Origin: Patescibacteria group bacterium | GTDB taxonomy: Bacteria > Patescibacteriota > Patescibacteriia > Magasanikbacterales > GWA2-37-8 | Length of the DNA stretch: 64,000 nt | Assembly: GCA_041649475.1 (NCBI GenBank) | Contig: JBAZNA010000001.1 | Location: 24,895-88,894, forward strand | Direction: 5' to 3' | Shown here: positions 1 to 64,000 of the stretch, in pieces | How the letters are laid out: each line of letters opens with the position of its first letter | How positions within the stretch are numbered: the first letter of the stretch is position 1 | Position numbers and translations under genes: made by a program | Notes under the pieces: generated by a model | Told to the model about the DNA's origin: nothing | Databases searched by the model: none | The model's input: the letters and a program-made list of their open reading frames with translations, nothing else

Positions 1-69
1 CTGAAAATTAAGGGCTGGAAGGGTCCGAAGGTAAATGTGATGAAGAAGAGTGCAGGAGACCCTATCTAA
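1..69 (+). CDS. 3' end of an upstream gene entering the window (reads ...LKIKGWKGPKVNVMKKSAGDPI*); product unknown
   Basis: Open frame from the window edge to TAA at 67-69. No start codon is visible, so it is partial. Confidence 0.25.
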   Translation: MKIKGWKGPKVNVMKKSAGDPI

Positions 70-94
70 TGGCGGCAAACATGATTGCGTACGC

Positions 95-167
95 GGGTCG
101 CTAGCTCAGCTGGTAGAGCAGATCCCTCTTAAGGATAAGGTCCAGGGTTCGATCCCCTGGCGACCCA
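95..167 (+). tRNA. tRNA-Lys (anticodon CTT)
   Basis: Cloverleaf by eye: acceptor GGGTCGC/GCGACCC, D-arm GCTC-AGCTGGTA-GAGC, anticodon loop CTCTTAA, T-arm CAGGG-TTCGATC-CCCTG, discriminator A. No CCA encoded. Confidence 0.8.
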
Positions 168-174
168 CAATTTT

Positions 175-246
175 GCCTCCATAGTTTAATGGATAAAATT
201 CTAGGCTTCGAACCTAGCGATGGGAGTTCGATTCTCTCTGGAGGCA
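175..246 (+). tRNA. tRNA-Arg (anticodon TCG)
   Basis: Acceptor GCCTCCA/TGGAGGC, anticodon stem CTAGG/CCTAG with loop CTTCGAA, T-loop TTCGATT. Confidence 0.8.
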
Positions 247-257
247 CGAGAAGTAAT

Positions 258-1079
258 TTACACGATCAAACCATCCACTTTCACCTTTTCTTCCTGATAG
301 AAATTATTTTCACCCAGCACTGCGGTGATTTCTTTTTTTAAGTCCTCCAAACCGGTTTGGCTGTCTGACATCGGAATAATTACAAACGGCAAGTCCTTGG
401 AAAATCTCTCTTCGCCAAAACCGTGATGGCCAAAAGCAATATTTATCGCCACCTTTAATTCTTCAAGCGTATAGTCAGCCGGCAAATGTTTTCGTTCAAT
501 AATAAATCCCATCGGCAAGCCGATTTCTCTGTTGGGATTAAACCCGCCGATACCATCATAATAAACCACGCGGGCCACATGAAACTCGGCCGGGCGCTCC
601 ATCTCTTCGGCCGGGATGTGATTATAATTTTCTTCATGCCCTAAACGGCCCATTTCTTCAGCAACCATTTTTGACCAATTTTTAGCATAATTTTCAATCT
701 GTTCAGCTGTTGGGTTAGTGCCCGGGAAATCCCTTTTATACGCCAAACCAGCTGCCCCACAACCCTCATGACTGGTAACCTCGGTTATACCTAAATCAAC
801 AAACATTTTAGCTGTTTTAGCAATCCGTTCTTCTTCAGAATTTGCCGGAAACAAAATTCCGGACCCGGCCAGACAAAATTTATTCTCCCCGCCATAATCT
901 TTAAAAGCAGTGCCTTCATCCATACAAACCACACACTGCAAGTCCTTGACAAAAGCATGTTTTAAATCCGGAAATTCTGTTTTAAAATATTTTTCCGCGC
1001 CGTCATTTAATAAAATTTTGATTTCGTCATTTTCCGCCTCCCAGGCAGATTGTTTTTCCTGCTCAATTTGGTCATCCAT
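258..1079 (-). CDS. Hypothetical protein, CxDG...HxxCGAAGL family (beta-carbonic-anhydrase-like metal-site motif); paralog of 1198-1896
   Basis: 273-aa ORF. It has CMDEGT about 50 residues upstream of SHEGCGAAGL. The same two motifs recur in the next gene. Confidence 0.6.
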   Translation of the reverse strand: MDDQIEQEKQSAWEAENDEIKILLNDGAEKYFKTEFPDLKHAFVKDLQCVVCMDEGTAFKDYGGENKFCLAGSGILFPANSEEERIAKTAKMFVDLGITEVTSHEGCGAAGLAYKRDFPGTNPTAEQIENYAKNWSKMVAEEMGRLGHEENYNHIPAEEMERPAEFHVARVVYYDGIGGFNPNREIGLPMGFIIERKHLPADYTLEELKVAINIAFGHHGFGEERFSKDLPFVIIPMSDSQTGLEDLKKEITAVLGENNFYQEEKVKVDGLIV

Positions 1080-1197
1080 ATAAAAAAGTTAAAATTATAT
1101 CTAAAAGATACTATTTTTTACCGCAAAAGTCAAACAAAAAAACTCGCAGTGCCGACCCGTCGTCGGATTCACTGCGAGCGTTATGAACAAAGAGCAA

Positions 1198-1896
1198 CTA
1201 CGAGTACAGGGCGTGCGGATAGTGCTCCAAAAGCCACTTCTCCGCGGCCTTGGTGGAGATGAAATAGGTGCGCTTGCGGGCGCTATTGCCGCCGTTGCCG
1301 TCATCGCCATAGTCCACATGCACAAAGCACGGAAACTTGACGTTCGTGAAAACGGGCATGGCCTTGAGACGGCGTTTAGCCTTGATGAGGCATGAGATCT
1401 CCTCCACAAAACTCATACCACAGAGCCCAGCCGCTCCACACGGCGCGTGGATGCAAAGTCCGACGGTCTTGATCTGCTTCATGCGAATGCCCAGCCAGAC
1501 ATTGATCATCAGTATGATATCCTGACGCATCGCCTTGCCCATGAACCAGATGACAGGGTAGAGGAGTAACAGCAAGATGCGCCAGCCGAAATCGAGATTG
1601 TTCTCAACCAGAAACTCGTAGTAGAACCTCGACATGTTGGCGAGCGGACTGGACGGCGAGAGTGCCAGCGCGCCACCATTTATTGCGAACAGATGAACAC
1701 GTTCGGCGCCGTATTGAGCCTCAACCAGAAGCCCGATGTGCTTCTTCATCTCGGGAAGCTGGTCCCCGTCGCTACACACACCGCCCAAGATGATGCCATT
1801 GTGCAACATCAACTTGCTGTCCGCCAGCTCGGTCAGGATGTTTGCTTTGCGGGCTTCCAGGACCTGCTCCCGATCCCTTTCGGACAACTTACCCAT
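1198..1896 (-). CDS. Hypothetical protein, second member of the CxDG...HxxCGAAGL family, with a hydrophobic insertion; GC-rich relative to its surroundings
   Basis: 232-aa ORF with CSDGD and HAPCGAAGL, and a TM-like insert WRILLLLLYPVIWFMG between them. The DNA from about 1150 to 1900 is visibly GC-richer than neighbours. Confidence 0.55.
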   Translation of the reverse strand: MGKLSERDREQVLEARKANILTELADSKLMLHNGIILGGVCSDGDQLPEMKKHIGLLVEAQYGAERVHLFAINGGALALSPSSPLANMSRFYYEFLVENNLDFGWRILLLLLYPVIWFMGKAMRQDIILMINVWLGIRMKQIKTVGLCIHAPCGAAGLCGMSFVEEISCLIKAKRRLKAMPVFTNVKFPCFVHVDYGDDGNGGNSARKRTYFISTKAAEKWLLEHYPHALYS

Positions 1897-2230
1897 GGCC
1901 TGCCTCCATTATATGGCTCCGCCTGACGGCGGATTGTTAACAAAATATGCGGCATTAGATTACCACAATTTTTTGAAACGGTCAAGGATCTGCTCCCGGT
2001 AAAAATTTATAAAATTTTTAATTTTTCTTCACCTGTGCATAACTTTGTCTTTATCCCCTTCACTTTTAGATAAAAACATTCTATAATAAAGGTGGTCGAG
2101 AAAATTTTTTACAGCAATGCTTGTCTTGTAAAAAATTCTTCAATAGATTTTTTCTATCGCTCGCGAGGAGAAAAAATTTATAATCATTTCTTAATCCCGG
2201 CATTGCCGGGAGAGAAAGGGGGTGTCTACT

Positions 2231-2287
2231 ATGGCCAAGAAGAAGAAAGCAAAGAAGAAAGTTAAGAAAGCTAAGAAACGACGTTAG
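2231..2287 (+). CDS. 18-codon lysine-rich small ORF (MAKKKKAKKKVKKAKKRR)
   Basis: ATG sits 7 nt after the purine-rich RBS gggagagaaaggggg. A small hairpin cccggcattgccggg lies just upstream. A strong terminator follows immediately. Confidence 0.4.
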   Translation: MAKKKKAKKKVKKAKKRR

Positions 2288-2292
2288 TCACA

Positions 2293-2330
2293 AAAAATCT
2301 TCCCGTTTAAATTGGGAAGATTTTTTTGTT
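2293..2330. terminator. Bidirectional rho-independent terminator (AAAAATCTTCCC-gtttaaatt-GGGAAGATTTTTTT)
   Basis: 12-bp perfect stem flanked by an A-run and a T-run. It lies between convergent genes (small ORF + strand, PHP gene - strand). Confidence 0.7.
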
Positions 2331-2365
2331 TATAATTTTATCCATTGCCGCAGGCGGGGCTAAAA

Positions 2366-3679
2366 TTAGAGCAATCTGGACTGTTTTAAATCGTTTTTTC
2401 TCCCGTCAGTTAACACTTCAACAACACCAAATTCTCCGTCATACCCCGGGTGCACCTTCACATGCCCGGCCCGCATATTGGCTATGGCTGTTAAAATATT
2501 GGCATCAGAAATATTTTTTTCAATTTCTTCTAAGCCCGCGTCCAATAAAATATAAAATTCACTGCCGATCTTTTTTATCATTAAATCATACTCGTTTTTT
2601 ACTTTTTTACTCGCCGGACCGACGTCGTATACTTTTCCCAGCACTTCTTTTAAAGGCACAATATACTTGTGCGGGATGAACTTATCCACAGGAATATTAT
2701 TTTCTTCGCGATCGGCCAAATCATCAACGCGGTGCAGAACGCCAACCGTTACCGGTTTCTTGCATTTCGGACAAATAAATTTTTTGGCCTTGGTTTCTTT
2801 TGGTGATAAAACGATTTCGCAATCGCGATGGCCGTCAAAATGATACTTTCCTTCCTCCGGATAAAATTCAATCGTGTATAAAAACTTTTTCTTATCACCG
2901 GTTTTGATAATGCGCGTGATTTCGTCATAATTTATATCCGCTTCATCCGCAAATTCAAACCGGTTGGCTTCCCTGCCTAAATTATTGAGGCCGTGCGCAT
3001 CGGAGTTTGATACCAGAGTAATGTTATCCAGTTTAGACAGCCGATGATTCATCGGTGGATCGCTGGAAAGCCCGGTTTCTCCGGCTTTTACATGCGGGGT
3101 CAGCTCTTCAAAGCACTCTTCAAATGAGTCATACCCGGATTTTGAACCCAAAACCGAAAACCACGGCGTCCAAATGTGGGCCGGTATCAGCATAAACCTC
3201 GGATCAATAGCCAAAATCATGCTTAAAATTACTTTTGCCGATAAACCCATAATCGGCCGACCGTCTGATCTGACATTTATATTTTTTTCTTCCAAAGCCC
3301 GATTAAATTTTTCTACTGCTTCAATACTTGGCGCCAAAATCAACAAATGCACCCGCCGGGTTTTATCTTTATGTTTGTAGATACACGAAATTTCAGTGCT
3401 TAAAATAAATTTTGTCGGGCTGGAATTATCTTTTAATTTATAAATTCCGGCGCCGGCGGCAACCTCCACTAAACTTTCTTTTATATGTTTAAACCACAGA
3501 GGATGGGTGTAGTCGCCGGTCGCCACGATATCAATCCCCTTGCCTTCGCAGGCCTTGGCAATTTTTGGCAATTCTAATTCAGCCGAGCAGGCCCGGGAAT
3601 AACGCGAGTGGATATGCAAATCCAGAATTTTTTTAAGCACAAATCTTTTCTTATGTGTCCAGCCCTTTTTGAAAAGCAT
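2366..3679 (-). CDS. PHP-domain phosphoesterase with C-terminal Zn-ribbon, endonuclease Q-like
   Basis: N-terminal DLHIHSRYSRACS (PHP metal motif) and C-terminal CPKCKKP...H zinc-ribbon-like segment. 437 aa. Confidence 0.6.
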   Translation of the reverse strand: MLFKKGWTHKKRFVLKKILDLHIHSRYSRACSAELELPKIAKACEGKGIDIVATGDYTHPLWFKHIKESLVEVAAGAGIYKLKDNSSPTKFILSTEISCIYKHKDKTRRVHLLILAPSIEAVEKFNRALEEKNINVRSDGRPIMGLSAKVILSMILAIDPRFMLIPAHIWTPWFSVLGSKSGYDSFEECFEELTPHVKAGETGLSSDPPMNHRLSKLDNITLVSNSDAHGLNNLGREANRFEFADEADINYDEITRIIKTGDKKKFLYTIEFYPEEGKYHFDGHRDCEIVLSPKETKAKKFICPKCKKPVTVGVLHRVDDLADREENNIPVDKFIPHKYIVPLKEVLGKVYDVGPASKKVKNEYDLMIKKIGSEFYILLDAGLEEIEKNISDANILTAIANMRAGHVKVHPGYDGEFGVVEVLTDGRKNDLKQSRLL

Positions 3680-4127
3680 TTTTATTTTCCTCCCAGCCAG
3701 CTTTTTCTTTCAGCCGTCCTTCAAGCAGCATCAGGGTTTCGGCAATCTTTAAAACGCCCTTGTGTTCCAACAGTTTCGCCAAAAGTCCGAGAAAAAATAC
3801 ATTAAAATTTTTCGCCTGCAGTCCGGCAAGACCCGCGTAATCCTTAACATCAAAAATTTTTACATCATCGGATATATAATTTGTTGTCCGCTCCCTGGCC
3901 TGATCGGACATGATCACCAAAATATCCGGTTCAGTGAATTTCGGATAAGAAATGCCTTTGTCGCTGATTTGGATAAAGGCCAAAGACACGCCTCCCCTTT
4001 GTTCCAGCCCGTAATTGGGAATATAGGTAACGTGCTTGTTGTTTTCAAAAACGGCCTTGCAGATAACGTCAGCCATCAGCTGAATTCCCTGGCCCCCGTC
4101 GCCGGCTAAAATTATTTTTAACAGCAT
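3651..4127 (-). CDS. 2-oxoacid:ferredoxin oxidoreductase, gamma subunit
   Basis: AGDGGQG motif near the N-terminus. Size about 158 aa. Last gene of an alpha-beta-gamma run. Confidence 0.8.
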   Translation of the reverse strand: MLLKIILAGDGGQGIQLMADVICKAVFENNKHVTYIPNYGLEQRGGVSLAFIQISDKGISYPKFTEPDILVIMSDQARERTTNYISDDVKIFDVKDYAGLAGLQAKNFNVFFLGLLAKLLEHKGVLKIAETLMLLEGRLKEKAGWEENKNAFQKGLDT

Positions 4128-4129
4128 AA

Positions 4130-4804
4130 TTAAATTTCTCCTGTTTTAAAAGTTTGTTTTAAATTTTCCAAATAGGCAATCGTGCCCTGACCAATGGTTT
4201 TCCAATTGGTCGGACAGAAAGACAAAAATTCAATTAGTGAAAAATGACCCGCTTGCTGGGTTTCAATTGCTTTGCGGATAAATTCCTGCATTTGTTTAAC
4301 GTCGTTTACGGCGGTTCTGGCCAAATACGCGCCTTCCTGCACTACGCTTTTTAACAGCTCCGGGCCAAACAACGCCTCCTCTTCATAACCATGAGGATGG
4401 GTGTCGGTCTTTTGTCCTTTTAAAGTTGTCGGCGCGGTCTGACCGCCGGTCATCCCGTAAAGTGTGTTGTTTATTACAAAAACCGTGATTGGCTCATCGC
4501 GCCTGGCCGCATATAATAAGCTCTGCAAACCAATTGCATAGGCCCCGCCGTCGCCGGTATAACCAAAACACAAGGACTCCGGCCTGGCTTTCTTAAAACC
4601 CATCATTGTCGGAGTCACCCGGCCGTGGTGGGTCTGAAAGGTGTTTACCGGCAAAAAATTCCAGGCCAAAAGCGAACAACCGATGTCCAAACCCAAAACA
4701 GCTTTGTCTTCAAATTTTAAATCTTTCAGAACTTTCCCCAGCATCATGAGCACTATCGGGTGTCCACAGCCGGCGCAAAATTTTGACGGTGCTAAATTCG
4801 GCAT
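4130..4804 (-). CDS. 2-oxoacid:ferredoxin oxidoreductase, beta (TPP-binding) subunit
   Basis: CAGCGH motif and GDGG...TGGQ TPP-binding region. 3-nt spacings to its neighbours suggest translational coupling. Confidence 0.85.
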   Translation of the reverse strand: MPNLAPSKFCAGCGHPIVLMMLGKVLKDLKFEDKAVLGLDIGCSLLAWNFLPVNTFQTHHGRVTPTMMGFKKARPESLCFGYTGDGGAYAIGLQSLLYAARRDEPITVFVINNTLYGMTGGQTAPTTLKGQKTDTHPHGYEEEALFGPELLKSVVQEGAYLARTAVNDVKQMQEFIRKAIETQQAGHFSLIEFLSFCPTNWKTIGQGTIAYLENLKQTFKTGEI

Positions 4805-4805
4805 A

Positions 4806-5834
4806 CTATTTTAAAAATTTTATAATCTCTTCCGGTTCAATCCCCAAAGCCGGATGCTGTAAATATTCAAATGGAACTGAAACTTCCGGAGCCAGCTGGT
4901 CGCGCACTATCCTGGCCAACTGTCCCAAACTTGATTCAATAACGATGATTTTTTCTACATTCTTACAAACTTTATCCAATTCTTTTTTGGGAAACGGGCT
5001 TAAAGTGACAGGACGGAACAACCCGACTTTTTTTCCTTTCTCCCGCAGATGATCAACCGCGGACTTTGCACTCGCCCCGACAATTCCGTGAGCGATTAAT
5101 AAAATCTTGGCATCTTTAGTTTGATATTCTTCGGCTTCGGCAATTTTTCCGGCCATTTTATGAAAATCTTTTTGCGACTCTAAAACATGGTCGTGCAACT
5201 CTTCCTCAAAGGTATAAATATTTCGCCAATGCCTGATTTCTTCGTCTTTGATAAACTGCTGGGCCGGAATATTTTTTAGACCATCTGTTAATTCTGAAAA
5301 ATCAATCACACCCTTGGTTTTGAGCATGTAACCGTCAGTTAAAACAATCGCCGGAAAATGATACTGCCAAGCGTTATTAAACGCTTTTCTCGTCAACAAA
5401 TAAAGCTCATCCAAATTTGCAGGAGAATAAACAATGCGCATTCCCTCGCCATTGCCCCCATAACAGGCCAAAATAACCTCCTGCTGGGAATAAATCACTG
5501 TGCCGGAGCTTGGCCCGCCTCTTTGCGCAATAACAGCCACAAAAGGCAACCTCATGCCTTCGGCCATGCTCAAGGCGTCCTGCATCAAGATATGTCCCGG
5601 CCCGGCCGTGGCCGTAAAACATTTCTGCCCGGCCAGCACTCCCCCGCAGACCCCAAAACCAGCCGCGATTTCATCTTCGGTCTGTAAATACTTACCGCCT
5701 TTTTTTATCCAACCGGTAAAAACCTCGGTTGCCGGCGTGATCGGGTAACCATACATCATTTCAGCCCCGGCATCCTGCGCTGCTCTGGCTACCACTTCGG
5801 CTCCGGTTGTAAATTGTTTTTTATTATTTAGCAT
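4806..5834 (-). CDS. 2-oxoacid:ferredoxin oxidoreductase, alpha subunit
   Basis: N-terminal TGAEVVARAAQDAGAEMMYGYPITPATE, characteristic of the KorA/PorA alpha subunit. Confidence 0.85.
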   Translation of the reverse strand: MLNNKKQFTTGAEVVARAAQDAGAEMMYGYPITPATEVFTGWIKKGGKYLQTEDEIAAGFGVCGGVLAGQKCFTATAGPGHILMQDALSMAEGMRLPFVAVIAQRGGPSSGTVIYSQQEVILACYGGNGEGMRIVYSPANLDELYLLTRKAFNNAWQYHFPAIVLTDGYMLKTKGVIDFSELTDGLKNIPAQQFIKDEEIRHWRNIYTFEEELHDHVLESQKDFHKMAGKIAEAEEYQTKDAKILLIAHGIVGASAKSAVDHLREKGKKVGLFRPVTLSPFPKKELDKVCKNVEKIIVIESSLGQLARIVRDQLAPEVSVPFEYLQHPALGIEPEEIIKFLK

Positions 5835-5839
5835 ACAAA

Positions 5840-6589
5840 TTATATGGCCTCGGCCAACTGCAGTTCCTCTTGTGAATTAACTCCCAAGGCCTCTCTGGCA
5901 TTGATCAGTACAGAAGAAGTTTTCTGTTCGTCATCAATTGCCTGTTTTACCAAATCCGTAAGATAATATTCCTGCTGAGCGTTATTATTTTTTAAATTCT
6001 TTAAATTTTTCCATAACCAATCTGCCTGAAAACAAAAGTAAGCCGGATTTATTTCTTTTATTTCTAATTCTTCCGCAGTCGCATCCTTTTTTTCAACAAT
6101 TTTCGCAATGCGCCCATCGCTGTCACGCACGATTCTGCCAAAATTATAAAAAGGCATGCGCCAATCCTCAAAATCAGGTACAACAGCGGTCATCATTGTG
6201 ATAATATCGTTATTATCCAAATGAATTTTTATCAATTTAGCAACTGATTGGCTGGTTAAATATGGATGGTCGCCATACAGCACGATAATATGGCCCACTT
6301 TATCTTTGAGCAAACTTTCGGCGCAAGCCACGGCGTGGCCGGTACCTAACTGTTCGGTTTGCACGGCAAAATTAACCCGATCACCCAAAAAATCACGCAC
6401 CAAATTATTGGTATTACTTACCACCACCGTTGGTTTAATTCCCAAACCTTCAACCACCCTGACAACATAATCTACTATTGGCTTACCTTTTAATTGATGC
6501 AATACTTTTGGCAAATCACTTTTCATTCTTTTACCCTGACCAGCCGCCAAAATCACAGCGCCCACATTGGTAAATTGTTCTTGCGTCAT
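5840..6589 (-). CDS. Sugar-1-phosphate nucleotidyltransferase, GlmU N-terminal (uridyltransferase) domain only
   Basis: VILAAGQGKRMKSDLPKVLH, EQLGTGHAV and NNAQQEYYLTD match the GlmU pyrophosphorylase domain. No left-handed beta-helix acetyltransferase domain follows (249 aa). Confidence 0.75.
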   Translation of the reverse strand: MTQEQFTNVGAVILAAGQGKRMKSDLPKVLHQLKGKPIVDYVVRVVEGLGIKPTVVVSNTNNLVRDFLGDRVNFAVQTEQLGTGHAVACAESLLKDKVGHIIVLYGDHPYLTSQSVAKLIKIHLDNNDIITMMTAVVPDFEDWRMPFYNFGRIVRDSDGRIAKIVEKKDATAEELEIKEINPAYFCFQADWLWKNLKNLKNNNAQQEYYLTDLVKQAIDDEQKTSSVLINAREALGVNSQEELQLAEAI

Positions 6590-6595
6590 AGAATT

Positions 6596-7414
6596 TTAGC
6601 CGTTTAAAACAATTTCAGCGATATCCGCAAACCGCTTTGCAACGGTTCCGTCTAAAAATTTTTGCTGGGTTTTTTCATCAGAATACTGGGAAATTTCCTG
6701 CCACAACGCCCGGCCGGCCAAAAATCCAACCGCCCCGGCCCCGACCGCTTCAACCAGTTCTTTTCTGAAAACTTCAAAAGAATCACCGCGAGTCAGCAAT
6801 ATCCAGGGGGTTTTGCCAACCATCTCCGTAATTTTTTTACACGATTTCGCGTCGCCCGGATATTCCAATTTCCAGACATCCGGAATAACATTTGCTGAAA
6901 TAAATTTTTGGAGTGACCTTAGCACCCATTCAGAACGGCTCTTGCCCAACTCCTCATTGCCGTAAGTAACAATCTCCAAAAACAACGGTAAATCATTTTG
7001 GTGTGCGTCTGCCAAAGCTTGCTTGGTAACTTCAATTTGCGCCGCGCAACTATCGGCTTCGGGATTAAAATATATGAGTAATTTGACGCCGCTGGCCCCC
7101 CACTCTTTTAATTGACTCGCTGTGTACTCCAATTCAGTTAACCGTTCGCCTTTCACGTCACTATAACCGGTCTTTTCCAGACACAAAAGAAACGGTTTTT
7201 TCTTGTCATAGCCGGGCAAACCCCAATCCGGATCAAGCAAAACCCCGCTGAATTGATCTTCCAGCGCCCCGGTAATCATTGATTTTACTTTTATCACTTC
7301 CGCATCGGTGGCGGTCTCGGGCGCTTTTGGTTTTACGTATTTTTTAAAACTGCCCCGGTGATCAAGGGCTAACATTAAGTATTTTCCGGCTTTTTGAAAT
7401 TGAGAAATAGACAT
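6596..7414 (-). CDS. Class I aldolase, LacD/DhnA-like TIM barrel (tagatose/fructose-bisphosphate aldolase family)
   Basis: MLALDHRGS motif near the N-terminus, as in LacD-type aldolases. 272 aa. Confidence 0.55.
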   Translation of the reverse strand: MSISQFQKAGKYLMLALDHRGSFKKYVKPKAPETATDAEVIKVKSMITGALEDQFSGVLLDPDWGLPGYDKKKPFLLCLEKTGYSDVKGERLTELEYTASQLKEWGASGVKLLIYFNPEADSCAAQIEVTKQALADAHQNDLPLFLEIVTYGNEELGKSRSEWVLRSLQKFISANVIPDVWKLEYPGDAKSCKKITEMVGKTPWILLTRGDSFEVFRKELVEAVGAGAVGFLAGRALWQEISQYSDEKTQQKFLDGTVAKRFADIAEIVLNG

Positions 7415-7437
7415 ATGCCGATATTATAACAAAGGGG

Positions 7438-7466
7438 CTTGACATAGGCAATACTGGTGGTATGCT
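7438..7466 (+). promoter_or_regulatory. Sigma70-type promoter (TTGACA, 16-nt spacer, TGgTATGCT extended -10) for the methyltransferase gene
   Basis: Read directly. RBS ggaggg and ATG at 7476 follow. Confidence 0.5.
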
Positions 7467-7475
7467 GGAGGGAAT

Positions 7476-8213
7476 ATGCAGAATGAACCCTTAAGCATCA
7501 AAACCTGGTGGGGAGAAGGCGGGGAATATCATATCGGGGAAGCACCCAGCGCCTACGTAATGAAAGACGGTATTAATTTTATCTCCCAGTATCTAAATGG
7601 CGGTAATCCGCTGGTGGATTTTGGAGTTTGGAGCGGACGTAATTTGGAACCACTCCTGTCGCTCAAAAAAAATGTCATGGCCACTGATATAAATTCGGCC
7701 AGACCGGCTGTGGCCAAGGCCAAAGAACGCTTTCCACAAGTACAATTTTTTGAATCCCCCTTAACCGCTCTTCCTTTTGATTGCAATTCCATCGGCGGAG
7801 GCATTTGCTGGCGCGTTCTTCATAACCTGATCGGCACGGCTGAAATTATTAATTCACTTAAAGAAATAAACCGTGTTTTAATACCTAATGCACCTCTCTT
7901 GGTAGCTGTCCGCACTGAAGAAGAACCCATTGGAACCGGATTTTGGAAAAAACTATCCAGCTATATTAAACAAAAACCCAATGGCGCCGGCGGCTCCAGA
8001 CGCGATATATATTTTACTGAAAAATCCTTCAATCTGCTGGCCACGCTAATGGGCTTTGAGGTTATCTTTTCCACTAAAATTTGGGAGAAAGAATCAATTA
8101 ACGGACAGGAACTAAACAATCAATATTTAGTCGCCCATCTTCTTAAAAAGAAAAACACCATGGATAGGGCCTGGATCGCCATGGTGCAACAATTTATTAT
8201 CCGCTTGGACTGA
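7476..8213 (+). CDS. Class I SAM-dependent methyltransferase
   Basis: VDFGVWSGRN (motif I-like) and acidic-residue motif ATDIN. 245 aa. Confidence 0.6.
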   Translation: MQNEPLSIKTWWGEGGEYHIGEAPSAYVMKDGINFISQYLNGGNPLVDFGVWSGRNLEPLLSLKKNVMATDINSARPAVAKAKERFPQVQFFESPLTALPFDCNSIGGGICWRVLHNLIGTAEIINSLKEINRVLIPNAPLLVAVRTEEEPIGTGFWKKLSSYIKQKPNGAGGSRRDIYFTEKSFNLLATLMGFEVIFSTKIWEKESINGQELNNQYLVAHLLKKKNTMDRAWIAMVQQFIIRLD

Positions 8214-8876
8214 TTATTTTTCGCCGTCCCATTCAGCCAAAAACTCTTCAATAAAATTATGAAGATACTGCTCTCTTTTTAAAGCAATAGCTTTGCCGAG
8301 TTTGGTATTCATCAGTTTCGGCAATTTGAAGGCCTTCTCGTAAAAATAATTAAAACTGGTGCCTTCTCTTTTTCTAAGCTGATAATCTTTTTTGCTCATC
8401 TTGCGGCGGGGTTTTCTTTTTGGATCATGAATCATGCGTTGGATATAACCGCCGGTGGCAAAAATCCGCGCTATCCCCAGCGCTCCAATAGTTTCCAGCC
8501 AGTCCGCGTCTTGAACAATTCTTCCTTCAATGGTTGATGGCACCCTGGTTTCACTGCCGTTAAATTGTGATTCGTCTATAATTTTTACTATTTTATCCTG
8601 CACATCTTTATCAATATCCAAAACATCCATCATTCCTAAAAGAATAAAAGGTCCCTTAAGGTCGCTCGTCTGATATTGTTGTCTGAAATTTTCAAATTCA
8701 TGAAGTAGCACTGCCAATTCAACCAATTCCAAATTGCCGCCTTCAGCTTTCTGAATCCGTTTTGCCATTTGCCAAACCCGCTCCACATGATACCAATCAT
8801 GGCCGGTGTGCTCGATTATAAGTTTTTGTTTGACGTATTCCGCTGTTTTTTGCACTAAATTTTGAGAAACAACCAT
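8214..8876 (-). CDS. HD-domain phosphohydrolase
   Basis: HDWYHVERV (H...HD) motif. 220 aa. Confidence 0.7.
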   Translation of the reverse strand: MVVSQNLVQKTAEYVKQKLIIEHTGHDWYHVERVWQMAKRIQKAEGGNLELVELAVLLHEFENFRQQYQTSDLKGPFILLGMMDVLDIDKDVQDKIVKIIDESQFNGSETRVPSTIEGRIVQDADWLETIGALGIARIFATGGYIQRMIHDPKRKPRRKMSKKDYQLRKREGTSFNYFYEKAFKLPKLMNTKLGKAIALKREQYLHNFIEEFLAEWDGEK

Positions 8877-8957
8877 AAATGAAATATCAAAATTTACGCC
8901 TCTAATTTACCACATTTGGGCATAGGGGTCAATTTCAACAAACAAAAAAGACCATTG

Positions 8958-9062
<105 letters not shown>

Positions 9063-9124
9063 AGACAATGGTCTTTTTTAAATTTTTAAAACATTGGCAT
9101 TGAACAGTCAACAATGGATATAAG

Positions 9125-12150
<3,026 letters not shown>

Positions 12151-12494
12151 AGTCGCTTCTACCCTATTATTGTTGACTTATTCAATTGTCAATGAACATT
12201 TGCCATGTTCATCCGCTTCCAGAAATTCTCTCACACGTATTACACCAAATTTTGGTATGATTCGTGTTTTAAAATTTCGATTTGAGATTTAAAAAGAACC
12301 GCGGCAAGCGGTCCCTTTAAAATTCAGTAAAACTGAACTTCAGCCGCTTGGATGATCTGAGTAAAATATTGATGTCTTCATATGGTTTAGTTATGTAAGA
12401 AATCATTTACTACCCAGAGGTCCAAGCTGGTACGATTTGTATCCAGAAAGTGTGGACATGGTTCCCTAAAGTTAGGGTTTTCTATCGCTTGAAC

Positions 12495-12522
12495 ATTATA
12501 ACACTTGGCAAAATTTTGTCAA
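12495..12522 (-). promoter_or_regulatory. Consensus sigma70 promoter (TTGACA, 16-nt spacer, TATAAT) driving the 23S-5S operon
   Basis: On the minus strand the sequence reads cTTGACAaaattttgccaagtgtTATAATg. It sits directly downstream of the pdaD stop and about 340 nt upstream of the 23S 5' end. Confidence 0.7.
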
Positions 12523-12560
12523 GCCCTGGAATGTGGATAAACAGTGGACAATTCTGGTGT

Positions 12561-13115
12561 TCAAACCTGCTCCTCTGTAATGAATACCGCGGCGGCAATG
12601 CAGGTTGTCCAAAGCCCGTATTTATTACACTGGGCTGATTGGCAAATATTGGTTGTTTTGATAATCTTTCCGCTTGCCTTATATTCCTGTTCCCTCTCAT
12701 TCCAGGCCTTTTCCGTGTCAAACTCTATACCGAGCGTGGTGGCCAACATAGTGGCAGCCAAATCCTCGGCATACTCGCCGGCTTTTTCATCTGTCTCGCC
12801 AAAAGCATGGTGTTCAGAAAGATAACCGTAAGTATCTTTGTCTGTGGGCAGAGCCAAGCCGATGGCGGCTGATATCAATCTGTTTGGTTCGTTGGTTTCC
12901 ACCCTGGCCATGACGCAAAAAGTTATCTGGCCTGCCTTTAAATTTGCGACCCCCTTTGCTCGGGGAATTATTTTGCATCCCGGAGGAAAAATGCTGGACA
13001 CGTAAACCAAATTTTGATTTTCAATGCCGGCGCTCCGAAGCGCCGCCTCAAAGGATGCCAATTTGTCTTTGTGCACGCCCACACCCTTCACGAAAAAAAT
13101 ATTTTTTGGGATCAT
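12561..13115 (-). CDS. pdaD: Pyruvoyl-dependent arginine decarboxylase (archaeal/chlamydial PdaD/AaxB type)
   Basis: [18 protein letters not shown]-terminus and the [10 protein letters not shown] self-cleavage Ser-Ser site are typical of PvlArgDC. 184 aa. Confidence 0.75.
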
Positions 13116-13120
13116 AAAAA

Positions 13121-13411
13121 TTAGATATCTTCTTTAAAAATTATTATGCAACTGCCAATTTTTTCATCAACTCTGGCTATTACACTTTGTAACTCCGGGA
13201 TTTTTAACAATTCCAGCACCTTTTTTCGTAATATTCCTTCGCCGATTCCATATATAATCCGGACCATCTCTTTATCCAAATGATAATTTTCCAAAACAAA
13301 ACCCCTGACATCTTCCTCATTAAAAAGAGACATTTTTTCATGCAAATCCAGCTCGGGCATTTTGGCTCCAAGCTCGGCGGCAAATGATTTTGCTTCAATA
13401 CTGTCAGACAT
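13121..13411 (-). CDS. Hypothetical small protein (96 aa from MSDSIEAK...)
   Basis: The longer ORF start (13441) would overlap tRNA-Leu, so the start was trimmed to the internal Met at 13411. Confidence 0.45.
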
Positions 13412-13414
13412 AAG

Positions 13415-13497
13415 TGCTGGAGGAGGGACTCGAACCCTCACGCCTTACGGCATTAGTTCCTAAAACTAACGTGGATACCAAGTTTCACCACTCCAGC
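13415..13497 (-). tRNA. tRNA-Leu (anticodon TAG), long variable arm
   Basis: Acceptor GCTGGAG/CTCCAGC, anticodon stem TTAGT/ACTAA with loop TTTAGGA (G37), variable arm TGCCGTAAGGCGT, T-loop TTCGAGT. Confidence 0.8.
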
Positions 13498-14169
13498 TTA
13501 ATTACGGCTATTTTCTTGTTGTCTCAAAAATTCTTTTGCCCGGCTATACTTTCTTTCCAAACTAGCCGGAAAACGTGAATAGTATAACAAATCTACTAAT
13601 TTTGTCGAGTCCCTCTTGGCATAAGCAAGCACATGTATACCACCACCAACAGTAAAATATCCTTTTATACCATCTTTTTCAGTCATACTTTTTACCCAAA
13701 CCAAAAAAGGTTTACTGGCCGAAACTAAACGAATTCTAAATTGTGGAAGCTTGCTTTCAGGATGCCTAAAAGAATCAATGGTGCCGTCGCCGTCTATACA
13801 CCCTCTTAAAAAATCATAGAAATACTTATCTGGAATATTCAACTCTCCTAAAGTTTTAGATTTCTTTGGCATCAACCCAATACTCAATAAAAATTTATAA
13901 AATAAAACATCCCCAAATTGTATGACATAATAATTTCTATCTTTCCTGCCATAACCGCATTTGCTTTTGATACCAATTTTATTACTCAGCCCCAAATATT
14001 TTTTATACAACTCTATAAAATCTAAATCCTTAGACGTAAAACTAATATGTCTGCCATCTGTAGACAAATTTCCGTCAGTCACAATCAAACCTATAACATA
14101 GGCAAACTCCGGTGACCATTCAATTTTTACTTTTGCGAGTGGTTTCATGTCAGAATCATACCACAGCAA
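13498..14169 (-). CDS. Free-standing double-motif LAGLIDADG homing endonuclease
   Basis: Two LAGLIDADG motifs are read: YVIGLIVTDGNL and FLRGCIDGDGTI, about 100 aa apart. 223 aa. The ORF stop abuts the 5' end of tRNA-Leu. Confidence 0.75.
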   Translation of the reverse strand: MLWYDSDMKPLAKVKIEWSPEFAYVIGLIVTDGNLSTDGRHISFTSKDLDFIELYKKYLGLSNKIGIKSKCGYGRKDRNYYVIQFGDVLFYKFLLSIGLMPKKSKTLGELNIPDKYFYDFLRGCIDGDGTIDSFRHPESKLPQFRIRLVSASKPFLVWVKSMTEKDGIKGYFTVGGGIHVLAYAKRDSTKLVDLLYYSRFPASLERKYSRAKEFLRQQENSRN

Positions 14170-14189
14170 AAATGAAGAATGGATAAAAA

Positions 14190-14220
14190 TAAAATAAACT
14201 GCTTTTGGCAGTTTATTTTA
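14190..14220 (-). terminator. Rho-independent terminator after pnp (AAACTGC-ttttg-GCAGTTT plus T-run)
   Basis: 7-bp stem followed by tattttattttt on the minus-strand transcript. Confidence 0.55.
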
Positions 14221-14234
14221 TAATAATTGTTGTT

Positions 14235-16466
14235 TTATCTTCCTCTTCCACCATGTCCGCCGCCTCTACCACCTCGTCCGCCACCGCCAAATCCGCCTCG
14301 TCCACCGCCACTGCTTCTTTCAAATGCCGGCCTTTCCACATAACCCTCCGGCTTTTCAAGCAAGGCTTTCATACTCAAGTTGGTGCGGCCTAAATTATCA
14401 ATTTCCTTCACTTTAACTTTCACGCGATCGCCTAATTTTAGCACGTCGCTTGGCTTGTTCACTCGGTCATAACTGATTTCACTGACATGAACCAAACCGT
14501 CCTGACCGGGCAAGATGTTCACAAAAGCGCCAAAGTCCTCCAAACGGACCACGGTGCCTTCATAAATTTCTCCGGCAGTCACTTCATGGGTCAATTCTTT
14601 AATCCAATTGACGGCTTTTTCCATGCCAGTGGCATCCGAAGACGTCACAAACACACGGCCATCATCTTCTATATCTATAGACACACCGGTTTCGGCAATA
14701 ATCTTGTTGATTATCTTGCCGCCCGGGCCGATCACATCACGGATCTTATCCGGATTAATATTAATGGTAATAATTCTCGGTGCATACTGTGACATTTCCT
14801 TTCTCGGTTCGGCAATCACGCCTTTCATAAAGTCCAAAATCTTGATTCTGGCTGATTTTGCCTCCGCAAAAGTTTTCTTCACAATATCCCAGCTTAAACC
14901 ATCGGTCTTGGTATCCATCTGAATGGCAGTGACGCCATCACGAGTGCCGGCAATCTTAAAGTCCATACCGCCCGGCCCATCTTCAACATCCTGCAAATCA
15001 GTTATCAGTTTCCAACTGCCTTTTTTATCGCTGGCCAAACCCATGGCAATCCCGGCCACCGGCTTCTTCAAAGGCACACCGGCATCCATTAGAGCCAAGG
15101 TTGAACCGCAGGTTGAAGCCATTGAACTGGATCCGTTTGAACCAAGCACTTCAGAAACAACCCTGATTGCATAAGGAAAATCGGCTTCAGCGGGAAGCAT
15201 TGGTTCAACCGCCCGTTCGGCCAAAGCGCCATGACCAATGGCACGATTACCCGGTCCGCGCAAAGGTCCGGCTTCACCGTAAGTGGCCGGCGTATCATTA
15301 TAATGATGCATGTACCGTTTCTTGCCTTCTTCTTCCATAGTGTCTAATGTCTGCACATCGCCGGGAGCGCCCAAAGTGACTACAGACAAAACCTGGGTAT
15401 CGCCTCGCATAAACAGACCGGTGCCATGAGTGCGCGGCAAAAGTCCGATTTCCGCTTTCAATTCTCTAACCTCATCAAGTTTTCTGCCGTCCAGCCGCTC
15501 TCCTTTTTCCAAAATACGGCTAGTAATCTCTTTTTCAACATAGATTTTTACCCGGCCGAGTACAATCTTTTTTATGGTTTCATCAACTTCTTTTTCATCA
15601 AGCATTTCGCCAATGGCCTTGCTGAATTTTTCAATCATCAACACCCTTTCGGCTCTGCCCTTTTTAGGTGCCTCAAAAATCCAATCATCAACATGGCTGG
15701 CTACAAATTTTTCCGCTTCTTTTTCAACTTTGCGCAATTCCAATTCTTTTTCATCGGCAATCTGGGAAAGATCCAGTTTGGCCTTGCCAACTTCTTTTTG
15801 AATTTTATTTATCAGATCCAAAATCGGTTTGAGTTCCTTGGCCCCAAATTGCATAGCGCCAATAACTTCATCTTCCGGGGTTTCTTTACAGCCCGCTTCC
15901 ACCATAATCACTTTATCCGGCGTACCGGCTACCACTAAATCAACACTGCCGGTTTCCCTCTCCGCAAAGGTGGGGTTAATTTTCCATTTGTCCTCAATCT
16001 TACCAATTCTAACGCCGGCAATCGGACCCTGCCACGGGATTTCAGAAATTGACAGGACGATTGCGGCCGCAATCATGGCCGGTATCTGCGTATCATTCTC
16101 GCCGTCATAGGACAAAGCAGTTAAAATCACCTGCACGTCATTGCGCATGGTTTCATCAAACAGTGGTCTGATAGCACGATCAACCAAACGACCGGAAAGT
16201 ACCGCCTCTTCGCTCGGTCTGCCTTCGCGCTTGATAAACCTACTGCCCTTAATTTTTCCGGCCGCATATAATTTTTCCTCAAAATTCACCATCAGCGGGA
16301 AAAAATCTATGCCGTCGCGGGTGGTCTTACTCATCACGGCGGTAGCCAAAAGCACGGTGTCGCCATAGCGAACCGTACAAGACGCATTGGCCTGAAGAGC
16401 CAATTTACCAACTTCAATAGAAAGGGTGCGTCCGCCCCATTCTATGGACCAGTTTTTTACTTCCAT
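14235..16466 (-). CDS. pnp: Polyribonucleotide nucleotidyltransferase (PNPase) with C-terminal Gly/Arg-rich (RGG) tail
   Basis: Two RNase PH-like domains, then KH and S1 regions. The last about 25 residues read GGGRGGFGGGGRGGRGGGHGGRGR. Confidence 0.9.
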   Translation of the reverse strand: MEVKNWSIEWGGRTLSIEVGKLALQANASCTVRYGDTVLLATAVMSKTTRDGIDFFPLMVNFEEKLYAAGKIKGSRFIKREGRPSEEAVLSGRLVDRAIRPLFDETMRNDVQVILTALSYDGENDTQIPAMIAAAIVLSISEIPWQGPIAGVRIGKIEDKWKINPTFAERETGSVDLVVAGTPDKVIMVEAGCKETPEDEVIGAMQFGAKELKPILDLINKIQKEVGKAKLDLSQIADEKELELRKVEKEAEKFVASHVDDWIFEAPKKGRAERVLMIEKFSKAIGEMLDEKEVDETIKKIVLGRVKIYVEKEITSRILEKGERLDGRKLDEVRELKAEIGLLPRTHGTGLFMRGDTQVLSVVTLGAPGDVQTLDTMEEEGKKRYMHHYNDTPATYGEAGPLRGPGNRAIGHGALAERAVEPMLPAEADFPYAIRVVSEVLGSNGSSSMASTCGSTLALMDAGVPLKKPVAGIAMGLASDKKGSWKLITDLQDVEDGPGGMDFKIAGTRDGVTAIQMDTKTDGLSWDIVKKTFAEAKSARIKILDFMKGVIAEPRKEMSQYAPRIITININPDKIRDVIGPGGKIINKIIAETGVSIDIEDDGRVFVTSSDATGMEKAVNWIKELTHEVTAGEIYEGTVVRLEDFGAFVNILPGQDGLVHVSEISYDRVNKPSDVLKLGDRVKVKVKEIDNLGRTNLSMKALLEKPEGYVERPAFERSSGGGRGGFGGGGRGGRGGGHGGRGR

Positions 16467-16496
16467 ATTTTTCCTTTCTGAAGTTGATGTGGGAGC

Positions 16497-17087
16497 TTAA
16501 GACCTCTTATTTAAAGGTCTATGTGTCCCCGCACCAGCTTCTTTATGATTATATCTTTTATCTGTAATTAAAAACTTTCCTTTGTCTTCACTCAAATTAA
16601 TAAAATCATCAGCTGCTTCAATTAATTTTCCGGAGGTTGTTCCGCCAAAAGCCATCACTTCAACCTGTTTTCCCTGGTTTCGCAAAAATTCAATCAAGGG
16701 TATATAGTCGCCATCGCCGGAAACCAGCACAATCGCGTCTAAACTCGGCGACAAACGAATGGCGTCAACTGTAATGCCGACATCCCAATCAGCTTTTTTT
16801 TCTCCGCCATAAAAAATCTGCAAAGGTCTTTCTTTCGTCTCAATACCCAGGTTATACAAGGCATCAAAAAACGGCTGTTCTTCCTTGCTTTCAGTGCTGA
16901 CAACATAAGCAATGGCTCTAACCAGCTTTCGGCCGGCAATTGCCTCTTTGACTATGTTACCGAAGTTAACCTTGGCGCCAAATAAATTTTTGGCACTGTA
17001 GTACATGTTCTGTACATCTATAAACACCCCTACTCTTTGTTCGGGGTGCTTCAGAGGATTATTTTTTTTATTCAATTGCGGGTTCAT
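16497..17087 (-). CDS. NYN/LabA-like domain protein
   Basis: VFIDVQNMYYS ... AIVLVSGDGDYIPLIE. 196 aa. Confidence 0.7.
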   Translation of the reverse strand: MNPQLNKKNNPLKHPEQRVGVFIDVQNMYYSAKNLFGAKVNFGNIVKEAIAGRKLVRAIAYVVSTESKEEQPFFDALYNLGIETKERPLQIFYGGEKKADWDVGITVDAIRLSPSLDAIVLVSGDGDYIPLIEFLRNQGKQVEVMAFGGTTSGKLIEAADDFINLSEDKGKFLITDKRYNHKEAGAGTHRPLNKRS

Positions 17088-17436
17088 GGCCTGGACTCAT
17101 TATATCTACTTCTTCTCCAAGATCTTCTTCAACCGTACTGGGAGTGCCATCCGGTTTAAGGATAACTCTTGGAGCTTTTATCTTTAACTTTTTAACTAGT
17201 GTTTCGTAACTTTCCGGATTCTCTTTTTTCAAATAACGCATCAAATGCCTACGGCTGCTGACCTTTCGCAGTAACCCCCGACGAGAAGAGTGATCCTTCG
17301 GGTGTTTCTTTAAATGATCCACCAGTTCCTCTATTTCAGACGCCAAAATGGCAATTTGAACCTCGTTAGAACCGGTATCTCCGGCATGGGTCTGGTATTT
17401 CTTAATTATCTGCTGCTTTTTCTTTTTATCCAGCAT
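17068..17436 (-). CDS. rpsO: 30S ribosomal protein uS15 with a C-terminal extension of about 35 aa
   Basis: HAGDTGSNEVQIAILASEIEELVDHLKKHPKDHSSRRGLLRKVSSRR matches the S15 core. rpsO lying upstream of pnp is the classic arrangement. Confidence 0.85.
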   Translation of the reverse strand: MLDKKKKQQIIKKYQTHAGDTGSNEVQIAILASEIEELVDHLKKHPKDHSSRRGLLRKVSSRRHLMRYLKKENPESYETLVKKLKIKAPRVILKPDGTPSTVEEDLGEEVDIMSPGHEPAIE

Positions 17437-17567
17437 ACATATATATGTTACCGAGCTGACAAGAGTATGTTTCTTGGCAGTCCGTCCCTGATCAATTCCG
17501 CCAATTGGCGAAGGTCAGGACTAATTAATGGCTGTAGGATAACCTACTAAGACAAAAATGTCAAGCA

Positions 17568-17933
17568 TTACTTTACCGCCAGCCGACTGATTACAAAGTT
17601 AGAAATTGCATACGCGGCCAATATAATTATCAGACCAATAATGCCGGCCTCCAGGGCGTTTTTTGCTTTCTTGGCATATTCTTCATTACCGCGCGCAGTC
17701 ATCCACCTGAAACCGGTGTAAAACATAATTCCTAAAAAAACGATCGCCAGCAGGGCTAAAAACAGGTTTATTCCTTGACCCACAAATGTGTAAACATCTG
17801 ATTGCTGGTATCCGGCCTTAGACGCGGTCTGACCCAGACCATATTGGGCCAAGGCCGGCACCGCAAACATAAACAGAAGTGGTATAATAAATATAACCAT
17901 TTTTTTAGCTATCTTTTTAGGCATATTTAACAA
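17568..17933 (-). CDS. TrbC/VirB2-like (T4SS-type) pilin-family small membrane protein, paralog 1 of 9
   Basis: Signal peptide, two TM helices and the family loop motif YTGFRWMTARGNEE...KK. Confidence 0.6.
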   Translation of the reverse strand: MLNMPKKIAKKMVIFIIPLLFMFAVPALAQYGLGQTASKAGYQQSDVYTFVGQGINLFLALLAIVFLGIMFYTGFRWMTARGNEEYAKKAKNALEAGIIGLIIILAAYAISNFVISRLAVK

Positions 17934-17959
17934 ATACTTGGTTTAAGTCGCGGTTATTA

Positions 17960-17988
17960 TAGCACATCTTGATTTTTTCGTAAAAATA
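17960..17988 (+). promoter_or_regulatory. Sigma70 promoter (TTGATT, 17-nt spacer, TATAAT) for the tRNA-Arg/tRNA-His pair
   Basis: Read directly. It lies about 28 nt upstream of tRNA-Arg. Confidence 0.6.
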
Positions 17989-18015
17989 AGGTATAATATG
18001 TCTGCTTTAAATATC

Positions 18016-18087
18016 GGCCCCGTAGTTCAATGGATAAAACACCGGCCTTCTAAGTCGGATATCTAGGTTCGATTCCTAGCGGGGTCA
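18016..18087 (+). tRNA. tRNA-Arg (anticodon TCT)
   Basis: Acceptor GGCCCCG/CGGGGTC (one G-U pair), anticodon loop CTTCTAA, T-arm CTAGG-TTCGATT-CCTAG. Confidence 0.75.
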
Positions 18088-18112
18088 CTGGATAATTATT
18101 TATCCTAAACAT

Positions 18113-18188
18113 GGTGTCCATGGTATAACGGTTATTACGTCGGTTTGTGGTACCGACAATCTGGGTTCAACTCCCAGTGGACACCCCA
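18113..18188 (+). tRNA. tRNA-His (anticodon GTG) with encoded G-1 and 3' CCA
   Basis: Extra 5' G pairs with discriminator C73. Anticodon stem TCGGT/ACCGA with loop TTGTGGT. CCA is present in the DNA. Confidence 0.8.
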
Positions 18189-18191
18189 AAT

Positions 18192-19280
18192 ATGGCCTAT
18201 TCAAAAAAACTGCTGATTGTCTCATGCTCTACCGGTTCAGGACACGGCCGGGCCGCGGAAGCCCTGCGGCTAAGCTGCCAAAAGTTATACCCCGATGTCC
18301 AAGCCCTGCATATTGACTTTGCCGACTATTCCAGCTGGATAGCCCGGGTTTCAATTATAAATTCTTATAATTTTTTTATTTCGCGCGCGCCCGGACTTTT
18401 CGGTTATATTTATAAATTATCAGATAATTTTGCCATCCAACCATTTTTTAAAGTTGCCAAATTTTTTCTCCGCCAGGGCGTGAGAAAATTTTTAAAAAAA
18501 CTGAAAGAATACCAGCCCGATCACATTATTTCAACCCATTTTCTGCCCCAGCTGGTTTTACCGATTGAATATCCAACTCCCATTGATGTGGTAATAACTG
18601 ATTATCACGCTCACCGTATCTGGCTCTCACCAAACACCAGAAAATTTTTTGTAGCTTCAGACCAGGTTAAAACCGAATTGGAAAAATTGGGAATAAAAAG
18701 TATTGTTTCCGGCTTGCCGGTGCACCCAAAATTTTTTAGGGAAAGAGACACTCAAAAACTAAAAGAGGAATTCGGTATAAATAACGGTCTGCCCACTATT
18801 TTGATGATGCCCGCTTATCGGGGCGAACTTAAGGCCAAAGAGATTGTTAATACAATCTTTTCTTATGACAAAAATGTAAATGTAGTAGCCATTTCCGGCC
18901 ATAATAATGAGCGGGTCTTTGAAGAACTGGCCAACATAAAAAAGAGTGGACAAAAAAATCTGATTGTAATAAAAAGAGCGGAAAACATAGACGACTGGAT
19001 GCGAGTGGCGGATATTATTGTCAGTAAAGCCGGCGGACTGACTGTAACTGAAGCTATGTTTTTACAAAAACCAATAATAATAATAAATCCAATCCCGGGC
19101 CAGGAGGTATTCAATATGGAATATCTGATTAAGAGCGGTTATGGATTCGGAGCCGAGTCGTGCGATGATCTGGCTAAAAAAATTGAAAAAATACTAGCCA
19201 ATCCGGGCATAATCAAAAAACCGGCGCCTAGCCGGTCCAATGAAATAATTTTGACAGAGGTTCTAAAAAAAGAGGAATGA
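18192..19280 (+). CDS. GT28-family glycosyltransferase (MGDG synthase / UgtP-YpfP-like diacylglycerol glycosyltransferase)
   Basis: N-terminal LLIVSCSTGSGHGRAAEAL resembles the MGDG_synth/UgtP N-domain. The start was trimmed to the Met after tRNA-His. Confidence 0.55.
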   Translation: MAYSKKLLIVSCSTGSGHGRAAEALRLSCQKLYPDVQALHIDFADYSSWIARVSIINSYNFFISRAPGLFGYIYKLSDNFAIQPFFKVAKFFLRQGVRKFLKKLKEYQPDHIISTHFLPQLVLPIEYPTPIDVVITDYHAHRIWLSPNTRKFFVASDQVKTELEKLGIKSIVSGLPVHPKFFRERDTQKLKEEFGINNGLPTILMMPAYRGELKAKEIVNTIFSYDKNVNVVAISGHNNERVFEELANIKKSGQKNLIVIKRAENIDDWMRVADIIVSKAGGLTVTEAMFLQKPIIIINPIPGQEVFNMEYLIKSGYGFGAESCDDLAKKIEKILANPGIIKKPAPSRSNEIILTEVLKKEE

Positions 19281-19637
19281 TGATGTTGCGCCGGTTATTG
19301 CATTAAATACAAACCAGGTAATTGAATAGGACACCAAAATTATAGCCAAGCCAATCACGCTGGCCATTAAAATCTTCTTGGCTTTAGCAATATTATCTTC
19401 ATTGCCGCCGGCAGTCATCCATAAAAAACCGGCATAAACCGTAAGGACAATAAAAATTGTACCGAGCAACCCCAAGGCCACATAAATTATTTGAGCAACT
19501 ATCAAACGCGGATCAACCGGCGCGCCCAAATTTCCGCCTTGCATTCCGGCTGCGGCTTGGAGTTGTCTATTGGCTTCGGAACCTGGCCCGGAGCCGCCTT
19601 CATAAAAAATTTGAGCGAGAACTTTGTGCATAAACAA
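19263..19637 (-). CDS. TrbC/VirB2-like pilin-family protein, paralog 2
   Basis: VYAGFLWMTAGGNEDNIAKAKK motif between two TM helices. Confidence 0.6.
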   Translation of the reverse strand: MFMHKVLAQIFYEGGSGPGSEANRQLQAAAGMQGGNLGAPVDPRLIVAQIIYVALGLLGTIFIVLTVYAGFLWMTAGGNEDNIAKAKKILMASVIGLAIILVSYSITWFVFNAITGATSSFLFF

Positions 19638-19640
19638 TAA

Positions 19641-20237
19641 TTATGGGCAAGGATTGGCGCAGTTATTCCAAACACTGCCGCCATCTTTTATACATTGATT
19701 TTCCGCATTCACCCTTTGCGGATCTCCGGAATTAGGCAAATTAATGGCGCCGTAACTGGGATCGCATTGATGAGTGGTGGAAAAACAACAGCCCCTGGCC
19801 CCGTTTATTCCCTCAACAGTAGTTTCATCGTAACCGCCAACCACATTGCCTGTCGGCGAAGTGGCGCTATATAAATAATTAGTCACAAAATAGGTAATGC
19901 TGTACGCGGCCAGAACTATCACTAAGCCAATCACACTGGTAGTTAAAATCTTTTTAGCTTTGGTAATCGGCTCTTCATCACCAGCCGCGGTCATCCACAA
20001 AAAGCCGGCATAAACCGTCAGGGCTAAAAAAATCATCCCTACCAGTCCTAAAACTATACTAATAATCATACCAACGGTTTGGGATAGAGTTGTGTCTGTC
20101 ACACCCGCGGTTTGATAACCGCTCTTCTGGGCAATCTGGCTGGTGAGATCATTAATATTTGGGGCGGCCAAAACCGGCCCTGCCATTAAGGCAGAGGCAA
20201 AAATTATTGCTAATAAAATTTTTAAATAAATCTTCAT
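19641..20237 (-). CDS. TrbC/VirB2-like pilin-family protein, paralog 3, with C-terminal Cys-rich extension
   Basis: VYAGFLWMTAAGDEE core, plus a C-terminal domain of about 80 aa with 7 Cys (GCCFSTTHQCDPS...CIKDGGSVWNNCANPCP). Confidence 0.6.
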   Translation of the reverse strand: MKIYLKILLAIIFASALMAGPVLAAPNINDLTSQIAQKSGYQTAGVTDTTLSQTVGMIISIVLGLVGMIFLALTVYAGFLWMTAAGDEEPITKAKKILTTSVIGLVIVLAAYSITYFVTNYLYSATSPTGNVVGGYDETTVEGINGARGCCFSTTHQCDPSYGAINLPNSGDPQRVNAENQCIKDGGSVWNNCANPCP

Positions 20238-20248
20238 GTTACGAATAT

Positions 20249-20641
20249 TTAATTTGCCAAGCCGCTTGGATTTGAATTTGATACACTGCCACCCAATTTG
20301 GTAGTTACAAAATAGGTGATCGCGTAGGCCGACAAAACGATTACCAAACCGATAATACAGGTTTTTAAAGTTGTCTTGGCTGTCTCAATGCGCTTCTCTT
20401 CCCCGGCCGCGGTCATCCACATAACACCGGCGTAAATTGTTAAGCCCAAAAATACTGTACCAACAAGCGACAGAGCCACTTTGATAACATTAGCCACAGA
20501 GGTGGTGAGGTCAGATTGTAAACCGGTTCCACCGGCGGCTTTCTGCAGATTTCCGGTAGCTGCCCCAAGCTGGGCATTGGCAATTAAAGGTATACCGGCG
20601 AGCAAACAAATTGATATGGCGATAAGAAAAAGTTTTTTCAT
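20249..20641 (-). CDS. TrbC/VirB2-like pilin-family protein, paralog 4
   Basis: IYAGVMWMTAAGEEKRIETAK core. Confidence 0.6.
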   Translation of the reverse strand: MKKLFLIAISICLLAGIPLIANAQLGAATGNLQKAAGGTGLQSDLTTSVANVIKVALSLVGTVFLGLTIYAGVMWMTAAGEEKRIETAKTTLKTCIIGLVIVLSAYAITYFVTTKLGGSVSNSNPSGLAN

Positions 20642-20653
20642 ACTAAAAAAATA

Positions 20654-21418
20654 TTAATGACAATCTGCTGAACAATTACCACCTGTATAGTAAGCTTTCC
20701 CCCCAAGGTCAGTACAGGTCTGCTGATCAATCGCCGCACAATAATATCCACTCTGGCCATTCATACAACACTCTCCGGATTCAGGTGCAACCGGCTTATT
20801 GCATGGTAAAATACTCCACGACCCGCCGGTACACTGTTCTTCTGTCATCATACCAATCAAACCACCACTGGCATTACAACAATAGCCATTACCCGCCGGG
20901 GCTTGCCCGCCGGTGGGACATGGTCCCAAGACAAAAACACCACTACCGCCGCAGTCGGCCTGTGAGGCCACATTAACACCGTTTACTCCGGGAAAGGTAC
21001 AGCACCCGGCAGTATCATTTCCCGCCGGAGGGTTGCTTCCTGCGCCTCCTGCGCCCCCCGTAGTTCCGGCCACATTCTTAAACAAGAAGGTGGTAATCGC
21101 ATACGCTCCCAGAACAATCATAAGTCCAATCCCAGCCGCTTCCATTATGCTTTTGGCCGTGTCCACTTTCTTTTCATTTCCCAAAGCCGTCATCCATAAA
21201 ATGCCGGCGTAGAGAATCAACAGGAAAAAAATCACGCCCAAAAGCGACAGGCCCACTCCCACTACATTTCCAACAATAGAAGGGATATCAGTTCCCAATT
21301 TTGAAGTTTTTAAGTCCGACGGCGCGGCCGCCCCCAAACCATAATCATCAGCCAAAACTACCACCGGTATGGTTAGAATGCTTACAAGAGCCAAGACGAT
21401 AAGAAATTTTTTCAACAT
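20654..21418 (-). CDS. TrbC/VirB2-like pilin-family protein, paralog 5, with long Cys/Gly-rich C-terminal domain
   Basis: LYAGILWMTALGNEKK core, followed by about 140 aa with more than 14 Cys, including CC pairs. Confidence 0.6.
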   Translation of the reverse strand: MLKKFLIVLALVSILTIPVVVLADDYGLGAAAPSDLKTSKLGTDIPSIVGNVVGVGLSLLGVIFFLLILYAGILWMTALGNEKKVDTAKSIMEAAGIGLMIVLGAYAITTFLFKNVAGTTGGAGGAGSNPPAGNDTAGCCTFPGVNGVNVASQADCGGSGVFVLGPCPTGGQAPAGNGYCCNASGGLIGMMTEEQCTGGSWSILPCNKPVAPESGECCMNGQSGYYCAAIDQQTCTDLGGKAYYTGGNCSADCH

Positions 21419-21525
21419 ATAGATTATTCAATTGTCATCGCAAACGAACATGTTCACTTGAAATGACAGCAGAACAACTTCCGTCGCAGGGGGTTGCGCG
21501 CGCGAACCCCCTGCGAAGAAGAAGG

Positions 21526-21912
21526 TTATCCGTTAAACTGTGCACCTCCGGAAGTCGCTGAAACCAAACTGTTGATTACGTAAGTGGCCAAAGCGTAGGC
21601 CGCCAATATAATCGCTAAGCCAATTATACCGGAGAAAATCCATTTTTTTGCATCGCTGGTTTTCTCTTCATTACCGCCGGCAGTCATCCAAATGAAACCG
21701 CCAATTAAGATAATAACCACAGCCACGATACCAAGCAGTCCCATCGCGGTTCTAATGATTGACGCGACAGTAACACGGATATCCTGGTGACCTAAACCGG
21801 TTGCCGCTCCATATTGGATACCCAAATCTTGAGCTCCAATCGGAGTTTGAGCAGACACCAACACCGGTACTAATAGCGCTAGCATTCCAAAAATAACTAA
21901 CCATTTTTTCAT
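21526..21912 (-). CDS. TrbC/VirB2-like pilin-family protein, paralog 6
   Basis: GGFIWMTAGGNEEKTSDAKK core. Confidence 0.6.
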   Translation of the reverse strand: MKKWLVIFGMLALLVPVLVSAQTPIGAQDLGIQYGAATGLGHQDIRVTVASIIRTAMGLLGIVAVVIILIGGFIWMTAGGNEEKTSDAKKWIFSGIIGLAIILAAYALATYVINSLVSATSGGAQFNG

Positions 21913-21986
21913 AATCTCACCCCCTTTCCATTGATTGTATTTGTCATATGAAAATGCGTCTAAAAACGGCTATATTATACCACATT

Positions 21987-22439
21987 TTACTGCGGAGCTG
22001 AAGTCAAATATTGAGTGAAGGTGCTTAAGATGAAATAACTGGTGAAAACTAACATCAGCCCGATAACTGCCCAGAGCATTGTTTTTGAACCATTTTTTAC
22101 TCTTTCTTCGTTCCCTGCCGATGTCAGCCACTGAAAACCGCCCCAAACAAACATGAGCAGAGTGAGACCGCCAACCAGGCCCAAAGCGGCTTTAATTATA
22201 ATTTGAATTACTTGCGGCACGCTTGTGCTTCCACTTATATTAGAAAGAGGATTTTGTAAATTACAAACCGTAATCGGGGTTCCGGCTGCGGTTTTTGATT
22301 GAGTACAGCCGGCTGTTTGCGGAGTTGCTGCCGCGGGAGCGGCCAAAGCGATCACGGGAACACTTAAAAAAATAAAAAAGGATGTAACCCCTATAACTAT
22401 TCTAAAAAAAATTCTCATAAAATCACGGGTGTTAATCAT
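21987..22439 (-). CDS. TrbC/VirB2-like pilin-family protein, paralog 7
   Basis: WGGFQWLTSAGNEERVKNGSK core. 4-nt overlap with the next gene. Confidence 0.55.
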   Translation of the reverse strand: MINTRDFMRIFFRIVIGVTSFFIFLSVPVIALAAPAAATPQTAGCTQSKTAAGTPITVCNLQNPLSNISGSTSVPQVIQIIIKAALGLVGGLTLLMFVWGGFQWLTSAGNEERVKNGSKTMLWAVIGLMLVFTSYFILSTFTQYLTSAPQ

Positions 22440-22954
22440 TTAATCGCTTTAATCACAAAATTCACCAAGGTATAACTTAATAACATTACCAAAACCCCCA
22501 AACTTGTCCAAACAATAATTTTTTTGGCCGAGTCAATTTTTTTCTCCTCACCGGCCGCGGTCATCCATAATATTCCAGCCCAGATAAACAAAACCAGGGC
22601 GATTGAACCGATAAAAGCCATCATTAAACTGATAACTCGTCTAATTAAATCAGTGGGGGCTGTAAATTTTGCCGGATTCAATTGACTGGCTGCAGCACTC
22701 CTCAATTGATCGGCTGTTTTACCGCCTGTATTAATACCAGACGAAGCGGCGGGTTGTGCGGTTTTGTCACACGGACCACTTATTGGTTGTTCGCCGCATT
22801 TTGTACAGGCGTCCACTATGGACGCCGGATCTACTTTATTGCCGTCAAACTCCTGACAGGTCTTACAACAATGAAAAATATCCGCTTTAGCCGGAATTAA
22901 AAAAAACAAACTAGCCGCTAGCGCTAATAAATAAATTCTAAAATTAGATTTCAT
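22436..22954 (-). CDS. TrbC/VirB2-like pilin-family protein, paralog 8, with N-terminal Cys-rich domain
   Basis: HCCKTCQEFDG...CTKCGEQPISGPCDK before the IWAGILWMTAAGEEKKIDSAKK core. Confidence 0.6.
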   Translation of the reverse strand: MKSNFRIYLLALAASLFFLIPAKADIFHCCKTCQEFDGNKVDPASIVDACTKCGEQPISGPCDKTAQPAASSGINTGGKTADQLRSAAASQLNPAKFTAPTDLIRRVISLMMAFIGSIALVLFIWAGILWMTAAGEEKKIDSAKKIIVWTSLGVLVMLLSYTLVNFVIKAIK

Positions 22955-22961
22955 ATAAAAT

Positions 22962-23351
22962 TCACTTTACTCCCAAACTCGTGCTCAAAAACTGCACCAG
23001 TATATAGGCGCTAAACACAATAACCAAGCCAACTCCGGCGGCCATTATTATGCTCATGCCCTTTTTTACTTTTTCGGCATTCCCTTGCGATAAAATCAAA
23101 GTAAAGCCGCCATAAATAAAAAACAGTAAAGCCAGCGCGCCGACAATTCCAAAAACATAATTGCCAACAGTGATAAGCAGGGTGACAAAGACACTTACAT
23201 CCGCGCAGTCCCCGCTGGGCGTAGTTTGGTTGCCGCATTTTTGGATCAAATCCGAAACCGGATTGGCGGCTAAGGCAGACCCGGCCCCAAAAAACAACAA
23301 ACTGGCCATGATTGCCACAAAAAATATTTTTTTTAAATTTCGCTCACTCAT
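22962..23351 (-). CDS. Divergent TrbC/VirB2-like pilin-family protein, paralog 9
   Basis: IYGGFTLILSQGNAEKVKK variant core. The start was moved to the internal Met to avoid overlapping the upstream SBP gene. Confidence 0.5.
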   Translation of the reverse strand: MSERNLKKIFFVAIMASLLFFGAGSALAANPVSDLIQKCGNQTTPSGDCADVSVFVTLLITVGNYVFGIVGALALLFFIYGGFTLILSQGNAEKVKKGMSIIMAAGVGLVIVFSAYILVQFLSTSLGVK

Positions 23352-23356
23352 ATCGC

Positions 23357-24745
23357 TTATTGCGCAAAGGTTTGATTCATCTGCGAAGCCGCTCTGTTTA
23401 AAATTTCCTGCTGCCAACCCAGCGGGTCTTTGCTGCTTGGAATTGGTGCAAGCCATTGGTGGGTCATATCGCCCAAGCTCTTTACCGCACCATCATAATT
23501 ACGTCCTTTATACCAGCTATTTGCCACCAGCGCCTGCGAAGCAAACGGGAATAAAACCGGATTATCCAATTGTCCGGAAATATATGTGCGCAAAGCAGAA
23601 GGCCGCGCGGTTGTGTCCAAATAATCTTTAACCGCCTTTGAGTGGGTCAAATAATTCACTAAGTCCCAGGCCTCGTTTTGATGTTTTGATTTTCCGGTAA
23701 CGGTTTGGAGCCAATAACTAGCCGCGTTCACCGGCTGATCCGGGTTAAGCTGAAGCATTGGCAGAACATCAAAATTAAGCTGGGGCGCACGGGCTTTGAT
23801 GGTAGCGTAGTTAAAATTATAGCCAAAATAAAAAGCGAGAGATCCGTTTATGAAACTATCCAAAGCACTGCCCTTATCCTCGTTCCAAGAATAAACATCA
23901 CGGGTGGGATTGGCAAAATCAGTATAAAAATTCATAACGGACATAGCCGGTGACGATCCTTCGTTGACAGACGAGGCATTAAAAACCGCATAACCGTTTT
24001 GATCAACAAAACTCACGTTGCTCTGTTTGAACAAAATATATAACAAATCATCAAACCCGGGAATATTGGCAGCCGTGCCCAGCGCGGCTCCGGATTGTAA
24101 AACCGTGTCGGTCTTTTTATCAATCTTAGTTATCTTTAAGACCGCTTTGCGGAAATCATCCCAAGTTTTTGGCGGCTCGGCCACTCCGGCTTTGTCCAGT
24201 AAATCTTTATTGTAATACAAAGCCATGGTGTCAAAAGAAAGCGGCAATCCGTAAATTTTTCCACCAATCACAACATCGCTTTTAACCGCCTGCACATATT
24301 CTCTGTCTATTTGCGTGATATTCGGCAAAACAACATTAGCAGTATTTATGGTAGTATCTGTACCGCCAATCGCATTTTTTGTTACAGTGACGGTTGTGTC
24401 TTGCACCGAAGCAGGCATCGCCGCCAATTTTGTTTGGTAGACATGCATGTATTTATTTTGAACCGAAATAATATCCGGGCCCTTGTCTTCAGCCAGGGTT
24501 TCAACCAATCTTTGATAAATTTCATCCGGACGAAGCTGTCTTAAATTTATGGTCAAATACGGGCGTTCGGCTTTGAATTTATCTATATTCGCCTGCAGGG
24601 CATCAACATCATCATAAACTGTCCAGTATTCCAGGGTAACCGGCTGGGTTGCCTGTTGTTGAGCTGTAGACAAACCCTTGCAACCAAAACCCCCCAACAG
24701 TAAAACCGGGATTATAACTAAAAAAGGAAGAATTTTTTTAATCAT
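23357..24745 (-). CDS. ABC transporter substrate-binding lipoprotein (sugar-type SBP family 1)
   Basis: Lipobox LLLGGFGC at the N-terminus. 462 aa, with composition typical of SBP_bac_1. Confidence 0.65.
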   Translation of the reverse strand: MIKKILPFLVIIPVLLLGGFGCKGLSTAQQQATQPVTLEYWTVYDDVDALQANIDKFKAERPYLTINLRQLRPDEIYQRLVETLAEDKGPDIISVQNKYMHVYQTKLAAMPASVQDTTVTVTKNAIGGTDTTINTANVVLPNITQIDREYVQAVKSDVVIGGKIYGLPLSFDTMALYYNKDLLDKAGVAEPPKTWDDFRKAVLKITKIDKKTDTVLQSGAALGTAANIPGFDDLLYILFKQSNVSFVDQNGYAVFNASSVNEGSSPAMSVMNFYTDFANPTRDVYSWNEDKGSALDSFINGSLAFYFGYNFNYATIKARAPQLNFDVLPMLQLNPDQPVNAASYWLQTVTGKSKHQNEAWDLVNYLTHSKAVKDYLDTTARPSALRTYISGQLDNPVLFPFASQALVANSWYKGRNYDGAVKSLGDMTHQWLAPIPSSKDPLGWQQEILNRAASQMNQTFAQ

Positions 24746-24755
24746 AGCTCACCTA

Positions 24756-25622
24756 TTATACCACACTTTTCAAATACCTTCTAAATTCTCCGCTTAATTT
24801 TTTATCTCTTAAAGCAAAATCAACATTGGCTCTTAAATAGCCAATTTTTGACCCGGTGTCATAATAAGTTCCTTCAATTAACCGGGCATAAATAGACCGC
24901 TTCTTGAGCAATTTAAAAATAGCATCCACCAACCACAGCTCACCACTCTTGCCAAGTTTTGTATGCTCCAGCGCTCCAAATATATCTGGAGTTAAGATAA
25001 ATCCGCCCAAGCTGGCCAACTGCGAAGGCGCTTGCTCCGGACCGGGTTTTTCCACGATATTTTTTACCTGATAAGTGCTTTTTTCCACTTCCAAAGCATC
25101 AAGAATTCCATACTTTGACGTATCGGATTTGCTAACTTTATATGCCGTCAAAACCGGATCGCCGTATTTTTCAAAGGTCTCAACCAACTGTTTAAGCTGG
25201 GGTTTTTTGGGCGCATAGAAAAATTCATCTCCCCACATCACGGCAAACGGTTCGTCCCCAACCACGGCCTTGGCGCACAACACCGGCGTGCCGTTTCCAT
25301 ACGGGCCTTTTTGCCTGATAAAAATAAAATTGGCCATGTCCGCAATTTTTTTAACCTCTTCCGCCACTTCGTCTTTGCCCTGCTTTTTGAGCAGATTCAC
25401 CAACTCATAATTGGGACTAAAATGGTCTTCAACCGCCCGCTTGCTCGGACCGGTTACCAGAATAATATCCGTAATCCCCGACCGCACCGCATCCTCAACT
25501 ACATATTGAATGATCGGCTTATCCACCACCGGTAGCATTTCCTTGGGCTGGGCCTTGGTGGCCGGTAAAAATCTGGTACCCAGACCGGCGACCGGAATAA
25601 CCAATTTTCTTATTTTTGACAT
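24756..25622 (-). CDS. galU: UTP--glucose-1-phosphate uridylyltransferase
   Basis: VIPVAGLGTRFLPATKAQPKEMLPVVDKP signature. Confidence 0.85.
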   Translation of the reverse strand: MSKIRKLVIPVAGLGTRFLPATKAQPKEMLPVVDKPIIQYVVEDAVRSGITDIILVTGPSKRAVEDHFSPNYELVNLLKKQGKDEVAEEVKKIADMANFIFIRQKGPYGNGTPVLCAKAVVGDEPFAVMWGDEFFYAPKKPQLKQLVETFEKYGDPVLTAYKVSKSDTSKYGILDALEVEKSTYQVKNIVEKPGPEQAPSQLASLGGFILTPDIFGALEHTKLGKSGELWLVDAIFKLLKKRSIYARLIEGTYYDTGSKIGYLRANVDFALRDKKLSGEFRRYLKSVV

Positions 25623-25651
25623 AAATTAAAATTATTTAATATGTGAGTATT

Positions 25652-27019
25652 TTACTTCACTTCCTGCCAACTAATCAAGTTATATTGCGAGCCGACCGGA
25701 AACCCGGGCGGCGGACCGTAAGTGAGATTGGCATCATAAGTGGAGTTTGTATTTCTGTATCCGGAAGTTATTGAGCCCCCGCCGGAAACCCAGCTCCAAG
25801 TCCAAATTTTCATGGATATAACCGAACCGTAAATCAGTAAATTTGTTTTCATGTCCCCCGGATAATAATAACGCTTGGCCGCGCCGTTTTGAGCCAAAAC
25901 AGCTGCGTCTATTTCCAAATCGTCCGGTGAATTGTGAGGGATTAAAATATTTTGATCGGCAATCAGACCCAAAACATCCGTACCGTCTTTGGCGGCATAA
26001 ATTATATCCCCATTTAAAATAATATTTTTACCGACCGAGGTGCCGACAACAACCCGGCCTTTTACAGCCCCGTCCACCCAAACATTATCATCAACAAAGA
26101 TATAACCATTGCTGGGCATATCATAAGTTGCGTATGACTCTTGAGTACTGATATCTATGCATGGCCAAAAATAATTATTGTCACCGACATCTTTGGCTTT
26201 ATAACAATCCGTTGTTAAGACCTTTGACACAATTACCTGTCCTTGGCTGGAAGAAGTGAATTGCAATCTCCAACCTTGCTGTCCGGAAGGGGTAAAGTTT
26301 AATCCGCCCAGATCCGGGTCTGAATTTGTTTCAATTTTGGCCAGATCGGCAGTGACCTCTGTAAAATCCTTGGCCGTAGCCGGAAAATCCCAATATGATT
26401 CGGGTCCGCCATCGCCCCAAATACCCGGTTTAACTTGACCTGCACCGCAACCATGATACTGCTTGCAGGTGTAAGTGGCCATGGCGCTGGTTATTGGAGC
26501 ATCACCGAGGCCGTCAAAACGGATTCCTCCATTGGCATGAAATTTTCCATGAGTCACTTCATCGTCTCCAATCCAAACATCAGTGCCGGTTAAAAAGGCG
26601 AAATCAGTCAGGGCCGGAAAACCAAGCTTCACTTTTATTTTTCTTTTTGTATTCGGCTGAATATCAAGCCAGCCGGTGGAAGTGACAGTGACGATGGTTG
26701 ATCCGGTTGGCGGCGGACCAATCTCCAAAGAAAAATGTCCGATTACATTTCCATCTTTGTCGGAATACGCGTGCACATACGGCCCGGGAGTACTTGTGCC
26801 GTTTCCGTCATAAAAATCTGTCTGACTATGAGCCAGGTGCCAGCGGTAATAATTAATGCCCGCGTCGGCAATTTGAAAAGCTACTTCCCGATTGTGTTTG
26901 CTTAGCGAAGCTCGGTTTTCAGAAATTGCATATCCGGCCAGACCAACCACAATGATTGAAAAAGCAATGGTGCCAAAGACCATGACAAAAAGTAAAATGT
27001 TTCCTTTTTTATTTAACAT
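25652..27019 (-). CDS. PilX-like type IV pilus-associated protein (N-terminal hydrophobic PilX_N-like segment)
   Basis: KKGNILLFVMVFGTIAFSIIVVGLAGYAI N-terminus. It is the last gene of a three-gene minor-pilin cluster. Confidence 0.45.
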   Translation of the reverse strand: MLNKKGNILLFVMVFGTIAFSIIVVGLAGYAISENRASLSKHNREVAFQIADAGINYYRWHLAHSQTDFYDGNGTSTPGPYVHAYSDKDGNVIGHFSLEIGPPPTGSTIVTVTSTGWLDIQPNTKRKIKVKLGFPALTDFAFLTGTDVWIGDDEVTHGKFHANGGIRFDGLGDAPITSAMATYTCKQYHGCGAGQVKPGIWGDGGPESYWDFPATAKDFTEVTADLAKIETNSDPDLGGLNFTPSGQQGWRLQFTSSSQGQVIVSKVLTTDCYKAKDVGDNNYFWPCIDISTQESYATYDMPSNGYIFVDDNVWVDGAVKGRVVVGTSVGKNIILNGDIIYAAKDGTDVLGLIADQNILIPHNSPDDLEIDAAVLAQNGAAKRYYYPGDMKTNLLIYGSVISMKIWTWSWVSGGGSITSGYRNTNSTYDANLTYGPPPGFPVGSQYNLISWQEVK

Positions 27020-27022
27020 ATT

Positions 27023-27640
27023 TTAATTATTTTTCAAATTCCTAAGCATCGCTTTTGATTCAATATAAAAAGGAGCCGGTGTTAAATTGGGATTCTGATC
27101 TAATTTTAAAATTATTCTGACAACTCTGATCTTAGTGACGTCAATTGGGCTGGCTAAGGGCGCTCCGGAGCCGTTATAATTACCGTCATAATAATAAAAA
27201 ACCGAAGTGGCATTGGCAAGTTCGTTGGCTACGTTGATTACGATTTCATTGACCGGATTATAAGTTAAGGGGTTGCCGGTTGGTTTGATGATACCCATCT
27301 TTAAGGTTGAAGTGACAGTAAAATAACGAAGACGTTCCACCAAACTATCGCTATCCGTATTTGAATAAAAAATAATTCCGGTGCTCGAAGCCGCCTGAAC
27401 CGGATAAGCGCCAATACTGGATTGCGAGGCGGTTCTGATTTGATTGACAAAATCCTGGGTGGCTTTCCGACCTTCATTTTGGGTAGAGAGCTGTTCCCAA
27501 ACAACGGAATTGTATCTGGAACCAGTCAGATATACGGCCACCACCGCGCCAACCAGTAGAACAAAAATACCCAAGGCCACAAGCACCTCAATCAACTGCA
27601 GGCCACGATTATCTGTTTGTATTTTTTTTAAAACAAACAT
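27023..27640 (-). CDS. Type IV minor pilin / pseudopilin (prepilin-type N-terminal methylation domain)
   Basis: NRGLQLIEVLVALGIFVLLV: G-x-x-L-I-E prepilin signal followed by a hydrophobic helix. Confidence 0.65.
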   Translation of the reverse strand: MFVLKKIQTDNRGLQLIEVLVALGIFVLLVGAVVAVYLTGSRYNSVVWEQLSTQNEGRKATQDFVNQIRTASQSSIGAYPVQAASSTGIIFYSNTDSDSLVERLRYFTVTSTLKMGIIKPTGNPLTYNPVNEIVINVANELANATSVFYYYDGNYNGSGAPLASPIDVTKIRVVRIILKLDQNPNLTPAPFYIESKAMLRNLKNN

Positions 27641-27642
27641 AT

Positions 27643-29439
27643 TTAAGAACTGGGTGACATATTAACCAAGGTTGATCCATTTCCGCTTATATCAATGGTG
27701 CCGTTATTGGTTGTGTAACCGCTCCGAGAAACATCCAAAGTATAGGTATCAACCGACAAACCGCTGAAAAAAACCTGACCGGGCGGTGTACAACTGGTGG
27801 AAAATGTAAAAGCTACTTCCGACAGGGTGGGTGTATAAGATGTGCTGGATGTATTTAAAAATACTTTATATCTAAAATAACGGTTATTATCGTTTCCGCT
27901 CCAAATCAAAGTATTAGTAGCTGTATAAAACGTACCGGCCGTGCCATCCGGCCCTTTATAACTCCAACTGCTGGGAGTACTGGTGTTGCTGGAAGCAAAC
28001 TGGAAAGTAACAGGATTGGCGCCGCACTGTGTCTGCGCAGAATACTTAAAAATTATATTATTAAAGTTTACTTGCGTGCCCAAATCAAAAGTAGAGGACT
28101 CCAGCCAGCCGTTATTGGCATAATAAAGTCCGGATTTCTTTAATTTTAAATCACCCGGATAAGAGCTGTAATTTACGGTTCCGCTGTCAGCAAAATATTT
28201 TTTTGGATTGGTAAAATTTATTTGCCCGCTGCCGCTTGACCAATCCGTTTGCCTGGTATAACCATAACCGGTTAAGACAGTGACATCATAACTAGTGCCC
28301 GTAAGTTCTACTGTCGCGTCTGACAAAGGCAACCCGGTGCCGGCATCAACCACATTGACCAAGAGAGAATTTGCAGTATGCGCCTGAAGAATAACTTTGG
28401 CATCCTGGGTCAGACCGGGATTAATAGCTAACGGCAACATCGGCATGGCTCCGGCTACATCATAACTGATTGTGCCGGTAGTGGATAGAAAATAAGTATC
28501 CCATTCAATGTTGGGAAAACTATAATTTCCGGAAGCGTCGGTTGTAAAATTTTTATTAAATTTATAAATATCCGGATCGATGGCAATTTTCTTGGCGCCT
28601 GACATGTTTAACCGAACACTGCCCAGAGCCGCGCAAGCCGTATTAATGGTATGCAGGGTTAAATTACTTAATCTGTCTATGGAAAAACTAATGTCGGTCA
28701 CGTCCTGACTGACCACATTGGCCGGCGGTTTTATGGGTGTGGGCGCGCTGGGGCCGGAGACCACTGTATAATCAGTTGAATAGCCCGGCTTACTGACATT
28801 TATATAATAACTTCGCGTACCGGTGGTTGTGTCTATGATGCGCAAATAGCCATCATTTCCGGTTGTATCATTTACTATAATCAAGGGTGTGCGCGCAGTA
28901 TTGGTCACAGACACATCCGCGCCCGCTACCGGCAAACCATCGGCATCAAAGACCTGGATAAAAAGCGCGCCGTTAACGCTGGCGCCTTCCAACTGTTTGG
29001 GGGCCACAATTGTACTTAAAATAACGGACGCTTGTTGTAAACAATTTTGACAAATAGCCGACATTTCCACCAACTTAAAATCCGCCGGAGACAAATCGTG
29101 GGGTGTGCCGCTCGCAGTGCCATCAAACGGATCATCTATGTTTCTGATGGTTGTAATCAGAGTAAATATCTCTCCATTGCGAACAGTGGTGGTGGTATGA
29201 GGCAAAACTCCGGCCGGCACGCCGCTTATAATACCGACGCTATCATAAGGAAGATTGCGCACGACTTCCAATTGCTCGGCCAAAATACCTGTTTCCAAAA
29301 TGCGCGTGCGCGATTGATACACGATTTTAAAAATCAAAGTGATGCCCCCATAGATGCCGACCGCGAATAATACAAAAATAGCCGTCGCCACGATGACTTC
29401 TATAAGCGTAAAACCTTTTCTGTTAAGAAGGATTTTCAT
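27643..29439 (-). CDS. Large (598 aa) type IV pilin-like protein with canonical prepilin signal (putative tip adhesin)
   Basis: N-terminal RKGFTLIEVIVATAIFVL is the textbook class III signal. A long S/T/N-rich ectodomain follows. Confidence 0.65.
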   Translation of the reverse strand: MKILLNRKGFTLIEVIVATAIFVLFAVGIYGGITLIFKIVYQSRTRILETGILAEQLEVVRNLPYDSVGIISGVPAGVLPHTTTTVRNGEIFTLITTIRNIDDPFDGTASGTPHDLSPADFKLVEMSAICQNCLQQASVILSTIVAPKQLEGASVNGALFIQVFDADGLPVAGADVSVTNTARTPLIIVNDTTGNDGYLRIIDTTTGTRSYYINVSKPGYSTDYTVVSGPSAPTPIKPPANVVSQDVTDISFSIDRLSNLTLHTINTACAALGSVRLNMSGAKKIAIDPDIYKFNKNFTTDASGNYSFPNIEWDTYFLSTTGTISYDVAGAMPMLPLAINPGLTQDAKVILQAHTANSLLVNVVDAGTGLPLSDATVELTGTSYDVTVLTGYGYTRQTDWSSGSGQINFTNPKKYFADSGTVNYSSYPGDLKLKKSGLYYANNGWLESSTFDLGTQVNFNNIIFKYSAQTQCGANPVTFQFASSNTSTPSSWSYKGPDGTAGTFYTATNTLIWSGNDNNRYFRYKVFLNTSSTSYTPTLSEVAFTFSTSCTPPGQVFFSGLSVDTYTLDVSRSGYTTNNGTIDISGNGSTLVNMSPSS

Positions 29440-29520
29440 GGGGATATTATATCACAAATCACCGGTGAGTTCATCACTTGATTTTAAGTAATTGTTGTGA
29501 TAATATTTGAGACGTAATAA

Positions 29521-29603
29521 GCCCGGGTGGTGAAATCTGGTAAACACACTTGACTTAAAATCAAACGCCGAAAGGCTTGCGGGTTCGATTCCCGCCCCGG
29601 GCA
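29521..29603 (+). tRNA. tRNA-Leu (anticodon TAA), long variable arm
   Basis: Acceptor GCCCGGG/CCCGGGC, anticodon loop CTTAAAA, variable arm CGCCGAAAGGCTTGC, T-loop TTCGATT. Confidence 0.75.
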
Positions 29604-30140
29604 CTAAATTTTCACTTCCTCAACTCCATCTTTAGCATTCACCCATCTCGCCGCCACAAACAAGAAGTCACTTAACCGATTAAAATATTTATACAATTCC
29701 GGCCGAATTGGCGCGGTTTTTCCAAACGCCACCAATTGTCTTTCCGCTCTCCGGCAAACGGTTCGCGCCAAATGCAAATAAGCTCCAACTTCACTTCCGC
29801 CCGATAAAATAAAATTTTTAAGTTCCGGCAATTCCGACCACATTGTATCAATCCATTTCTCCAAATCCGTTATTTTCTCTTCGCTAAGCTTTTCTATTTG
29901 CTCATTAAGAGGCGTTTGCAGTGAGGCGACTTCCGAACCGGCTATAATTAAATCCTTTTGCACCTGAATCAAAAAATCTCTCAAATTTCCTTCATCCATT
30001 TTTGCTACCACCACCCCCAGAGCCGCATTTAGCTCGTCAATCTCGCCAATCACCTGCATCTCCAAACAACTCTTCCCTATCCTCCTGCCGTCTGATAAAG
30101 AGGTCTCACCTTCATCGCCCGTTTTAGTATAAATCTTCAT
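29604..30140 (-). CDS. ATP:cob(I)alamin adenosyltransferase, PduO/MMAB type
   Basis: MKIYTKTGDEGETSL N-terminus and the helical-bundle length (178 aa). Confidence 0.8.
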   Translation of the reverse strand: MKIYTKTGDEGETSLSDGRRIGKSCLEMQVIGEIDELNAALGVVVAKMDEGNLRDFLIQVQKDLIIAGSEVASLQTPLNEQIEKLSEEKITDLEKWIDTMWSELPELKNFILSGGSEVGAYLHLARTVCRRAERQLVAFGKTAPIRPELYKYFNRLSDFLFVAARWVNAKDGVEEVKI

Positions 30141-30149
30141 ACTATCTAT

Positions 30150-33100
30150 CTATGAACACCCAGTGGTGCTTCCACAATTTAAACATTTATAACAACTCCC
30201 GCTTCTGATAGTTATATGCCCGCAAGTCGGGCAAGGCGGCGCATCGCCCATCATACCTGATAACTGTTGATTTACAGCATCAGCCGCTGCACCCGCAACC
30301 TCCTCAACCGGTTCAACTTTGGGAATGTTCGGAAGCGTGGCCTGTGTGCCGGAAGCATCATCTTCTTCGCGTATATCATCTGCCCCTAACTGCATAGTTT
30401 TTTGACCGCGCAATTCCGCTTCAATTTTTTCCATTTGCTCGGCCCGGTTCTTTTGAATGCCGGCCGGTTTCACCTGCACAAAATCCATTCTTCCCAGATA
30501 TTCCATCCCCAACACCCGGAAAATAAAATCTATAATTGAAGTGCAAAATTTAATATTAGGATGATCAGTGATACCGCTCGGATCAAATCTGGTAAAGGTA
30601 AACTTATCAACATATTCTTCCAGTGGCACGCCATACTGCAAACCGGTTGAAATGGACATAGCAAACAAATTGAGCAAGCTTCTAAATGCGGCTCCCTCCC
30701 TGTACATATCAATAAATATCTCCCCTAACTTTCCATCCGGATATTCACCGGTGCGCAGGAAAATCTTTTGCCCGGAGACCTTGGTTTTGATGGTTATCCC
30801 GCTGCGCTTATAAGGCAACCTTCTCTGCTCGCCATGAACATAAATCTTTGACCCCTGGTTGGTGCCATCATGCGCGTATTTAATCATGGCGTGCGTAGCC
30901 AGTACCGATACGGTTTCTTCTTTCTTTGCTTCTACTTTCTCTTCTTTTTTCTCCTCTTCTTTTTCTTTCTTATCACCCTTGCTTGATAGCGGTTGTGATA
31001 ATTTACTCCCATCCCTGTATAAGGCAATCGCTTTGAGTCCTAATTTCCAGGAAGCGATATAAGCGGTTTTGACATCGTCAATCGTGGCCTCATTGGGCAT
31101 ATTGATGGTCTTGGAAATTGCGCCGGACAAAAACGGCTGGACTGCGGCCATCATTCTAATATGCCCTAAATAATGAATATACCGCTGGCCCTTTTTGCCA
31201 TTTTTATTGGCCGTATCAAACACCGCGTAATGTTCTTTGCGCAGATGCGGCGCGCCTTCAATGGTCATAGCTCCGCAAACATATTCATTGGCCGCTAAAA
31301 TCTGTTCTTGAGTGAAACCCAAAGCGGAAAGCAAATTAAAATTCAGGTCATTATATTGTTCGCTGGTAAAACCAAGGCGAGTGAGACAATCTTCACCCAG
31401 CGTCCAGGCATTAAACGCAAATGGCAGTTCAAATACCATTGGCATTGATTTCTCCAATTTTACTATTTCTTCTTCAGTGAAACCCTTTTCTTTTAATGTC
31501 TCATGATTAATATGCGGCGCGCCTGAAAGAGTGCCCCGACCGCGCAAATAATTTATTATGTCAATCATTTGGCTCTCGGTATACCCAAGCACCTTTAAAG
31601 CCATAGGCACGGATTCATTTACAATTTTAAAATATCCGCCGCCGGCCAATTTTTTAAATTTCACCAGCGCAAAATCCGGCTCAACGCCGGTGGTGGCGCA
31701 GTCCATAAGCAAACCGATTGTGCCGGTGGGAGCAAGCAGGGTCACCTGCGAATTTCGGTAACCAAATTCCTGACCAAAAGCCAGGGCTTTGTCCCAACTC
31801 TCCTGCGCGGCAGAAAGTAAATATGACGGCACATACTGTGAATCTAAACCCATTGGCTTGACCGCCAAATTTTCATATTCATCTTCAGGGGCATTGTAGG
31901 CGGCACGCCGGTGATTTCTCATCACCCGCAACATATCTTCTTTATTAAGTTCATACTGCGCAAAAGGTCCGAGCAATTTGGCCATCTCCGCGGACGTGGC
32001 ATAGGACTCGGCAGTCATCAAAGCCGTAATGGCTCCGGCAATGCCCATGGCTTGCGGAGAATCATAAGGGATACCGGCGGTCATAAGCACACTGCCGACA
32101 TTGGCATAGCCCAGTCCCAAACTTCGAAATAGATAACTGTTCTTGGCGATTTCATAACTTGGAAATTGCGCCATTAAAATGCTTACTTCCAAAACAACCG
32201 TCCAAATTTTGGTGGTGTATCTAAAACCTTCAACATCAAAAGCCAAGGCCTCCGCGTCATAAAAATGGCCAAGGTTAATTGAGGCCAAATTACAGGCGGT
32301 GTCGTCTAAAAACATGTACTCACTGCAAGGATTTGAGGCCTTTATCCGGCCCGACTGCGGACAAGTGTGCCAATCATTTATATTGGTATCATATTGCAAT
32401 CCCGGATCAGCGCATGACCAGGCCGCGGTGGCAATTTTGTCCCATAAATTTTTAGCCGGCAAGGTCTTACAAACCTGACCGTTTATACGCCAAGTTAAAT
32501 TCCAGTCGCCGTTATTTTCAACCGCTTCCATAAAATCCTGGGTCACGCGGATGGAATTGTTTGAATTTTGTCCGGAAACAGTTTGATAGGCCTCGCCTTC
32601 ATAGGCAGAATCATAGCCGGATGAAATCAAAGCCGCCACTTTTTTTTCTTCATTCATTTTCCAATCAATAAACTTCTCAATATCCGGATGATCAATGTTT
32701 AAAATAACCATTTTGGCCGCCCGGCGGGTAGTGCCGCCGGATTTGATCGCGCCGGCCGCGCGATCGCCAATTTTTAGCCAGCTCATCAATCCGGAAGATT
32801 CGCCGCCACCGGATAATTTTTCTCCGGAGCCGCGCAAATTGGAAAAATTTGTCCCAGTGCCGCTGCCGTATTTGAATAACCTTGCTTCCCTGACCCACAA
32901 GTCCATAATTCCACCCGGATTTACCAGATCGTCTTTGATTGATTGAATGAAACAAGCATGCGGTTGATTGCGGGAGTAGGCGTCAGGCGACGGCATCACT
33001 TCTCCGGTGGCATCCTCAACATAGTAATGACCCTGCGCCGGACCATTTATGCCATAGGCCCAAAAAAGACCGGTGGTAAACCATTGCGGCGAATTTGGCG

Positions 33101-33569
33101 CCACCATTTGGGCGATGAGCATGTAAACTAATTCATCATAAAAAATTTGGGCATCTTGAGGGCTGGCAAAATAACCGTACTTTTCTCCCCAATATCGCCA
33201 GGTGCCGGCCAATCTATGGGCAACTTGCTTAATACTTTTTTCACTGCCCAAAACCGGCGAACCGCTTTCGTTTAATGTTGGCGTACCATCCGAATTATAT
33301 TGCGGTACTCCGGCTTTTCTAAAATATTTCTGGGCCAAAATATCCGTCGCCACCTGCGACCAGGTGCTGGGCACCTCAACGCTGGTCATTTCAAAAACAA
33401 TTTGCCCGCTCGGCTCTCTGATAACCGATGACCGAAGCTCATAGGTGAACATATCAAACGGACTGATATCGTCCCGGGTGTAATGCCTGGCAAATCGCAA
33501 ACCGTTCTCTACGTTATATTTAAAATCGCTGTCGGTTATATAGGTTTTGGTGGCCACGGCATTTTGCAT
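30150..33569 (-). CDS. nrdJ: Adenosylcobalamin-dependent (class II) ribonucleotide reductase
   Basis: RHYTRDDISPFDMFTYELRSSVIREPSGQIVFEMTSVEVPSTWSQVATDILAQKYFRKAGVP N-terminal signature. C-terminal Zn-ribbon CPTCGH...CYKCLNCG. The start was trimmed to MQNAVATK; the ORF is open to 33668. Confidence 0.85.
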   Translation of the reverse strand: MQNAVATKTYITDSDFKYNVENGLRFARHYTRDDISPFDMFTYELRSSVIREPSGQIVFEMTSVEVPSTWSQVATDILAQKYFRKAGVPQYNSDGTPTLNESGSPVLGSEKSIKQVAHRLAGTWRYWGEKYGYFASPQDAQIFYDELVYMLIAQMVAPNSPQWFTTGLFWAYGINGPAQGHYYVEDATGEVMPSPDAYSRNQPHACFIQSIKDDLVNPGGIMDLWVREARLFKYGSGTGTNFSNLRGSGEKLSGGGESSGLMSWLKIGDRAAGAIKSGGTTRRAAKMVILNIDHPDIEKFIDWKMNEEKKVAALISSGYDSAYEGEAYQTVSGQNSNNSIRVTQDFMEAVENNGDWNLTWRINGQVCKTLPAKNLWDKIATAAWSCADPGLQYDTNINDWHTCPQSGRIKASNPCSEYMFLDDTACNLASINLGHFYDAEALAFDVEGFRYTTKIWTVVLEVSILMAQFPSYEIAKNSYLFRSLGLGYANVGSVLMTAGIPYDSPQAMGIAGAITALMTAESYATSAEMAKLLGPFAQYELNKEDMLRVMRNHRRAAYNAPEDEYENLAVKPMGLDSQYVPSYLLSAAQESWDKALAFGQEFGYRNSQVTLLAPTGTIGLLMDCATTGVEPDFALVKFKKLAGGGYFKIVNESVPMALKVLGYTESQMIDIINYLRGRGTLSGAPHINHETLKEKGFTEEEIVKLEKSMPMVFELPFAFNAWTLGEDCLTRLGFTSEQYNDLNFNLLSALGFTQEQILAANEYVCGAMTIEGAPHLRKEHYAVFDTANKNGKKGQRYIHYLGHIRMMAAVQPFLSGAISKTINMPNEATIDDVKTAYIASWKLGLKAIALYRDGSKLSQPLSSKGDKKEKEEEKKEEKVEAKKEETVSVLATHAMIKYAHDGTNQGSKIYVHGEQRRLPYKRSGITIKTKVSGQKIFLRTGEYPDGKLGEIFIDMYREGAAFRSLLNLFAMSISTGLQYGVPLEEYVDKFTFTRFDPSGITDHPNIKFCTSIIDFIFRVLGMEYLGRMDFVQVKPAGIQKNRAEQMEKIEAELRGQKTMQLGADDIREEDDASGTQATLPNIPKVEPVEEVAGAAADAVNQQLSGMMGDAPPCPTCGHITIRSGSCYKCLNCGSTTGCS

Positions 33570-33760
33570 ATATTCCTGCTTATAGTATTTAAAATTAATT
33601 TTTACCACAATATGTAGTAAAAGGACATTGACAAAATACATTATATCATTTTTACAAGCCGGGCACAAAGATAATAAATTTTAGCTAAAATTGGCCTAAA
33701 ATCTAAATAAAAAAACTCATACTAGATGAGTTATCCACCGCCAAAAAATTGGCCTCAACT

Positions 33761-36700
33761 TTATACCGAGACCGGGATGACTTCAAAAGGCGGAGCAGGA
33801 GGAGCTTCGGGAGGTGTTTCTGGAGTTGGAGGAACTTCAGGAGCAGGTGGGGCTTCCGGGGCAGGCGGAACTTCGGGGACAGTTGGAGCCGGGGCGCTTT
33901 CAACAACCGGAGGTGGGCTGGGTGGTGTCTCCGTTACAGTTTCCGGAGTTGGGGTCGGAGTGGTTGGTGTTGGTGTTGGTGTTGGGGCTGGGGTTGGTGT
34001 TTCAACCGGTGTTTCAGTCGGAGTAGGAATGGGAGGAAGTGTTGGGGTTACAGGCGCATTGCTCCTCTTAGCTACGACTATCCAATCAAAGGTTGCGTTG
34101 CTATTTCCATTGTTTAATTCTTTCACCACAAAACCATTAGCACTCTTAGAAGCCACATACACTCCATTTCCTTCACCGGATGTCAAAGTCACGCTGATTT
34201 TAATGGGCTGATTCGGATCAATCACATCCTTAATTGCAGCATCAAAATCAATTTGTACGGTTCCGGACATAAGCTGAGACGAACTGGAAAATACTAATTC
34301 GGAATTGGTGGATTGCATGGCATACAAATCCTGCGAACCATTGGCTGTTTGTACTTTGGCAATTAAATTGCCGTCAGCGTCAATTCTCCACTTCCCGCCT
34401 GCGCCGGTGATTGAAGCCACATTAATAATTGTATTGTTCTGAAGATCAAGGTTGCCGCCGGTATAACTTAATTGCCCGCCGGTTTGTGACACGCCCAAAT
34501 TTTCCGGAGAACTGCTGGGTGATAAATTTATTCCTTGGAGAGAAGCGATCTGGTTTATGCTATTTTGAATTTCAGCAATAGTGTTATCGCGATTATACAT
34601 CCACCCGGTTCTAATTAATGTCATAATTTTTCCGGTGGGTTGATCCATTGGCTCAAGAGCCACACCAATTATACCGACCATCTTATTATTGTTATCTTTT
34701 GTCGGATCATACTTCATGGCGTATCCGGGCATAGAGGCGGAAATTAACAAATCACCGCGTTGTATTGGCCCGTTTTCATTGGAAACTTTGACCGGCACAC
34801 GGCCAACCATGGCCATGACAGCCATATAATCAGTTTTACCGTTGCCTACTATAATAGTCGGGTTGGTAGAAACCACGCCGGCCACAGATTGCTCATATGC
34901 TCCGTTGCTTCTTCGGTATGTATCCGGCGCACTTGGGTCTACCATCAAAACATCCCCCGGTTCAACATTATCATCCACGGCAATATCCACCTTCTCTGCC
35001 AAATCGCCGGGGTTTGTGGATGTTCCTAAAGTGATTGATGGAGCGTAAATATTTCCTTTGGTATTAACATCGCCGTTGGCTGATACAGAAAACACCGGAT
35101 CATTGTTTGAGCGCAGTGAAACAATATAATTATCCGCAGTGGAAGTATTGAAATTGATTGCGTTAAAAGTGAAGGCCTTAGCCGAAGGGGATGAAACTGC
35201 CGCTGATTGAAAAGTGATCTCTTGGGTTGTACTACTTAAGATAAGGGTTGAATTTAACTTCTTTAGGTCTCTATACATTGTCTGCTGGTTGGTGAGCAAG
35301 AATTGAATAGCTGACCCGGCGGCTATACTATTCTGGTCGTGGCCGGTTAAAAGATCCGGAGATTCATCGGCAATAATGCCATATTGCCAGATGGCTTGAT
35401 CGCCATAAGCGCTTACATCATTAATAAAACGATATTGATTAATATTTAAACTGTCCAACATGGATAACAGGTTGCTTCTTTGTGTTTCTGTAATCGGAAC
35501 AATATCCTGCTTAATGGAACGGGAGGACCCATTATGCCATTGGCCGTCAACTGCACTATAGTAACCGCCGCCGTCCATGTTTAAAAGATAACTAAAAGAA
35601 GAGGTGCCGATGCCGACATTGCCGCCCATGATGGCCATTACGTTAATGGCAGACACAGTATAATGGGTTTCGGTATTTCCAATGCCGATACCGATTGAAC
35701 CAGTTCCTGAAACTTCTATATAGTTGCCTAAAGCCATGGCTTTTTCCGCAGACGAGGTCACATGGCTGCCAAAGGCAAAAGAAGTACCGGCTGAAGCAAC
35801 CACAGTATCACCAATAGCTACCGATACATTCCCTGTTGCCGTAAGATGTTTTCCCATTGCTATAGAACTATCACCCGAAGAGACCCCGTCTCCCATGATA
35901 AAGGAAGAGAGACCGCCCGCCACTCCGCCCAACCCAAGAGCAACGGAAGCAGTGCCACTGGCTGTGTTGCCTCCTCCGGCGGCGAACGAGTATAATCCGC
36001 TGGCTTTGGTGCCGGCGCCAAAAGCAGCTGACGAGGTGCCAATATTGGCTTCATCCCAACCAGTGCCATCGCCAAGCGGCAACACTCCCAAAAACATATC
36101 TGCGGTCTTTCCAGCTCTAAACGCCGCTTTGGATGGAATCCACATCATACGAGTACCGGTGCCGGAAACAGGAGTGGCTCCGACTGTGCCAGCGGCTAAA
36201 ATAGCACCGTCTTGAAGAGTAAAAAGTGCTTGAGGAGTTGTTGTTCCGATTCCCACATTCCCACCCATAATAGCCATGACATTGCTTTGATTTAATTCAT
36301 AACGTGGCCATATATTATTCAAACTAATACCAAAAGATCTGTCACCGGTTACATTAATACGAGTTCCCATGGCAGTTGAATACGCGCCACTGGCAACAAC
36401 ATCATCACCAATGGCAATGGCTTGCGTACCACTGGCATATGATTGATAACCGACCGCAAAAGAATTCCCTCCGGTAGCTCTGGATGCAAAACCCAAAGCC
36501 ATAGAGCCATCCCCAGAGGCAATTACACTATCTCCTAACGCAACAGATCGTGCGCCAGAGGCCTTAGCAAAAGATCCCAAAGCGATAGCCGTCGTATTGC
36601 TAGCAATGACATTCCAACCCATAGCCACAGAAGAAGATCCTATCTTTGCATCATCCCAATAAATAGATTCTTCCCCACCCTGATCTTCAAGCTTGCCGGC

Positions 36701-39700
36701 TCTAAATGCCGCTTTGGACGGAACCCACATCATACGGGTACCGAGGCCGGAAGCGGGGGTGTTGCCAATGGTGCCGGAAGCGATGACGGCGCCATTGATA
36801 ATACCAAAAGTATTTGCGTTAGATAAGGTGCCATTATCTGAATTGCCTAAACCGATACCGAAGGAATTTGCACCGGAAACTGTCATATACCTGCCCATAG
36901 CAATAGAATACTGGGCAGTAGATGTTACTGAAGTTCCAATAGCCACAGCAAACGACGTCAGTGCCCTGGCGTCACCACCGATAGCTACCGAAGCGGTACC
37001 ACTTGCTGTGGCAGCACCAAAAGCTGAAGATCCGTCTCCTGTGGCGCTGGAGCCGCCCAAAGCTGTAGCACTGGTGCCGCTGGCATAAGAACCAAAACCC
37101 ATCGCAACAGATAAAGGCCCCCCAGAAAAATTATTCATACCTATTGCAACAGAACCAAGGGCGGTGGCTTTATTATTAACCCCCAAAGCCATGGAGTATT
37201 CACCAATATTTGCATCATCCCATTCTGTTCCACCATATGGGTCGGCTCCATAGGTATCAACACCTACCGCGCCAGCTCTAAACGCCGCTTTACTTGGTAT
37301 CCACATCATACGAGTGCCGGGACCGGAACCGGGAGTGTTGCCGGTGGTGCCGGAGGCGATCATGGCACCATTGATTATTCCAAAAGTATTTGCAGTAGAT
37401 AAAACACCATTGTCAGATGACCCCAAACCGATACCGAAGGAATTTGCACCAGAAACTGTCAAATATTTGCCCATTACAAAAGAATTTCCGCCCGAACTTG
37501 TTACAAACTCACCAATAGCAACAGACCTGCTTCCCAAAGCTCTTACTGTTTCACCCATAGCAATGGCTTTAGCCGCACTGGCAAATGCATTATTACCAAG
37601 AGCGATAGCTCCGTCGCCTTGAGCTTTATTGCCTGATCCCATAGCCACTGACGCGGTGCCGGTGGATATATTGCTGGCGCCCATGGCAATGGAGAATATA
37701 CCAGCTGAAATATTTTCAACACCTGAAGCGAATGTATATGGACCGCTGGCTTCAACATTATACCCCAAAGCCATAGAATAAGAACCGATACTTGCCTCAT
37801 CCCATTCTGTTGAAGAAGCATACCCGGCTCTAAAAGCCGCCTTGCTCGGTATCCACATCAGACGAGTGCCGGCGCCGGAAATCGGAGTCCCTTGGGCACC
37901 TGTGCCACTGGTTGAACTGACAGCCAGAATAGCGCCATCTAAAATTGTTAACGCCGCTTGAGGTGTGGTGGTGCCAATACCAACATTCCCACCCATGATG
38001 GCCATGACATTGCTGGCTGAAATAATTCTATCTGTTGTATCCAAGCCAATACCAAACGACTGACTTCCTGTAACATTTATATGTGATCCCAACGCGATTG
38101 CGCCTGAAGCAGTACTTGTAATATGCCCACCCATGGCGATTCCACCAGAAGCAAAGGCATGTGCGTTTTCACCCATCGCAAAGGAATTAGTACCCAATGC
38201 TGTTGACCAATTTCCTAAAGCAACAGCACCGTTTCCTGCTGCCCAACTGCCAACACCGGCGGCAAAGGCAGCAGTGCCACTAGCGATGGTATCTATACCA
38301 AAAGCAACTGAACCTAAACCAATTTTTGCATCATCCCAAGCATCCACACCGGCATATAGACCCTGGATTGATCCGGCTCTAAAAGCCGCCTTGCTCGGTA
38401 TCCACATCATGCGAGTGCCGGCGCCGGAAATCGGAGTCCCTTGGGCACCTGTGCCACTGGTTGAACTGACAGCCAGAATAGCGCCGTCAACTATTGTTAA
38501 TCCCGCCAAAGGCGAACTGGTATTTATTCCTACATTTCCATTTGCCAAAACGCGCAGCATGCTGGAGCCGGAGGAGGAGGCGATGTCAAAAAATGGACTG
38601 CTGGTAACCGAACCGGATATTGAGAATAGAGCTGTTGGAGTAGTTGTGCCAACTCCCACTCTGCCGGTTGTTCCTTCACCGGCCGATGGGCCTACAAATA
38701 ATGTGGGAACTGTAGAATAAAAGCCCACAACCAAAGACCTGTCAGTGGAGTTGACAAGTAAACCACTACCTAGACCCAGGCCGTTACCAATAATAATGGA
38801 ACTAAAGGCACTTGAAGAAACATACTGACCAAGGGCAAAGGAATTATCACCGCTGGCAGTGGAGTATTGCCCCAACGCGGTTGAATAGTTACCACTGGCA
38901 ACAGATCGAGAACCCATCGCGGTTGAAGTATAGCCGCTCGCAACGGTATTACCACCCATCGCGACTGACCGGTCCCCGATTAACGCATCATCCCATTGTG
39001 TCCCATCTACAATACCCGCCCTAAACGCCGCTTTACTTGGTATCCACATCATACGGGTGCCGCCGCCGGAAATTGGAGTGTCACCGACTGAACCTGTGGC
39101 CAGGATGGCACCATCAACTATTGTAAACTTTGCCAAAGGCGAAATTGTGTTTACGCCTAAAGCCCCCAAAGTGCCTGTTGATGAAATTCTAAAATTGGCC
39201 ACTTGATCCGCGGATGATTGATTTTGTATATAACTGTCTGAACCGGATGAAGATGCGAATCCTAAACTGCTTGTATTCACCCATTGCCCGCGGCCGCTGC
39301 CGTTAGACATATAAATATTGCCGCTATATCCGGAAGTGGCTATAAAATACTGTCCGTAATCAATATTATTTATTCTGTAAGTCCCGGTGGTATTAATATC
39401 ACCGGCTACTGATAATTTCCAGGCAGGAGAGGTGGTGCCTATTCCAACCGAACCGCCAAAGTACGACGGCGTGTTTGTTGCCGAAATTGACAAAGCCCCT
39501 TGTGACAAAATACCACCATAACCAACCGTCAAAGATGTCCCTATATCAACTATTCCTTTGGTGATTATTTCGTTTTGCACTGCAAGTTTTCCAACTTCGG
39601 CCGAGTGAGCAAATAATGAACCGACTTCCGTTCCATAAAGATCGGTGATAAAAAATAAACCAGAACTATCATTGACAGAAAATACGTAATTCCCAACCAC

Positions 39701-41272
39701 CTTGACCCCATAATCTCCCGCATACACATTACCAACCTCACTCATTACTCCCGGATTTGAAATATCAATTATATCTATAATTCCCAAATAAGTTGATACA
39801 AACGCATAATTTCCGGAAATGTCTAAGTCAAACGGAGCATTGACCAGGGCAACCGTGGATGATACCACCGGTGTAATTGGATTGTGTATATCCACAGATA
39901 TTAAGGTATTATTCCATGTACCCCCTAAATATGCATACCCTCCGGAAACATAAATAGGATAGGCCCCTGAACCTGCCGGCAGGTCTGTAGTGCTTTTCTG
40001 TACTGGTAAATTTGGATTAGAAATATCTACTACCATCAAATGACTAGTATGTGTCAAATAAGCGTACTTACCGGAAACAAATATTTCCCCGGGGCCATAG
40101 TCCAATGTTACTGAACTTACTACTACCGGGTTATATGGATTGGAGATATCAATTACATACATTTTTGTATCATCTGTATCAGCGACGTATAAATATTTAC
40201 CCGACACAAAAATTGAGTCCGCAGAACTGCTTGATCCTAATGATGTTGTGCTAATCTGAACCGGAGATGCTGGTTTGGTTACATCAACAACAACTAATTT
40301 ATTTGTCATACCAGCGCCCAAATAAGCATAATTACCGGCAACAAATATTGAACTAACACGCCCTATGCTTAACAGTAATGTGGCAACCTTGATTGGAGCG
40401 CTTGGTCTATTTATGTCTATTACAGACAAGTATGATGGATCGCCTCTATCCGAAACATAGGCATATCGGCCAGACACATATAATTCAGAGGCCTGGGATT
40501 GTGCGAAGACAAACCCTACGGTGTTTATACCCGAATCGGGATGTATGGGATTATAAATTTTACCCAATACGGTCAGTTTTCTACTTGTCGCTGTTGTGCC
40601 AATTCCCACCTGTCCTCCGGCTGTCGCAAAAGTCGCCCCATAATTAAAAGTGGAAGTATTGTTTGAGATTACAGTCAGTTTGTTTGTGACGGTAGTTGTT
40701 GAAATCGTCGTACTGTTAAAATTAAAATTTCCGTTGACATCCGACACTGGAATGTAAGTTGACGAAGAAACAGTGGCCGAAGCAACTCCGTCCAAATACA
40801 TTGAATTAAAAGAATATGGTGAGGCCGTGATTTGTTTTCTGGGGGTTAGGGTTTGGGCGCCGATTCTTACTTCCAAAAATACTGACGCATTATTTTTAAA
40901 AATATTTGGATCAAGGGTATTGGTACCAGTGTCGCCGAGATTGATTGAGAACAAACCTGAAGTTGGTGTAACAGCGATTGAGGTGGGTGTACCAACCGTG
41001 CCTCCGGCTGTATAGAGTGCCGTACCTCCGGACGCGGAATCATACAAAATAAAATACATGTCCTGACTGGTTGTTGCCGCTAACCCGTTCACCAATAATT
41101 TTCCTTGATAAGTAATTATGCTGGGTGGGGTGGCAGACCGCGCATTTAAACCATAGGCAATGAAAAACAAAATACACCCAAATATCAAAAAAATGGGAAG
41201 AATTCTTTTGCAGTTCTGCCACTTCCTCTTTAACTCCTGCATATCTTCTTTGTTACTTCTATAGTATAGCAC
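33761..41272 (-). CDS. Giant (2503 aa) secreted/cell-surface fibre protein with LVIVD-like beta-propeller repeats, Hep_Hag/YadA-head-like repeats, an internal S74-type intramolecular-chaperone-like domain and a Pro/Thr-rich C-terminus
   Basis: Single uninterrupted ORF. N-terminal TM/signal [19 protein letters not shown]. Six recurrences of [16 protein letters not shown] about 190 aa apart. [10 protein letters not shown]...[13 protein letters not shown] block. TPTPTPTPT...PPAPE tail. Confidence 0.8.
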
Positions 41273-41359
41273 CTTTTAACGACTATTTATACGTTTTTTA
41301 AGCAAAAAACTGTGGATAAATGGACTTCGTATCTTTTTTGCTATATAATTAAAATCACT

Positions 41360-42388
41360 ATGAACCAAAGCGAAGATACAGAACGAGTTGTTCAGCCCGA
41401 AGTTGAAAACGAAGAGGCAATCTTAGATATTTCTTTGCGTCCGCAAAAACTGGCTGATTTTATCGGACAAAACCAACTAAAACAAAACCTGCATATATCA
41501 ATGCAGGCGACAAAAAAACGCTCGGAACCGTTGGAACATATTCTCCTTTATGGAAATCCGGGTTTGGGGAAGACAACTTTGGCTCACATCATCGCCAAAG
41601 AAATGAACAGCAATATTCGGGTAACATCAGGCCCGGCCTTGGAAAAAGTTGGCGATCTGGCCGCCATTTTATCAAATCTGCAGGACGGCGAAATTTTATT
41701 CATAGATGAAATTCACCGACTGAATAAAACCATAGAAGAAGTGCTCTACCCCGCTTTAGAAGATTACGCCTTGGATATTATCATCGGCAAAGGCCCGGCC
41801 GCCCGGACAATACGCATGCCACTCTCCCGATTTACTTTAATCGGCGCGACCACAAAAATCGGACTTATATCAGCGCCTCTGCGCGACCGCTTCGGCCATA
41901 CTTTTCATCTTGATTTTTATGAAGAAGATGATATAAAAACAATCCTTTTGCGTAACGCAAAAATTCTGGATGTGGAAATTAACTCGGATGCGGCCGATCT
42001 CATTTCGCAACGCGCCCGCCGGACACCGCGAATTGCCAACCGCCTGCTTAAACGCGTACGCGATTTTGCCCAGGTAAAATTCAACGGGAAAATAGATAAA
42101 AAAGTTGCCTCCGAAGGACTTAATATGCTGGCTATTGATCATTACGGCTTGGACGAAATAGACCGCAGATTGTTAAATACCCTGATTCAAAAATTCAATG
42201 GCGGGCCGGCCGGTCTAAACACGCTTTCCGCGGCCATTAGCGAAGAAATGGACACAATTGAGACAATCTACGAACCATTCCTTTTGCAAATTGGATTCCT
42301 TGAACGAACGCCCCGAGGCCGGCGAGCCACTCCGGCCGCCTACACGCATCTTGGCTACGGCGCCCCTAAATCTCAAACTCTTTTTTAA
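41360..42388 (+). CDS. ruvB: Holliday junction branch-migration helicase RuvB
   Basis: Walker [12 protein letters not shown], Walker [11 protein letters not shown], arginine finger region. Alternative upstream ATG at 41312. Confidence 0.9.
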
Positions 42389-42396
42389 TTAAATTT

Positions 42397-42633
42397 ATGA
42401 TTTCAATTCCCTTATATATATTTCTAATAATTTATTTTATCTTTTTATTTATTTTCGCGATTTTTTTTATCACCAATCTCTTGCATATTGTCCTAACCGG
42501 CACCACTACTTTTTCCGGACTCATAGTGACCCTAATCATTATTTGCTTAAGTTTATTTGTTGTTTTTGAGACCTGGAATATCTTACAAAATATAGATTGG
42601 AACCAGCCAATTATTATAAATTTTAATGTTTGA
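42397..42633 (+). CDS. Small hydrophobic protein (2 predicted TM)
   Basis: 78-aa ORF, very hydrophobic, 8-nt overlap with the next gene. Could be real or spurious. Confidence 0.35.
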   Translation: MISIPLYIFLIIYFIFLFIFAIFFITNLLHIVLTGTTTFSGLIVTLIIICLSLFVVFETWNILQNIDWNQPIIINFNV

Positions 42634-43192
42634 TATGACTCTCAGCCAATTGATCAGTCAAAAATCTTACGAAAAAATTGAACGCACAATCAGGAGGCAC
42701 CCGATAACCTTCATCCCCTATTTACTTCTATTTTTCCTGCTTTTAATCGTTCCTCTTGGTCTTTATTGGCTGGTTATAAATTCCTCTTTAGTAATGCTTT
42801 TGCAAAATCCTATCTACCATGTCTTGGCTATCCTTTTAACCAGCATTTATTATCTTTCAACCATTTTATTTTTCTATACTTATTTCGTGTCCTTTCATTT
42901 GGATTTATGGATTGTGACTAATGACCGAATTTTGGATATGGAACAAAAAAGTTTGTTCGCGCGTACCGTGTCCGAAGTTGACCTGTACCAAATTCAAGAT
43001 GCCACTTCCACAATTGCCGGATTCTTCCCAACAATTTTTAATTACGGAAACATTAATCTGCAAACAGCCGGCCCAATTGCCAGGTTTGTCTTCCGCAACG
43101 TGCCTCATCCAAATGAGTTGCGCCAAACTATTCTTGACCTGGCGGCTGAAGACAAGAAATTCCACGAAAACCAGCCGCCGGCATCCGCTTAG
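42626..43192 (+). CDS. Membrane protein with bacterial PH-like (bPH_2/YdbT-like) domain
   Basis: Two N-terminal TM helices, then ...LYQIQDATSTIAGFFPTIFNYGNINLQTAG...FVFRNVPHPNELRQTI, resembling bPH_2. Confidence 0.45.
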   Translation: MFDMTLSQLISQKSYEKIERTIRRHPITFIPYLLLFFLLLIVPLGLYWLVINSSLVMLLQNPIYHVLAILLTSIYYLSTILFFYTYFVSFHLDLWIVTNDRILDMEQKSLFARTVSEVDLYQIQDATSTIAGFFPTIFNYGNINLQTAGPIARFVFRNVPHPNELRQTILDLAAEDKKFHENQPPASA

Positions 43193-44163
43193 TATATTTT
43201 CTCAACTTCCGTGTTAGAGTAATAATATTTTAGTATTTCTTCATAGGTCCAGCCGTCTTTGAGCGCTCTTTGCGAGGCATCGTGCGTGCTCATACCCAAG
43301 CCGTGTCCCCACAATTTCAAACCTTTGTCATATTTAGCCACAACACTTTTAAGCCATGGCCTCTTCTGACCGCCTTTGATGGGTTTAAAATCAAGAGTAT
43401 GTCCGTTTGAATGGCCAAAATACGGAGTCAAAACCGGATTGCCATTATATGTAACCATCTCGCCATATGTGTCCTGTTCTGCCTGAACAATTTTTGGCAT
43501 AACCAGCTCGCTGTTATAGCCCAAATATATCTGGTCCACAGTTGTAGGATAAATATCAAATAAATGCTTTTCGGTTGTTGGGGCAATCATCTGGTAAGCA
43601 TAAGATCTGGCCGCCACGAGCAGTGCTTTGGCATATTCCGGCGCCACATCATTTGCACTTTCAGCCACACCGGCCACATACTCATCAAGCGGCAATTCAT
43701 TTATAATGTAAGGAATGTCATTTTTGGGAGAATACCTGTATTCCATCACGCCTCTATAAGTATTGAAGTTGATTCCGCCCCGACCGGAGACCTTGCGCGT
43801 ATAATTTGTTAATTTAAAATAATAGGTTAATTCATCGGGAACAAATCTGATCGGGTCTGAAGAACTGAAATCTAAGTCCGTGCTGACAAAATTATATACA
43901 CCATCATTAAAAGAAACCGTGGCCGGTTCCCCCGCATACAAAATCCCTTTTACTTCTTGTCCGCTATAAATGTTATAAGGAAAATCCGCCTCAAACTTAA
44001 CCGGTTTGTCAGAGGTGTATAACCTAACCCGGATATTCGGTTCATTAATCAAGGCGCGCGCATCAGTAACCGCGCTCACTGTTGAAACTTTGGCCAAAAA
44101 TAGGGTTAATAGCAGGGAAATAACAATTATTGCTTTTTTTTGCATATGTGAAAAGTATATCAC
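43189..44163 (-). CDS. SpoIID/LytB-domain protein (peptidoglycan lytic enzyme enhancer family)
   Basis: EYAKALLVAARSYAY and GHGLGMSTHDASQ motifs typical of the SpoIID domain. N-terminal signal peptide. Confidence 0.65.
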   Translation of the reverse strand: MIYFSHMQKKAIIVISLLLTLFLAKVSTVSAVTDARALINEPNIRVRLYTSDKPVKFEADFPYNIYSGQEVKGILYAGEPATVSFNDGVYNFVSTDLDFSSSDPIRFVPDELTYYFKLTNYTRKVSGRGGINFNTYRGVMEYRYSPKNDIPYIINELPLDEYVAGVAESANDVAPEYAKALLVAARSYAYQMIAPTTEKHLFDIYPTTVDQIYLGYNSELVMPKIVQAEQDTYGEMVTYNGNPVLTPYFGHSNGHTLDFKPIKGGQKRPWLKSVVAKYDKGLKLWGHGLGMSTHDASQRALKDGWTYEEILKYYYSNTEVEKIY

Positions 44164-44201
44164 AAAACACCTTTTAATGGTATAATGGAGCCAACAAAAA
44201 T

Positions 44202-45608
44202 ATGTCTTTAAAGAGGGCTATAGCCAAAAATACAATCATCCAAATCGCCGGCAAAGCAATAAGCACTCTTCTCGGTCTGGTGGCCATAGCCATCATGACG
44301 CGTTTTTTGGGCGTGGAAAAATTCGGCTGGTACGTTACCGCAACCGGATTTTTGCAATTCATCGGCATATTTAGTGACTTTGGTTTTATCGTGACCACGG
44401 CCAACATGCTCTCCGAACCGCGGTTTGATAAACAAAAACTGCTCAACTGCCTTTTCACCTGGCGCTTTCTGACCGCTTTAATTTTCCAATTGCTGGCGCC
44501 GGCGATCATTTTATTTTTCCCCTATCCGGCGCCGGTAAAAATCGCGGTTGCCATAATGAGCGTTTCATTTTTCTGCATTTCCCTAAATAATATTTTTGTC
44601 GGCTATTACCAAGCCAACTTAAAAATGATCGTTCAGATGGTTGGTGAAATTTTAGGCAGAATTGTGTTAGTGGCCGGTTTATTTTTAGTGTCAATCGGCA
44701 GTTTTGGCTTCTTGCCGGCTATGGCCATAGTCACTATTGCCTCAATAGCCAACTGCCTTTATCTGTTTTATAAAAGCCCGAGAGTTGGGTTTGATTTTGA
44801 CCCCATAATTTCCAAAGCAATTTTTGTAAAAATTTGGCCGACCGCAGTGACAGTAATTTTTAATGCCTTTTATCTCCAAGGCGACCGGGTGCTCCTGCCT
44901 TTGTATGCGCCGCAGACCGATGTCGGTCTCTATGGGGCGGCTTACCGCGTGCTTGATATCGTCACCCAAAGCATAGCTATGATTATGGGAATAATGATGC
45001 CAATCATCACCTTTGCCTGGTCGCGCGATCTAAAAGATGAATTTTTTAAAAGATGCCAAGCCGGTTTTGATCTTGTACTTCTAATTTTAATGCCGATGAT
45101 GGCCGGAATAGTTGTGCTGGCCACCCCGATTATGCGACTAGTCGCTGGTCAAGATTTTAGCGGCGCCGGCGGTATTTTACAATTTTTGGCAGTGGCGATT
45201 TTTGGGCTTTGTTTCGGCAATATTTTCGGCTATATTGCCTTGGCTATCAACCGGCAAAGACAGGCAATCTGGATTTATGCTTCCGATGCCATACTTACCA
45301 CTGCCGCCTATTTTATTTTGATTCCAAGATTCGGTATGTATGGAGCGGCTTGGGCAACTATTTTTTCCGAGTTCTACGCCGGCGTGGCGCTCCTATTTTT
45401 AGCCGGATATTATTCAAAATTCTGGCCCCGCTTCGGCGCCTTTATCAAAATAGTTTTGGCCAGCTTGATAATGGCCGTTTCAATTTATAAGCTTCAGCCC
45501 TTAAATATTTTTATTTCAACCCTCTTGGGCATCGCTATTTATGGGACTTGCGTCTTACTTTTTAGAATTGTCTCAAAAGAAACCATTTCAGAAATTATAA
45601 AACCGTGA
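44202..45608 (+). CDS. MOP-superfamily polysaccharide/lipid-linked oligosaccharide flippase (Wzx/MurJ-like)
   Basis: 468 aa and about 12 TM. N-terminal KNTIIQIAGKAISTLLGLVAIAIMTRFLG is typical of Polysacc_synt flippases. Confidence 0.65.
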   Translation: MSLKRAIAKNTIIQIAGKAISTLLGLVAIAIMTRFLGVEKFGWYVTATGFLQFIGIFSDFGFIVTTANMLSEPRFDKQKLLNCLFTWRFLTALIFQLLAPAIILFFPYPAPVKIAVAIMSVSFFCISLNNIFVGYYQANLKMIVQMVGEILGRIVLVAGLFLVSIGSFGFLPAMAIVTIASIANCLYLFYKSPRVGFDFDPIISKAIFVKIWPTAVTVIFNAFYLQGDRVLLPLYAPQTDVGLYGAAYRVLDIVTQSIAMIMGIMMPIITFAWSRDLKDEFFKRCQAGFDLVLLILMPMMAGIVVLATPIMRLVAGQDFSGAGGILQFLAVAIFGLCFGNIFGYIALAINRQRQAIWIYASDAILTTAAYFILIPRFGMYGAAWATIFSEFYAGVALLFLAGYYSKFWPRFGAFIKIVLASLIMAVSIYKLQPLNIFISTLLGIAIYGTCVLLFRIVSKETISEIIKP

Positions 45609-45643
45609 TAAGATATTAATGTATTTATTCACTCATACCTATT

Positions 45644-46693
45644 ATGGATTTCTCAAAAATCAGAAGTATAATTTTCTTCACCGTGCTGGCAATCGTCACT
45701 ATTGTCTTCGTCTATACGATTCGGCCGCTGTTTTATCCCATTTTTTGGGCCGCAGTAATTGCCAGCATCTTTCATCCACTCTATGAGCGCATCAGAAAAA
45801 AAATTAAATCCAACAATCTAAGCGCGGGTTTAATTCTGGTAATCGTATTTTTTATCATTCTTATTCCACTAAGCATAATCAGCAGTTTATTAATAAAAGA
45901 ATCAATTGATATTTACGGTGAAATCGGCAGTAAAACCGGACAAATACAAACAAGCATCCAAAATGCCATCAGTGCAATCCAAAGCAACCCGCTGATAAAC
46001 AAATTAAATATAAATGAAAGTTTCTGGATTCAAAAAATTTCTGATGTAACCGGATCTTTGTCCAGCTATATCTTCACCAGCTTAAAAAACATAACCGAAA
46101 ACTCCGTCACCTTCCTGATAATGTTTGTCATCATGCTTTATACTCTCTTTTATTTTACCCGCGACGGAGAAAGGATATTACGGCGACTGATGTATTTATC
46201 TCCAATTGGAGATAAACAAGAGGTTGTTTTCTATGACAAATTTACCTCCACGGCGCGCGCCAGCATAAAGGGAACTTTGATTTTAGGAATAGTCCAAGGG
46301 GTGCTTGGAGGCCTGATGTTTTATATCGCGGGAATTAAAGGCGCGCTTATCTGGACACTGGTAATGACCGCTTTTTCCATTCTAATCGGTTCATACTTTG
46401 TTTGGTTGCCGGCCGGCATCATAATGCTGACTATGGGCGCCATTTGGCAGGGTATTTTTATTCTTGCTTTTGGCACTTTAATCGTCAGTACGATAGACAA
46501 TCTTCTGCGGCCAATACTGGTCGGCAAAGACATCCAGATGCATCCTCTGCTCATTTTTATTTCAACCCTTGGCGGGTTGGTGGTTTTTGGATTATCCGGA
46601 TTTATTATCGGACCGATCATCACCGCTTTCCTAATGACCTTCTGGGAGATATATGAGAATTACTATAAAGCGGATCTGGAAAAAAATGCTTAA
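45644..46693 (+). CDS. AI-2E family transporter (PerM/UPF0118)
   Basis: 349 aa polytopic protein. The conserved ...GxxxGLxGxxxxIP... C-terminal region fits the AI-2E family. Confidence 0.65.
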   Translation: MDFSKIRSIIFFTVLAIVTIVFVYTIRPLFYPIFWAAVIASIFHPLYERIRKKIKSNNLSAGLILVIVFFIILIPLSIISSLLIKESIDIYGEIGSKTGQIQTSIQNAISAIQSNPLINKLNINESFWIQKISDVTGSLSSYIFTSLKNITENSVTFLIMFVIMLYTLFYFTRDGERILRRLMYLSPIGDKQEVVFYDKFTSTARASIKGTLILGIVQGVLGGLMFYIAGIKGALIWTLVMTAFSILIGSYFVWLPAGIIMLTMGAIWQGIFILAFGTLIVSTIDNLLRPILVGKDIQMHPLLIFISTLGGLVVFGLSGFIIGPIITAFLMTFWEIYENYYKADLEKNA

Positions 46694-46711
46694 TTGAAAT
46701 TTGAAAAATAA

Positions 46712-46740
46712 AAAATCCCCATGGTGGGGATTTTTTTGTT
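46712..46740. terminator. Rho-independent terminator (AAATCCCCA-TGG-TGGGGATTTTTTT)
   Basis: 9-bp stem plus T-run immediately after the AI-2E gene stop. Confidence 0.7.
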
Positions 46741-46748
46741 CTGTTTTG

Positions 46749-46821
46749 TTCCGGGGCCCGGATTTGAACCGGGAGCCTTCGGGTTATGGGCCCGACGAGC
46801 TGCCAATTGCTCTACCCCGGT
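46749..46821 (-). tRNA. Initiator tRNA-Met (anticodon CAT)
   Basis: Three consecutive G-C pairs closing the anticodon stem (TCGGG/CCCGA). The 1:72 position is unpaired (A.A). Loop CCCATAA. T-loop TTCAAAT. Closely parallels E. coli tRNA-fMet. Confidence 0.75.
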
Positions 46822-46862
46822 GTTGCTCGCTCGGCCTTCGGCCGGCGCTTTGCGCTGTCTGG

Positions 46863-46934
46863 AGCGGGTGAAGGGAATCGAACCCTCGTCTTATGCTTGG
46901 CAAGCACACGCACTAACCGTTGTGCTACACCCGC
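46863..46934 (-). tRNA. tRNA-Gly (anticodon GCC), CCA encoded
   Basis: Acceptor GCGGGTG/CACCCGC, anticodon loop TTGCCAA, T-loop TTCGATT, then TCCA. Confidence 0.75.
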
Positions 46935-47452
46935 GCTAAAGATATTTCTTTTTTTCGAAGCTCCAACCACTGCATGACCATTTCTTTATAGGAACGACTG
47001 GAAATTATTATTGTTCCTACGCCAAACGGCAAGGTTCGCTTAACTGAATGACCTTTAATATACTGACTTTTAAAGAATTTGTCAAGCGGTAATTCTACTA
47101 TTTTTGACCAACAATCTTTACATCCACTCTCTTTTAAATCAGGATATAACACCAAATACACCTTCGCCTTTGCTGATATTTGCGGTAAGTAATGCTTTAA
47201 AAAAATATGGAAATTCTTTATAAGTAAAGGGTTTGAATTTGTCACGCGTATTTTTCCATTCTCAAGCTTATTGTCACCTTCTCCCCAATATAACATTAGT
47301 CCCTCAAGAAACAAGGATTCCTTACTATAAATGTCATATAACCGAATAGCCTCTTCACGCATTTCACTATACAATTTTTGTCTCCTTTCTTTGGTTTTTA
47401 AATTTACCAATTTCATTCTTTCCCTTGCCTTGTCTTTATTTGCCTCCTTCAT
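46925..47452 (-). CDS. Hypothetical protein (AT-rich; 3' end overlaps tRNA-Gly by about 10 nt)
   Basis: 175-aa ORF, Lys-rich, with no clear motifs. LYWGEGDN is only faintly LAGLIDADG-like. Confidence 0.35.
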   Translation of the reverse strand: MKEANKDKARERMKLVNLKTKERRQKLYSEMREEAIRLYDIYSKESLFLEGLMLYWGEGDNKLENGKIRVTNSNPLLIKNFHIFLKHYLPQISAKAKVYLVLYPDLKESGCKDCWSKIVELPLDKFFKSQYIKGHSVKRTLPFGVGTIIISSRSYKEMVMQWLELRKKEISLARV

Positions 47453-47554
47453 AATAAAAAATAAAAATAATTATAATATTTTTATTATACCTAAGTATAG
47501 ATGAAGAAAAACTAAAAAATTGATAAAATTTTAGATTGGAAGTGAACAAAAGTG

Positions 47555-47626
47555 AGCGGGTAACGGGAGTCGAACCCGTGTCACGAGTTTGGAAAACTCG
47601 AATAATAGCCGTTATATTATACCCGC
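47555..47626 (-). tRNA. tRNA-Gly (anticodon TCC)
   Basis: Acceptor GCGGGTA/TACCCGC, anticodon stem CGAGT/ACTCG with loop TTTCCAA, T-loop TTCGACT. Confidence 0.7.
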
Positions 47627-47751
47627 GCTCAAGAAATTTATTCAAATTATATCTTATCTTTAACAAAAAGTCAACTTGACGCTTGACTGATAAATTCAGA
47701 TAAGATAATATATTTAGAGTCAGGTTTTTAATCATTAATTAAGCAAGCCAT

Positions 47752-47886
47752 ATGCTTACTTATAATAATTTCGAGGGGGACGACGATTTAGATTTAACCG
47801 GCGGTGACATAGAAGAGGGCGAGGATACAGAAGAGACGGCGGGCACAGGAACCGACACGGACGAAGAGGAAGAAGAAAACATGTAA
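47752..47886 (+). CDS. Small highly acidic peptide ORF (44 aa, D/E-rich)
   Basis: Reads MLTYNNFEGDDDLDLTGGDIEEGEDTEETAGTGTDTDEEEEENM*. A strong terminator follows directly. No obvious SD. Confidence 0.3.
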   Translation: MLTYNNFEGDDDLDLTGGDIEEGEDTEETAGTGTDTDEEEEENM

Positions 47887-47896
47887 AAATTAAAAA

Positions 47897-47962
47897 GGGG
47901 GAGAAAAAGTTTTGAGCACTAGGCGTATGCCTTGGCGAAAAACTTTTTCTCCCCCTTTTTTG
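47897..47962. terminator. Long bidirectional terminator hairpin (GGGGGAGAAAAAGTTTT ... AAAACTTTTTCTCCCCC plus T-run)
   Basis: 17-bp inverted repeat between the acidic-peptide ORF (+ strand) and efp (- strand). Confidence 0.65.
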
Positions 47963-47975
47963 TATTTAAATTATT

Positions 47976-48536
47976 TTAGGCGCGGGCCGAATATTCTCCG
48001 GTTTCGGTATTAACCAAAATCTCTTCGCCTTCTTTTATAAATATCGGGGCCTGAATTTTTAAACCATTATCAAGCGTGATTTCTTTGGTCACATTGCCGG
48101 CGGCGCTGTCGCCTTTGACTGCCGGCGGCGCTTCCACCACCTTGTATTTTATTTTCTTGGGAATCTGGATGCTCACCGGTCTGCCTTCATAGAGTCCTAC
48201 CACCACATCAATGCCTTCTTTCAGATATTTGCCTTCCTCACCGATCAAATCGCCGTTCATTTCAATCTGCTCATAACTCGCCATGTCCATAAAGGCAAAA
48301 TTGTCTCCGCTTTTGTATAAATACTGCATGGTTTGAAATTGCACCTGCACAATATCAACGCTTTCACTGGTTTTATAAGTCCACTCAATCACTTTCCCGG
48401 AGCCCAAACTTTTCATCCGGACGCGCACAAAAGCCGCGCCCTTGCCCGGATTGACGTGTTGAAACTCAACCACCACAAACAAGTCGCTCTGATGGCGAAT
48501 GACTACTCCTTTTCTGATTTCGGATGTTGCCGCCAT
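47976..48536 (-). CDS. efp: Elongation factor P (lysine type)
   Basis: VNPGKGAAFVRVRMKS loop with the conserved Lys. 186 aa. Confidence 0.9.
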   Translation of the reverse strand: MAATSEIRKGVVIRHQSDLFVVVEFQHVNPGKGAAFVRVRMKSLGSGKVIEWTYKTSESVDIVQVQFQTMQYLYKSGDNFAFMDMASYEQIEMNGDLIGEEGKYLKEGIDVVVGLYEGRPVSIQIPKKIKYKVVEAPPAVKGDSAAGNVTKEITLDNGLKIQAPIFIKEGEEILVNTETGEYSARA

Positions 48537-48541
48537 AATAA

Positions 48542-49573
48542 TTAAATTATTTGATCGCTTACGCTTTGAAAAATCACTTCATTTATATCCCGTGCGCCGG
48601 TAAACAATAATACCATACGATCCACGCCTAATGCAATACCCCCTGCCGGACGAATTCCCGACCTTAAAGCGCCTATAAAACCCGGGTCAACCGGCCAAAT
48701 TTCTTTGCCCAATTTTGCTCTATGCTCTTTATCAGTTTCCAGCCGCGAATTCTGATCTTCCGCATCAGTGAGTTCACCAAAGGCGTTGGCCAGTTCCACA
48801 CCGCCAATGTATAATTCAAATCTTTCGGCGTAGCGCTTATCGTCCGCGCAGAGCCGTGAGAGCGATGCCATTTGCGCCGGATAATCATAAACAAAAACCG
48901 GCTTATCAATTCCCAAATTCGGTTCAATTTTATTTAAAAAAATCTTAAAAAATAAATCTTCATAGGCATCATCTTCGCTGACATTAAAACCGAGCGCGGC
49001 AGCCAATTTTCTCATACTTTCAATTTCCAAATAATCATCCAGATTGACATTGACATATTTCTGCCAAATGCTTTTCATGGTTACCCTATCCCATTCGCCC
49101 GTCAGACCAACTTTACGGCCATTATATTCCGCTTGCGCGGCAGACAATTTTTGCGCTACAAATTTAAACAAATTTTCAGTATCATCCATGATCTCAAAAT
49201 AAGTCCCCGGCGACCTGTACCACTCAATCATGGTGAATTCGCTGTTGTGCAAACCGCCGAATTCTTCATAGTCGCGGAAGGTTTTGGTTATCTGAAAAAT
49301 TTTGCCGTAACCGGAAGCCAACAGTTTCTTCATTGAAAATTCCGGCGATGTATGCAAATAAAATTTTTCTTCCTTGCCGCTCTGATCATGAATCGTAATC
49401 GGCATGGGGTTTAAATACGGCTCCTGTCCGGGGAAACGAACCGCGAGCGGCGTATCGGTTTCCATAAAGTCCTTTGACCAAAAAAATTCGCGGATTAATC
49501 TGATGATTTTAATTCGCGTATTATAAATATTTTGCAGTCGCGGATTGTCTTTTAAATCCTGCCAGTTTGACAT
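48542..49573 (-). CDS. epmA: EF-P--(R)-beta-lysine ligase EpmA (PoxA/GenX, truncated LysRS class II paralog)
   Basis: Class II aaRS motifs without an anticodon-binding domain (FRDYEEFGGLHNSEFTMIEWY). Adjacent to efp. Confidence 0.75.
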   Translation of the reverse strand: MSNWQDLKDNPRLQNIYNTRIKIIRLIREFFWSKDFMETDTPLAVRFPGQEPYLNPMPITIHDQSGKEEKFYLHTSPEFSMKKLLASGYGKIFQITKTFRDYEEFGGLHNSEFTMIEWYRSPGTYFEIMDDTENLFKFVAQKLSAAQAEYNGRKVGLTGEWDRVTMKSIWQKYVNVNLDDYLEIESMRKLAAALGFNVSEDDAYEDLFFKIFLNKIEPNLGIDKPVFVYDYPAQMASLSRLCADDKRYAERFELYIGGVELANAFGELTDAEDQNSRLETDKEHRAKLGKEIWPVDPGFIGALRSGIRPAGGIALGVDRMVLLFTGARDINEVIFQSVSDQII

Positions 49574-49602
49574 ATGCTTTTCATTCGCGCGTATAAATCA
49601 AA

Positions 49603-49632
49603 TCCCCCCGACATCACGTCGGGGGGCTTGTC
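49603..49632 (-). terminator. Hairpin CCCCCCGAC-atcac-GTCGGGGGG downstream of rpsR (putative terminator of the rpsF-ssb-rpsR operon)
   Basis: 9-bp G/C stem. On the minus-strand transcript it is followed by AUUUGAUUUAUA, a modest U-tract. Confidence 0.45.
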
Positions 49633-49638
49633 TTTGTT

Positions 49639-49878
49639 TTAGGCGGCGTAGGGAATCAGTGAGGCCTGTCTGGCGCGCTTAATCGCATTGGCCACCTGCC
49701 GTTGGTGCTTGGCGCACAGACCGCTTCTTCGGCGGGGCGCTATTTTCATATAAGAAGAAACAAAACGTCGCAGGGTGTTTACGTCTTTATAATCAATCAC
49801 CAATTTATTATTCACGCAGTAATAGCACTGCTTGGCTGTCTCTCTTTGGTTTGGAACTGTTCTTGGATTAGGTTGCAT
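49639..49878 (-). CDS. rpsR: 30S ribosomal protein bS18
   Basis: CYYCVNN...IDYKDVNTLRRFVS...GLCAKHQRQVANAIKRAR. Confidence 0.9.
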   Translation of the reverse strand: MQPNPRTVPNQRETAKQCYYCVNNKLVIDYKDVNTLRRFVSSYMKIAPRRRSGLCAKHQRQVANAIKRARQASLIPYAA

Positions 49879-49892
49879 AATTTATTATTTTA

Positions 49893-50351
49893 TTAAAATG
49901 GAATGTCTTCAACTTTTACTTCTTCTTCAATTACCTCTTGGGGGCCGCCTTGGCTTTGATCACCAATCGGCTCAACACTGGGTTCGCCGGCCACTCCTGT
50001 AGGCGCGCCTCCGGCGCCGGCTCCGCGGGAATCAAGCATAATTAAATTCTCCCCGATTATTTCTGTTCTGTATCTTTTGATGCCATCCTGGCCTGTCCAT
50101 TCCCGGGTTTGTAATCGTCCTTCAATATATATCTTGGCGCCCTTCTTTAAATACTGATTGGCGATTTCGGCCAATTTTGACCAGACAACTATATTGTGAT
50201 ATTCAACACCTTTTTGTTTTTGACTGTTCGCATCTACCCAGAACCTGTTGGTGGCCAAGCTTAATGTGGCCACTGATTTACCGTTTGGTGTGCTGCGAAG
50301 CTCCGGATCGCGGGTTAGCCGACCGATTAACATTGCCTTGTTTAAATCCAT
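49893..50351 (-). CDS. ssb: Single-stranded DNA-binding protein
   Basis: OB-fold core (MLIGRLTRDPELR...NIVVW) and acidic C-terminal tail ending DIPF. Confidence 0.9.
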   Translation of the reverse strand: MDLNKAMLIGRLTRDPELRSTPNGKSVATLSLATNRFWVDANSQKQKGVEYHNIVVWSKLAEIANQYLKKGAKIYIEGRLQTREWTGQDGIKRYRTEIIGENLIMLDSRGAGAGGAPTGVAGEPSVEPIGDQSQGGPQEVIEEEVKVEDIPF

Positions 50352-50387
50352 ACTACGTAAAATTAAGGATTAAGTTCCTCCATTCTA

Positions 50388-50837
50388 CTACACCTCATCT
50401 AAAATTTCGTTCAATTTAGTATCAATATCCTTTAAATTCACTTTTTTGTCGGATTCCGCTGCAGAACCGGCTCCTACGCGTTCGTCCATTTCCTTCATGG
50501 TAGTTACCCCCACCTCATTGGTACTATACATAATTTTCTTGGTGGCGGTTAAGCTGGTTTTGAAGTAACTCACCATACTGCGCAAAACATCGGTTCGCAG
50601 TGATAATTTTTCTTCAATATTTTTAACAACCTCTGATTCGGCATTAAAGACCACGGTATAAAAATAGCCGTAGCGAATCTGCTTTATCGGATAAGCCAGG
50701 CGAATTTTGCCCAGATTGTTGATTTCAACGTCTTGAGCGCCGGCTTTAATTATATCCAAAATCTCCTGCACATGTTGTTCGGCTTCTTTTTCGTCAAACG
50801 TGCCGGGTAAAGTTAACAGTAATTCGTATTTCTTCAT
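50388..50837 (-). CDS. rpsF: 30S ribosomal protein bS6 with C-terminal extension
   Basis: MKKYELLLTLPGTFDEKEAEQ...RLAYPIKQ. rpsF-ssb-rpsR is the canonical order. Confidence 0.85.
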   Translation of the reverse strand: MKKYELLLTLPGTFDEKEAEQHVQEILDIIKAGAQDVEINNLGKIRLAYPIKQIRYGYFYTVVFNAESEVVKNIEEKLSLRTDVLRSMVSYFKTSLTATKKIMYSTNEVGVTTMKEMDERVGAGSAAESDKKVNLKDIDTKLNEILDEV

Positions 50838-50916
50838 AGATATATTATATATTTTAGTGTGACTATCTTATCATAATTTGAGAAAAAGTCAACACCTTTG
50901 GGATTAAGCCGTTTTG

Positions 50917-50954
50917 TGCTATAATATTTCTAGATATTCCCGCCCTCGCGGGAA
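50917..50954 (+). promoter_or_regulatory. Extended -10 promoter (TGcTATAAT) plus leader hairpin (TTCCCGC-cctc-GCGGGAA followed by a T-run) upstream of pilB
   Basis: Read directly in the 130-nt divergent region between rpsF and pilB. Confidence 0.45.
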
Positions 50955-50969
50955 TAAGAATATTTTTAT

Positions 50970-52700
50970 ATGCTCCCATCCACCGTTTTAAAAGATGTCA
51001 TAAAAAAATTCAGTTTGGCGCCTGCCTCCGCCATTCGTTCAGCCCAAGGCAAGGCCACCCAAGCGCACAAAAACCTTGAAGATATACTAATAAACGAGGG
51101 CATAATCAATGAAGCGGACCTCTATGAAAAAGCGGCGCAATATTTGGATATCCCGTTTATCAGCTTAAAAGGCCGGGAAATAAAAAAAGAAATCTTGAAC
51201 CTTATCCCCGGTCCGGTTGCCGGCACGCACCAGGTGGTTGCTTTTGATAAAGAAAAAGACGGGCTAAAATTGGCCATGACCGACCCTACCGACATCCAAA
51301 CCATAGAATTCTTGCATAGAAAAACCGGCCTGGAACCAAAAATATACATCACTCCTCCCGGCGATCTAAAAGAGGCCTTGCACCGATACCATGCCGAACT
51401 TGAAGAAGACCTGCGCGTGATCCAAGATGCTACCGGCGGCGGTGAAAGCGGTAAGGATTTAAAGAAAGCGGCCGAAGAAGTCCCTACCATAAACATCGTT
51501 AACAGTATTTTAGAACACGCCGTCTATGAAGGCGCGTCCGATATTCACATTGAACCGGCGGAAAAAGAAATCTCCGTCCGCTACCGGATAGACGGCATTT
51601 TAAAACAAATAATGACCCTGCCAAAAAATGTGCAAAACGGCATAATCGCCAGAGTCAAGATATTATCAAATCTAAAAATTGACGAGCACATGATCCCTCA
51701 AGACGGCCGGTTTAAGATTCAAATTCAGGATGAAAAACTGGCTTTCCGTATTTCCATAATTCCGGTTTATGACGGTGAAAAAATCGTCATGCGCTTGCTC
51801 CACGAAGGCGCAAAACCGCTAAGTTTAGACCAACTTGGCTTCCTGGAAAAACAAAGAACCATTATTGAGGCGGCCATTAAAAAGCCGCATGGCATGATTC
51901 TGGTTACCGGTCCAACCGGATCAGGTAAAACTACCACTCTATATTCAATCCTGGGCATCTTAAATCAACCGGGCGTTAATATTTTAACTATTGAAGACCC
52001 AATTGAGTATCGTCTCCCCGGAGTCAATCAAAGCCAGATCAATCCGAAAGTCGGTTTCACTTTTGCCTCCGGTCTGCGCGCCTTCCTGCGCCAAGACCCG
52101 AATATCATCATGGTCGGAGAAATCCGCGACCAGGAAACCGCTGAAATCGCCATCCACGCGGCCATGACCGGCCACCTGGTGCTTTCCACCTTGCACACCA
52201 ATGACGCTCCAACCACCGTTCCCCGCCTCATTGATATGGGCGTGCCGCCATTTTTGGTCGCTTACACCACCAACATCATCATGGCCCAGCGCTTGGTGCG
52301 CAAGATCTGCACCTACTGCAAAAAAGAATTCACGCTGGACAAGGCCTCGGCCGTTGAATTGGGAAAAGTGTTTGATGTAAAAAAGATGTCAACTCTTTTT
52401 AAAGACAACATCACCGGCAAAGACGCGGAGTCCTCAAATGACTTGGAAAAAATCAAATTTTATACCGGCGCCGGCTGCCACCGTTGCGGCCAAAGCGGTT
52501 TTAAAGGACGCGTCGGCATTTATGAAATTTTAGAAATTGACGAAGAGCTGATAAAAATGATTAATTCACACGCCACCGCGGAAGAAATAAAAAATTACGC
52601 CAGAGATAAAGGTATGATTACCATGCTTGAAGACGGATTAATTAAGGCAAAAACAGGCGTCACCACCATCAGTGAAATACTGCGGGTAACCAAAGAATAA
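50970..52700 (+). CDS. pilB: Type IV pilus assembly ATPase PilB (GspE family)
   Basis: Walker A GPTGSGKTTT, Asp box, His box, and a tetracysteine CxxC...CxxC motif. N-terminal GSPII_E_N-like domain. Confidence 0.9.
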   Translation: MLPSTVLKDVIKKFSLAPASAIRSAQGKATQAHKNLEDILINEGIINEADLYEKAAQYLDIPFISLKGREIKKEILNLIPGPVAGTHQVVAFDKEKDGLKLAMTDPTDIQTIEFLHRKTGLEPKIYITPPGDLKEALHRYHAELEEDLRVIQDATGGGESGKDLKKAAEEVPTINIVNSILEHAVYEGASDIHIEPAEKEISVRYRIDGILKQIMTLPKNVQNGIIARVKILSNLKIDEHMIPQDGRFKIQIQDEKLAFRISIIPVYDGEKIVMRLLHEGAKPLSLDQLGFLEKQRTIIEAAIKKPHGMILVTGPTGSGKTTTLYSILGILNQPGVNILTIEDPIEYRLPGVNQSQINPKVGFTFASGLRAFLRQDPNIIMVGEIRDQETAEIAIHAAMTGHLVLSTLHTNDAPTTVPRLIDMGVPPFLVAYTTNIIMAQRLVRKICTYCKKEFTLDKASAVELGKVFDVKKMSTLFKDNITGKDAESSNDLEKIKFYTGAGCHRCGQSGFKGRVGIYEILEIDEELIKMINSHATAEEIKNYARDKGMITMLEDGLIKAKTGVTTISEILRVTKE

Positions 52701-52716
52701 TTCACTCATTTCGATT

Positions 52717-53832
52717 ATGGCCGGAAAAATTAAAAAACCAAAAAAACTTTCCCCGTTTGAACAAAAATTGAATAAATGGGTCAGTGACCATCTTTCCAGA
52801 GTGCCAATCGTGGATAGAATTTTGTTTATCAGCCACATGAAAACCATGGTTAAAGCCGGGCTATCTCTAATTGACGCTTTAAAAATCTTAAGTGAAGAAA
52901 TAGGCAACAAAAAATTAAAAACGATTATCAGTGAAATCAAAGACGGGGTTGAAAAAGGCAAGCAACTAAGCGAGGTTTTGGCACAGTATCCAAAAGTTTT
53001 TCCGCATATTTATGTCAGTATGATAGAAGCCGGAGAAACCGCCGGCAAACTGGAAATGGCTTTAGACCAGGTGTCAACACAGATGAAAAAAAACCATGAA
53101 TTGTCTTCAAAAATTATGGGAGCCATGATGTACCCGGCCGTAATTGTCGCGGCTATGGTTGGCATCAGTATTGAGGTGGTATTTTTTATTCTGCCGAAAA
53201 TGATGGACATGTTTAAAGAATTTGACGCGCAGCTGCCGCTCGCAACCAGAATCTTAATCGCCTTTACCGACTTTACCATAAAATATGGCGTCTGGGTGCT
53301 GATAGGCCTGGTGCTTTTTATAATCCTTGCCATCTGGTTAATGAAAAAACCAAAAATTAAAAGGGTTATTCATGCCATGAATTTAAAACTTCCGGTCGCC
53401 GGCCCGATTATCAAAAAAATAAATTTGGCGCGTTTTACCTTAACTTTAAATTCTTTGCTGACCAGCACAATTCCAATTATTGACGCGGTGCGCATCTGCG
53501 CCGAAGTGCTTGGCAATGTAATTTACAGAGAAAATCTTTTGTATGTTTCCGAATCCCTGAAAAAAGGCGAAACCTTATCTGAAATTCTGGCGCGATTTCC
53601 CAAAACCTTTCCGCCAATGGTCACAGAAATGATTATGGTCGGCGAACGGTCCGGCCAAACCGAAGATATGCTTAAAGAACTGGCCGAATACTATGGAAAC
53701 GAAGTTGACACAACCATGAAAAATTTCACCACTATAATTGAACCGGTGATCATCCTGATTCTCGGCTTGGCTGTGGCTGGAATTGCTGTGGCGGTTATCA
53801 TGCCAATGTATTCATTGGCCCAAAATATTTAA
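52717..53832 (+). CDS. pilC: Type IV pilus platform protein PilC (GspF family)
   Basis: Two T2SSF repeats. Three TM segments. 371 aa. Confidence 0.85.
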   Translation: MAGKIKKPKKLSPFEQKLNKWVSDHLSRVPIVDRILFISHMKTMVKAGLSLIDALKILSEEIGNKKLKTIISEIKDGVEKGKQLSEVLAQYPKVFPHIYVSMIEAGETAGKLEMALDQVSTQMKKNHELSSKIMGAMMYPAVIVAAMVGISIEVVFFILPKMMDMFKEFDAQLPLATRILIAFTDFTIKYGVWVLIGLVLFIILAIWLMKKPKIKRVIHAMNLKLPVAGPIIKKINLARFTLTLNSLLTSTIPIIDAVRICAEVLGNVIYRENLLYVSESLKKGETLSEILARFPKTFPPMVTEMIMVGERSGQTEDMLKELAEYYGNEVDTTMKNFTTIIEPVIILILGLAVAGIAVAVIMPMYSLAQNI

Positions 53833-53846
53833 AAAAGATTAAGTTT

Positions 53847-54956
53847 ATGTTGCTCCGTAACCCCTTCGCCGGTGCCTTTGGAATAAATATCGGAGATCTG
53901 TCCATAAAACTGGTCCAAATTTTGCCTTGCCCGTTTTATAAAAGATGCGGGTATGTTTTAAAAGAAATCCGTTCCGCCAGCATCCCCCCGGGGCTGATTG
54001 TTGACGGTGAGATTCAACAACCCGAACCGGTCCGACAAAAATTGTTGTTTCTGCTCGGCCGTGGCGACCATAAATATAAACCCATAAAATCAACCTGGGT
54101 GGTGGCCAGTTTGCCCGAAACAAAAACCTTTTTAAAGCTGATTGAAGTTGAAATTGACGGCACTGATTTATCTTCGGTGGATATTGCCTATCAAGCCAAA
54201 AAGCATCTGCCTTTTGAGTTGGAAGAAACCTACTTGGATTGGCAAATAGTTAATACCGATACAAAAGAAAATACGGCTCAAATTTTAATTGGAGCCGTGC
54301 CAAAAGTGATTGCCGATTCCTACACGTTCCTGCTTGAAAGTGCGGGCCTTAATCCGATTGCTTTAGAAATAGAAGCCATTTCCATAGCCCGATCAATGAT
54401 TACGGAAGATAAAGATTATACCGGTGAAGCCAGAGCGCTTTTAGATCTTGGCGGCACCAGATCAAGTTTGCTTATATACGACAACAAAAGCATACAATTT
54501 TCAACGACCTTAAAATTTTCAGGCGAACTGGTAACTTCAGCCGTAGAATTGGGCTTAAAACTTGAACGCCATCAAGCCGAGGTGTTAAAGATTAATAACG
54601 GCCTGGCTTTTGACCAAAAAAATCCAAAATATCTGCCGATTGTTTCTAAGTTGGCTGAAAATTTAATAGAAGAAATCAAAACAAATTTTCTTTTTTATAA
54701 AGAACATTTCAAAAATCCGAATAAAATCAACCATATTACCATGTGCGGCGGGATGAGCAATTGGAAAGGAATAGATAACCTGGTCTCGCGAAAATTAAAA
54801 ATAGCGACTCACCCTGGCCACCCTTGGAAAAACCTGTTCAACCGGGGGTTATACAGTTTTGATCAGGAAAAAAGCTTGGGCTTCGCCTCTTCCATAGGCC
54901 TGGCCCTAAAAGCGGCTAAAAATCCATTTGAAGACGGAACCAAAACCATAAGATAA
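53847..54956 (+). CDS. pilM: Type IV pilus assembly protein PilM (actin-like ATPase fold)
   Basis: Follows pilC. LDLGGTRSSLLIYD phosphate-1-like motif. Confidence 0.75.
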   Translation: MLLRNPFAGAFGINIGDLSIKLVQILPCPFYKRCGYVLKEIRSASIPPGLIVDGEIQQPEPVRQKLLFLLGRGDHKYKPIKSTWVVASLPETKTFLKLIEVEIDGTDLSSVDIAYQAKKHLPFELEETYLDWQIVNTDTKENTAQILIGAVPKVIADSYTFLLESAGLNPIALEIEAISIARSMITEDKDYTGEARALLDLGGTRSSLLIYDNKSIQFSTTLKFSGELVTSAVELGLKLERHQAEVLKINNGLAFDQKNPKYLPIVSKLAENLIEEIKTNFLFYKEHFKNPNKINHITMCGGMSNWKGIDNLVSRKLKIATHPGHPWKNLFNRGLYSFDQEKSLGFASSIGLALKAAKNPFEDGTKTIR

Positions 54957-54960
54957 CGCT

Positions 54961-55548
54961 ATGATGAATATAAATTTGAATCTATTGCCGCCGCCTAAAA
55001 AATCCAGATTGGAATATGTGCTGAATTTTTTGATGACCAAAGATATATTAGAAATCGTTATTATTGTGTTCGCCACTCTGGCCATAACCTTAATCTGGAG
55101 CTGGATGATTTTGGAAAATCAATACGCTGACTTGGTATCCAGCGCCGTTTTAGTAAACCGCGATTCCTATTCATACAATAAAGACGTAAAAATTGTTAAC
55201 GACGCCGTTGGTGAAATAATCAAGATCAGCAGAGAATACGGCATTATCACCCCGAAACTTACCGAGCTTATTTCCGATCTGCCGCCCGATATTAAAATCA
55301 ATTCCATGCAGTTTGACAGAACAAGTCAAAATTTAATCTTATCCGGAACCGCCAAAACCAGAGAGGCGTTGCTTAATTTTCAAAGCAAACTCCAGAGCAT
55401 AACCTGGTTAAGCGGAATTGAAACACCCGCTTCCCAACTTTTTCAAAAAGAAAACATTAATTTTCAGTTTACGTCCGGTCTCAAGGGCTTGCCGCCAATT
55501 GGCAGCAAAGAACCATCCAGATCGGCCCCAGCAGATTCAGACCTATGA
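54961..55548 (+). CDS. pilN: PilN-like pilus assembly protein (single TM)
   Basis: N-terminal MMNINLNLLPP and one TM. Position after pilM. Confidence 0.6.
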   Translation: MMNINLNLLPPPKKSRLEYVLNFLMTKDILEIVIIVFATLAITLIWSWMILENQYADLVSSAVLVNRDSYSYNKDVKIVNDAVGEIIKISREYGIITPKLTELISDLPPDIKINSMQFDRTSQNLILSGTAKTREALLNFQSKLQSITWLSGIETPASQLFQKENINFQFTSGLKGLPPIGSKEPSRSAPADSDL

Positions 55549-56084
55549 AGCTTGATTTAACCAAAAGAACAATTTTAAAGGTTGGCATACTGGCGCTCGC
55601 AGTTCTAATAATTGCTTTCGGAATTTTCTGGCCGACCACTTATTATATTCAAAAAATAAACGACCAAACGTCTCAATTGCGCGCCTTCTTGGAAGAAAAA
55701 TACCAGCAAACGCTCCGTTCCAGAGTCACCAGAAAACGGCTGACTGAAATCAAGAGTACCCTGCCTGATTTGCAGTCGCATATCTTTAAAAAAGGCAACG
55801 AGTTACAATTAATCACCTACCTTGAAAATCTTTCCGCCAAACACAAATTAACCCAGGCCATAAATAATTCCGATCTTGATAAAATCACCAATAATAAAAT
55901 AACTATCGCCATGACCCTTTCCGGAGATTATTTAAATATCCTGAACTATACGACTGATTTGGAATCCTCAATTTATTTCTTAAACATTGAACAATTCCAG
56001 ATAACGCCGGTTTTTACCAGAAATGGCGACCTAACCTCGCAAGTCAGTTTGAACTTAACGCTCGGCATGTATGTCAGCCAATAA
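55545..56084 (+). CDS. pilO: PilO-like pilus assembly protein (single TM)
   Basis: One TM plus coiled region. 4-nt overlap with pilN. Confidence 0.55.
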   Translation: MKLDLTKRTILKVGILALAVLIIAFGIFWPTTYYIQKINDQTSQLRAFLEEKYQQTLRSRVTRKRLTEIKSTLPDLQSHIFKKGNELQLITYLENLSAKHKLTQAINNSDLDKITNNKITIAMTLSGDYLNILNYTTDLESSIYFLNIEQFQITPVFTRNGDLTSQVSLNLTLGMYVSQ

Positions 56085-56421
56085 AAAAATTAAAACACCA
56101 TTCCTGGTAACCTACACGGGCAAATACGCCTTGTGGAGATTTATTAATATAATTATCATGGGCGCGCTGATCGGCGGCGCTTTGCTCACCTATGTTTTTA
56201 TTTATCAAAACATCTATACTACCATCTCCAATACCTACGCCATCACCGAACTGAATGCAAATATAAACTGGACCACCCTAAATTCCCAAGATTATACAAA
56301 AGCGCAGGACATACTTAAACAAAAGGCGGAAATAAAACAAATTTCACGCACGATCAGAAATATATTTTCTTATGCCGGCTCATCAATACCAACCAGTTCA
56401 ACCAGCACAATCAGCCAATAA
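56071..56421 (+). CDS. Small membrane protein at the end of the pilMNO cluster (possible PilP analogue)
   Basis: 116 aa with one TM. Overlaps pilO by 14 nt. Confidence 0.4.
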   Translation: MSANKKIKTPFLVTYTGKYALWRFINIIIMGALIGGALLTYVFIYQNIYTTISNTYAITELNANINWTTLNSQDYTKAQDILKQKAEIKQISRTIRNIFSYAGSSIPTSSTSTISQ

Positions 56422-57601
56422 GAGTCGTGACTGCGCGTACTGGTTTGTTTTGGGGCGCGAATCACTTATCGCCGCGGCAGAACTGCACGCGGTTTTAAAT
56501 TTGAGCGAGTACAAATTCGCACCGCCGATTTTACAAGCTGTTTTAAACAAATTTGACGCCAAAAAACTGATTACAGAATTCGGCGGCACTATTAAAATTG
56601 CCGAAGAAATCGGCGGCGGCTTAAGTGAAGAACAAATGGCCGATCTGATAGCGCGCGAGCTTGAAACAGTTGAAGGAAAAATCAATTTCGGTTTGAGTTT
56701 TTATTCGCAAGGTGAAAAATCAGAGCAGATGTCTTGGGTGAAAAAATTTGGCTTAAATATAAAGAAAAAATTGAAAGCCGAGGGGTATTCAGTCCGGTAT
56801 GTTGAGAACCGCGAACCGGTTTTGTCTTCGGTCACGGTTGATAAAAATGGGCTGACTGAACGCGGACGGGAATTTTTAATTACAACTGGAACATCTGGCG
56901 CACGGCAATTCACAGTAGCCAAAACTTTGGCTGTTCAGCCATTTGAAGAATTCAGTTTCCGCGACTTTGGCCGGCCCGGACGAGACGACTTAAGCGGTAT
57001 GCTGCCGCCAAAGCTGGCCATGATGATGATAAATTTAGCCCAGTGCCCGAAAGACGGGGTTTTGCTGGATCCTTTCTGCGGATCAGGCACAATTTTAACC
57101 GAGGCGATGTTGTTGGAGTATGAAAATTTGATTGGCGCGGACAATTCCGAAAAAGCGATCAGCGACACGCAAAAAAATATAGAATGGATTAAAGATAAAT
57201 TTGAAGTCGGGGCCAGTAAGGTGGAGATTTTTCAAAATGATATAAAAAATCTATCAAAAAAAGTTAAGGGCGGTGTAAGCGCGATTGTAACTGAACCTTT
57301 TTTAGGCAACCCGCTCAAAGGTTATGAAACCCAAAGCCAGCTTGTCGTGCAAATGGCCGAACTGAAAGAATTATATCTGGCTTCATTTAAAGAATTTTAT
57401 AAAATCTTAAAGCCGGGCGGGGTTGTTGTGTTTATTATCCCCTGTTTCAGATATAAAAACGAATGGCTGAAAATAAACTGCGAAAATGAAATAAAAAAAA
57501 TCGGTTTTGCAACCGAAAAACTTTTTGAAAATCACACTTCATTATTATACGCCCGCCCGGACCAAAAAATTGGCCGGGAAATCTGGAGATTCAGGCGCTG
57601 A
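56372..57601 (+). CDS. THUMP-like N-terminal domain plus SAM-dependent N6-adenine/N2-guanine-type RNA methyltransferase (UPF0020/Trm11/RlmL-like)
   Basis: LDPFCGSGTIL (motif I) and VTEPFLG (motif IV, NPPY-like). The listed ATG overlaps the previous gene by 50 nt; a TTG at 56447 is an alternative start. Confidence 0.6.
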   Translation: MPAHQYQPVQPAQSANKSRDCAYWFVLGRESLIAAAELHAVLNLSEYKFAPPILQAVLNKFDAKKLITEFGGTIKIAEEIGGGLSEEQMADLIARELETVEGKINFGLSFYSQGEKSEQMSWVKKFGLNIKKKLKAEGYSVRYVENREPVLSSVTVDKNGLTERGREFLITTGTSGARQFTVAKTLAVQPFEEFSFRDFGRPGRDDLSGMLPPKLAMMMINLAQCPKDGVLLDPFCGSGTILTEAMLLEYENLIGADNSEKAISDTQKNIEWIKDKFEVGASKVEIFQNDIKNLSKKVKGGVSAIVTEPFLGNPLKGYETQSQLVVQMAELKELYLASFKEFYKILKPGGVVVFIIPCFRYKNEWLKINCENEIKKIGFATEKLFENHTSLLYARPDQKIGREIWRFRR

Positions 57602-58664
57602 TGTGAAAATAGCAAACGTCTCCGTCTTTCACCACATAATCTTTGCCTTCTAAACGCACCTTCCCGGTTTCTTTTATTTTGCTCCAGCCGCCAAACTCAA
57701 TAAAATCCTTCCAGTTCACCACATCAGCTTTGACAAAGCCCTTAATAAAATCAGTATGAATCACACCGGCGGCCTGCGGGGCCTTAGCCCCCTTCTTTAT
57801 TGTCCAGGCACGAGTTTCCGGCTCGCCTGAAGTCAAAAATGTCACCAAATCCAACAGTTTATAGCTGGCAGTAATCAGCTTGTCTAAACCGGTTTCAGTC
57901 ATGCCTAATTCTTTCAAATACCCTCTGGCGTCTTCGTCACTTAATTCGGCCAGCTCGGCTTCTAATTTAGCGCTGATCTGAATTTGGGCCGTACCTTTTT
58001 GATCTAATGCCGGCGCTGTGCCGGGCTTTTCGTCCGAATTTATTACATACAGCATCGGTTTCATTGTCAGAAGCTGGGTTTCTTTCATCCAAACGGTCTC
58101 GTCTTCATTATATTCCAAATCCCGCGCCGGTTTACCGGCTTCCAGTTGTGCGTTAACCCTTTCAAACAGTTCAATCTGTTTAACAAAATCCTTAGCCGCC
58201 GCGCCTTTGGCTGATCTTTTTAAATTATCCAATTTTTTGGAAACGGTTTGTAAATCTGCCAGGGCCAATTCTAAATTTATAACATCCGCGTCTTCTTTCG
58301 GATCCACTTTATTATTCACATGAATTACATTGCTATCAGAAAACGCCCGCACCACCTGCACAATCGCATCCACTTCGCGGATATGTGACAAAAACTTATT
58401 ACCCAAGCCCTCCCCTTCGGACGCGCCCTTCACCAACCCGGCAATATCCACGAACTCAATCACGGTGGGGATGATTTTTTTTGAATCTGAAACCTTGGCC
58501 AACTGTGCCAGCCGAAAATCAGGCACCTCAACCACACCCACATTTGGGTCTATGGTGCAAAACGGATAATTTTGCGCGTCTGCCTGCTTTGAGCGCGTGA
58601 GCGCGTTAAACAAAGTGGATTTTCCCACATTGGGCAGGCCGACGATGCCGACGGAGAGAGACAT
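57591..58664 (-). CDS. ychF: Ribosome-binding ATPase YchF (Obg-family GTPase)
   Basis: [19 protein letters not shown]1 motif. TGS-like C-terminus. Start trimmed to MSLSVGIVG. Confidence 0.9.
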
Positions 58665-58698
58665 ATTTTTTAAATAAGGCGCGAACAACGCGCCTTTG

Positions 58699-58772
58699 TG
58701 GACCTTATGGGATTTGAACCCATGACCTCTTCCATGCCATGGAAGCGCTCTAGCCAGCTGAGCTAAAGGCCC
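58699..58772 (-). tRNA. tRNA-Ala (anticodon GGC)
   Basis: Acceptor GGGCCTT/AAGGTCC with the G3.U70 Ala identity pair. Anticodon loop ATGGCAT. T-loop TTCAAAT. Confidence 0.75.
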
Positions 58773-58813
58773 AAACTAAATCTCTACAAATATACTTGGA
58801 AATTACAGTAATG

Positions 58814-61660
58814 TCAATGTTTCTTCAACTCCACATCCGGCGCCACGGCCTCTGAATTCTTCCCGTGCAAATCAATATTTTCCGTCTTATGCGGCTGATA
58901 ATCCTTGTGCTCGTAGGTTATATAGTAACTGTCATCACCGGCCAAAAATGAATACCTACCCTTATTATCTGTCACCTGGGTTGAAACCAATTTATTAAAT
59001 TGCGAATTAAACAACCGGGCCACAACTCGGCCAATCGGTTGTTTATTGGCATCATTATAAACAATACCCCAACTCTTTGTCTTCGGTGGCATAGACAGCC
59101 GTCTAAATAAGAAAAACAATATAATATGAACGGCCAAAAGCGCGCCAATATACCATTTGGGAGATATGTATAATGAAATGGCAGTCACTATCAAACCCAA
59201 CCAGGACAAAACAACCTGCAATTTACGGCCAATGCTTTCCCAAATCAATCTGGACGGCCGTTTATACTCACCAGCCGGATCAAGCGGTATATTCACAGTA
59301 ACGGACGCGCCGGAGTCGGTAACCTCTATCACCTCCCCGTGATAAATATCAACCTTCTGCCCATCGCTTTGAAACCCGGCCAAAAGCGCGGACGGGAAAA
59401 CAAAATTATTTTTTACAACTTCAATTTTATATTTTCCCGAATCAACAATAAAAATATAATGCCCTTGCGCGTCTGTCACTTTTGATTGCACCAGCTTATT
59501 ATTTTCTATATTTATTAAACGAACAATAGCCAAATCAACCGGCAACTTGTTCAAAGAATTGTACACCATTCCCCACTTCTCGCGTTTCTTGCCGCCAAAC
59601 AACAATAGTGGCTGTAAAAACAACAAACGCAAGAGCGGTAAAAGATCTATCCATGATATTAATGGGATCGCCCCGATTGCCACCACCGCGATCGCGGTCG
59701 GCACCACGACCTGTTGGTTGGTCTGCTGAACTACCGGATTTTGCACCACTTCATTTATTTTTTGGACAGTGACTTCGGAAATGGCCTTGGTCTGCGCGAG
59801 AATATTCTTAGCAACCACAACCGCGTTTTCTGCAAGCGGTGCTTCTGGTTTTATATCTTCCAACAACTTTGGCGGTCTTTTTATCAAACTAACCCGGCTA
59901 TTAATTGTATTATTGCTAACATTTAAAGACGAAATGGACGCATCATAATATCCGTCTTTGCTAAAAGAAAGTGAATACGCCCCGTTTGGAACCATCCAGC
60001 CAAAAGCGCCACCAGCCCCGCTAACCAACGGGTTAAGCTCTCCATACTGATCAACTGAAACAGTTGACCCGTTTGTCCGTAACAGTGTTACATTAACATC
60101 AGGGAGCGCGTTGCCAGAATTATCACTAACCACGCCCCAAGGCAAACCATTCAATTTAAAGCCAACCGAATCCAACTGGCCGGAGCCATAATCAATTTCC
60201 ACATAGGCCTGAAAATTTTGCCAGCTGGGAAAAGAAAAATTAGAAAAATATACCTTAGAACCGGAATCATAAACAAACTGATGCTGGTCGGTGCCGATCT
60301 TCACCACCATGCTCTGTGGGTTCATGGCCAAAACATTAGCCGGCACTCCAACACTTAAGGTTATACCGGCCAAACTTGAAAAAATATCGCCGCTTGGAAC
60401 CAACCTGATTTGCCTATTGCCCACCAAAAAAAGCAAATCGCTTAAATTGATTCTTAAAAATGTCGGCACCGATGATTCCGGCGGTTTCTCGGTTTCCGGC
60501 GGCTGCTCCGGAGGCGTAGTGGTTGGCGGAGGCGTAATTTGGCAGTTTGGCGCGCTTATACACACCGGATCATTACAATCAACTAAGCCATTCTCATCAT
60601 CATCCATGCCATTATTACAAATTTCCACTTTAATTGGCGGAGGAATAATCGTTGGCAATCTCCCGCTTCTAAAAACTCCAGGGCTGTAATTTTCGGAAGT
60701 GTCAAAAGAAAAAATTGTGTAAAAATAATCGATATCTTTAGCCGGATTTGTATCATTAAAAAATTCCCCGGTTCCGGTGTATAGCAGGGTGCCGTCTGAA
60801 ATGTTTGCAGACGGCGAACCGATCTTTCTAACTACTTTAACGCCGGCAAAATCCGGCACACTACCCAAACTTGGATTTTCCCAAGTCAAATTTATTGAAT
60901 TGGTAGTCGTGGTTAAATTAACATTAGAAACATCCGGAGGCGGAATCGTATCCTTATTAGTTTTAAAAACTGCGTCTGCAGTGCTCGTACTGCTACCATA
61001 ACTATTTGTGGAAATTATCCTAAAATGATAAGTCGTATCCGGTATCAGGCCGGAAAGATTAATACTGTGAACGAGAATTAAGGCGCTCTCTGAAACAGTA
61101 TTACCATAAGCTGAAGTCAGGCCGTAATTTACCTGGCTATCGGCCTGCTGGTCTGTCACCCAATTTATGGTGGCAGTGGTCATCCCAACCAGGACTTGTA
61201 CAAAACTGATATTTGGCGCCGGATGCGATAATGATAAAGTTTGAAATGTCCCGGTGTAAACAGTCGTCTGCGAAGCGGTGTCGGTAACGGAAATTTTAAA
61301 GTAATATAAGGTTGCATCAGTTAAACCGGACAAACTCACGCCATAAGTTCCAACCACAGTTCCTGAATTACCATAAATCAGCGAGGTGCCGTAAACAAAA
61401 CTAACAGTGGTGATACCATGATCATCGGTGGCGCTCCAGCTTATATCAGCCGATGAGAAGGAAGTTGAAGTGGTAACACCGGAAATAACCGGGGCATTAT
61501 CTGTCGGCGGTGTTACCTCTCCCCCGCCAGAGTTGCCCTGTGGTACAGTTAACTGAACATTAATATCACTATTGGTGGTTTCGGCAAAAACCGGAGTAAA
61601 ACAAAGTATGCCCAGCACTGCCAGTAAAAATACATGCTTGATTTTGAACCCAAATTTCAT
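58814..61660 (-). CDS. Large (948 aa) secreted surface protein with FN3-like domains and two TM-anchored carboxypeptidase-regulatory-like C-terminal repeats
   Basis: Signal peptide. Several SWSATDDHGIT...YYFKISVTD fibronectin-III-like units. Pro-rich linker PPTTTPPEQPPETEKPPE. Two TM + KWG(M/I)VYN...VTD..G.Y...D..Y repeats. Confidence 0.6.
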   Translation of the reverse strand: MKFGFKIKHVFLLAVLGILCFTPVFAETTNSDINVQLTVPQGNSGGGEVTPPTDNAPVISGVTTSTSFSSADISWSATDDHGITTVSFVYGTSLIYGNSGTVVGTYGVSLSGLTDATLYYFKISVTDTASQTTVYTGTFQTLSLSHPAPNISFVQVLVGMTTATINWVTDQQADSQVNYGLTSAYGNTVSESALILVHSINLSGLIPDTTYHFRIISTNSYGSSTSTADAVFKTNKDTIPPPDVSNVNLTTTTNSINLTWENPSLGSVPDFAGVKVVRKIGSPSANISDGTLLYTGTGEFFNDTNPAKDIDYFYTIFSFDTSENYSPGVFRSGRLPTIIPPPIKVEICNNGMDDDENGLVDCNDPVCISAPNCQITPPPTTTPPEQPPETEKPPESSVPTFLRINLSDLLFLVGNRQIRLVPSGDIFSSLAGITLSVGVPANVLAMNPQSMVVKIGTDQHQFVYDSGSKVYFSNFSFPSWQNFQAYVEIDYGSGQLDSVGFKLNGLPWGVVSDNSGNALPDVNVTLLRTNGSTVSVDQYGELNPLVSGAGGAFGWMVPNGAYSLSFSKDGYYDASISSLNVSNNTINSRVSLIKRPPKLLEDIKPEAPLAENAVVVAKNILAQTKAISEVTVQKINEVVQNPVVQQTNQQVVVPTAIAVVAIGAIPLISWIDLLPLLRLLFLQPLLLFGGKKREKWGMVYNSLNKLPVDLAIVRLINIENNKLVQSKVTDAQGHYIFIVDSGKYKIEVVKNNFVFPSALLAGFQSDGQKVDIYHGEVIEVTDSGASVTVNIPLDPAGEYKRPSRLIWESIGRKLQVVLSWLGLIVTAISLYISPKWYIGALLAVHIILFFLFRRLSMPPKTKSWGIVYNDANKQPIGRVVARLFNSQFNKLVSTQVTDNKGRYSFLAGDDSYYITYEHKDYQPHKTENIDLHGKNSEAVAPDVELKKH

Positions 61661-62502
61661 AACTGTCTATTTTTCTTTCTGATACTCAAAAATCTCAACA
61701 AGATAAAGAATGCCAAAATTAAAACCACAAATAATGCCTGGCTCCACCATGGAAAATACCACAAATCATAAACAGCTGAAACGAGTTGTCCTGTCTTCCC
61801 GTAGGTAACATTGACCTGCACCTTATATAATCCCGGCCAAACGACTCCGGAACCTGCGCCGATTTCGGGCTTTAAATTTCTGGAGGATCCGGCCAGTAAC
61901 TTATTACCCAAATTTATATCACTTGAAAAAACTTTAACTCCTCTAAAATCTTTTATAACCACCGAACCGGAGAGCGGCACCTCAATATTCCCATTATTTA
62001 CAAGCCCCAGTTCAAAAACCCAACCATTTTCAGCCAGTTTCTTCTCAACCTTCCAATTATTAATACTTACAGCTTCATGCACCACTCCGCTCACCTGTAT
62101 AGTAAGCAAACTAACAAGTTGTGTATTTAAACTGATTTTGCCCCGTGTTTCGGCCGTTGGTATAACTGCCAATCCCAAATAATGCGAACCGGGTGCCGCA
62201 TCCTTGGGAATTTTAACAAGAAACTTACCATCGCCTAGAGATACAACCCAATTTTCAGCTACCTCAATGCCCGTGCCAAAAACTGGCCTGCCCTTTTCGT
62301 CTTCAACAGCCCCTAAAACTTTAAAAATAAAAGCGCTATAATTTGTGCCGTTATTGTTAATAGTAACCGAGACCGTCTGGCTTGTCCCCGGATCAGCAGT
62401 TATTAGTGTGCGTGTCGGAGAAATACTAAAGGCCCATGCTTGTCCTGCCCACAAAAACACAGCGCTCAAAAACACCAAAATAGCTGTTTTTTTTAAGCCC
62501 AT
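61657..62502 (-). CDS. Secreted protein with C-terminal TM anchor (DUF916-like cell-surface protein architecture)
   Basis: N-terminal signal peptide (AGQAWA cleavage), about 230-aa ectodomain, C-terminal WWSQALFVVLILAFFILLRFL TM plus RKKNRQL. Confidence 0.5.
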   Translation of the reverse strand: MGLKKTAILVFLSAVFLWAGQAWAFSISPTRTLITADPGTSQTVSVTINNNGTNYSAFIFKVLGAVEDEKGRPVFGTGIEVAENWVVSLGDGKFLVKIPKDAAPGSHYLGLAVIPTAETRGKISLNTQLVSLLTIQVSGVVHEAVSINNWKVEKKLAENGWVFELGLVNNGNIEVPLSGSVVIKDFRGVKVFSSDINLGNKLLAGSSRNLKPEIGAGSGVVWPGLYKVQVNVTYGKTGQLVSAVYDLWYFPWWSQALFVVLILAFFILLRFLSIRKKNRQL

Positions 62503-62516
62503 AATTTTTTTCGGTC

Positions 62517-63149
62517 TTAAAAATTAGCCGATGCCGTAAGAGTAATGGTCTGGCTCCTGGCACCAGCTGTAGTTCCACTACCAATTGCTGCTTTAAATGT
62601 CAAAATTGTGCCCGCGCTTGTAATCGGCGTACTGGAAGAAGCCAGACCAAGTCCCGCGGTTATAGATTCATCGTCAGAAAATAATTTGTCCGATCCATCC
62701 AAGGACACGCCGTATTCTTCAGAACCGGCTGTAACAGAGCCATCTGCTACTCCTGTTAAACTGGAACCGCTTACACTGCCGACAGATAAAGAATAACCAC
62801 TCTCGGAATTAGTGACCACGCTGGCTGTTGTGCTGGCACTATTTACTTGACTCACACTCATCGTGCCCAAATCCAAACTGGCACTGCTAAGGGTTAAACT
62901 GATTGAACTGCGTTCCATGGCTTGATAACCTCCCCGCACTTCATAAATACTGCTGGTAGTAAAACCGGCAGGGCTCTCACCGGCTGAATCTTGCAAGGTA
63001 TATGCTCCGCCCGAACTATAAACTCCACCGGAATCAACCGTATCGGCATAAATTGTATAATTTGTTGAAGACATCATCCCCAATGCGCACAGAGGGAATA
63101 ATAAAAAACCGAGCAGGAAAAAAATATGTATTATTTTTTTTCTCAACAT
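62517..63149 (-). CDS. Secreted Ser/Thr/Gly-rich protein
   Basis: Signal peptide, then a low-complexity S/T/G-rich sequence with no anchor. 210 aa. Confidence 0.45.
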   Translation of the reverse strand: MLRKKIIHIFFLLGFLLFPLCALGMMSSTNYTIYADTVDSGGVYSSGGAYTLQDSAGESPAGFTTSSIYEVRGGYQAMERSSISLTLSSASLDLGTMSVSQVNSASTTASVVTNSESGYSLSVGSVSGSSLTGVADGSVTAGSEEYGVSLDGSDKLFSDDESITAGLGLASSSTPITSAGTILTFKAAIGSGTTAGARSQTITLTASANF

Positions 63150-63152
63150 ACT

Positions 63153-63977
63153 TTATTGTGAACTAGTCCCGCCAACCAATGCCTTTATTTTTGCAGTTAT
63201 ATCCTTATTGTCCGGATTCAAGTCCTTAACTTTATAATAGTATTCCAGGGCCTTGGCTTTATCCCCTTTGATTTCATAAAGCAAACCCAAACTATATAAA
63301 GCATTGGAATAGCTGGGTTGGAGATTAACGGCTTGGAGCCATAATTTCTCCGCATCGCTTCTGTCGCTTCCTGTATTCCGGTTATAAAGCAAACGCCCAT
63401 AGTTATACAGGGCCTCCGGATTATTTGAGGCAACCGAAATAACATTCTTATAAGTATCCACTGCCTTGTCCATTTCTTTGTTGGCTTCATAAGCACCGGA
63501 GAGCGCAACATAAGCGCCAACATAATCTTTTTTAAGATCAATGGCTTTCTGATAGCTTTCAATAGCTTTGGGAATATTGTTTGACGCCGCATAATCGTTT
63601 CCTATCCGCCAATACAAAACCGCATTTGTCGGTTCTAAATCAATGGCCGAAGTAATAGATTTAATCGCCCAATCTCCGGCTTGCGGAACAATTAAGGACG
63701 CGTTTTCATACATGGTGGCTAAATTTTCCCAAATTGCCACCGTATTCGGAGACAAATCCGTGGCCGCGCGGGCTTCATTTACGGCTTGAGCCATATAATT
63801 TCCAACCTTCTGCATATCCGGCTGTTTCTCTTTGGAAGCATCGCTCGCTTCAAGCAGATACACTTGCGCCATGGCCACATGAAAGATGTCGGAACTGCCG
63901 TGCAGTGTAATTGCTTGTTGTAATTTTGATTGGGCGCCGGCCGCATCCTTGCTGTTCAAGGCCTGCGCATAAGCCAT
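63153..63977 (-). CDS. Tetratricopeptide-repeat (TPR) protein; the N-terminus may extend beyond the window
   Basis: Multiple TPR units of 34 aa (AxxxYxxAIxL..dYvgAY...). The frame is open upstream of the listed ATG to the window edge. Confidence 0.65.
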   Translation of the reverse strand: MAYAQALNSKDAAGAQSKLQQAITLHGSSDIFHVAMAQVYLLEASDASKEKQPDMQKVGNYMAQAVNEARAATDLSPNTVAIWENLATMYENASLIVPQAGDWAIKSITSAIDLEPTNAVLYWRIGNDYAASNNIPKAIESYQKAIDLKKDYVGAYVALSGAYEANKEMDKAVDTYKNVISVASNNPEALYNYGRLLYNRNTGSDRSDAEKLWLQAVNLQPSYSNALYSLGLLYEIKGDKAKALEYYYKVKDLNPDNKDITAKIKALVGGTSSQ

Positions 63978-64000
63978 ATCAGCTAAGTAAAACCTGACGC

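Follow-up and report, generated by a model that had tools for sequence, protein, structure and literature searches.

Organization of the giant fibre gene

An uninterrupted open reading frame occupies positions 33761..41272 of the window (the whole stretch of DNA that was analysed, 64,000 nucleotides), as the initial annotation had described, and encodes 2503 aa if it is read from GTG 41272. It lies on the minus strand, a correction to that annotation. ATG 41242 is the likelier start codon, because a TATACT-like box and AAGAAG stand 5' of it and the database protein P0234 (2493 aa), which is identical to the product of the reading frame from this ATG, starts there. Residue numbers are counted from GTG 41272 (the 2503-aa frame) throughout. 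The following features were assigned at the locus.

33761..41242, minus strand: giant fibre gene, 2493 aa from ATG 41242
41132..41242, minus strand: Sec-type signal peptide, aa 11-47, from the aligned N-termini of about 60 relatives
40760..41131, minus strand: family-defining N-terminal 'YQG' domain, an Ig-like beta-sandwich, aa 48-171
39563..40489, minus strand: LVIVD beta-propeller of about 7 blades, aa 262-570, from Pfam PF08309
35579..39193, minus strand: six YadA-head-like (left-handed beta-roll) units of 183-214 aa each, aa 694-1898, from Pfam YadA_head
35237..35527, minus strand: Peptidase_S74 intramolecular chaperone/autocleavage domain, aa 1916-2012, from Pfam and a family profile
35006..35236, minus strand: short stalk of beta-strands that links the two chaperone domains, aa 2013-2089, conserved 5' of every gp12-like domain in the relatives
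34607..35005, minus strand: phi29-gp12-type (Peptidase_G2-like) autochaperone domain, aa 2090-2222, which begins D2090-L-A-E2093
34067..34606, minus strand: conserved C-module, aa 2223-2402, with a helix (TGW.YN...), ...LNV.SI.G...W.ID..G.L... and a beta-sandwich ending FDWIVVAKR
33764..34066, minus strand: Pro/Thr/Glu-rich low-complexity tail, aa 2403-2503, 39% Pro
33751..33773, minus strand: terminator-like hairpin and T-run overlapping the stop codon, from a consensus scan only

N-terminal domains and the six beta-roll units

The aligned N-termini of the relatives contain an n-region, an h-region and an AxA site 3-6 aa ahead of YQG. The N-terminal signal segment noticed in the initial annotation aligns with these AxA-type Sec signal peptides, and the hydrophobic segment has the appearance of a signal peptide that is cleaved off, not of an anchor. 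Its cleavage is predicted near NARSA/TPPS (between A and T), directly ahead of the conserved PPxIIxYQG. The LVIVD-like beta-propeller that had been proposed was recovered in the Pfam scan, where PF08309 scored 122.1 bits in 6 stretches (cut-off 20.2). By eye, 7 blades with a period of 43-45 aa could be counted, which start at aa 268, 313, 358, 401, 444, 487 and 527.

Each of the six units downstream consists of a 16-residue block, ...WD(D/E)A.IG and then AxGxxSxAxG repeats. The block GTR[ML]MW[IV]PSKAAFRAG is found at aa 738, 952, 1135, 1319, 1511 and 1706, with spacings of 214, 183, 184, 192 and 195 aa. Six units of about 190 aa with an invariant block had been claimed; the six units are there, but the block is only near-invariant (one M>L and one I>V). 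The assignment of the repeats as Hep_Hag/YadA-head-like agrees with the score of YadA_head (PF05658), which reached 149.4 bits over 13 stretches and lies above the Pfam cut-off.

The use of YadA_head beta-roll repeats as repeated head units is shared with the trimeric autotransporter adhesins YadA, Ata and EmaA. In contrast to these adhesins, the fibre protein contains no YadA_anchor beta-barrel in the Pfam scan, and phage-type chaperones would bring about its trimerisation. The NCBIfam models gave partial matches far below their cut-offs (YadA 89.5 versus 750, Ata 61 versus 2500, EmaA 48 versus 3000). A trimeric autotransporter (type Vc) was rejected because of the missing anchor and the low scores of these models. 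We know of no outer membrane in the host lineage.

An internal S74 domain with a conserved Ser-Lys dyad

Directly after the YadA-like array, Pfam identified a Peptidase_S74 domain (PF13884, 27.2 bits versus a cut-off of 22; aa 1916-1972, nt 35357-35527, profile positions 1-50 of 58), where an S74-like block had been read from the sequence. The 14 homologous S74 segments that were aligned are divergent (13-59% identical to the segment of this protein), and the only invariant columns among them are Ser1916, Lys1921 and Gly1965. Ser1916 and Lys1921 (SSRSIK) are the putative nucleophile and the putative base, and the Lys is located five residues after the Ser in all 14 segments. The Ser/Lys dyad, whose conservation the initial annotation had proposed to check by alignment, is thus more strongly conserved than anything else in the domain. 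In endoNF (S911/K916) and MyRF (S587/K592), catalysis is centred on a Ser(+5)Lys dyad (PMC8326128). The domain also contains the G-x-I-A-x-E motif, and the residue following Ser1916 is Ser, where Asp is usual.

When the S74 region was compared with the PDB as a single sequence, noise-level matches alone were obtained (3gud, E 1.9), and the profile of 14 sequences was required for detecting relatives. With this profile, 8jov (E 5.7e-11), 6f45, MyRF 7dc3 (5e-9), GA-1 3gud, T5 8hqz and endoNF 3gw6 (8e-3) were matched. The domain resembles the C-terminal S74 chaperones of phages (K1F endosialidase, T5 pb1, GA-1 gp12, S16 gp37) in its Pfam-level membership, its Ser(+5)Lys dyad and its G-x-I-A-x-E motif, and here too it comes directly after a trimeric beta-structured array. 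Different from the phage domains, it has Ser in place of Asp after the nucleophile, belongs to a cellular, secreted protein and is internal, with 491 residues after aa 2012.

The internal position had been regarded as unusual. This holds for phages but not within this protein family, where it recurs (L029, L030, L043, L055, L063, P0011, P0016, P0028, P0031, P0171 and P0266). S74 directly follows the YadA-like array in L029, L030 and L055 as it does here, and a gap of about 125 aa separates the two in L043. A second homologue search, with the last unit and S74 as query, returned 4 proteins only and missed relatives that were found otherwise. In the protein studied here, the domain is internal because a further fibre segment, which brings a chaperone of another type, and then the conserved C-module follow it. 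Eukaryotic MyRF is a known precedent for an S74-type domain inside a longer protein, and its cleavage parts an N-terminal trimer from a C-terminal piece (PMC8326128). The downstream part of MyRF is a membrane anchor, whereas a second chaperone, the C-module and the Pro-rich tail follow here, with no transmembrane segment.

A second chaperone of the phi29 gp12 type

In the profile alignment, the stalk (aa 2013-2089) aligns with the last gp12 rungs ahead of the gp12 cleavage site. phi29 gp12 is the sole PDB sequence match of the profile of the following domain, and aa 2090-2222 share the fold of the C-terminal fragment that is released from it. D2090 and E2093 align on the D-F-A-E at the first residues of 3gqh, the released gp12 fragment, and the 'pre-mature' gp12 entry 3suc has Q at the Glu position of D-x-A-E. 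Asp692 and Glu695 are taken to be the catalytic residues of gp12, in keeping with its PDB sequences. The gp12-like domain has both the Asp at the cleavage site and the Glu three residues on, and across the family this motif varies little or not at all.

This domain is annotated by neither the Pfam nor the NCBIfam models. With PF11962 (gathering score 25 bits), no match was found for this protein at E<=1, and 10 of the 32 relatives matched, all below the cut-off (best E 2.9e-5). Compared with phi29 gp12 (Peptidase_G2 in MEROPS/Pfam), the domain is therefore below the cut-off of PF11962; about 110 of the 163 gp12 residues align, and the copy here is internal. The setting also differs, being extracellular here, whereas Xiang et al. 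are said to have found in 2009 that the release of gp12 requires ATP.

The gp12-like domain occurs in about 32,000 representative clusters. On viral contigs it is extreme C-terminal: in 113 of 113 ORFs it stops <=15 residues before the end of the protein, a position that fits a removable chaperone. The viral copies lack the C-module. It is also terminal in relatives from other phyla. In the giant proteins of Magasanikbacteria it is internal, as it is here, and often in tandem. Of the viral copies, 113 of 113 retain the D-x-A-E motif, as do 116 of about 123 C-terminal copies in cellular proteins and 367 of about 392 that are internal. In this protein and its relatives, gp12-like domains come after stalks of other types than YadA-like arrays.

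The C-module, the tail and the protein family

The part after S74 had been described as a further 500 aa ending in a proline-rich tail. The tail was confirmed in the last 101 aa; the rest is not featureless, since it holds the gp12-like domain and the C-module. The C-module is 45-69% identical between species, and its profile found no relative in the PDB or Pfam. In the structural model, the second domain has weak matches to AP22, HPA and discoidin, and by fold the C-module may be weakly lectin-like. The same set of structures is matched by the pyocin foot (PMC6116203). The arrangement resembles the end of R-type pyocin/P2-like tail fibres (knob, knob, lectin-like foot), where tandem trimeric knobs are likewise followed by a terminal beta-sandwich.

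The tails of the relatives are similar in composition and unrelated in sequence. No sorting motif was found in the Pro-rich tail, the C-terminus lacks a transmembrane segment, a sortase motif and any wall-binding domain of a known type, and neither end of the protein carries a recognisable anchor.

In species genomes, 438 related loci were found, mostly in Candidatus Magasanikbacteria. Five other genomes have the same order of S74, gp12-like domain and C-module. Both ends are constant in the family and the middle is swapped between members. Relatives outside Patescibacteria end with the gp12-like domain, and of their remaining parts only the N-domain is constant.

Proposed assembly and processing of the fibre

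It is very likely that the gene product is a trimeric secreted fibre which is assembled by its S74 and gp12-like domains. That it forms a long homotrimeric surface fibre, secreted by Sec and built of phage-fibre-like segments that each end in their own intramolecular chaperone, is probable. The chain would consist, in order, of a signal peptide, an N-terminal sandwich, a seven-bladed LVIVD propeller, six beta-roll units, S74, a beta-stalk, a gp12-type chaperone, the C-module and a disordered Pro-rich tail. We infer that it would be exported unfolded with the N-terminus leading and would lose its signal peptide. The C-terminal trimerising domains would come out last and set the register of three chains. 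S74 would then nucleate the YadA-like array immediately upstream, and the gp12-like domain would nucleate the short stalk upstream of it. By analogy with the phage and MyRF homologues, the trimer may cut itself at Ser1916 through the Ser-Lys dyad and ahead of Asp2090 through the Asp/Glu pair, and the predicted pieces of about 1868, 174 and 414 aa could stay together. Self-cleavage as such is probable; a cut at Ser1916 is somewhat favoured, and one at Asp2090 could equally well occur or not. Points that weigh against this reading are the Ser that follows Ser1916, the lack of a PF11962 match in this protein, the missing anchor at both ends, the conservation of the C-module and the existence of C-terminal autochaperones that are not cut.

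A bolder proposal, which we hold to be rather unlikely, is a self-processing "polyfibre". The Ser-Lys S74 and Asp/Glu gp12 chaperones would cut the exported trimer into three pieces, which would either stay non-covalently joined as a force-sensitive break point or separate into a long fibre and a C-module particle. On this view, Magasanikbacteria and related Patescibacteria would generally build their giant surface proteins from chains of internal self-cleaving nodes, borrowed from phage fibres, in which these domains are strictly terminal. The conservation of the C-module is hard to square with both cuts and separation, which would strip the C-module from the fibre.

It is also conceivable, though we would not expect it, that S74 and the gp12-like domain are retained uncut as permanent trimerisation or registration knobs, so that the mature subunit would be one chain of about 2450 aa with the C-module at one end. 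The giant proteins of Magasanikbacteria as a rule carry internal and tandem copies, and the conserved downstream C-module speaks for an intact chain. Non-cleaved C-terminal autochaperones (type II intramolecular chaperones) are known from the P22 tailspike and trimeric autotransporters (PMC3357383). However, no residues other than the catalytic Ser and Lys and one Gly are invariant across the S74 segments, and D-x-A-E is equally kept in internal, terminal and viral copies. Such exact fixation of catalytic residues argues against a purely structural role, which rarely produces it.

The initial annotation suggested that proteolytic maturation would release or re-anchor a large ectodomain, which is possible. 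The form closest to this idea, a release switch like that of MyRF, is unlikely. The C-module and the Pro-rich tail would hold the trimer in the envelope, and the S74 cut would shed the fibre of about 1868 aa or leave a non-covalent mechanical fuse. Pro-rich C-terminal tails fit wall-spanning regions, and both ends of the protein are conserved while the middle is exchanged. The signal peptide is probably removed, so that no N-terminal membrane anchor would be left. The layout of MyRF is likewise an internal S74 with the anchoring part downstream (PMC8326128). Nevertheless, the C-terminus here lacks the anchoring elements that were searched for, and the N-domain, as the sole other constant part outside Patescibacteria where the gp12-like domain ends the protein, points to itself as the attachment end.

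Phage-fibre parts are plentiful in the protein (S74, gp12-like and lectin-like tip domains), and PHROG matches to the phrog_17524 tail protein (E 3e-5) and the phrog_1775 minor head protein (E 0.0019) were found. Nevertheless, it is highly improbable that a prophage or phage tail fibre, and not a cellular surface protein, is encoded here. The flanks contain no phage structural or integration genes; they encode class II RNR, cobalamin adenosyltransferase, RuvB, SpoIID and others, with ten neighbours that are housekeeping or pilin-like, and rRNA and tRNA genes lie within the window. The Sec signal peptide, the family's many chromosomal sites in Magasanikbacteria, the surrounding gene order common to L001 and the viral gp12-like copies, always terminal and free of a C-module, also disagree with a phage origin, and a prophage tail fibre was rejected. 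L001 alone among the relatives shares this neighbourhood, so there is no conserved operon.

An assembly artefact from collapsed or chimeric repeats, against which the initial annotation had cautioned and which might be suspected since many database relatives are broken off at contig ends and such genes are hard to assemble, was rejected as next to impossible, because the DNA of the six units is only 60-87% identical between units, the identical P0234 was recorded independently, and complete relatives of 2542-3318 aa in other genomes show the same domain order.

Possible role of the surface fibre

For the proposed Sec-secreted homotrimeric fibre, the chances of a function in attaching to another cell or to a surface are about even. 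An adhesin for an epibiotic lifestyle, as had been suggested, is plausible given the Patescibacteria genome. An attached life on other cells is assumed for Patescibacteria, and to our knowledge little has been learned of the way they build surface structures. The literature search returned nothing relevant on S74 or Peptidase_G2 with Patescibacteria/CPR, nor on S74 with YadA or LVIVD. At this locus and in its relatives, one lineage makes fibres thousands of residues long out of phage-fibre modules, and two kinds of self-cleaving-type folding domain sit inside the chain and not at its end. If the internal domains do cut the chain, they would provide a bacterial counterpart to MyRF-type processing and a route to modular, self-assembling trimeric fibres. 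A proper family model of the gp12-like domain would annotate many "hypothetical" fibre proteins, both viral and bacterial.

Modules of the giant fibre protein

The giant gene is a single uninterrupted frame running from 41272 to 33761 on the minus strand, which encodes 2503 aa counting from GTG 41272. The first ATG, at 41242, is more likely the start. A box resembling TATACT and the stretch AAGAAG lie upstream of it, and a library protein of 2493 aa (P0234) is identical to the ORF as read from this ATG. The stop codon is overlapped by a terminator-like hairpin. Because the intragenic DNA repeats are only 60–87% identical, assembly collapse was ruled out, and other genomes contain complete relatives (2542–3318 aa) whose domains follow the same order. 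These results indicate that the giant ORF proposed in the initial annotation is real.

Most of the modules proposed there were recovered as well. Pfam LVIVD matches the beta-propeller with 122.1 bits, and seven blades are visible with a period of 43–45 aa. The six repeat units are marked by six copies of the motif GTR[ML]MW[IV]PSKAAFRAG spaced 183–214 aa apart, the Hep_Hag/YadA-head-like repeats match Pfam YadA_head (149.4 bits, 13 stretches), and the proline-rich tail corresponds to the final 101 residues, 39% of which are proline. The protein is not an autotransporter, since the NCBIfam models for YadA, Ata and EmaA, all trimeric autotransporters, match the repeats only, with scores far under their cut-offs, and Pfam and NCBIfam scans found no anchor barrel.

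Two chaperone domains in tandem

The giant protein contains, in tandem, two chaperone domains of different self-cleaving types, one S74 and one gp12-like. The initial annotation correctly placed the S74 domain internally but missed the second type. Pfam Peptidase_S74 matches aa 1916–1972 above its cut-off (27.2 versus 22 bits). Across 14 S74 segments from the window protein and its relatives (13–59% identical to the window's), Ser1916, Lys1921 and Gly1965 are the only invariant columns. The suggested Ser-Lys dyad is thus present in all 14, since Ser1916 and Lys1921 have the same five-residue spacing as the catalytic residues of endoNF (S911/K916) and MyRF (S587/K592) (PMC8326128). In contrast to the consensus, Ser rather than Asp directly follows Ser1916. 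The 14-segment profile, searched against the PDB, matched these solved S74-type intramolecular chaperone/autocleavage domains, further supporting the S74 call:

PDB matches of the S74 profile
8jov, tail fibre, E 5.7e-11
6f45, phage S16 gp37, E 6.7e-11
7dc3, MyRF, E 5e-9
3gud, GA-1, E 2e-8
8hqz, T5, E 1.9e-4
3gw6, endoNF, E 8e-3

A homologue search with the last 520 aa of the protein, together with local BLAST, revealed the gp12-like domain at aa ~2060–2220. More than 80 proteins from many phyla have it about 3 residues or less from the C-terminus, and two of these proteins match the autocleavage domain of phi29 gp12 (Pfam Peptidase_G2) below threshold. An alignment of 32 sequences shows that a D-x-A-E motif opens the domain, with Asp and Ala invariant and Glu near-invariant; in the window protein it reads D2090-L-A-E2093. 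When the alignment profile was compared with the PDB, phi29 gp12 was the sole match (6qz9, E 0.0097). The motif aligned with D-F-A-E, the residues with which chain 3gqh (the C-terminal fragment after its release) begins; the corresponding residues of the "pre-mature" entry 3suc are D-F-A-Q. PF11962 matched 10 of the 32 members below cut-off, and did not match the window protein itself. An AlphaFold2 model of aa 2060–2402 has pLDDT 84–94 across the domain, and a Foldseek search with this model also returned 3suc.

Distribution and architectures

In a library of 1.84 billion proteins, a search with the gp12-like profile at E ≤ 0.001 gave 32,132 representative proteins; at E ≤ 1e-30 it gave 8,339. 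At least 574 stretches of viral contigs encode the domain. In viral ORFs from the 80 loci kept, it ends within 15 residues of the C-terminus in 113 of 113 (median 3), all with intact D-x-A-E; a removable autochaperone occupies just this place. Among isolated phages, direct tblastn matches were found only to a virion structural protein of the Pseudomonas PA5oct group of jumbo phages. The matching stretch (H1–H11) is 35.6% identical to the domain, and the proteins containing it bear the labels hypothetical, "virion structural protein" or "baseplate wedge subunit and tail pin".

In the Magasanikbacteria-type giants (1100–3756 aa), the gp12-like domain (G2L) is internal, followed by a conserved C-module:

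Architectures of the giants
N-domain ... G2L-G2L-C-module: the commonest
N-domain ... G2L-C-module
N-domain ... YadA-like units ... S74-G2L-C-module: window protein, L029, L030, L043, L055, L063

The D-x-A-E motif is intact in 367 of ~392 internal copies versus 116 of ~123 terminal copies. S74 stands immediately downstream of the YadA-like array in the window protein, L029, L030 and L055, and after a gap of ~125 aa in L043; gp12-like domains come after other stalks. Two library proteins carry several copies: P0171 interleaves both types (G2L, G2L, S74, G2L) and P0266 has S74, S74, G2L, G2L.

Homologue search matches come from Patescibacteria metagenome bins. Scanning one genome per species gave 438 related loci, mostly titled Candidatus Magasanikbacteria, the best being L001 (69% identical). 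L002, L004–L007 and many others are Magasanikbacteria-type giant fibre genes, 55–65% identical to the window's, from dozens of species-genome records titled "TPA_asm: uncultured Gammaproteobacteria", which looks like placeholder taxonomy. Paralogous giant genes ~14 kb apart occur in CAWJAS010000001.1 (L041/L043; the C-module is preceded by G2L-G2L in one and by S74-G2L in the other) and CAWDHY010000002.1 (L030/L055; both S74-G2L). Literature searches turned up no account of S74 or Peptidase_G2 domains in Patescibacteria proteins, and as far as our searches show the giant fibres are a large undescribed family. The window protein draws on known kinds, namely phage fibre chaperones, MyRF-type internal processing and YadA-like heads, and is no new category.

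Proposed assembly and cleavage

YadA heads, S74 and gp12-like modules are obligate trimers in known homologues, which makes it almost certain, by analogy, that the window protein forms homotrimers. The chain would leave through Sec with its N-terminus leading, and the trimerizing domains, placed towards the C-terminus, would come out late. Each could then fix the register of the segment that directly precedes it, as chaperone domains of phage fibres do for the adjoining segment (PMC4690869). The N-domain is favoured as the cell-attachment end, because in non-Patescibacteria relatives only it and the terminal chaperone are constant. An adhesin function, as initially proposed, is a reasonable guess.

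Cuts at Ser1916 and before Asp2090 would give pieces of ~1868, 174 and 414 aa. That exactly the catalytic residues are conserved in internal copies argues that both predicted cuts do occur. This would, however, separate the conserved C-module from the fibre, a difficulty with three possible ways out. The cut pieces may remain bound: the cut gp12 domain was reportedly not released without ATP (Xiang et al. 2009), which is absent from the cell exterior. The two domains may instead be kept uncut, as the chaperone domain of the P22 tailspike is (PMC3357383). Or the C-terminal piece may be a product in its own right.

Genomic neighbourhood

No phage genes were found among the genes surrounding the giant ORF. 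Its neighbours encode a class II ribonucleotide reductase, cobalamin adenosyltransferase, RuvB, a bPH protein, SpoIID, a Polysacc_synt family membrane protein (polysaccharide synthesis) and an AI-2E transporter. Among the 438 loci, only L001 has common flanking genes.

Other features of the window
8958–12125 (minus strand): 23S and 5S rRNA genes
25652–29439 (minus strand): type IV pilin-like gene run, few kb from the giant gene
30150–33668 (minus strand): class II ribonucleotide reductase
41243–41361: short divergent promoter region separating the giant gene and ruvB
41321–41349 (plus strand): promoter match TGGACT-17-TATAAT within that region

The window has ten tRNA genes and no 16S gene anywhere in its 64 kb; therefore the rRNA genes are unlinked. 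The pilin-like run encodes proteins of 598 aa (N_methyl and CarboxypepD_reg), 205 aa (weak sub-threshold N_methyl match, E 0.0074) and 455 aa (PilX_N), and in L001 the counterpart of the 598-aa gene has the same position relative to the giant gene. For RuvB the listed start, GTG 41312, is less likely than an ATG near 41359. The ribonucleotide reductase is unusually long (1172 aa), with a TSCPD domain and a barrel domain matched in two stretches; since its homologue in L001 spans just 80% of the protein, it may contain an insertion or an intein. The second gene downstream of the giant gene encodes the cobalamin adenosyltransferase, and a 797-aa relative with the gp12-like domain (P0018) has a precomputed Pfam hit to Cob_adeno_trans, which may reflect either a fusion or an artefact of gene calling.

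Follow-up and report, generated by a model that had tools for sequence, protein, structure and literature searches.

Probable recent gene conversion between two adjacent YadA-head-type modules in a giant fibre gene of a Patescibacteria genome

Two nearly identical stretches of DNA lie within one very long gene of a Patescibacteria group bacterium, and they raise the question of whether their identity stems from recent duplication, from gene conversion or from the assembly itself, and whether they could change the length of the encoded protein. The earlier note on this DNA had described a near-identical pair of about 110 nt. The alignment bears this out: positions 37827-37936 and 38376-38485 are identical at 108 of 110 nucleotides at an offset of 549, and only at 24-26% at offsets of 548, 550 and 551. 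Over copies A and B as delimited in Table 1, the identity is 111 of 113 nt and the offset is exactly 549 nt (183 codons); blastn reports 128 nt at 95.3% (37824-37951 against 38373-38500). The two differences within the 113-nt core are adjacent (37861 and 37862) and leave exact runs of 37 and 74 nt. They fall in an Arg codon (CGC in module M2, CGT in module M3) and in a Met/Leu codon (ATG in M2, CTG in M3). The edges of the tract are sharp: of the nine bases that precede 37824, just one agrees between the copies, and the identity falls after 37936. A 117-mer of the repeat has no other occurrence in the window, by which we mean the whole 64-kb stretch of DNA that was analysed. Four further copies of lower identity, likewise proposed before, proved to be real; their motif-coding segments lie at 36110-36157, 36695-36742, 37271-37318 and 39014-39061, they are 79-87% identical over 57-76 nt, and the spacings between copies are 585, 576, 552, 549 and 642 nt. 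The earlier note quoted the repeat in antisense to the coding sequence, as the gene lies on the minus strand.

All copies are situated in one giant open reading frame, as had been supposed, and form part of its protein repeats. For this frame NCBI gives an ATG start at 41242, which yields 2,493 aa, and the name [quoted passage not shown], with a 100% match to record P0001. The order of the encoded parts is signal peptide, LVIVD repeats, six YadA heads, Peptidase_S74, a conserved C-terminal region and a Pro-rich tail. Searches of the whole frame against Pfam returned YadA_head (2.1e-44, 10 stretches), LVIVD (5.5e-36) and Peptidase_S74 (5e-06). With the N-terminal 713 aa as query, LVIVD was matched in 6 stretches (6.5e-40), and this region is probably a beta-propeller. 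The Peptidase_S74 score of 27.2 bits is above the curated Pfam cutoff of 22, and the putative residues Ser1916 and Lys1921 within SSRSIK have the spacing expected of a Ser-Lys dyad; in a weak alignment (E = 1), K1921 is aligned with K6 of KQDIVPI in the GA-1 neck appendage (3gud). The domain is internal and does not form the C-terminal end, with approximately 530 residues following it. The C-terminal region (529 aa) had no match in Pfam, and a PDB sequence search with the C-terminal 619 aa found no matches; the region is kept in five relatives (P0011, P0003, P0035, P0024 and P0091). The AF2 model of the S74 domain and C-terminal region was poor (mean pLDDT 46.5) and unusable. Tandem Repeats Finder reported short repeats only, three of them in the Pro/Thr-rich tail (rows within 33798-34001), and the head modules went unreported because they are too diverged. 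The neighbours of the giant frame are chromosomal (RuvB, class II RNR), with no prophage setting; the exact RuvB protein has no database record, owing to a difference in the called start codon. Judged from its domains, the protein may act outside the cell, as a trimeric fibre or adhesin, in a CPR bacterium that lives as an episymbiont.

The repeat copies coincide with the start points of six YadA-head-type modules, M1-M6, all of which are in the same reading frame. The modules have 42-55% amino acid identity and are saturated at synonymous sites, and they are old duplicates. The module-start segment, which encodes ...DGAILA and 24 further letters, is the best-conserved part of each module: all six carry its peptide motif unchanged, and the DNA of all six copies is 65-80% identical there versus about 50% elsewhere. 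AF2 modelled M2 with a confident beta-roll body (pLDDT > 90), the pLDDT of the probable converted segment fell below 50, and the connectors between modules stay undefined in this monomer model. A Foldseek search with this model retrieved the YadA-like heads of BoaA (3s6l) and BpaC (7o23), together with the EibD and YadA heads. PDB sequence matches of M3 were BpaC (1e-09), YadA (2e-04) and UspA1.

Table 1. Positions of the giant open reading frame, its domains and modules, and the repeat tracts in the window.
Feature	Positions	Strand	Remarks
Giant ORF	33761-41272	minus	2,503 aa, GTG start; from ORF list and translation
LVIVD repeat region	39623-40489 (boundaries approximate)	minus	six repeats; Pfam
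Module M1	38492-39133	minus	aa 714-927; YadA-head type; motif at 39014-39061
Module M2	37943-38491	minus	aa 928-1110, 183 aa
Module M3	37391-37942	minus	aa 1111-1294
Module M4	36815-37390	minus	aa 1295-1486
Module M5	36230-36814	minus	aa 1487-1681
Module M6	35558-36229	minus	aa 1682-1905
Peptidase_S74 (intramolecular chaperone) domain	35357-35527	minus	aa 1916-1972; Pfam
C-terminal region	33764-35356	minus	aa 1973-2400, without family; then Pro/Thr-rich tail
Repeat copy A, probable converted tract at start of M3	37824-37936	minus	encodes (D)-37 letters-(G)
Repeat copy B, probable converted tract at start of M2	38373-38485	minus	copy A peptide, with M for L
Putative older mosaic tract, copy 1 (M3 end and M4 start)	37271-37485	minus	215 nt, 80% to 36695-36909; blastn, repeat search
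Putative older mosaic tract, copy 2 (M4 end and M5 start)	36695-36909	minus	blastn, repeat search

The relationship between M2 and M3 within the tract was compared with that of the remaining parts of the two modules. Inside the tract, M2 and M3 agree at 33 of 36 degenerate codons; outside it, they agree at 17 of 42 and their amino acid identity is 39%. For the other 14 module pairs, 38-64% of the degenerate codons in the tract are identical (average 0.49). At a background of 0.40-0.49, the chance of obtaining 33 of 36 is P = 6e-8 to 2e-10. In addition, the tract contains a 5-codon (15-nt) insertion that is common to M2 and M3 only. Outside the tract, the nearest paralogues of M2 are M5 and M6 (49% and 47% aa identity), that of M3 is M4 (52%), and the bodies of M2 and M3 differ in the number of head repeats. 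A Sawyer-type permutation test found 31 consecutive concordant polymorphic sites in the M2-M3 pair, where none of 10,000 permutations gave more than 19 (global p < 1e-4). The closeness of M2 and M3 inside the tract conflicts with the relationships of the flanks, which points to gene conversion and not to recent duplication. Thus, the 113-nt pair very probably reflects a recent, short-tract intragenic gene conversion between anciently diverged adjacent modules of a surface-fibre gene. Taken alone, the M2/M3 tract is a textbook signature of concerted evolution by gene conversion in a repetitive adhesin-type gene. The same test gave a second run of 18 concordant polymorphic sites for M3-M4 (global p = 7e-4), and an older conversion tract appears to join these two modules.

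The two copies are neighbours at a distance of exactly one module, and repeats of surface proteins are capable of fast evolution, as would suit a recent tandem duplication of the whole module, after which the bodies diverged rapidly under diversifying selection and the N-terminal motif was conserved. However, the saturation of degenerate codons outside the tract is that of any module pair, the bodies of M2 and M3 are closest to different paralogues and contain unequal numbers of head repeats, and the identity edge of the M2-M3 tract is abrupt and not graded, which renders such a history very unlikely. Of the “recent duplication or gene conversion” suggested before, conversion therefore stands, and duplication is contradicted by the amino acid and codon identities outside the tract. 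Purifying selection on the peptide, combined with a coincidence of codon bias and without recombination, is barely credible as the source of the identity. The invariance of the motif in six modules and the somewhat greater likeness of the patch DNA in all pairs do agree with strong protein-level constraint on the segment, which alone raises DNA identity, but this constraint leaves the synonymous identity and the shared 15-nt insertion unexplained, and the other 14 pairs, under equal constraint, remain at the lower codon identities given above (P = 6e-8 for 33/36). Chance identity is excluded by the degenerate codons and by the permutation test.

The identity of copies A and B reaches synonymous sites, and the tract holds a 10-nt palindrome (CCGGCGCCGG), so that selection on the nucleotide sequence itself has to be weighed, whether for an RNA element, an internal regulatory site, the site of a dedicated recombinase, or a pair of template and variable repeats of a DGR. 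This is exceedingly unlikely, given that the folding z-scores range from -0.8 to +0.4 on both strands and that the sequence is common to only two of the six copies; as for a DGR, both copies are inside one ORF and the two mismatches are not adenine-specific. An embedded RNA element was also rejected on the grounds that there was no excess fold stability in the tract, on both strands, or in the paralogous segments, and no Rfam match inside the gene. A DGR or mobile element was likewise rejected, as Pfam scans of 39 of the 53 window ORFs of at least 150 aa revealed no reverse transcriptase, integrase or transposase. Genes for repetitive adhesins are known to be difficult to assemble, badA being a precedent (PMC8859334), and mis-mapped reads or a chimeric path during assembly or polishing could create false identity or hide the true copy number. 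The earlier note had accordingly called such repeats a classic place for short-read mis-assembly, a concern that carries little weight here. The exact runs of 37 and 74 nt are shorter than the 141-mer and the usual read size, and the flanks of the tract, at about 50% identity, are far too diverged for collapse. The k141 assembly matches the window (locus L001 is identical to it at all 11,482 positions) with the 7.5-kb ORF intact, and the same protein is found in the ENA MEGAHIT k141 contig (104,548 bp) and in the 963,177-bp MAG contig; the two assemblies possibly derive from the same reads and represent independent computations, not necessarily independent samples. Because the exact runs are below the 141-mer and the k141 assembly is identical, mis-assembly is very improbable. 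In annotation and assembly, the sequence of this repeat region can be relied on as it stands.

Gene conversion between M2 and M3 could have proceeded as follows. The similarity of the module-start DNA (65-80%) would let a strand invade between paralogous copies, and non-reciprocal homologous recombination at the 5' ends of M2 and M3 would then overwrite one copy with the other, including the 15-nt insertion. After conversion, one substitution per copy from CGT ATG, the state in the other four modules, would give CGC in M2 and CTG in M3. The databases contain one genome of this lineage only, and the donor and recipient copies are not distinguishable. All six modules have a similar GC content in the tract, which gives no signal of GC-biased conversion. 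Recombination between copies A and B keeps the reading frame, with a deletion product of 2,320 aa and a duplication product of 2,686 aa, and creates no stop codons. This result agrees with the earlier proposal that the copies could support expansion and contraction, in that, formally, they suffice as a substrate from which homologous recombination could delete or duplicate one 183-codon module in frame. The tract may now serve as a substrate for losing or gaining one 183-residue module, and it marks one in-frame site where the number of modules could change. These observations provide evidence that homologous recombination is active within the gene for a giant surface protein in a Patescibacteria lineage with a reduced genome (about 0.96 Mb), and giant surface proteins of such lineages are prime candidates for host attachment.

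Non-reciprocal recombination homogenises the repeats of a gene or gene family in the alpha C/Rib repeats of group B streptococci and in the UspA1/UspA2 cassettes of Moraxella, and the identical stretches so made in bacterial surface-protein genes permit in-frame loss or gain of repeats. The M2-M3 conversion is an ordinary event of a known kind for repetitive adhesin genes. Whole repeats are near-identical in alpha C/Rib, whereas in the window gene only 113 of 549 nt are homogenised and the remainder is anciently diverged. The publications found on giant proteins of CPR bacteria and on conversion within genes of bacterial surface proteins had little direct bearing on the window gene. Its nearest parallel is badA (and vomp) of Bartonella henselae, which, like the window gene, is a very long fibre gene assembled from recurring modules that contain YadA-like head repeats. 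In badA, repeated DNA segments recombine homologously, with domains being reshuffled, duplicated and deleted as a result, and the fibre length varies by strain (PMC8859334). The length of badA was wrong in short-read assemblies, being first given as 9,249 bp and by long reads as 11,922 bp (PMC8859334). Length variation is thus documented for badA, whereas the window gene is known from one assembled genome; if population data showed alleles with 5, 6 and 7 modules, the fibre would be size-variable in a manner comparable to BadA. The two genes also differ in that the repeat units of the window gene are whole head modules, in its internal Peptidase_S74 domain and LVIVD repeats, and in its origin from a Patescibacteria genome.

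Membership of the trimeric autotransporter adhesins (TAA) was examined as well. Pfam, PDB and Foldseek all indicate YadA-like head repeats, which form a left-handed beta-roll. BadA has a C-terminal beta-barrel anchor and a coiled-coil neck and stalk and sits in an outer membrane, whereas the window protein is without an anchor domain: YadA_anchor, the C-terminal 12-stranded beta-barrel, was not matched when the whole protein and its C-terminal 529 aa were scanned with Pfam. The NCBIfam TAA models scored 48-90 bits against cutoffs of 750-3000, and the C-terminus is a Pro/Thr-rich tail. Phage tail-fibre and tailspike proteins with Peptidase_S74, such as the K1F endosialidase and the GA-1 neck appendage, resemble the window protein in its S74 score above the cutoff and in the “tail fiber” name given by NCBI, and the putative Ser and Lys of SSRSIK lie at the dyad spacing. 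In contrast to these phage fibres, in which S74 closes the chain at its C-terminus and is released once the trimer has formed, S74 is internal in the window protein and its genomic context is chromosomal; cleavage in the window protein is putative.

Among 5.8 billion database proteins, no relatives above 63% protein identity were found. An exact scan of JGI metagenome contigs with a 42-nt part of the tract gave 0 matches and thus no sign that the nucleotide sequence itself is conserved in distant relatives, and neither strain-level relatives nor DNA matches were found in the metagenome and genome collections searched. Protein-guided scans identified 15 loci in genome contigs at 32-55% identity and 32 loci in metagenome contigs at up to 49% identity. 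In two relatives, the module-start segment is matched between modules over 166 nt at 85.5% (L003) and over 110 nt at 86% (L020), and four others (L002, L019, L029 and L031) hold in-frame patches of 245-357 nt at 86-93%. These patches suggest that the same patchy homogenisation has occurred in related genes. In three independent genes, namely the window gene, L003 and L020, the best inter-module DNA identity is at the module-start segment. A wider, rather unlikely reading is that recombination in giant fibre genes of Patescibacteria might recur at this segment (…DGxxxA…GTP.SG.GTR[ML]MW[IY]P[SR]KAAFRAG) as a junction, where repeated homogenisation of the DNA would allow YadA-head modules to be swapped, lost or gained within and between paralogous genes, giving episymbionts a combinatorial, size-variable attachment fibre. 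By motif count in the returned sequences, the distant relatives hold 0 to 5 such modules.

The earlier note had described two near-identical stretches of ~110 nt within the giant ORF, near 37827 and 38377, and four weaker copies. Both observations were confirmed: 108 of 110 positions match at an offset of exactly 549 nt, and at control offsets of 548, 550 and 551 nt the identity was 24-26%. By far the strongest internal match obtained when the gene was compared with itself by blastn extends over 128 nt at 95.3% identity. The core tract of 113 nt contains two mismatches, at adjacent positions 37861 and 37862, which leave exact runs of 37 and 74 nt. Its edges are both sharp, as eight of the nine bases preceding 37824 differ and identity declines past 37936. 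The weaker copies show 79-87% identity over 57-76 nt, and the spacings between copies are 585, 576, 552, 549 and 642 nt. The tract sequence does not occur again within the 64-kb window. Because the ORF sits on the minus strand, the repeat sequence quoted in the earlier note is the antisense strand.

The YadA_head material of the protein forms six modules, M1-M6, of 183-224 residues each. Every module starts with the motif GTR[ML]MW[IV]PSKAAFRAG followed by W-D, and the near-identical tract encodes this opening in M2 and M3. In an AF2 monomer prediction the body of M2 is a confident beta-roll (pLDDT > 90), matched best in structure by YadA-like heads (BoaA, BpaC, EibD and YadA), in agreement with PDB sequence searches; the opening itself is predicted with low confidence. 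The motif is covered by no Pfam model and ranges from Bacteroidota through Patescibacteria. The module opening may form a cap or connector, as yet undescribed, in YadA-like heads of the non-autotransporter kind.

Judged from their sequences, the six modules are old. Their pairwise amino-acid identity is 42-55%, and at sites where two modules agree in a degenerate amino acid their codons coincide only ~40% of the time, so that synonymous sites are saturated. Outside the tract, M2 and M3 are 39% identical in amino acids and agree at 17 of 42 degenerate codons, and their nearest paralogues differ (M5 and M6 for M2, M4 for M3). Inside it, 33 of 36 degenerate codons are identical, a result with a chance probability of ~6e-8; the remaining 14 module pairs average 49% in this segment, although its protein constraint applies to them too. 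A five-codon insertion in the tract is common to M2 and M3 and absent from the other four modules. When the polymorphic sites of the six-module alignment were put through a Sawyer-type permutation test, M2 and M3 showed 31 consecutive concordant sites, against a maximum of 19 in 10,000 permutations. The earlier note had offered recent duplication or gene conversion as the origin of the repeats. Recent duplication of a module is excluded, since the flanks of M2 and M3 are diverged and each has a different nearest module. Together, the significant run, the sharp edges, the identical synonymous sites, the shared indel and the conflicting flanks point to a short gene-conversion tract. Where the M2 and M3 copies differ, M2 has CGC ATG, M3 has CGT CTG and the remaining four modules have CGT ATG; the simplest history is one substitution in each copy since conversion. 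A second tract pairs the segment across the M3-M4 junction with that across the M4-M5 junction (18 concordant polymorphic sites for M3-M4, p = 7e-4). It is older than the M2-M3 tract, and conversion has therefore occurred in this gene more than once.

The earlier note had also regarded the repeats as a classic place for mis-assembly. An assembly artefact behind the identity of the two copies is unlikely, because neither exact repeat reaches the length of a 141-mer, collapse would need flanks far more alike than these, and no difference from the window was seen at any of 11,482 compared positions in a separate ENA MEGAHIT contig, k141_2181346 (104,548 bp), although reads may be common to both assemblies. 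What stands of the earlier reading is the reality of the repeats and gene conversion. An embedded RNA element was rejected, as folding was no better than that of shuffled sequence on either strand (z-scores -0.8 to +0.4); Rfam returned nothing within the giant gene. A diversity-generating retroelement was also rejected: the two mismatches lack the adenine-specific TR/VR pattern. Among the scanned ORFs of the window there was no reverse transcriptase, integrase or transposase.

A crossover between the tract copies would remove or duplicate exactly 549 nt and leave the ORF intact, at 2,320 or 2,686 codons, so the tract is formally a substrate for size variation. The minimum perfect identity for efficient RecA-dependent exchange is usually cited as ~25-30 nt in E. 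coli, and 74 nt is well above it; closely spaced direct repeats can recombine through RecA-independent slippage as well. Size variation of the fibre in this organism is plausible. No protein exceeded 63% identity in a collection of 5.8 billion proteins, the metagenome collection yielded no DNA match to the tract, and protein-guided scans recovered relatives at <= 55% identity only. By motif count, module number in the relatives inspected varies from 0 to 5 (for example 0 in P0003, 1 in P0035, 2 in P0069, 4 in P0024, 5 in P0011 and P0051), and domain order is shuffled. These family-level differences reflect long-term evolution, not strain-level variation.

Related genes show similar patterns. 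The best internal DNA match of a two-module patescibacterial gene with the same three Pfam families (L003; 166 nt, 85.5%) spans exactly the module opening, which at locus L020 matches at 86% over 110 nt. A Magasanikbacteria MAG (L002, JAPLWQ010000001.1) has two adjacent giant genes, encoding P0011 (3,310 aa) and P0051 (4,094 aa), with linker segments of 245-259 nt, 89-93% identical, common within and between both; this sharing suggests inter-paralogue conversion. Locus L019 carries a 300-nt linker in five copies (86-93%). Patchy homogenisation of diverged repeats is therefore usual in this gene family, and the module opening is a recurrent site of it because it is the most conserved peptide. 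We consider it improbable that modules of Patescibacteria fibres are shuffled through the opening as a regular junction for recombination. The module type is widespread (Flavobacteriales, Sediminibacterium, Saprospiraceae, Pseudobdellovibrionaceae, Paceibacterota, Saccharibacteria and a gammaproteobacterial MAG). In Sediminibacterium OZ257253.1 (L010), such a module has upstream of it an array of at least seven tandem repeats of 876 nt (~88-91% identity), which is much more recombination-prone than the array of the window.

The closest documented parallel to the giant gene is badA of Bartonella henselae: long-read data revealed duplication and deletion of segments by recombination among its repeated domains, fibre length that tracks gene length, and an early assembly in which the gene had been called too short (PMC8859334). 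With this tract, a well-known phenomenon gains a further example, from a lineage that has been little studied. The giant protein is like a BadA-type fibre in its YadA-type heads; unlike a trimeric autotransporter, it has no beta-barrel anchor detected in Pfam scans, and NCBIfam TAA models score far under their cutoffs. By these sequence criteria the protein falls outside the trimeric autotransporters. With phage tail fibres it has the S74 chaperone domain in common, but here that domain occupies an internal position and the setting is not a prophage.

Features of the giant gene, its surroundings and related loci (window coordinates unless stated)
Feature	Location	Strand	Remarks
Giant ORF	33761-41272	minus	2,503 codons
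Core tract	37824-37936		M3 copy; M2 copy 38373-38485
Strongest internal match	37824-37951 vs 38373-38500		
Weaker copies	36110, 36695, 37271, 39014		
Second tract	36695-36909 vs 37271-37485		215 nt, 80% identity
Module-opening motif (16 residues ... WD)	39014-39061 and five paralogous sites		invariant in 6/6 modules
Peptidase_S74 intramolecular-chaperone domain	aa 1916-1972		Pfam 27.2 bits, cutoff 22
S74 and downstream region	33764-35527		
Short tandem repeats, Pro/Thr-rich tail	33798-34001		
Antisense ORFs	38133-38720, 35724-36215	plus	195 aa, 163 aa
23S-5S rRNA and LAGLIDADG-domain ORF regions	8958-12125, 13498-14169		
Surface-appendage genes, including T4SS_pilin-domain ORFs	19641-23456, 27643-29439, 50970-54956		
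Linker copies (L002)	12133-12390, 14888-15145, 28373-28643		coordinates of L002
Tandem 876-nt array (L010)	1-6117		coordinates of L010

The basic and hydrophobic N-terminal segment of the protein looks like a Sec signal peptide, as compared with the AxA-type sites of relatives. Six LVIVD repeats (Pfam 5.5e-36) and ten detectable YadA_head repeat stretches (2.1e-44) were found. After Peptidase_S74 come ~430 residues, which match no Pfam family yet are conserved in relatives, and then a Pro/Thr-rich tail. If S74 cleaves at the putative Ser1916, the C-terminal ~590 residues would part from the fibre; the AF2 structure of the C-terminal region is too poor for interpretation. The database entry for the exact protein is a singleton named 'MAG: tail fiber domain-containing protein [Patescibacteria group bacterium]', and its contig is 963,177 bp long. 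The two antisense ORFs across the module region most probably arise as a by-product of the Gly/Ala/Ser-rich repeats encoded opposite them.

The gene is flanked by class II ribonucleotide reductase and RuvB, a chromosomal setting, and the window also holds tRNAs, a 23S-5S rRNA pair and type IV pilus genes. The 23S and 5S genes lie together without an adjacent 16S gene, with arginine decarboxylase as the next gene upstream of 23S, and a free-standing LAGLIDADG-domain ORF adjoins tRNA-Leu. A dense set of surface-appendage genes surrounds the giant fibre gene. The same 64 kb includes four T4SS_pilin-domain ORFs, PilB-, PilC- and PilM-like type IV pilus assembly genes, and a 598-aa N_methyl (pilin-like) protein with CarboxypepD_reg domains.
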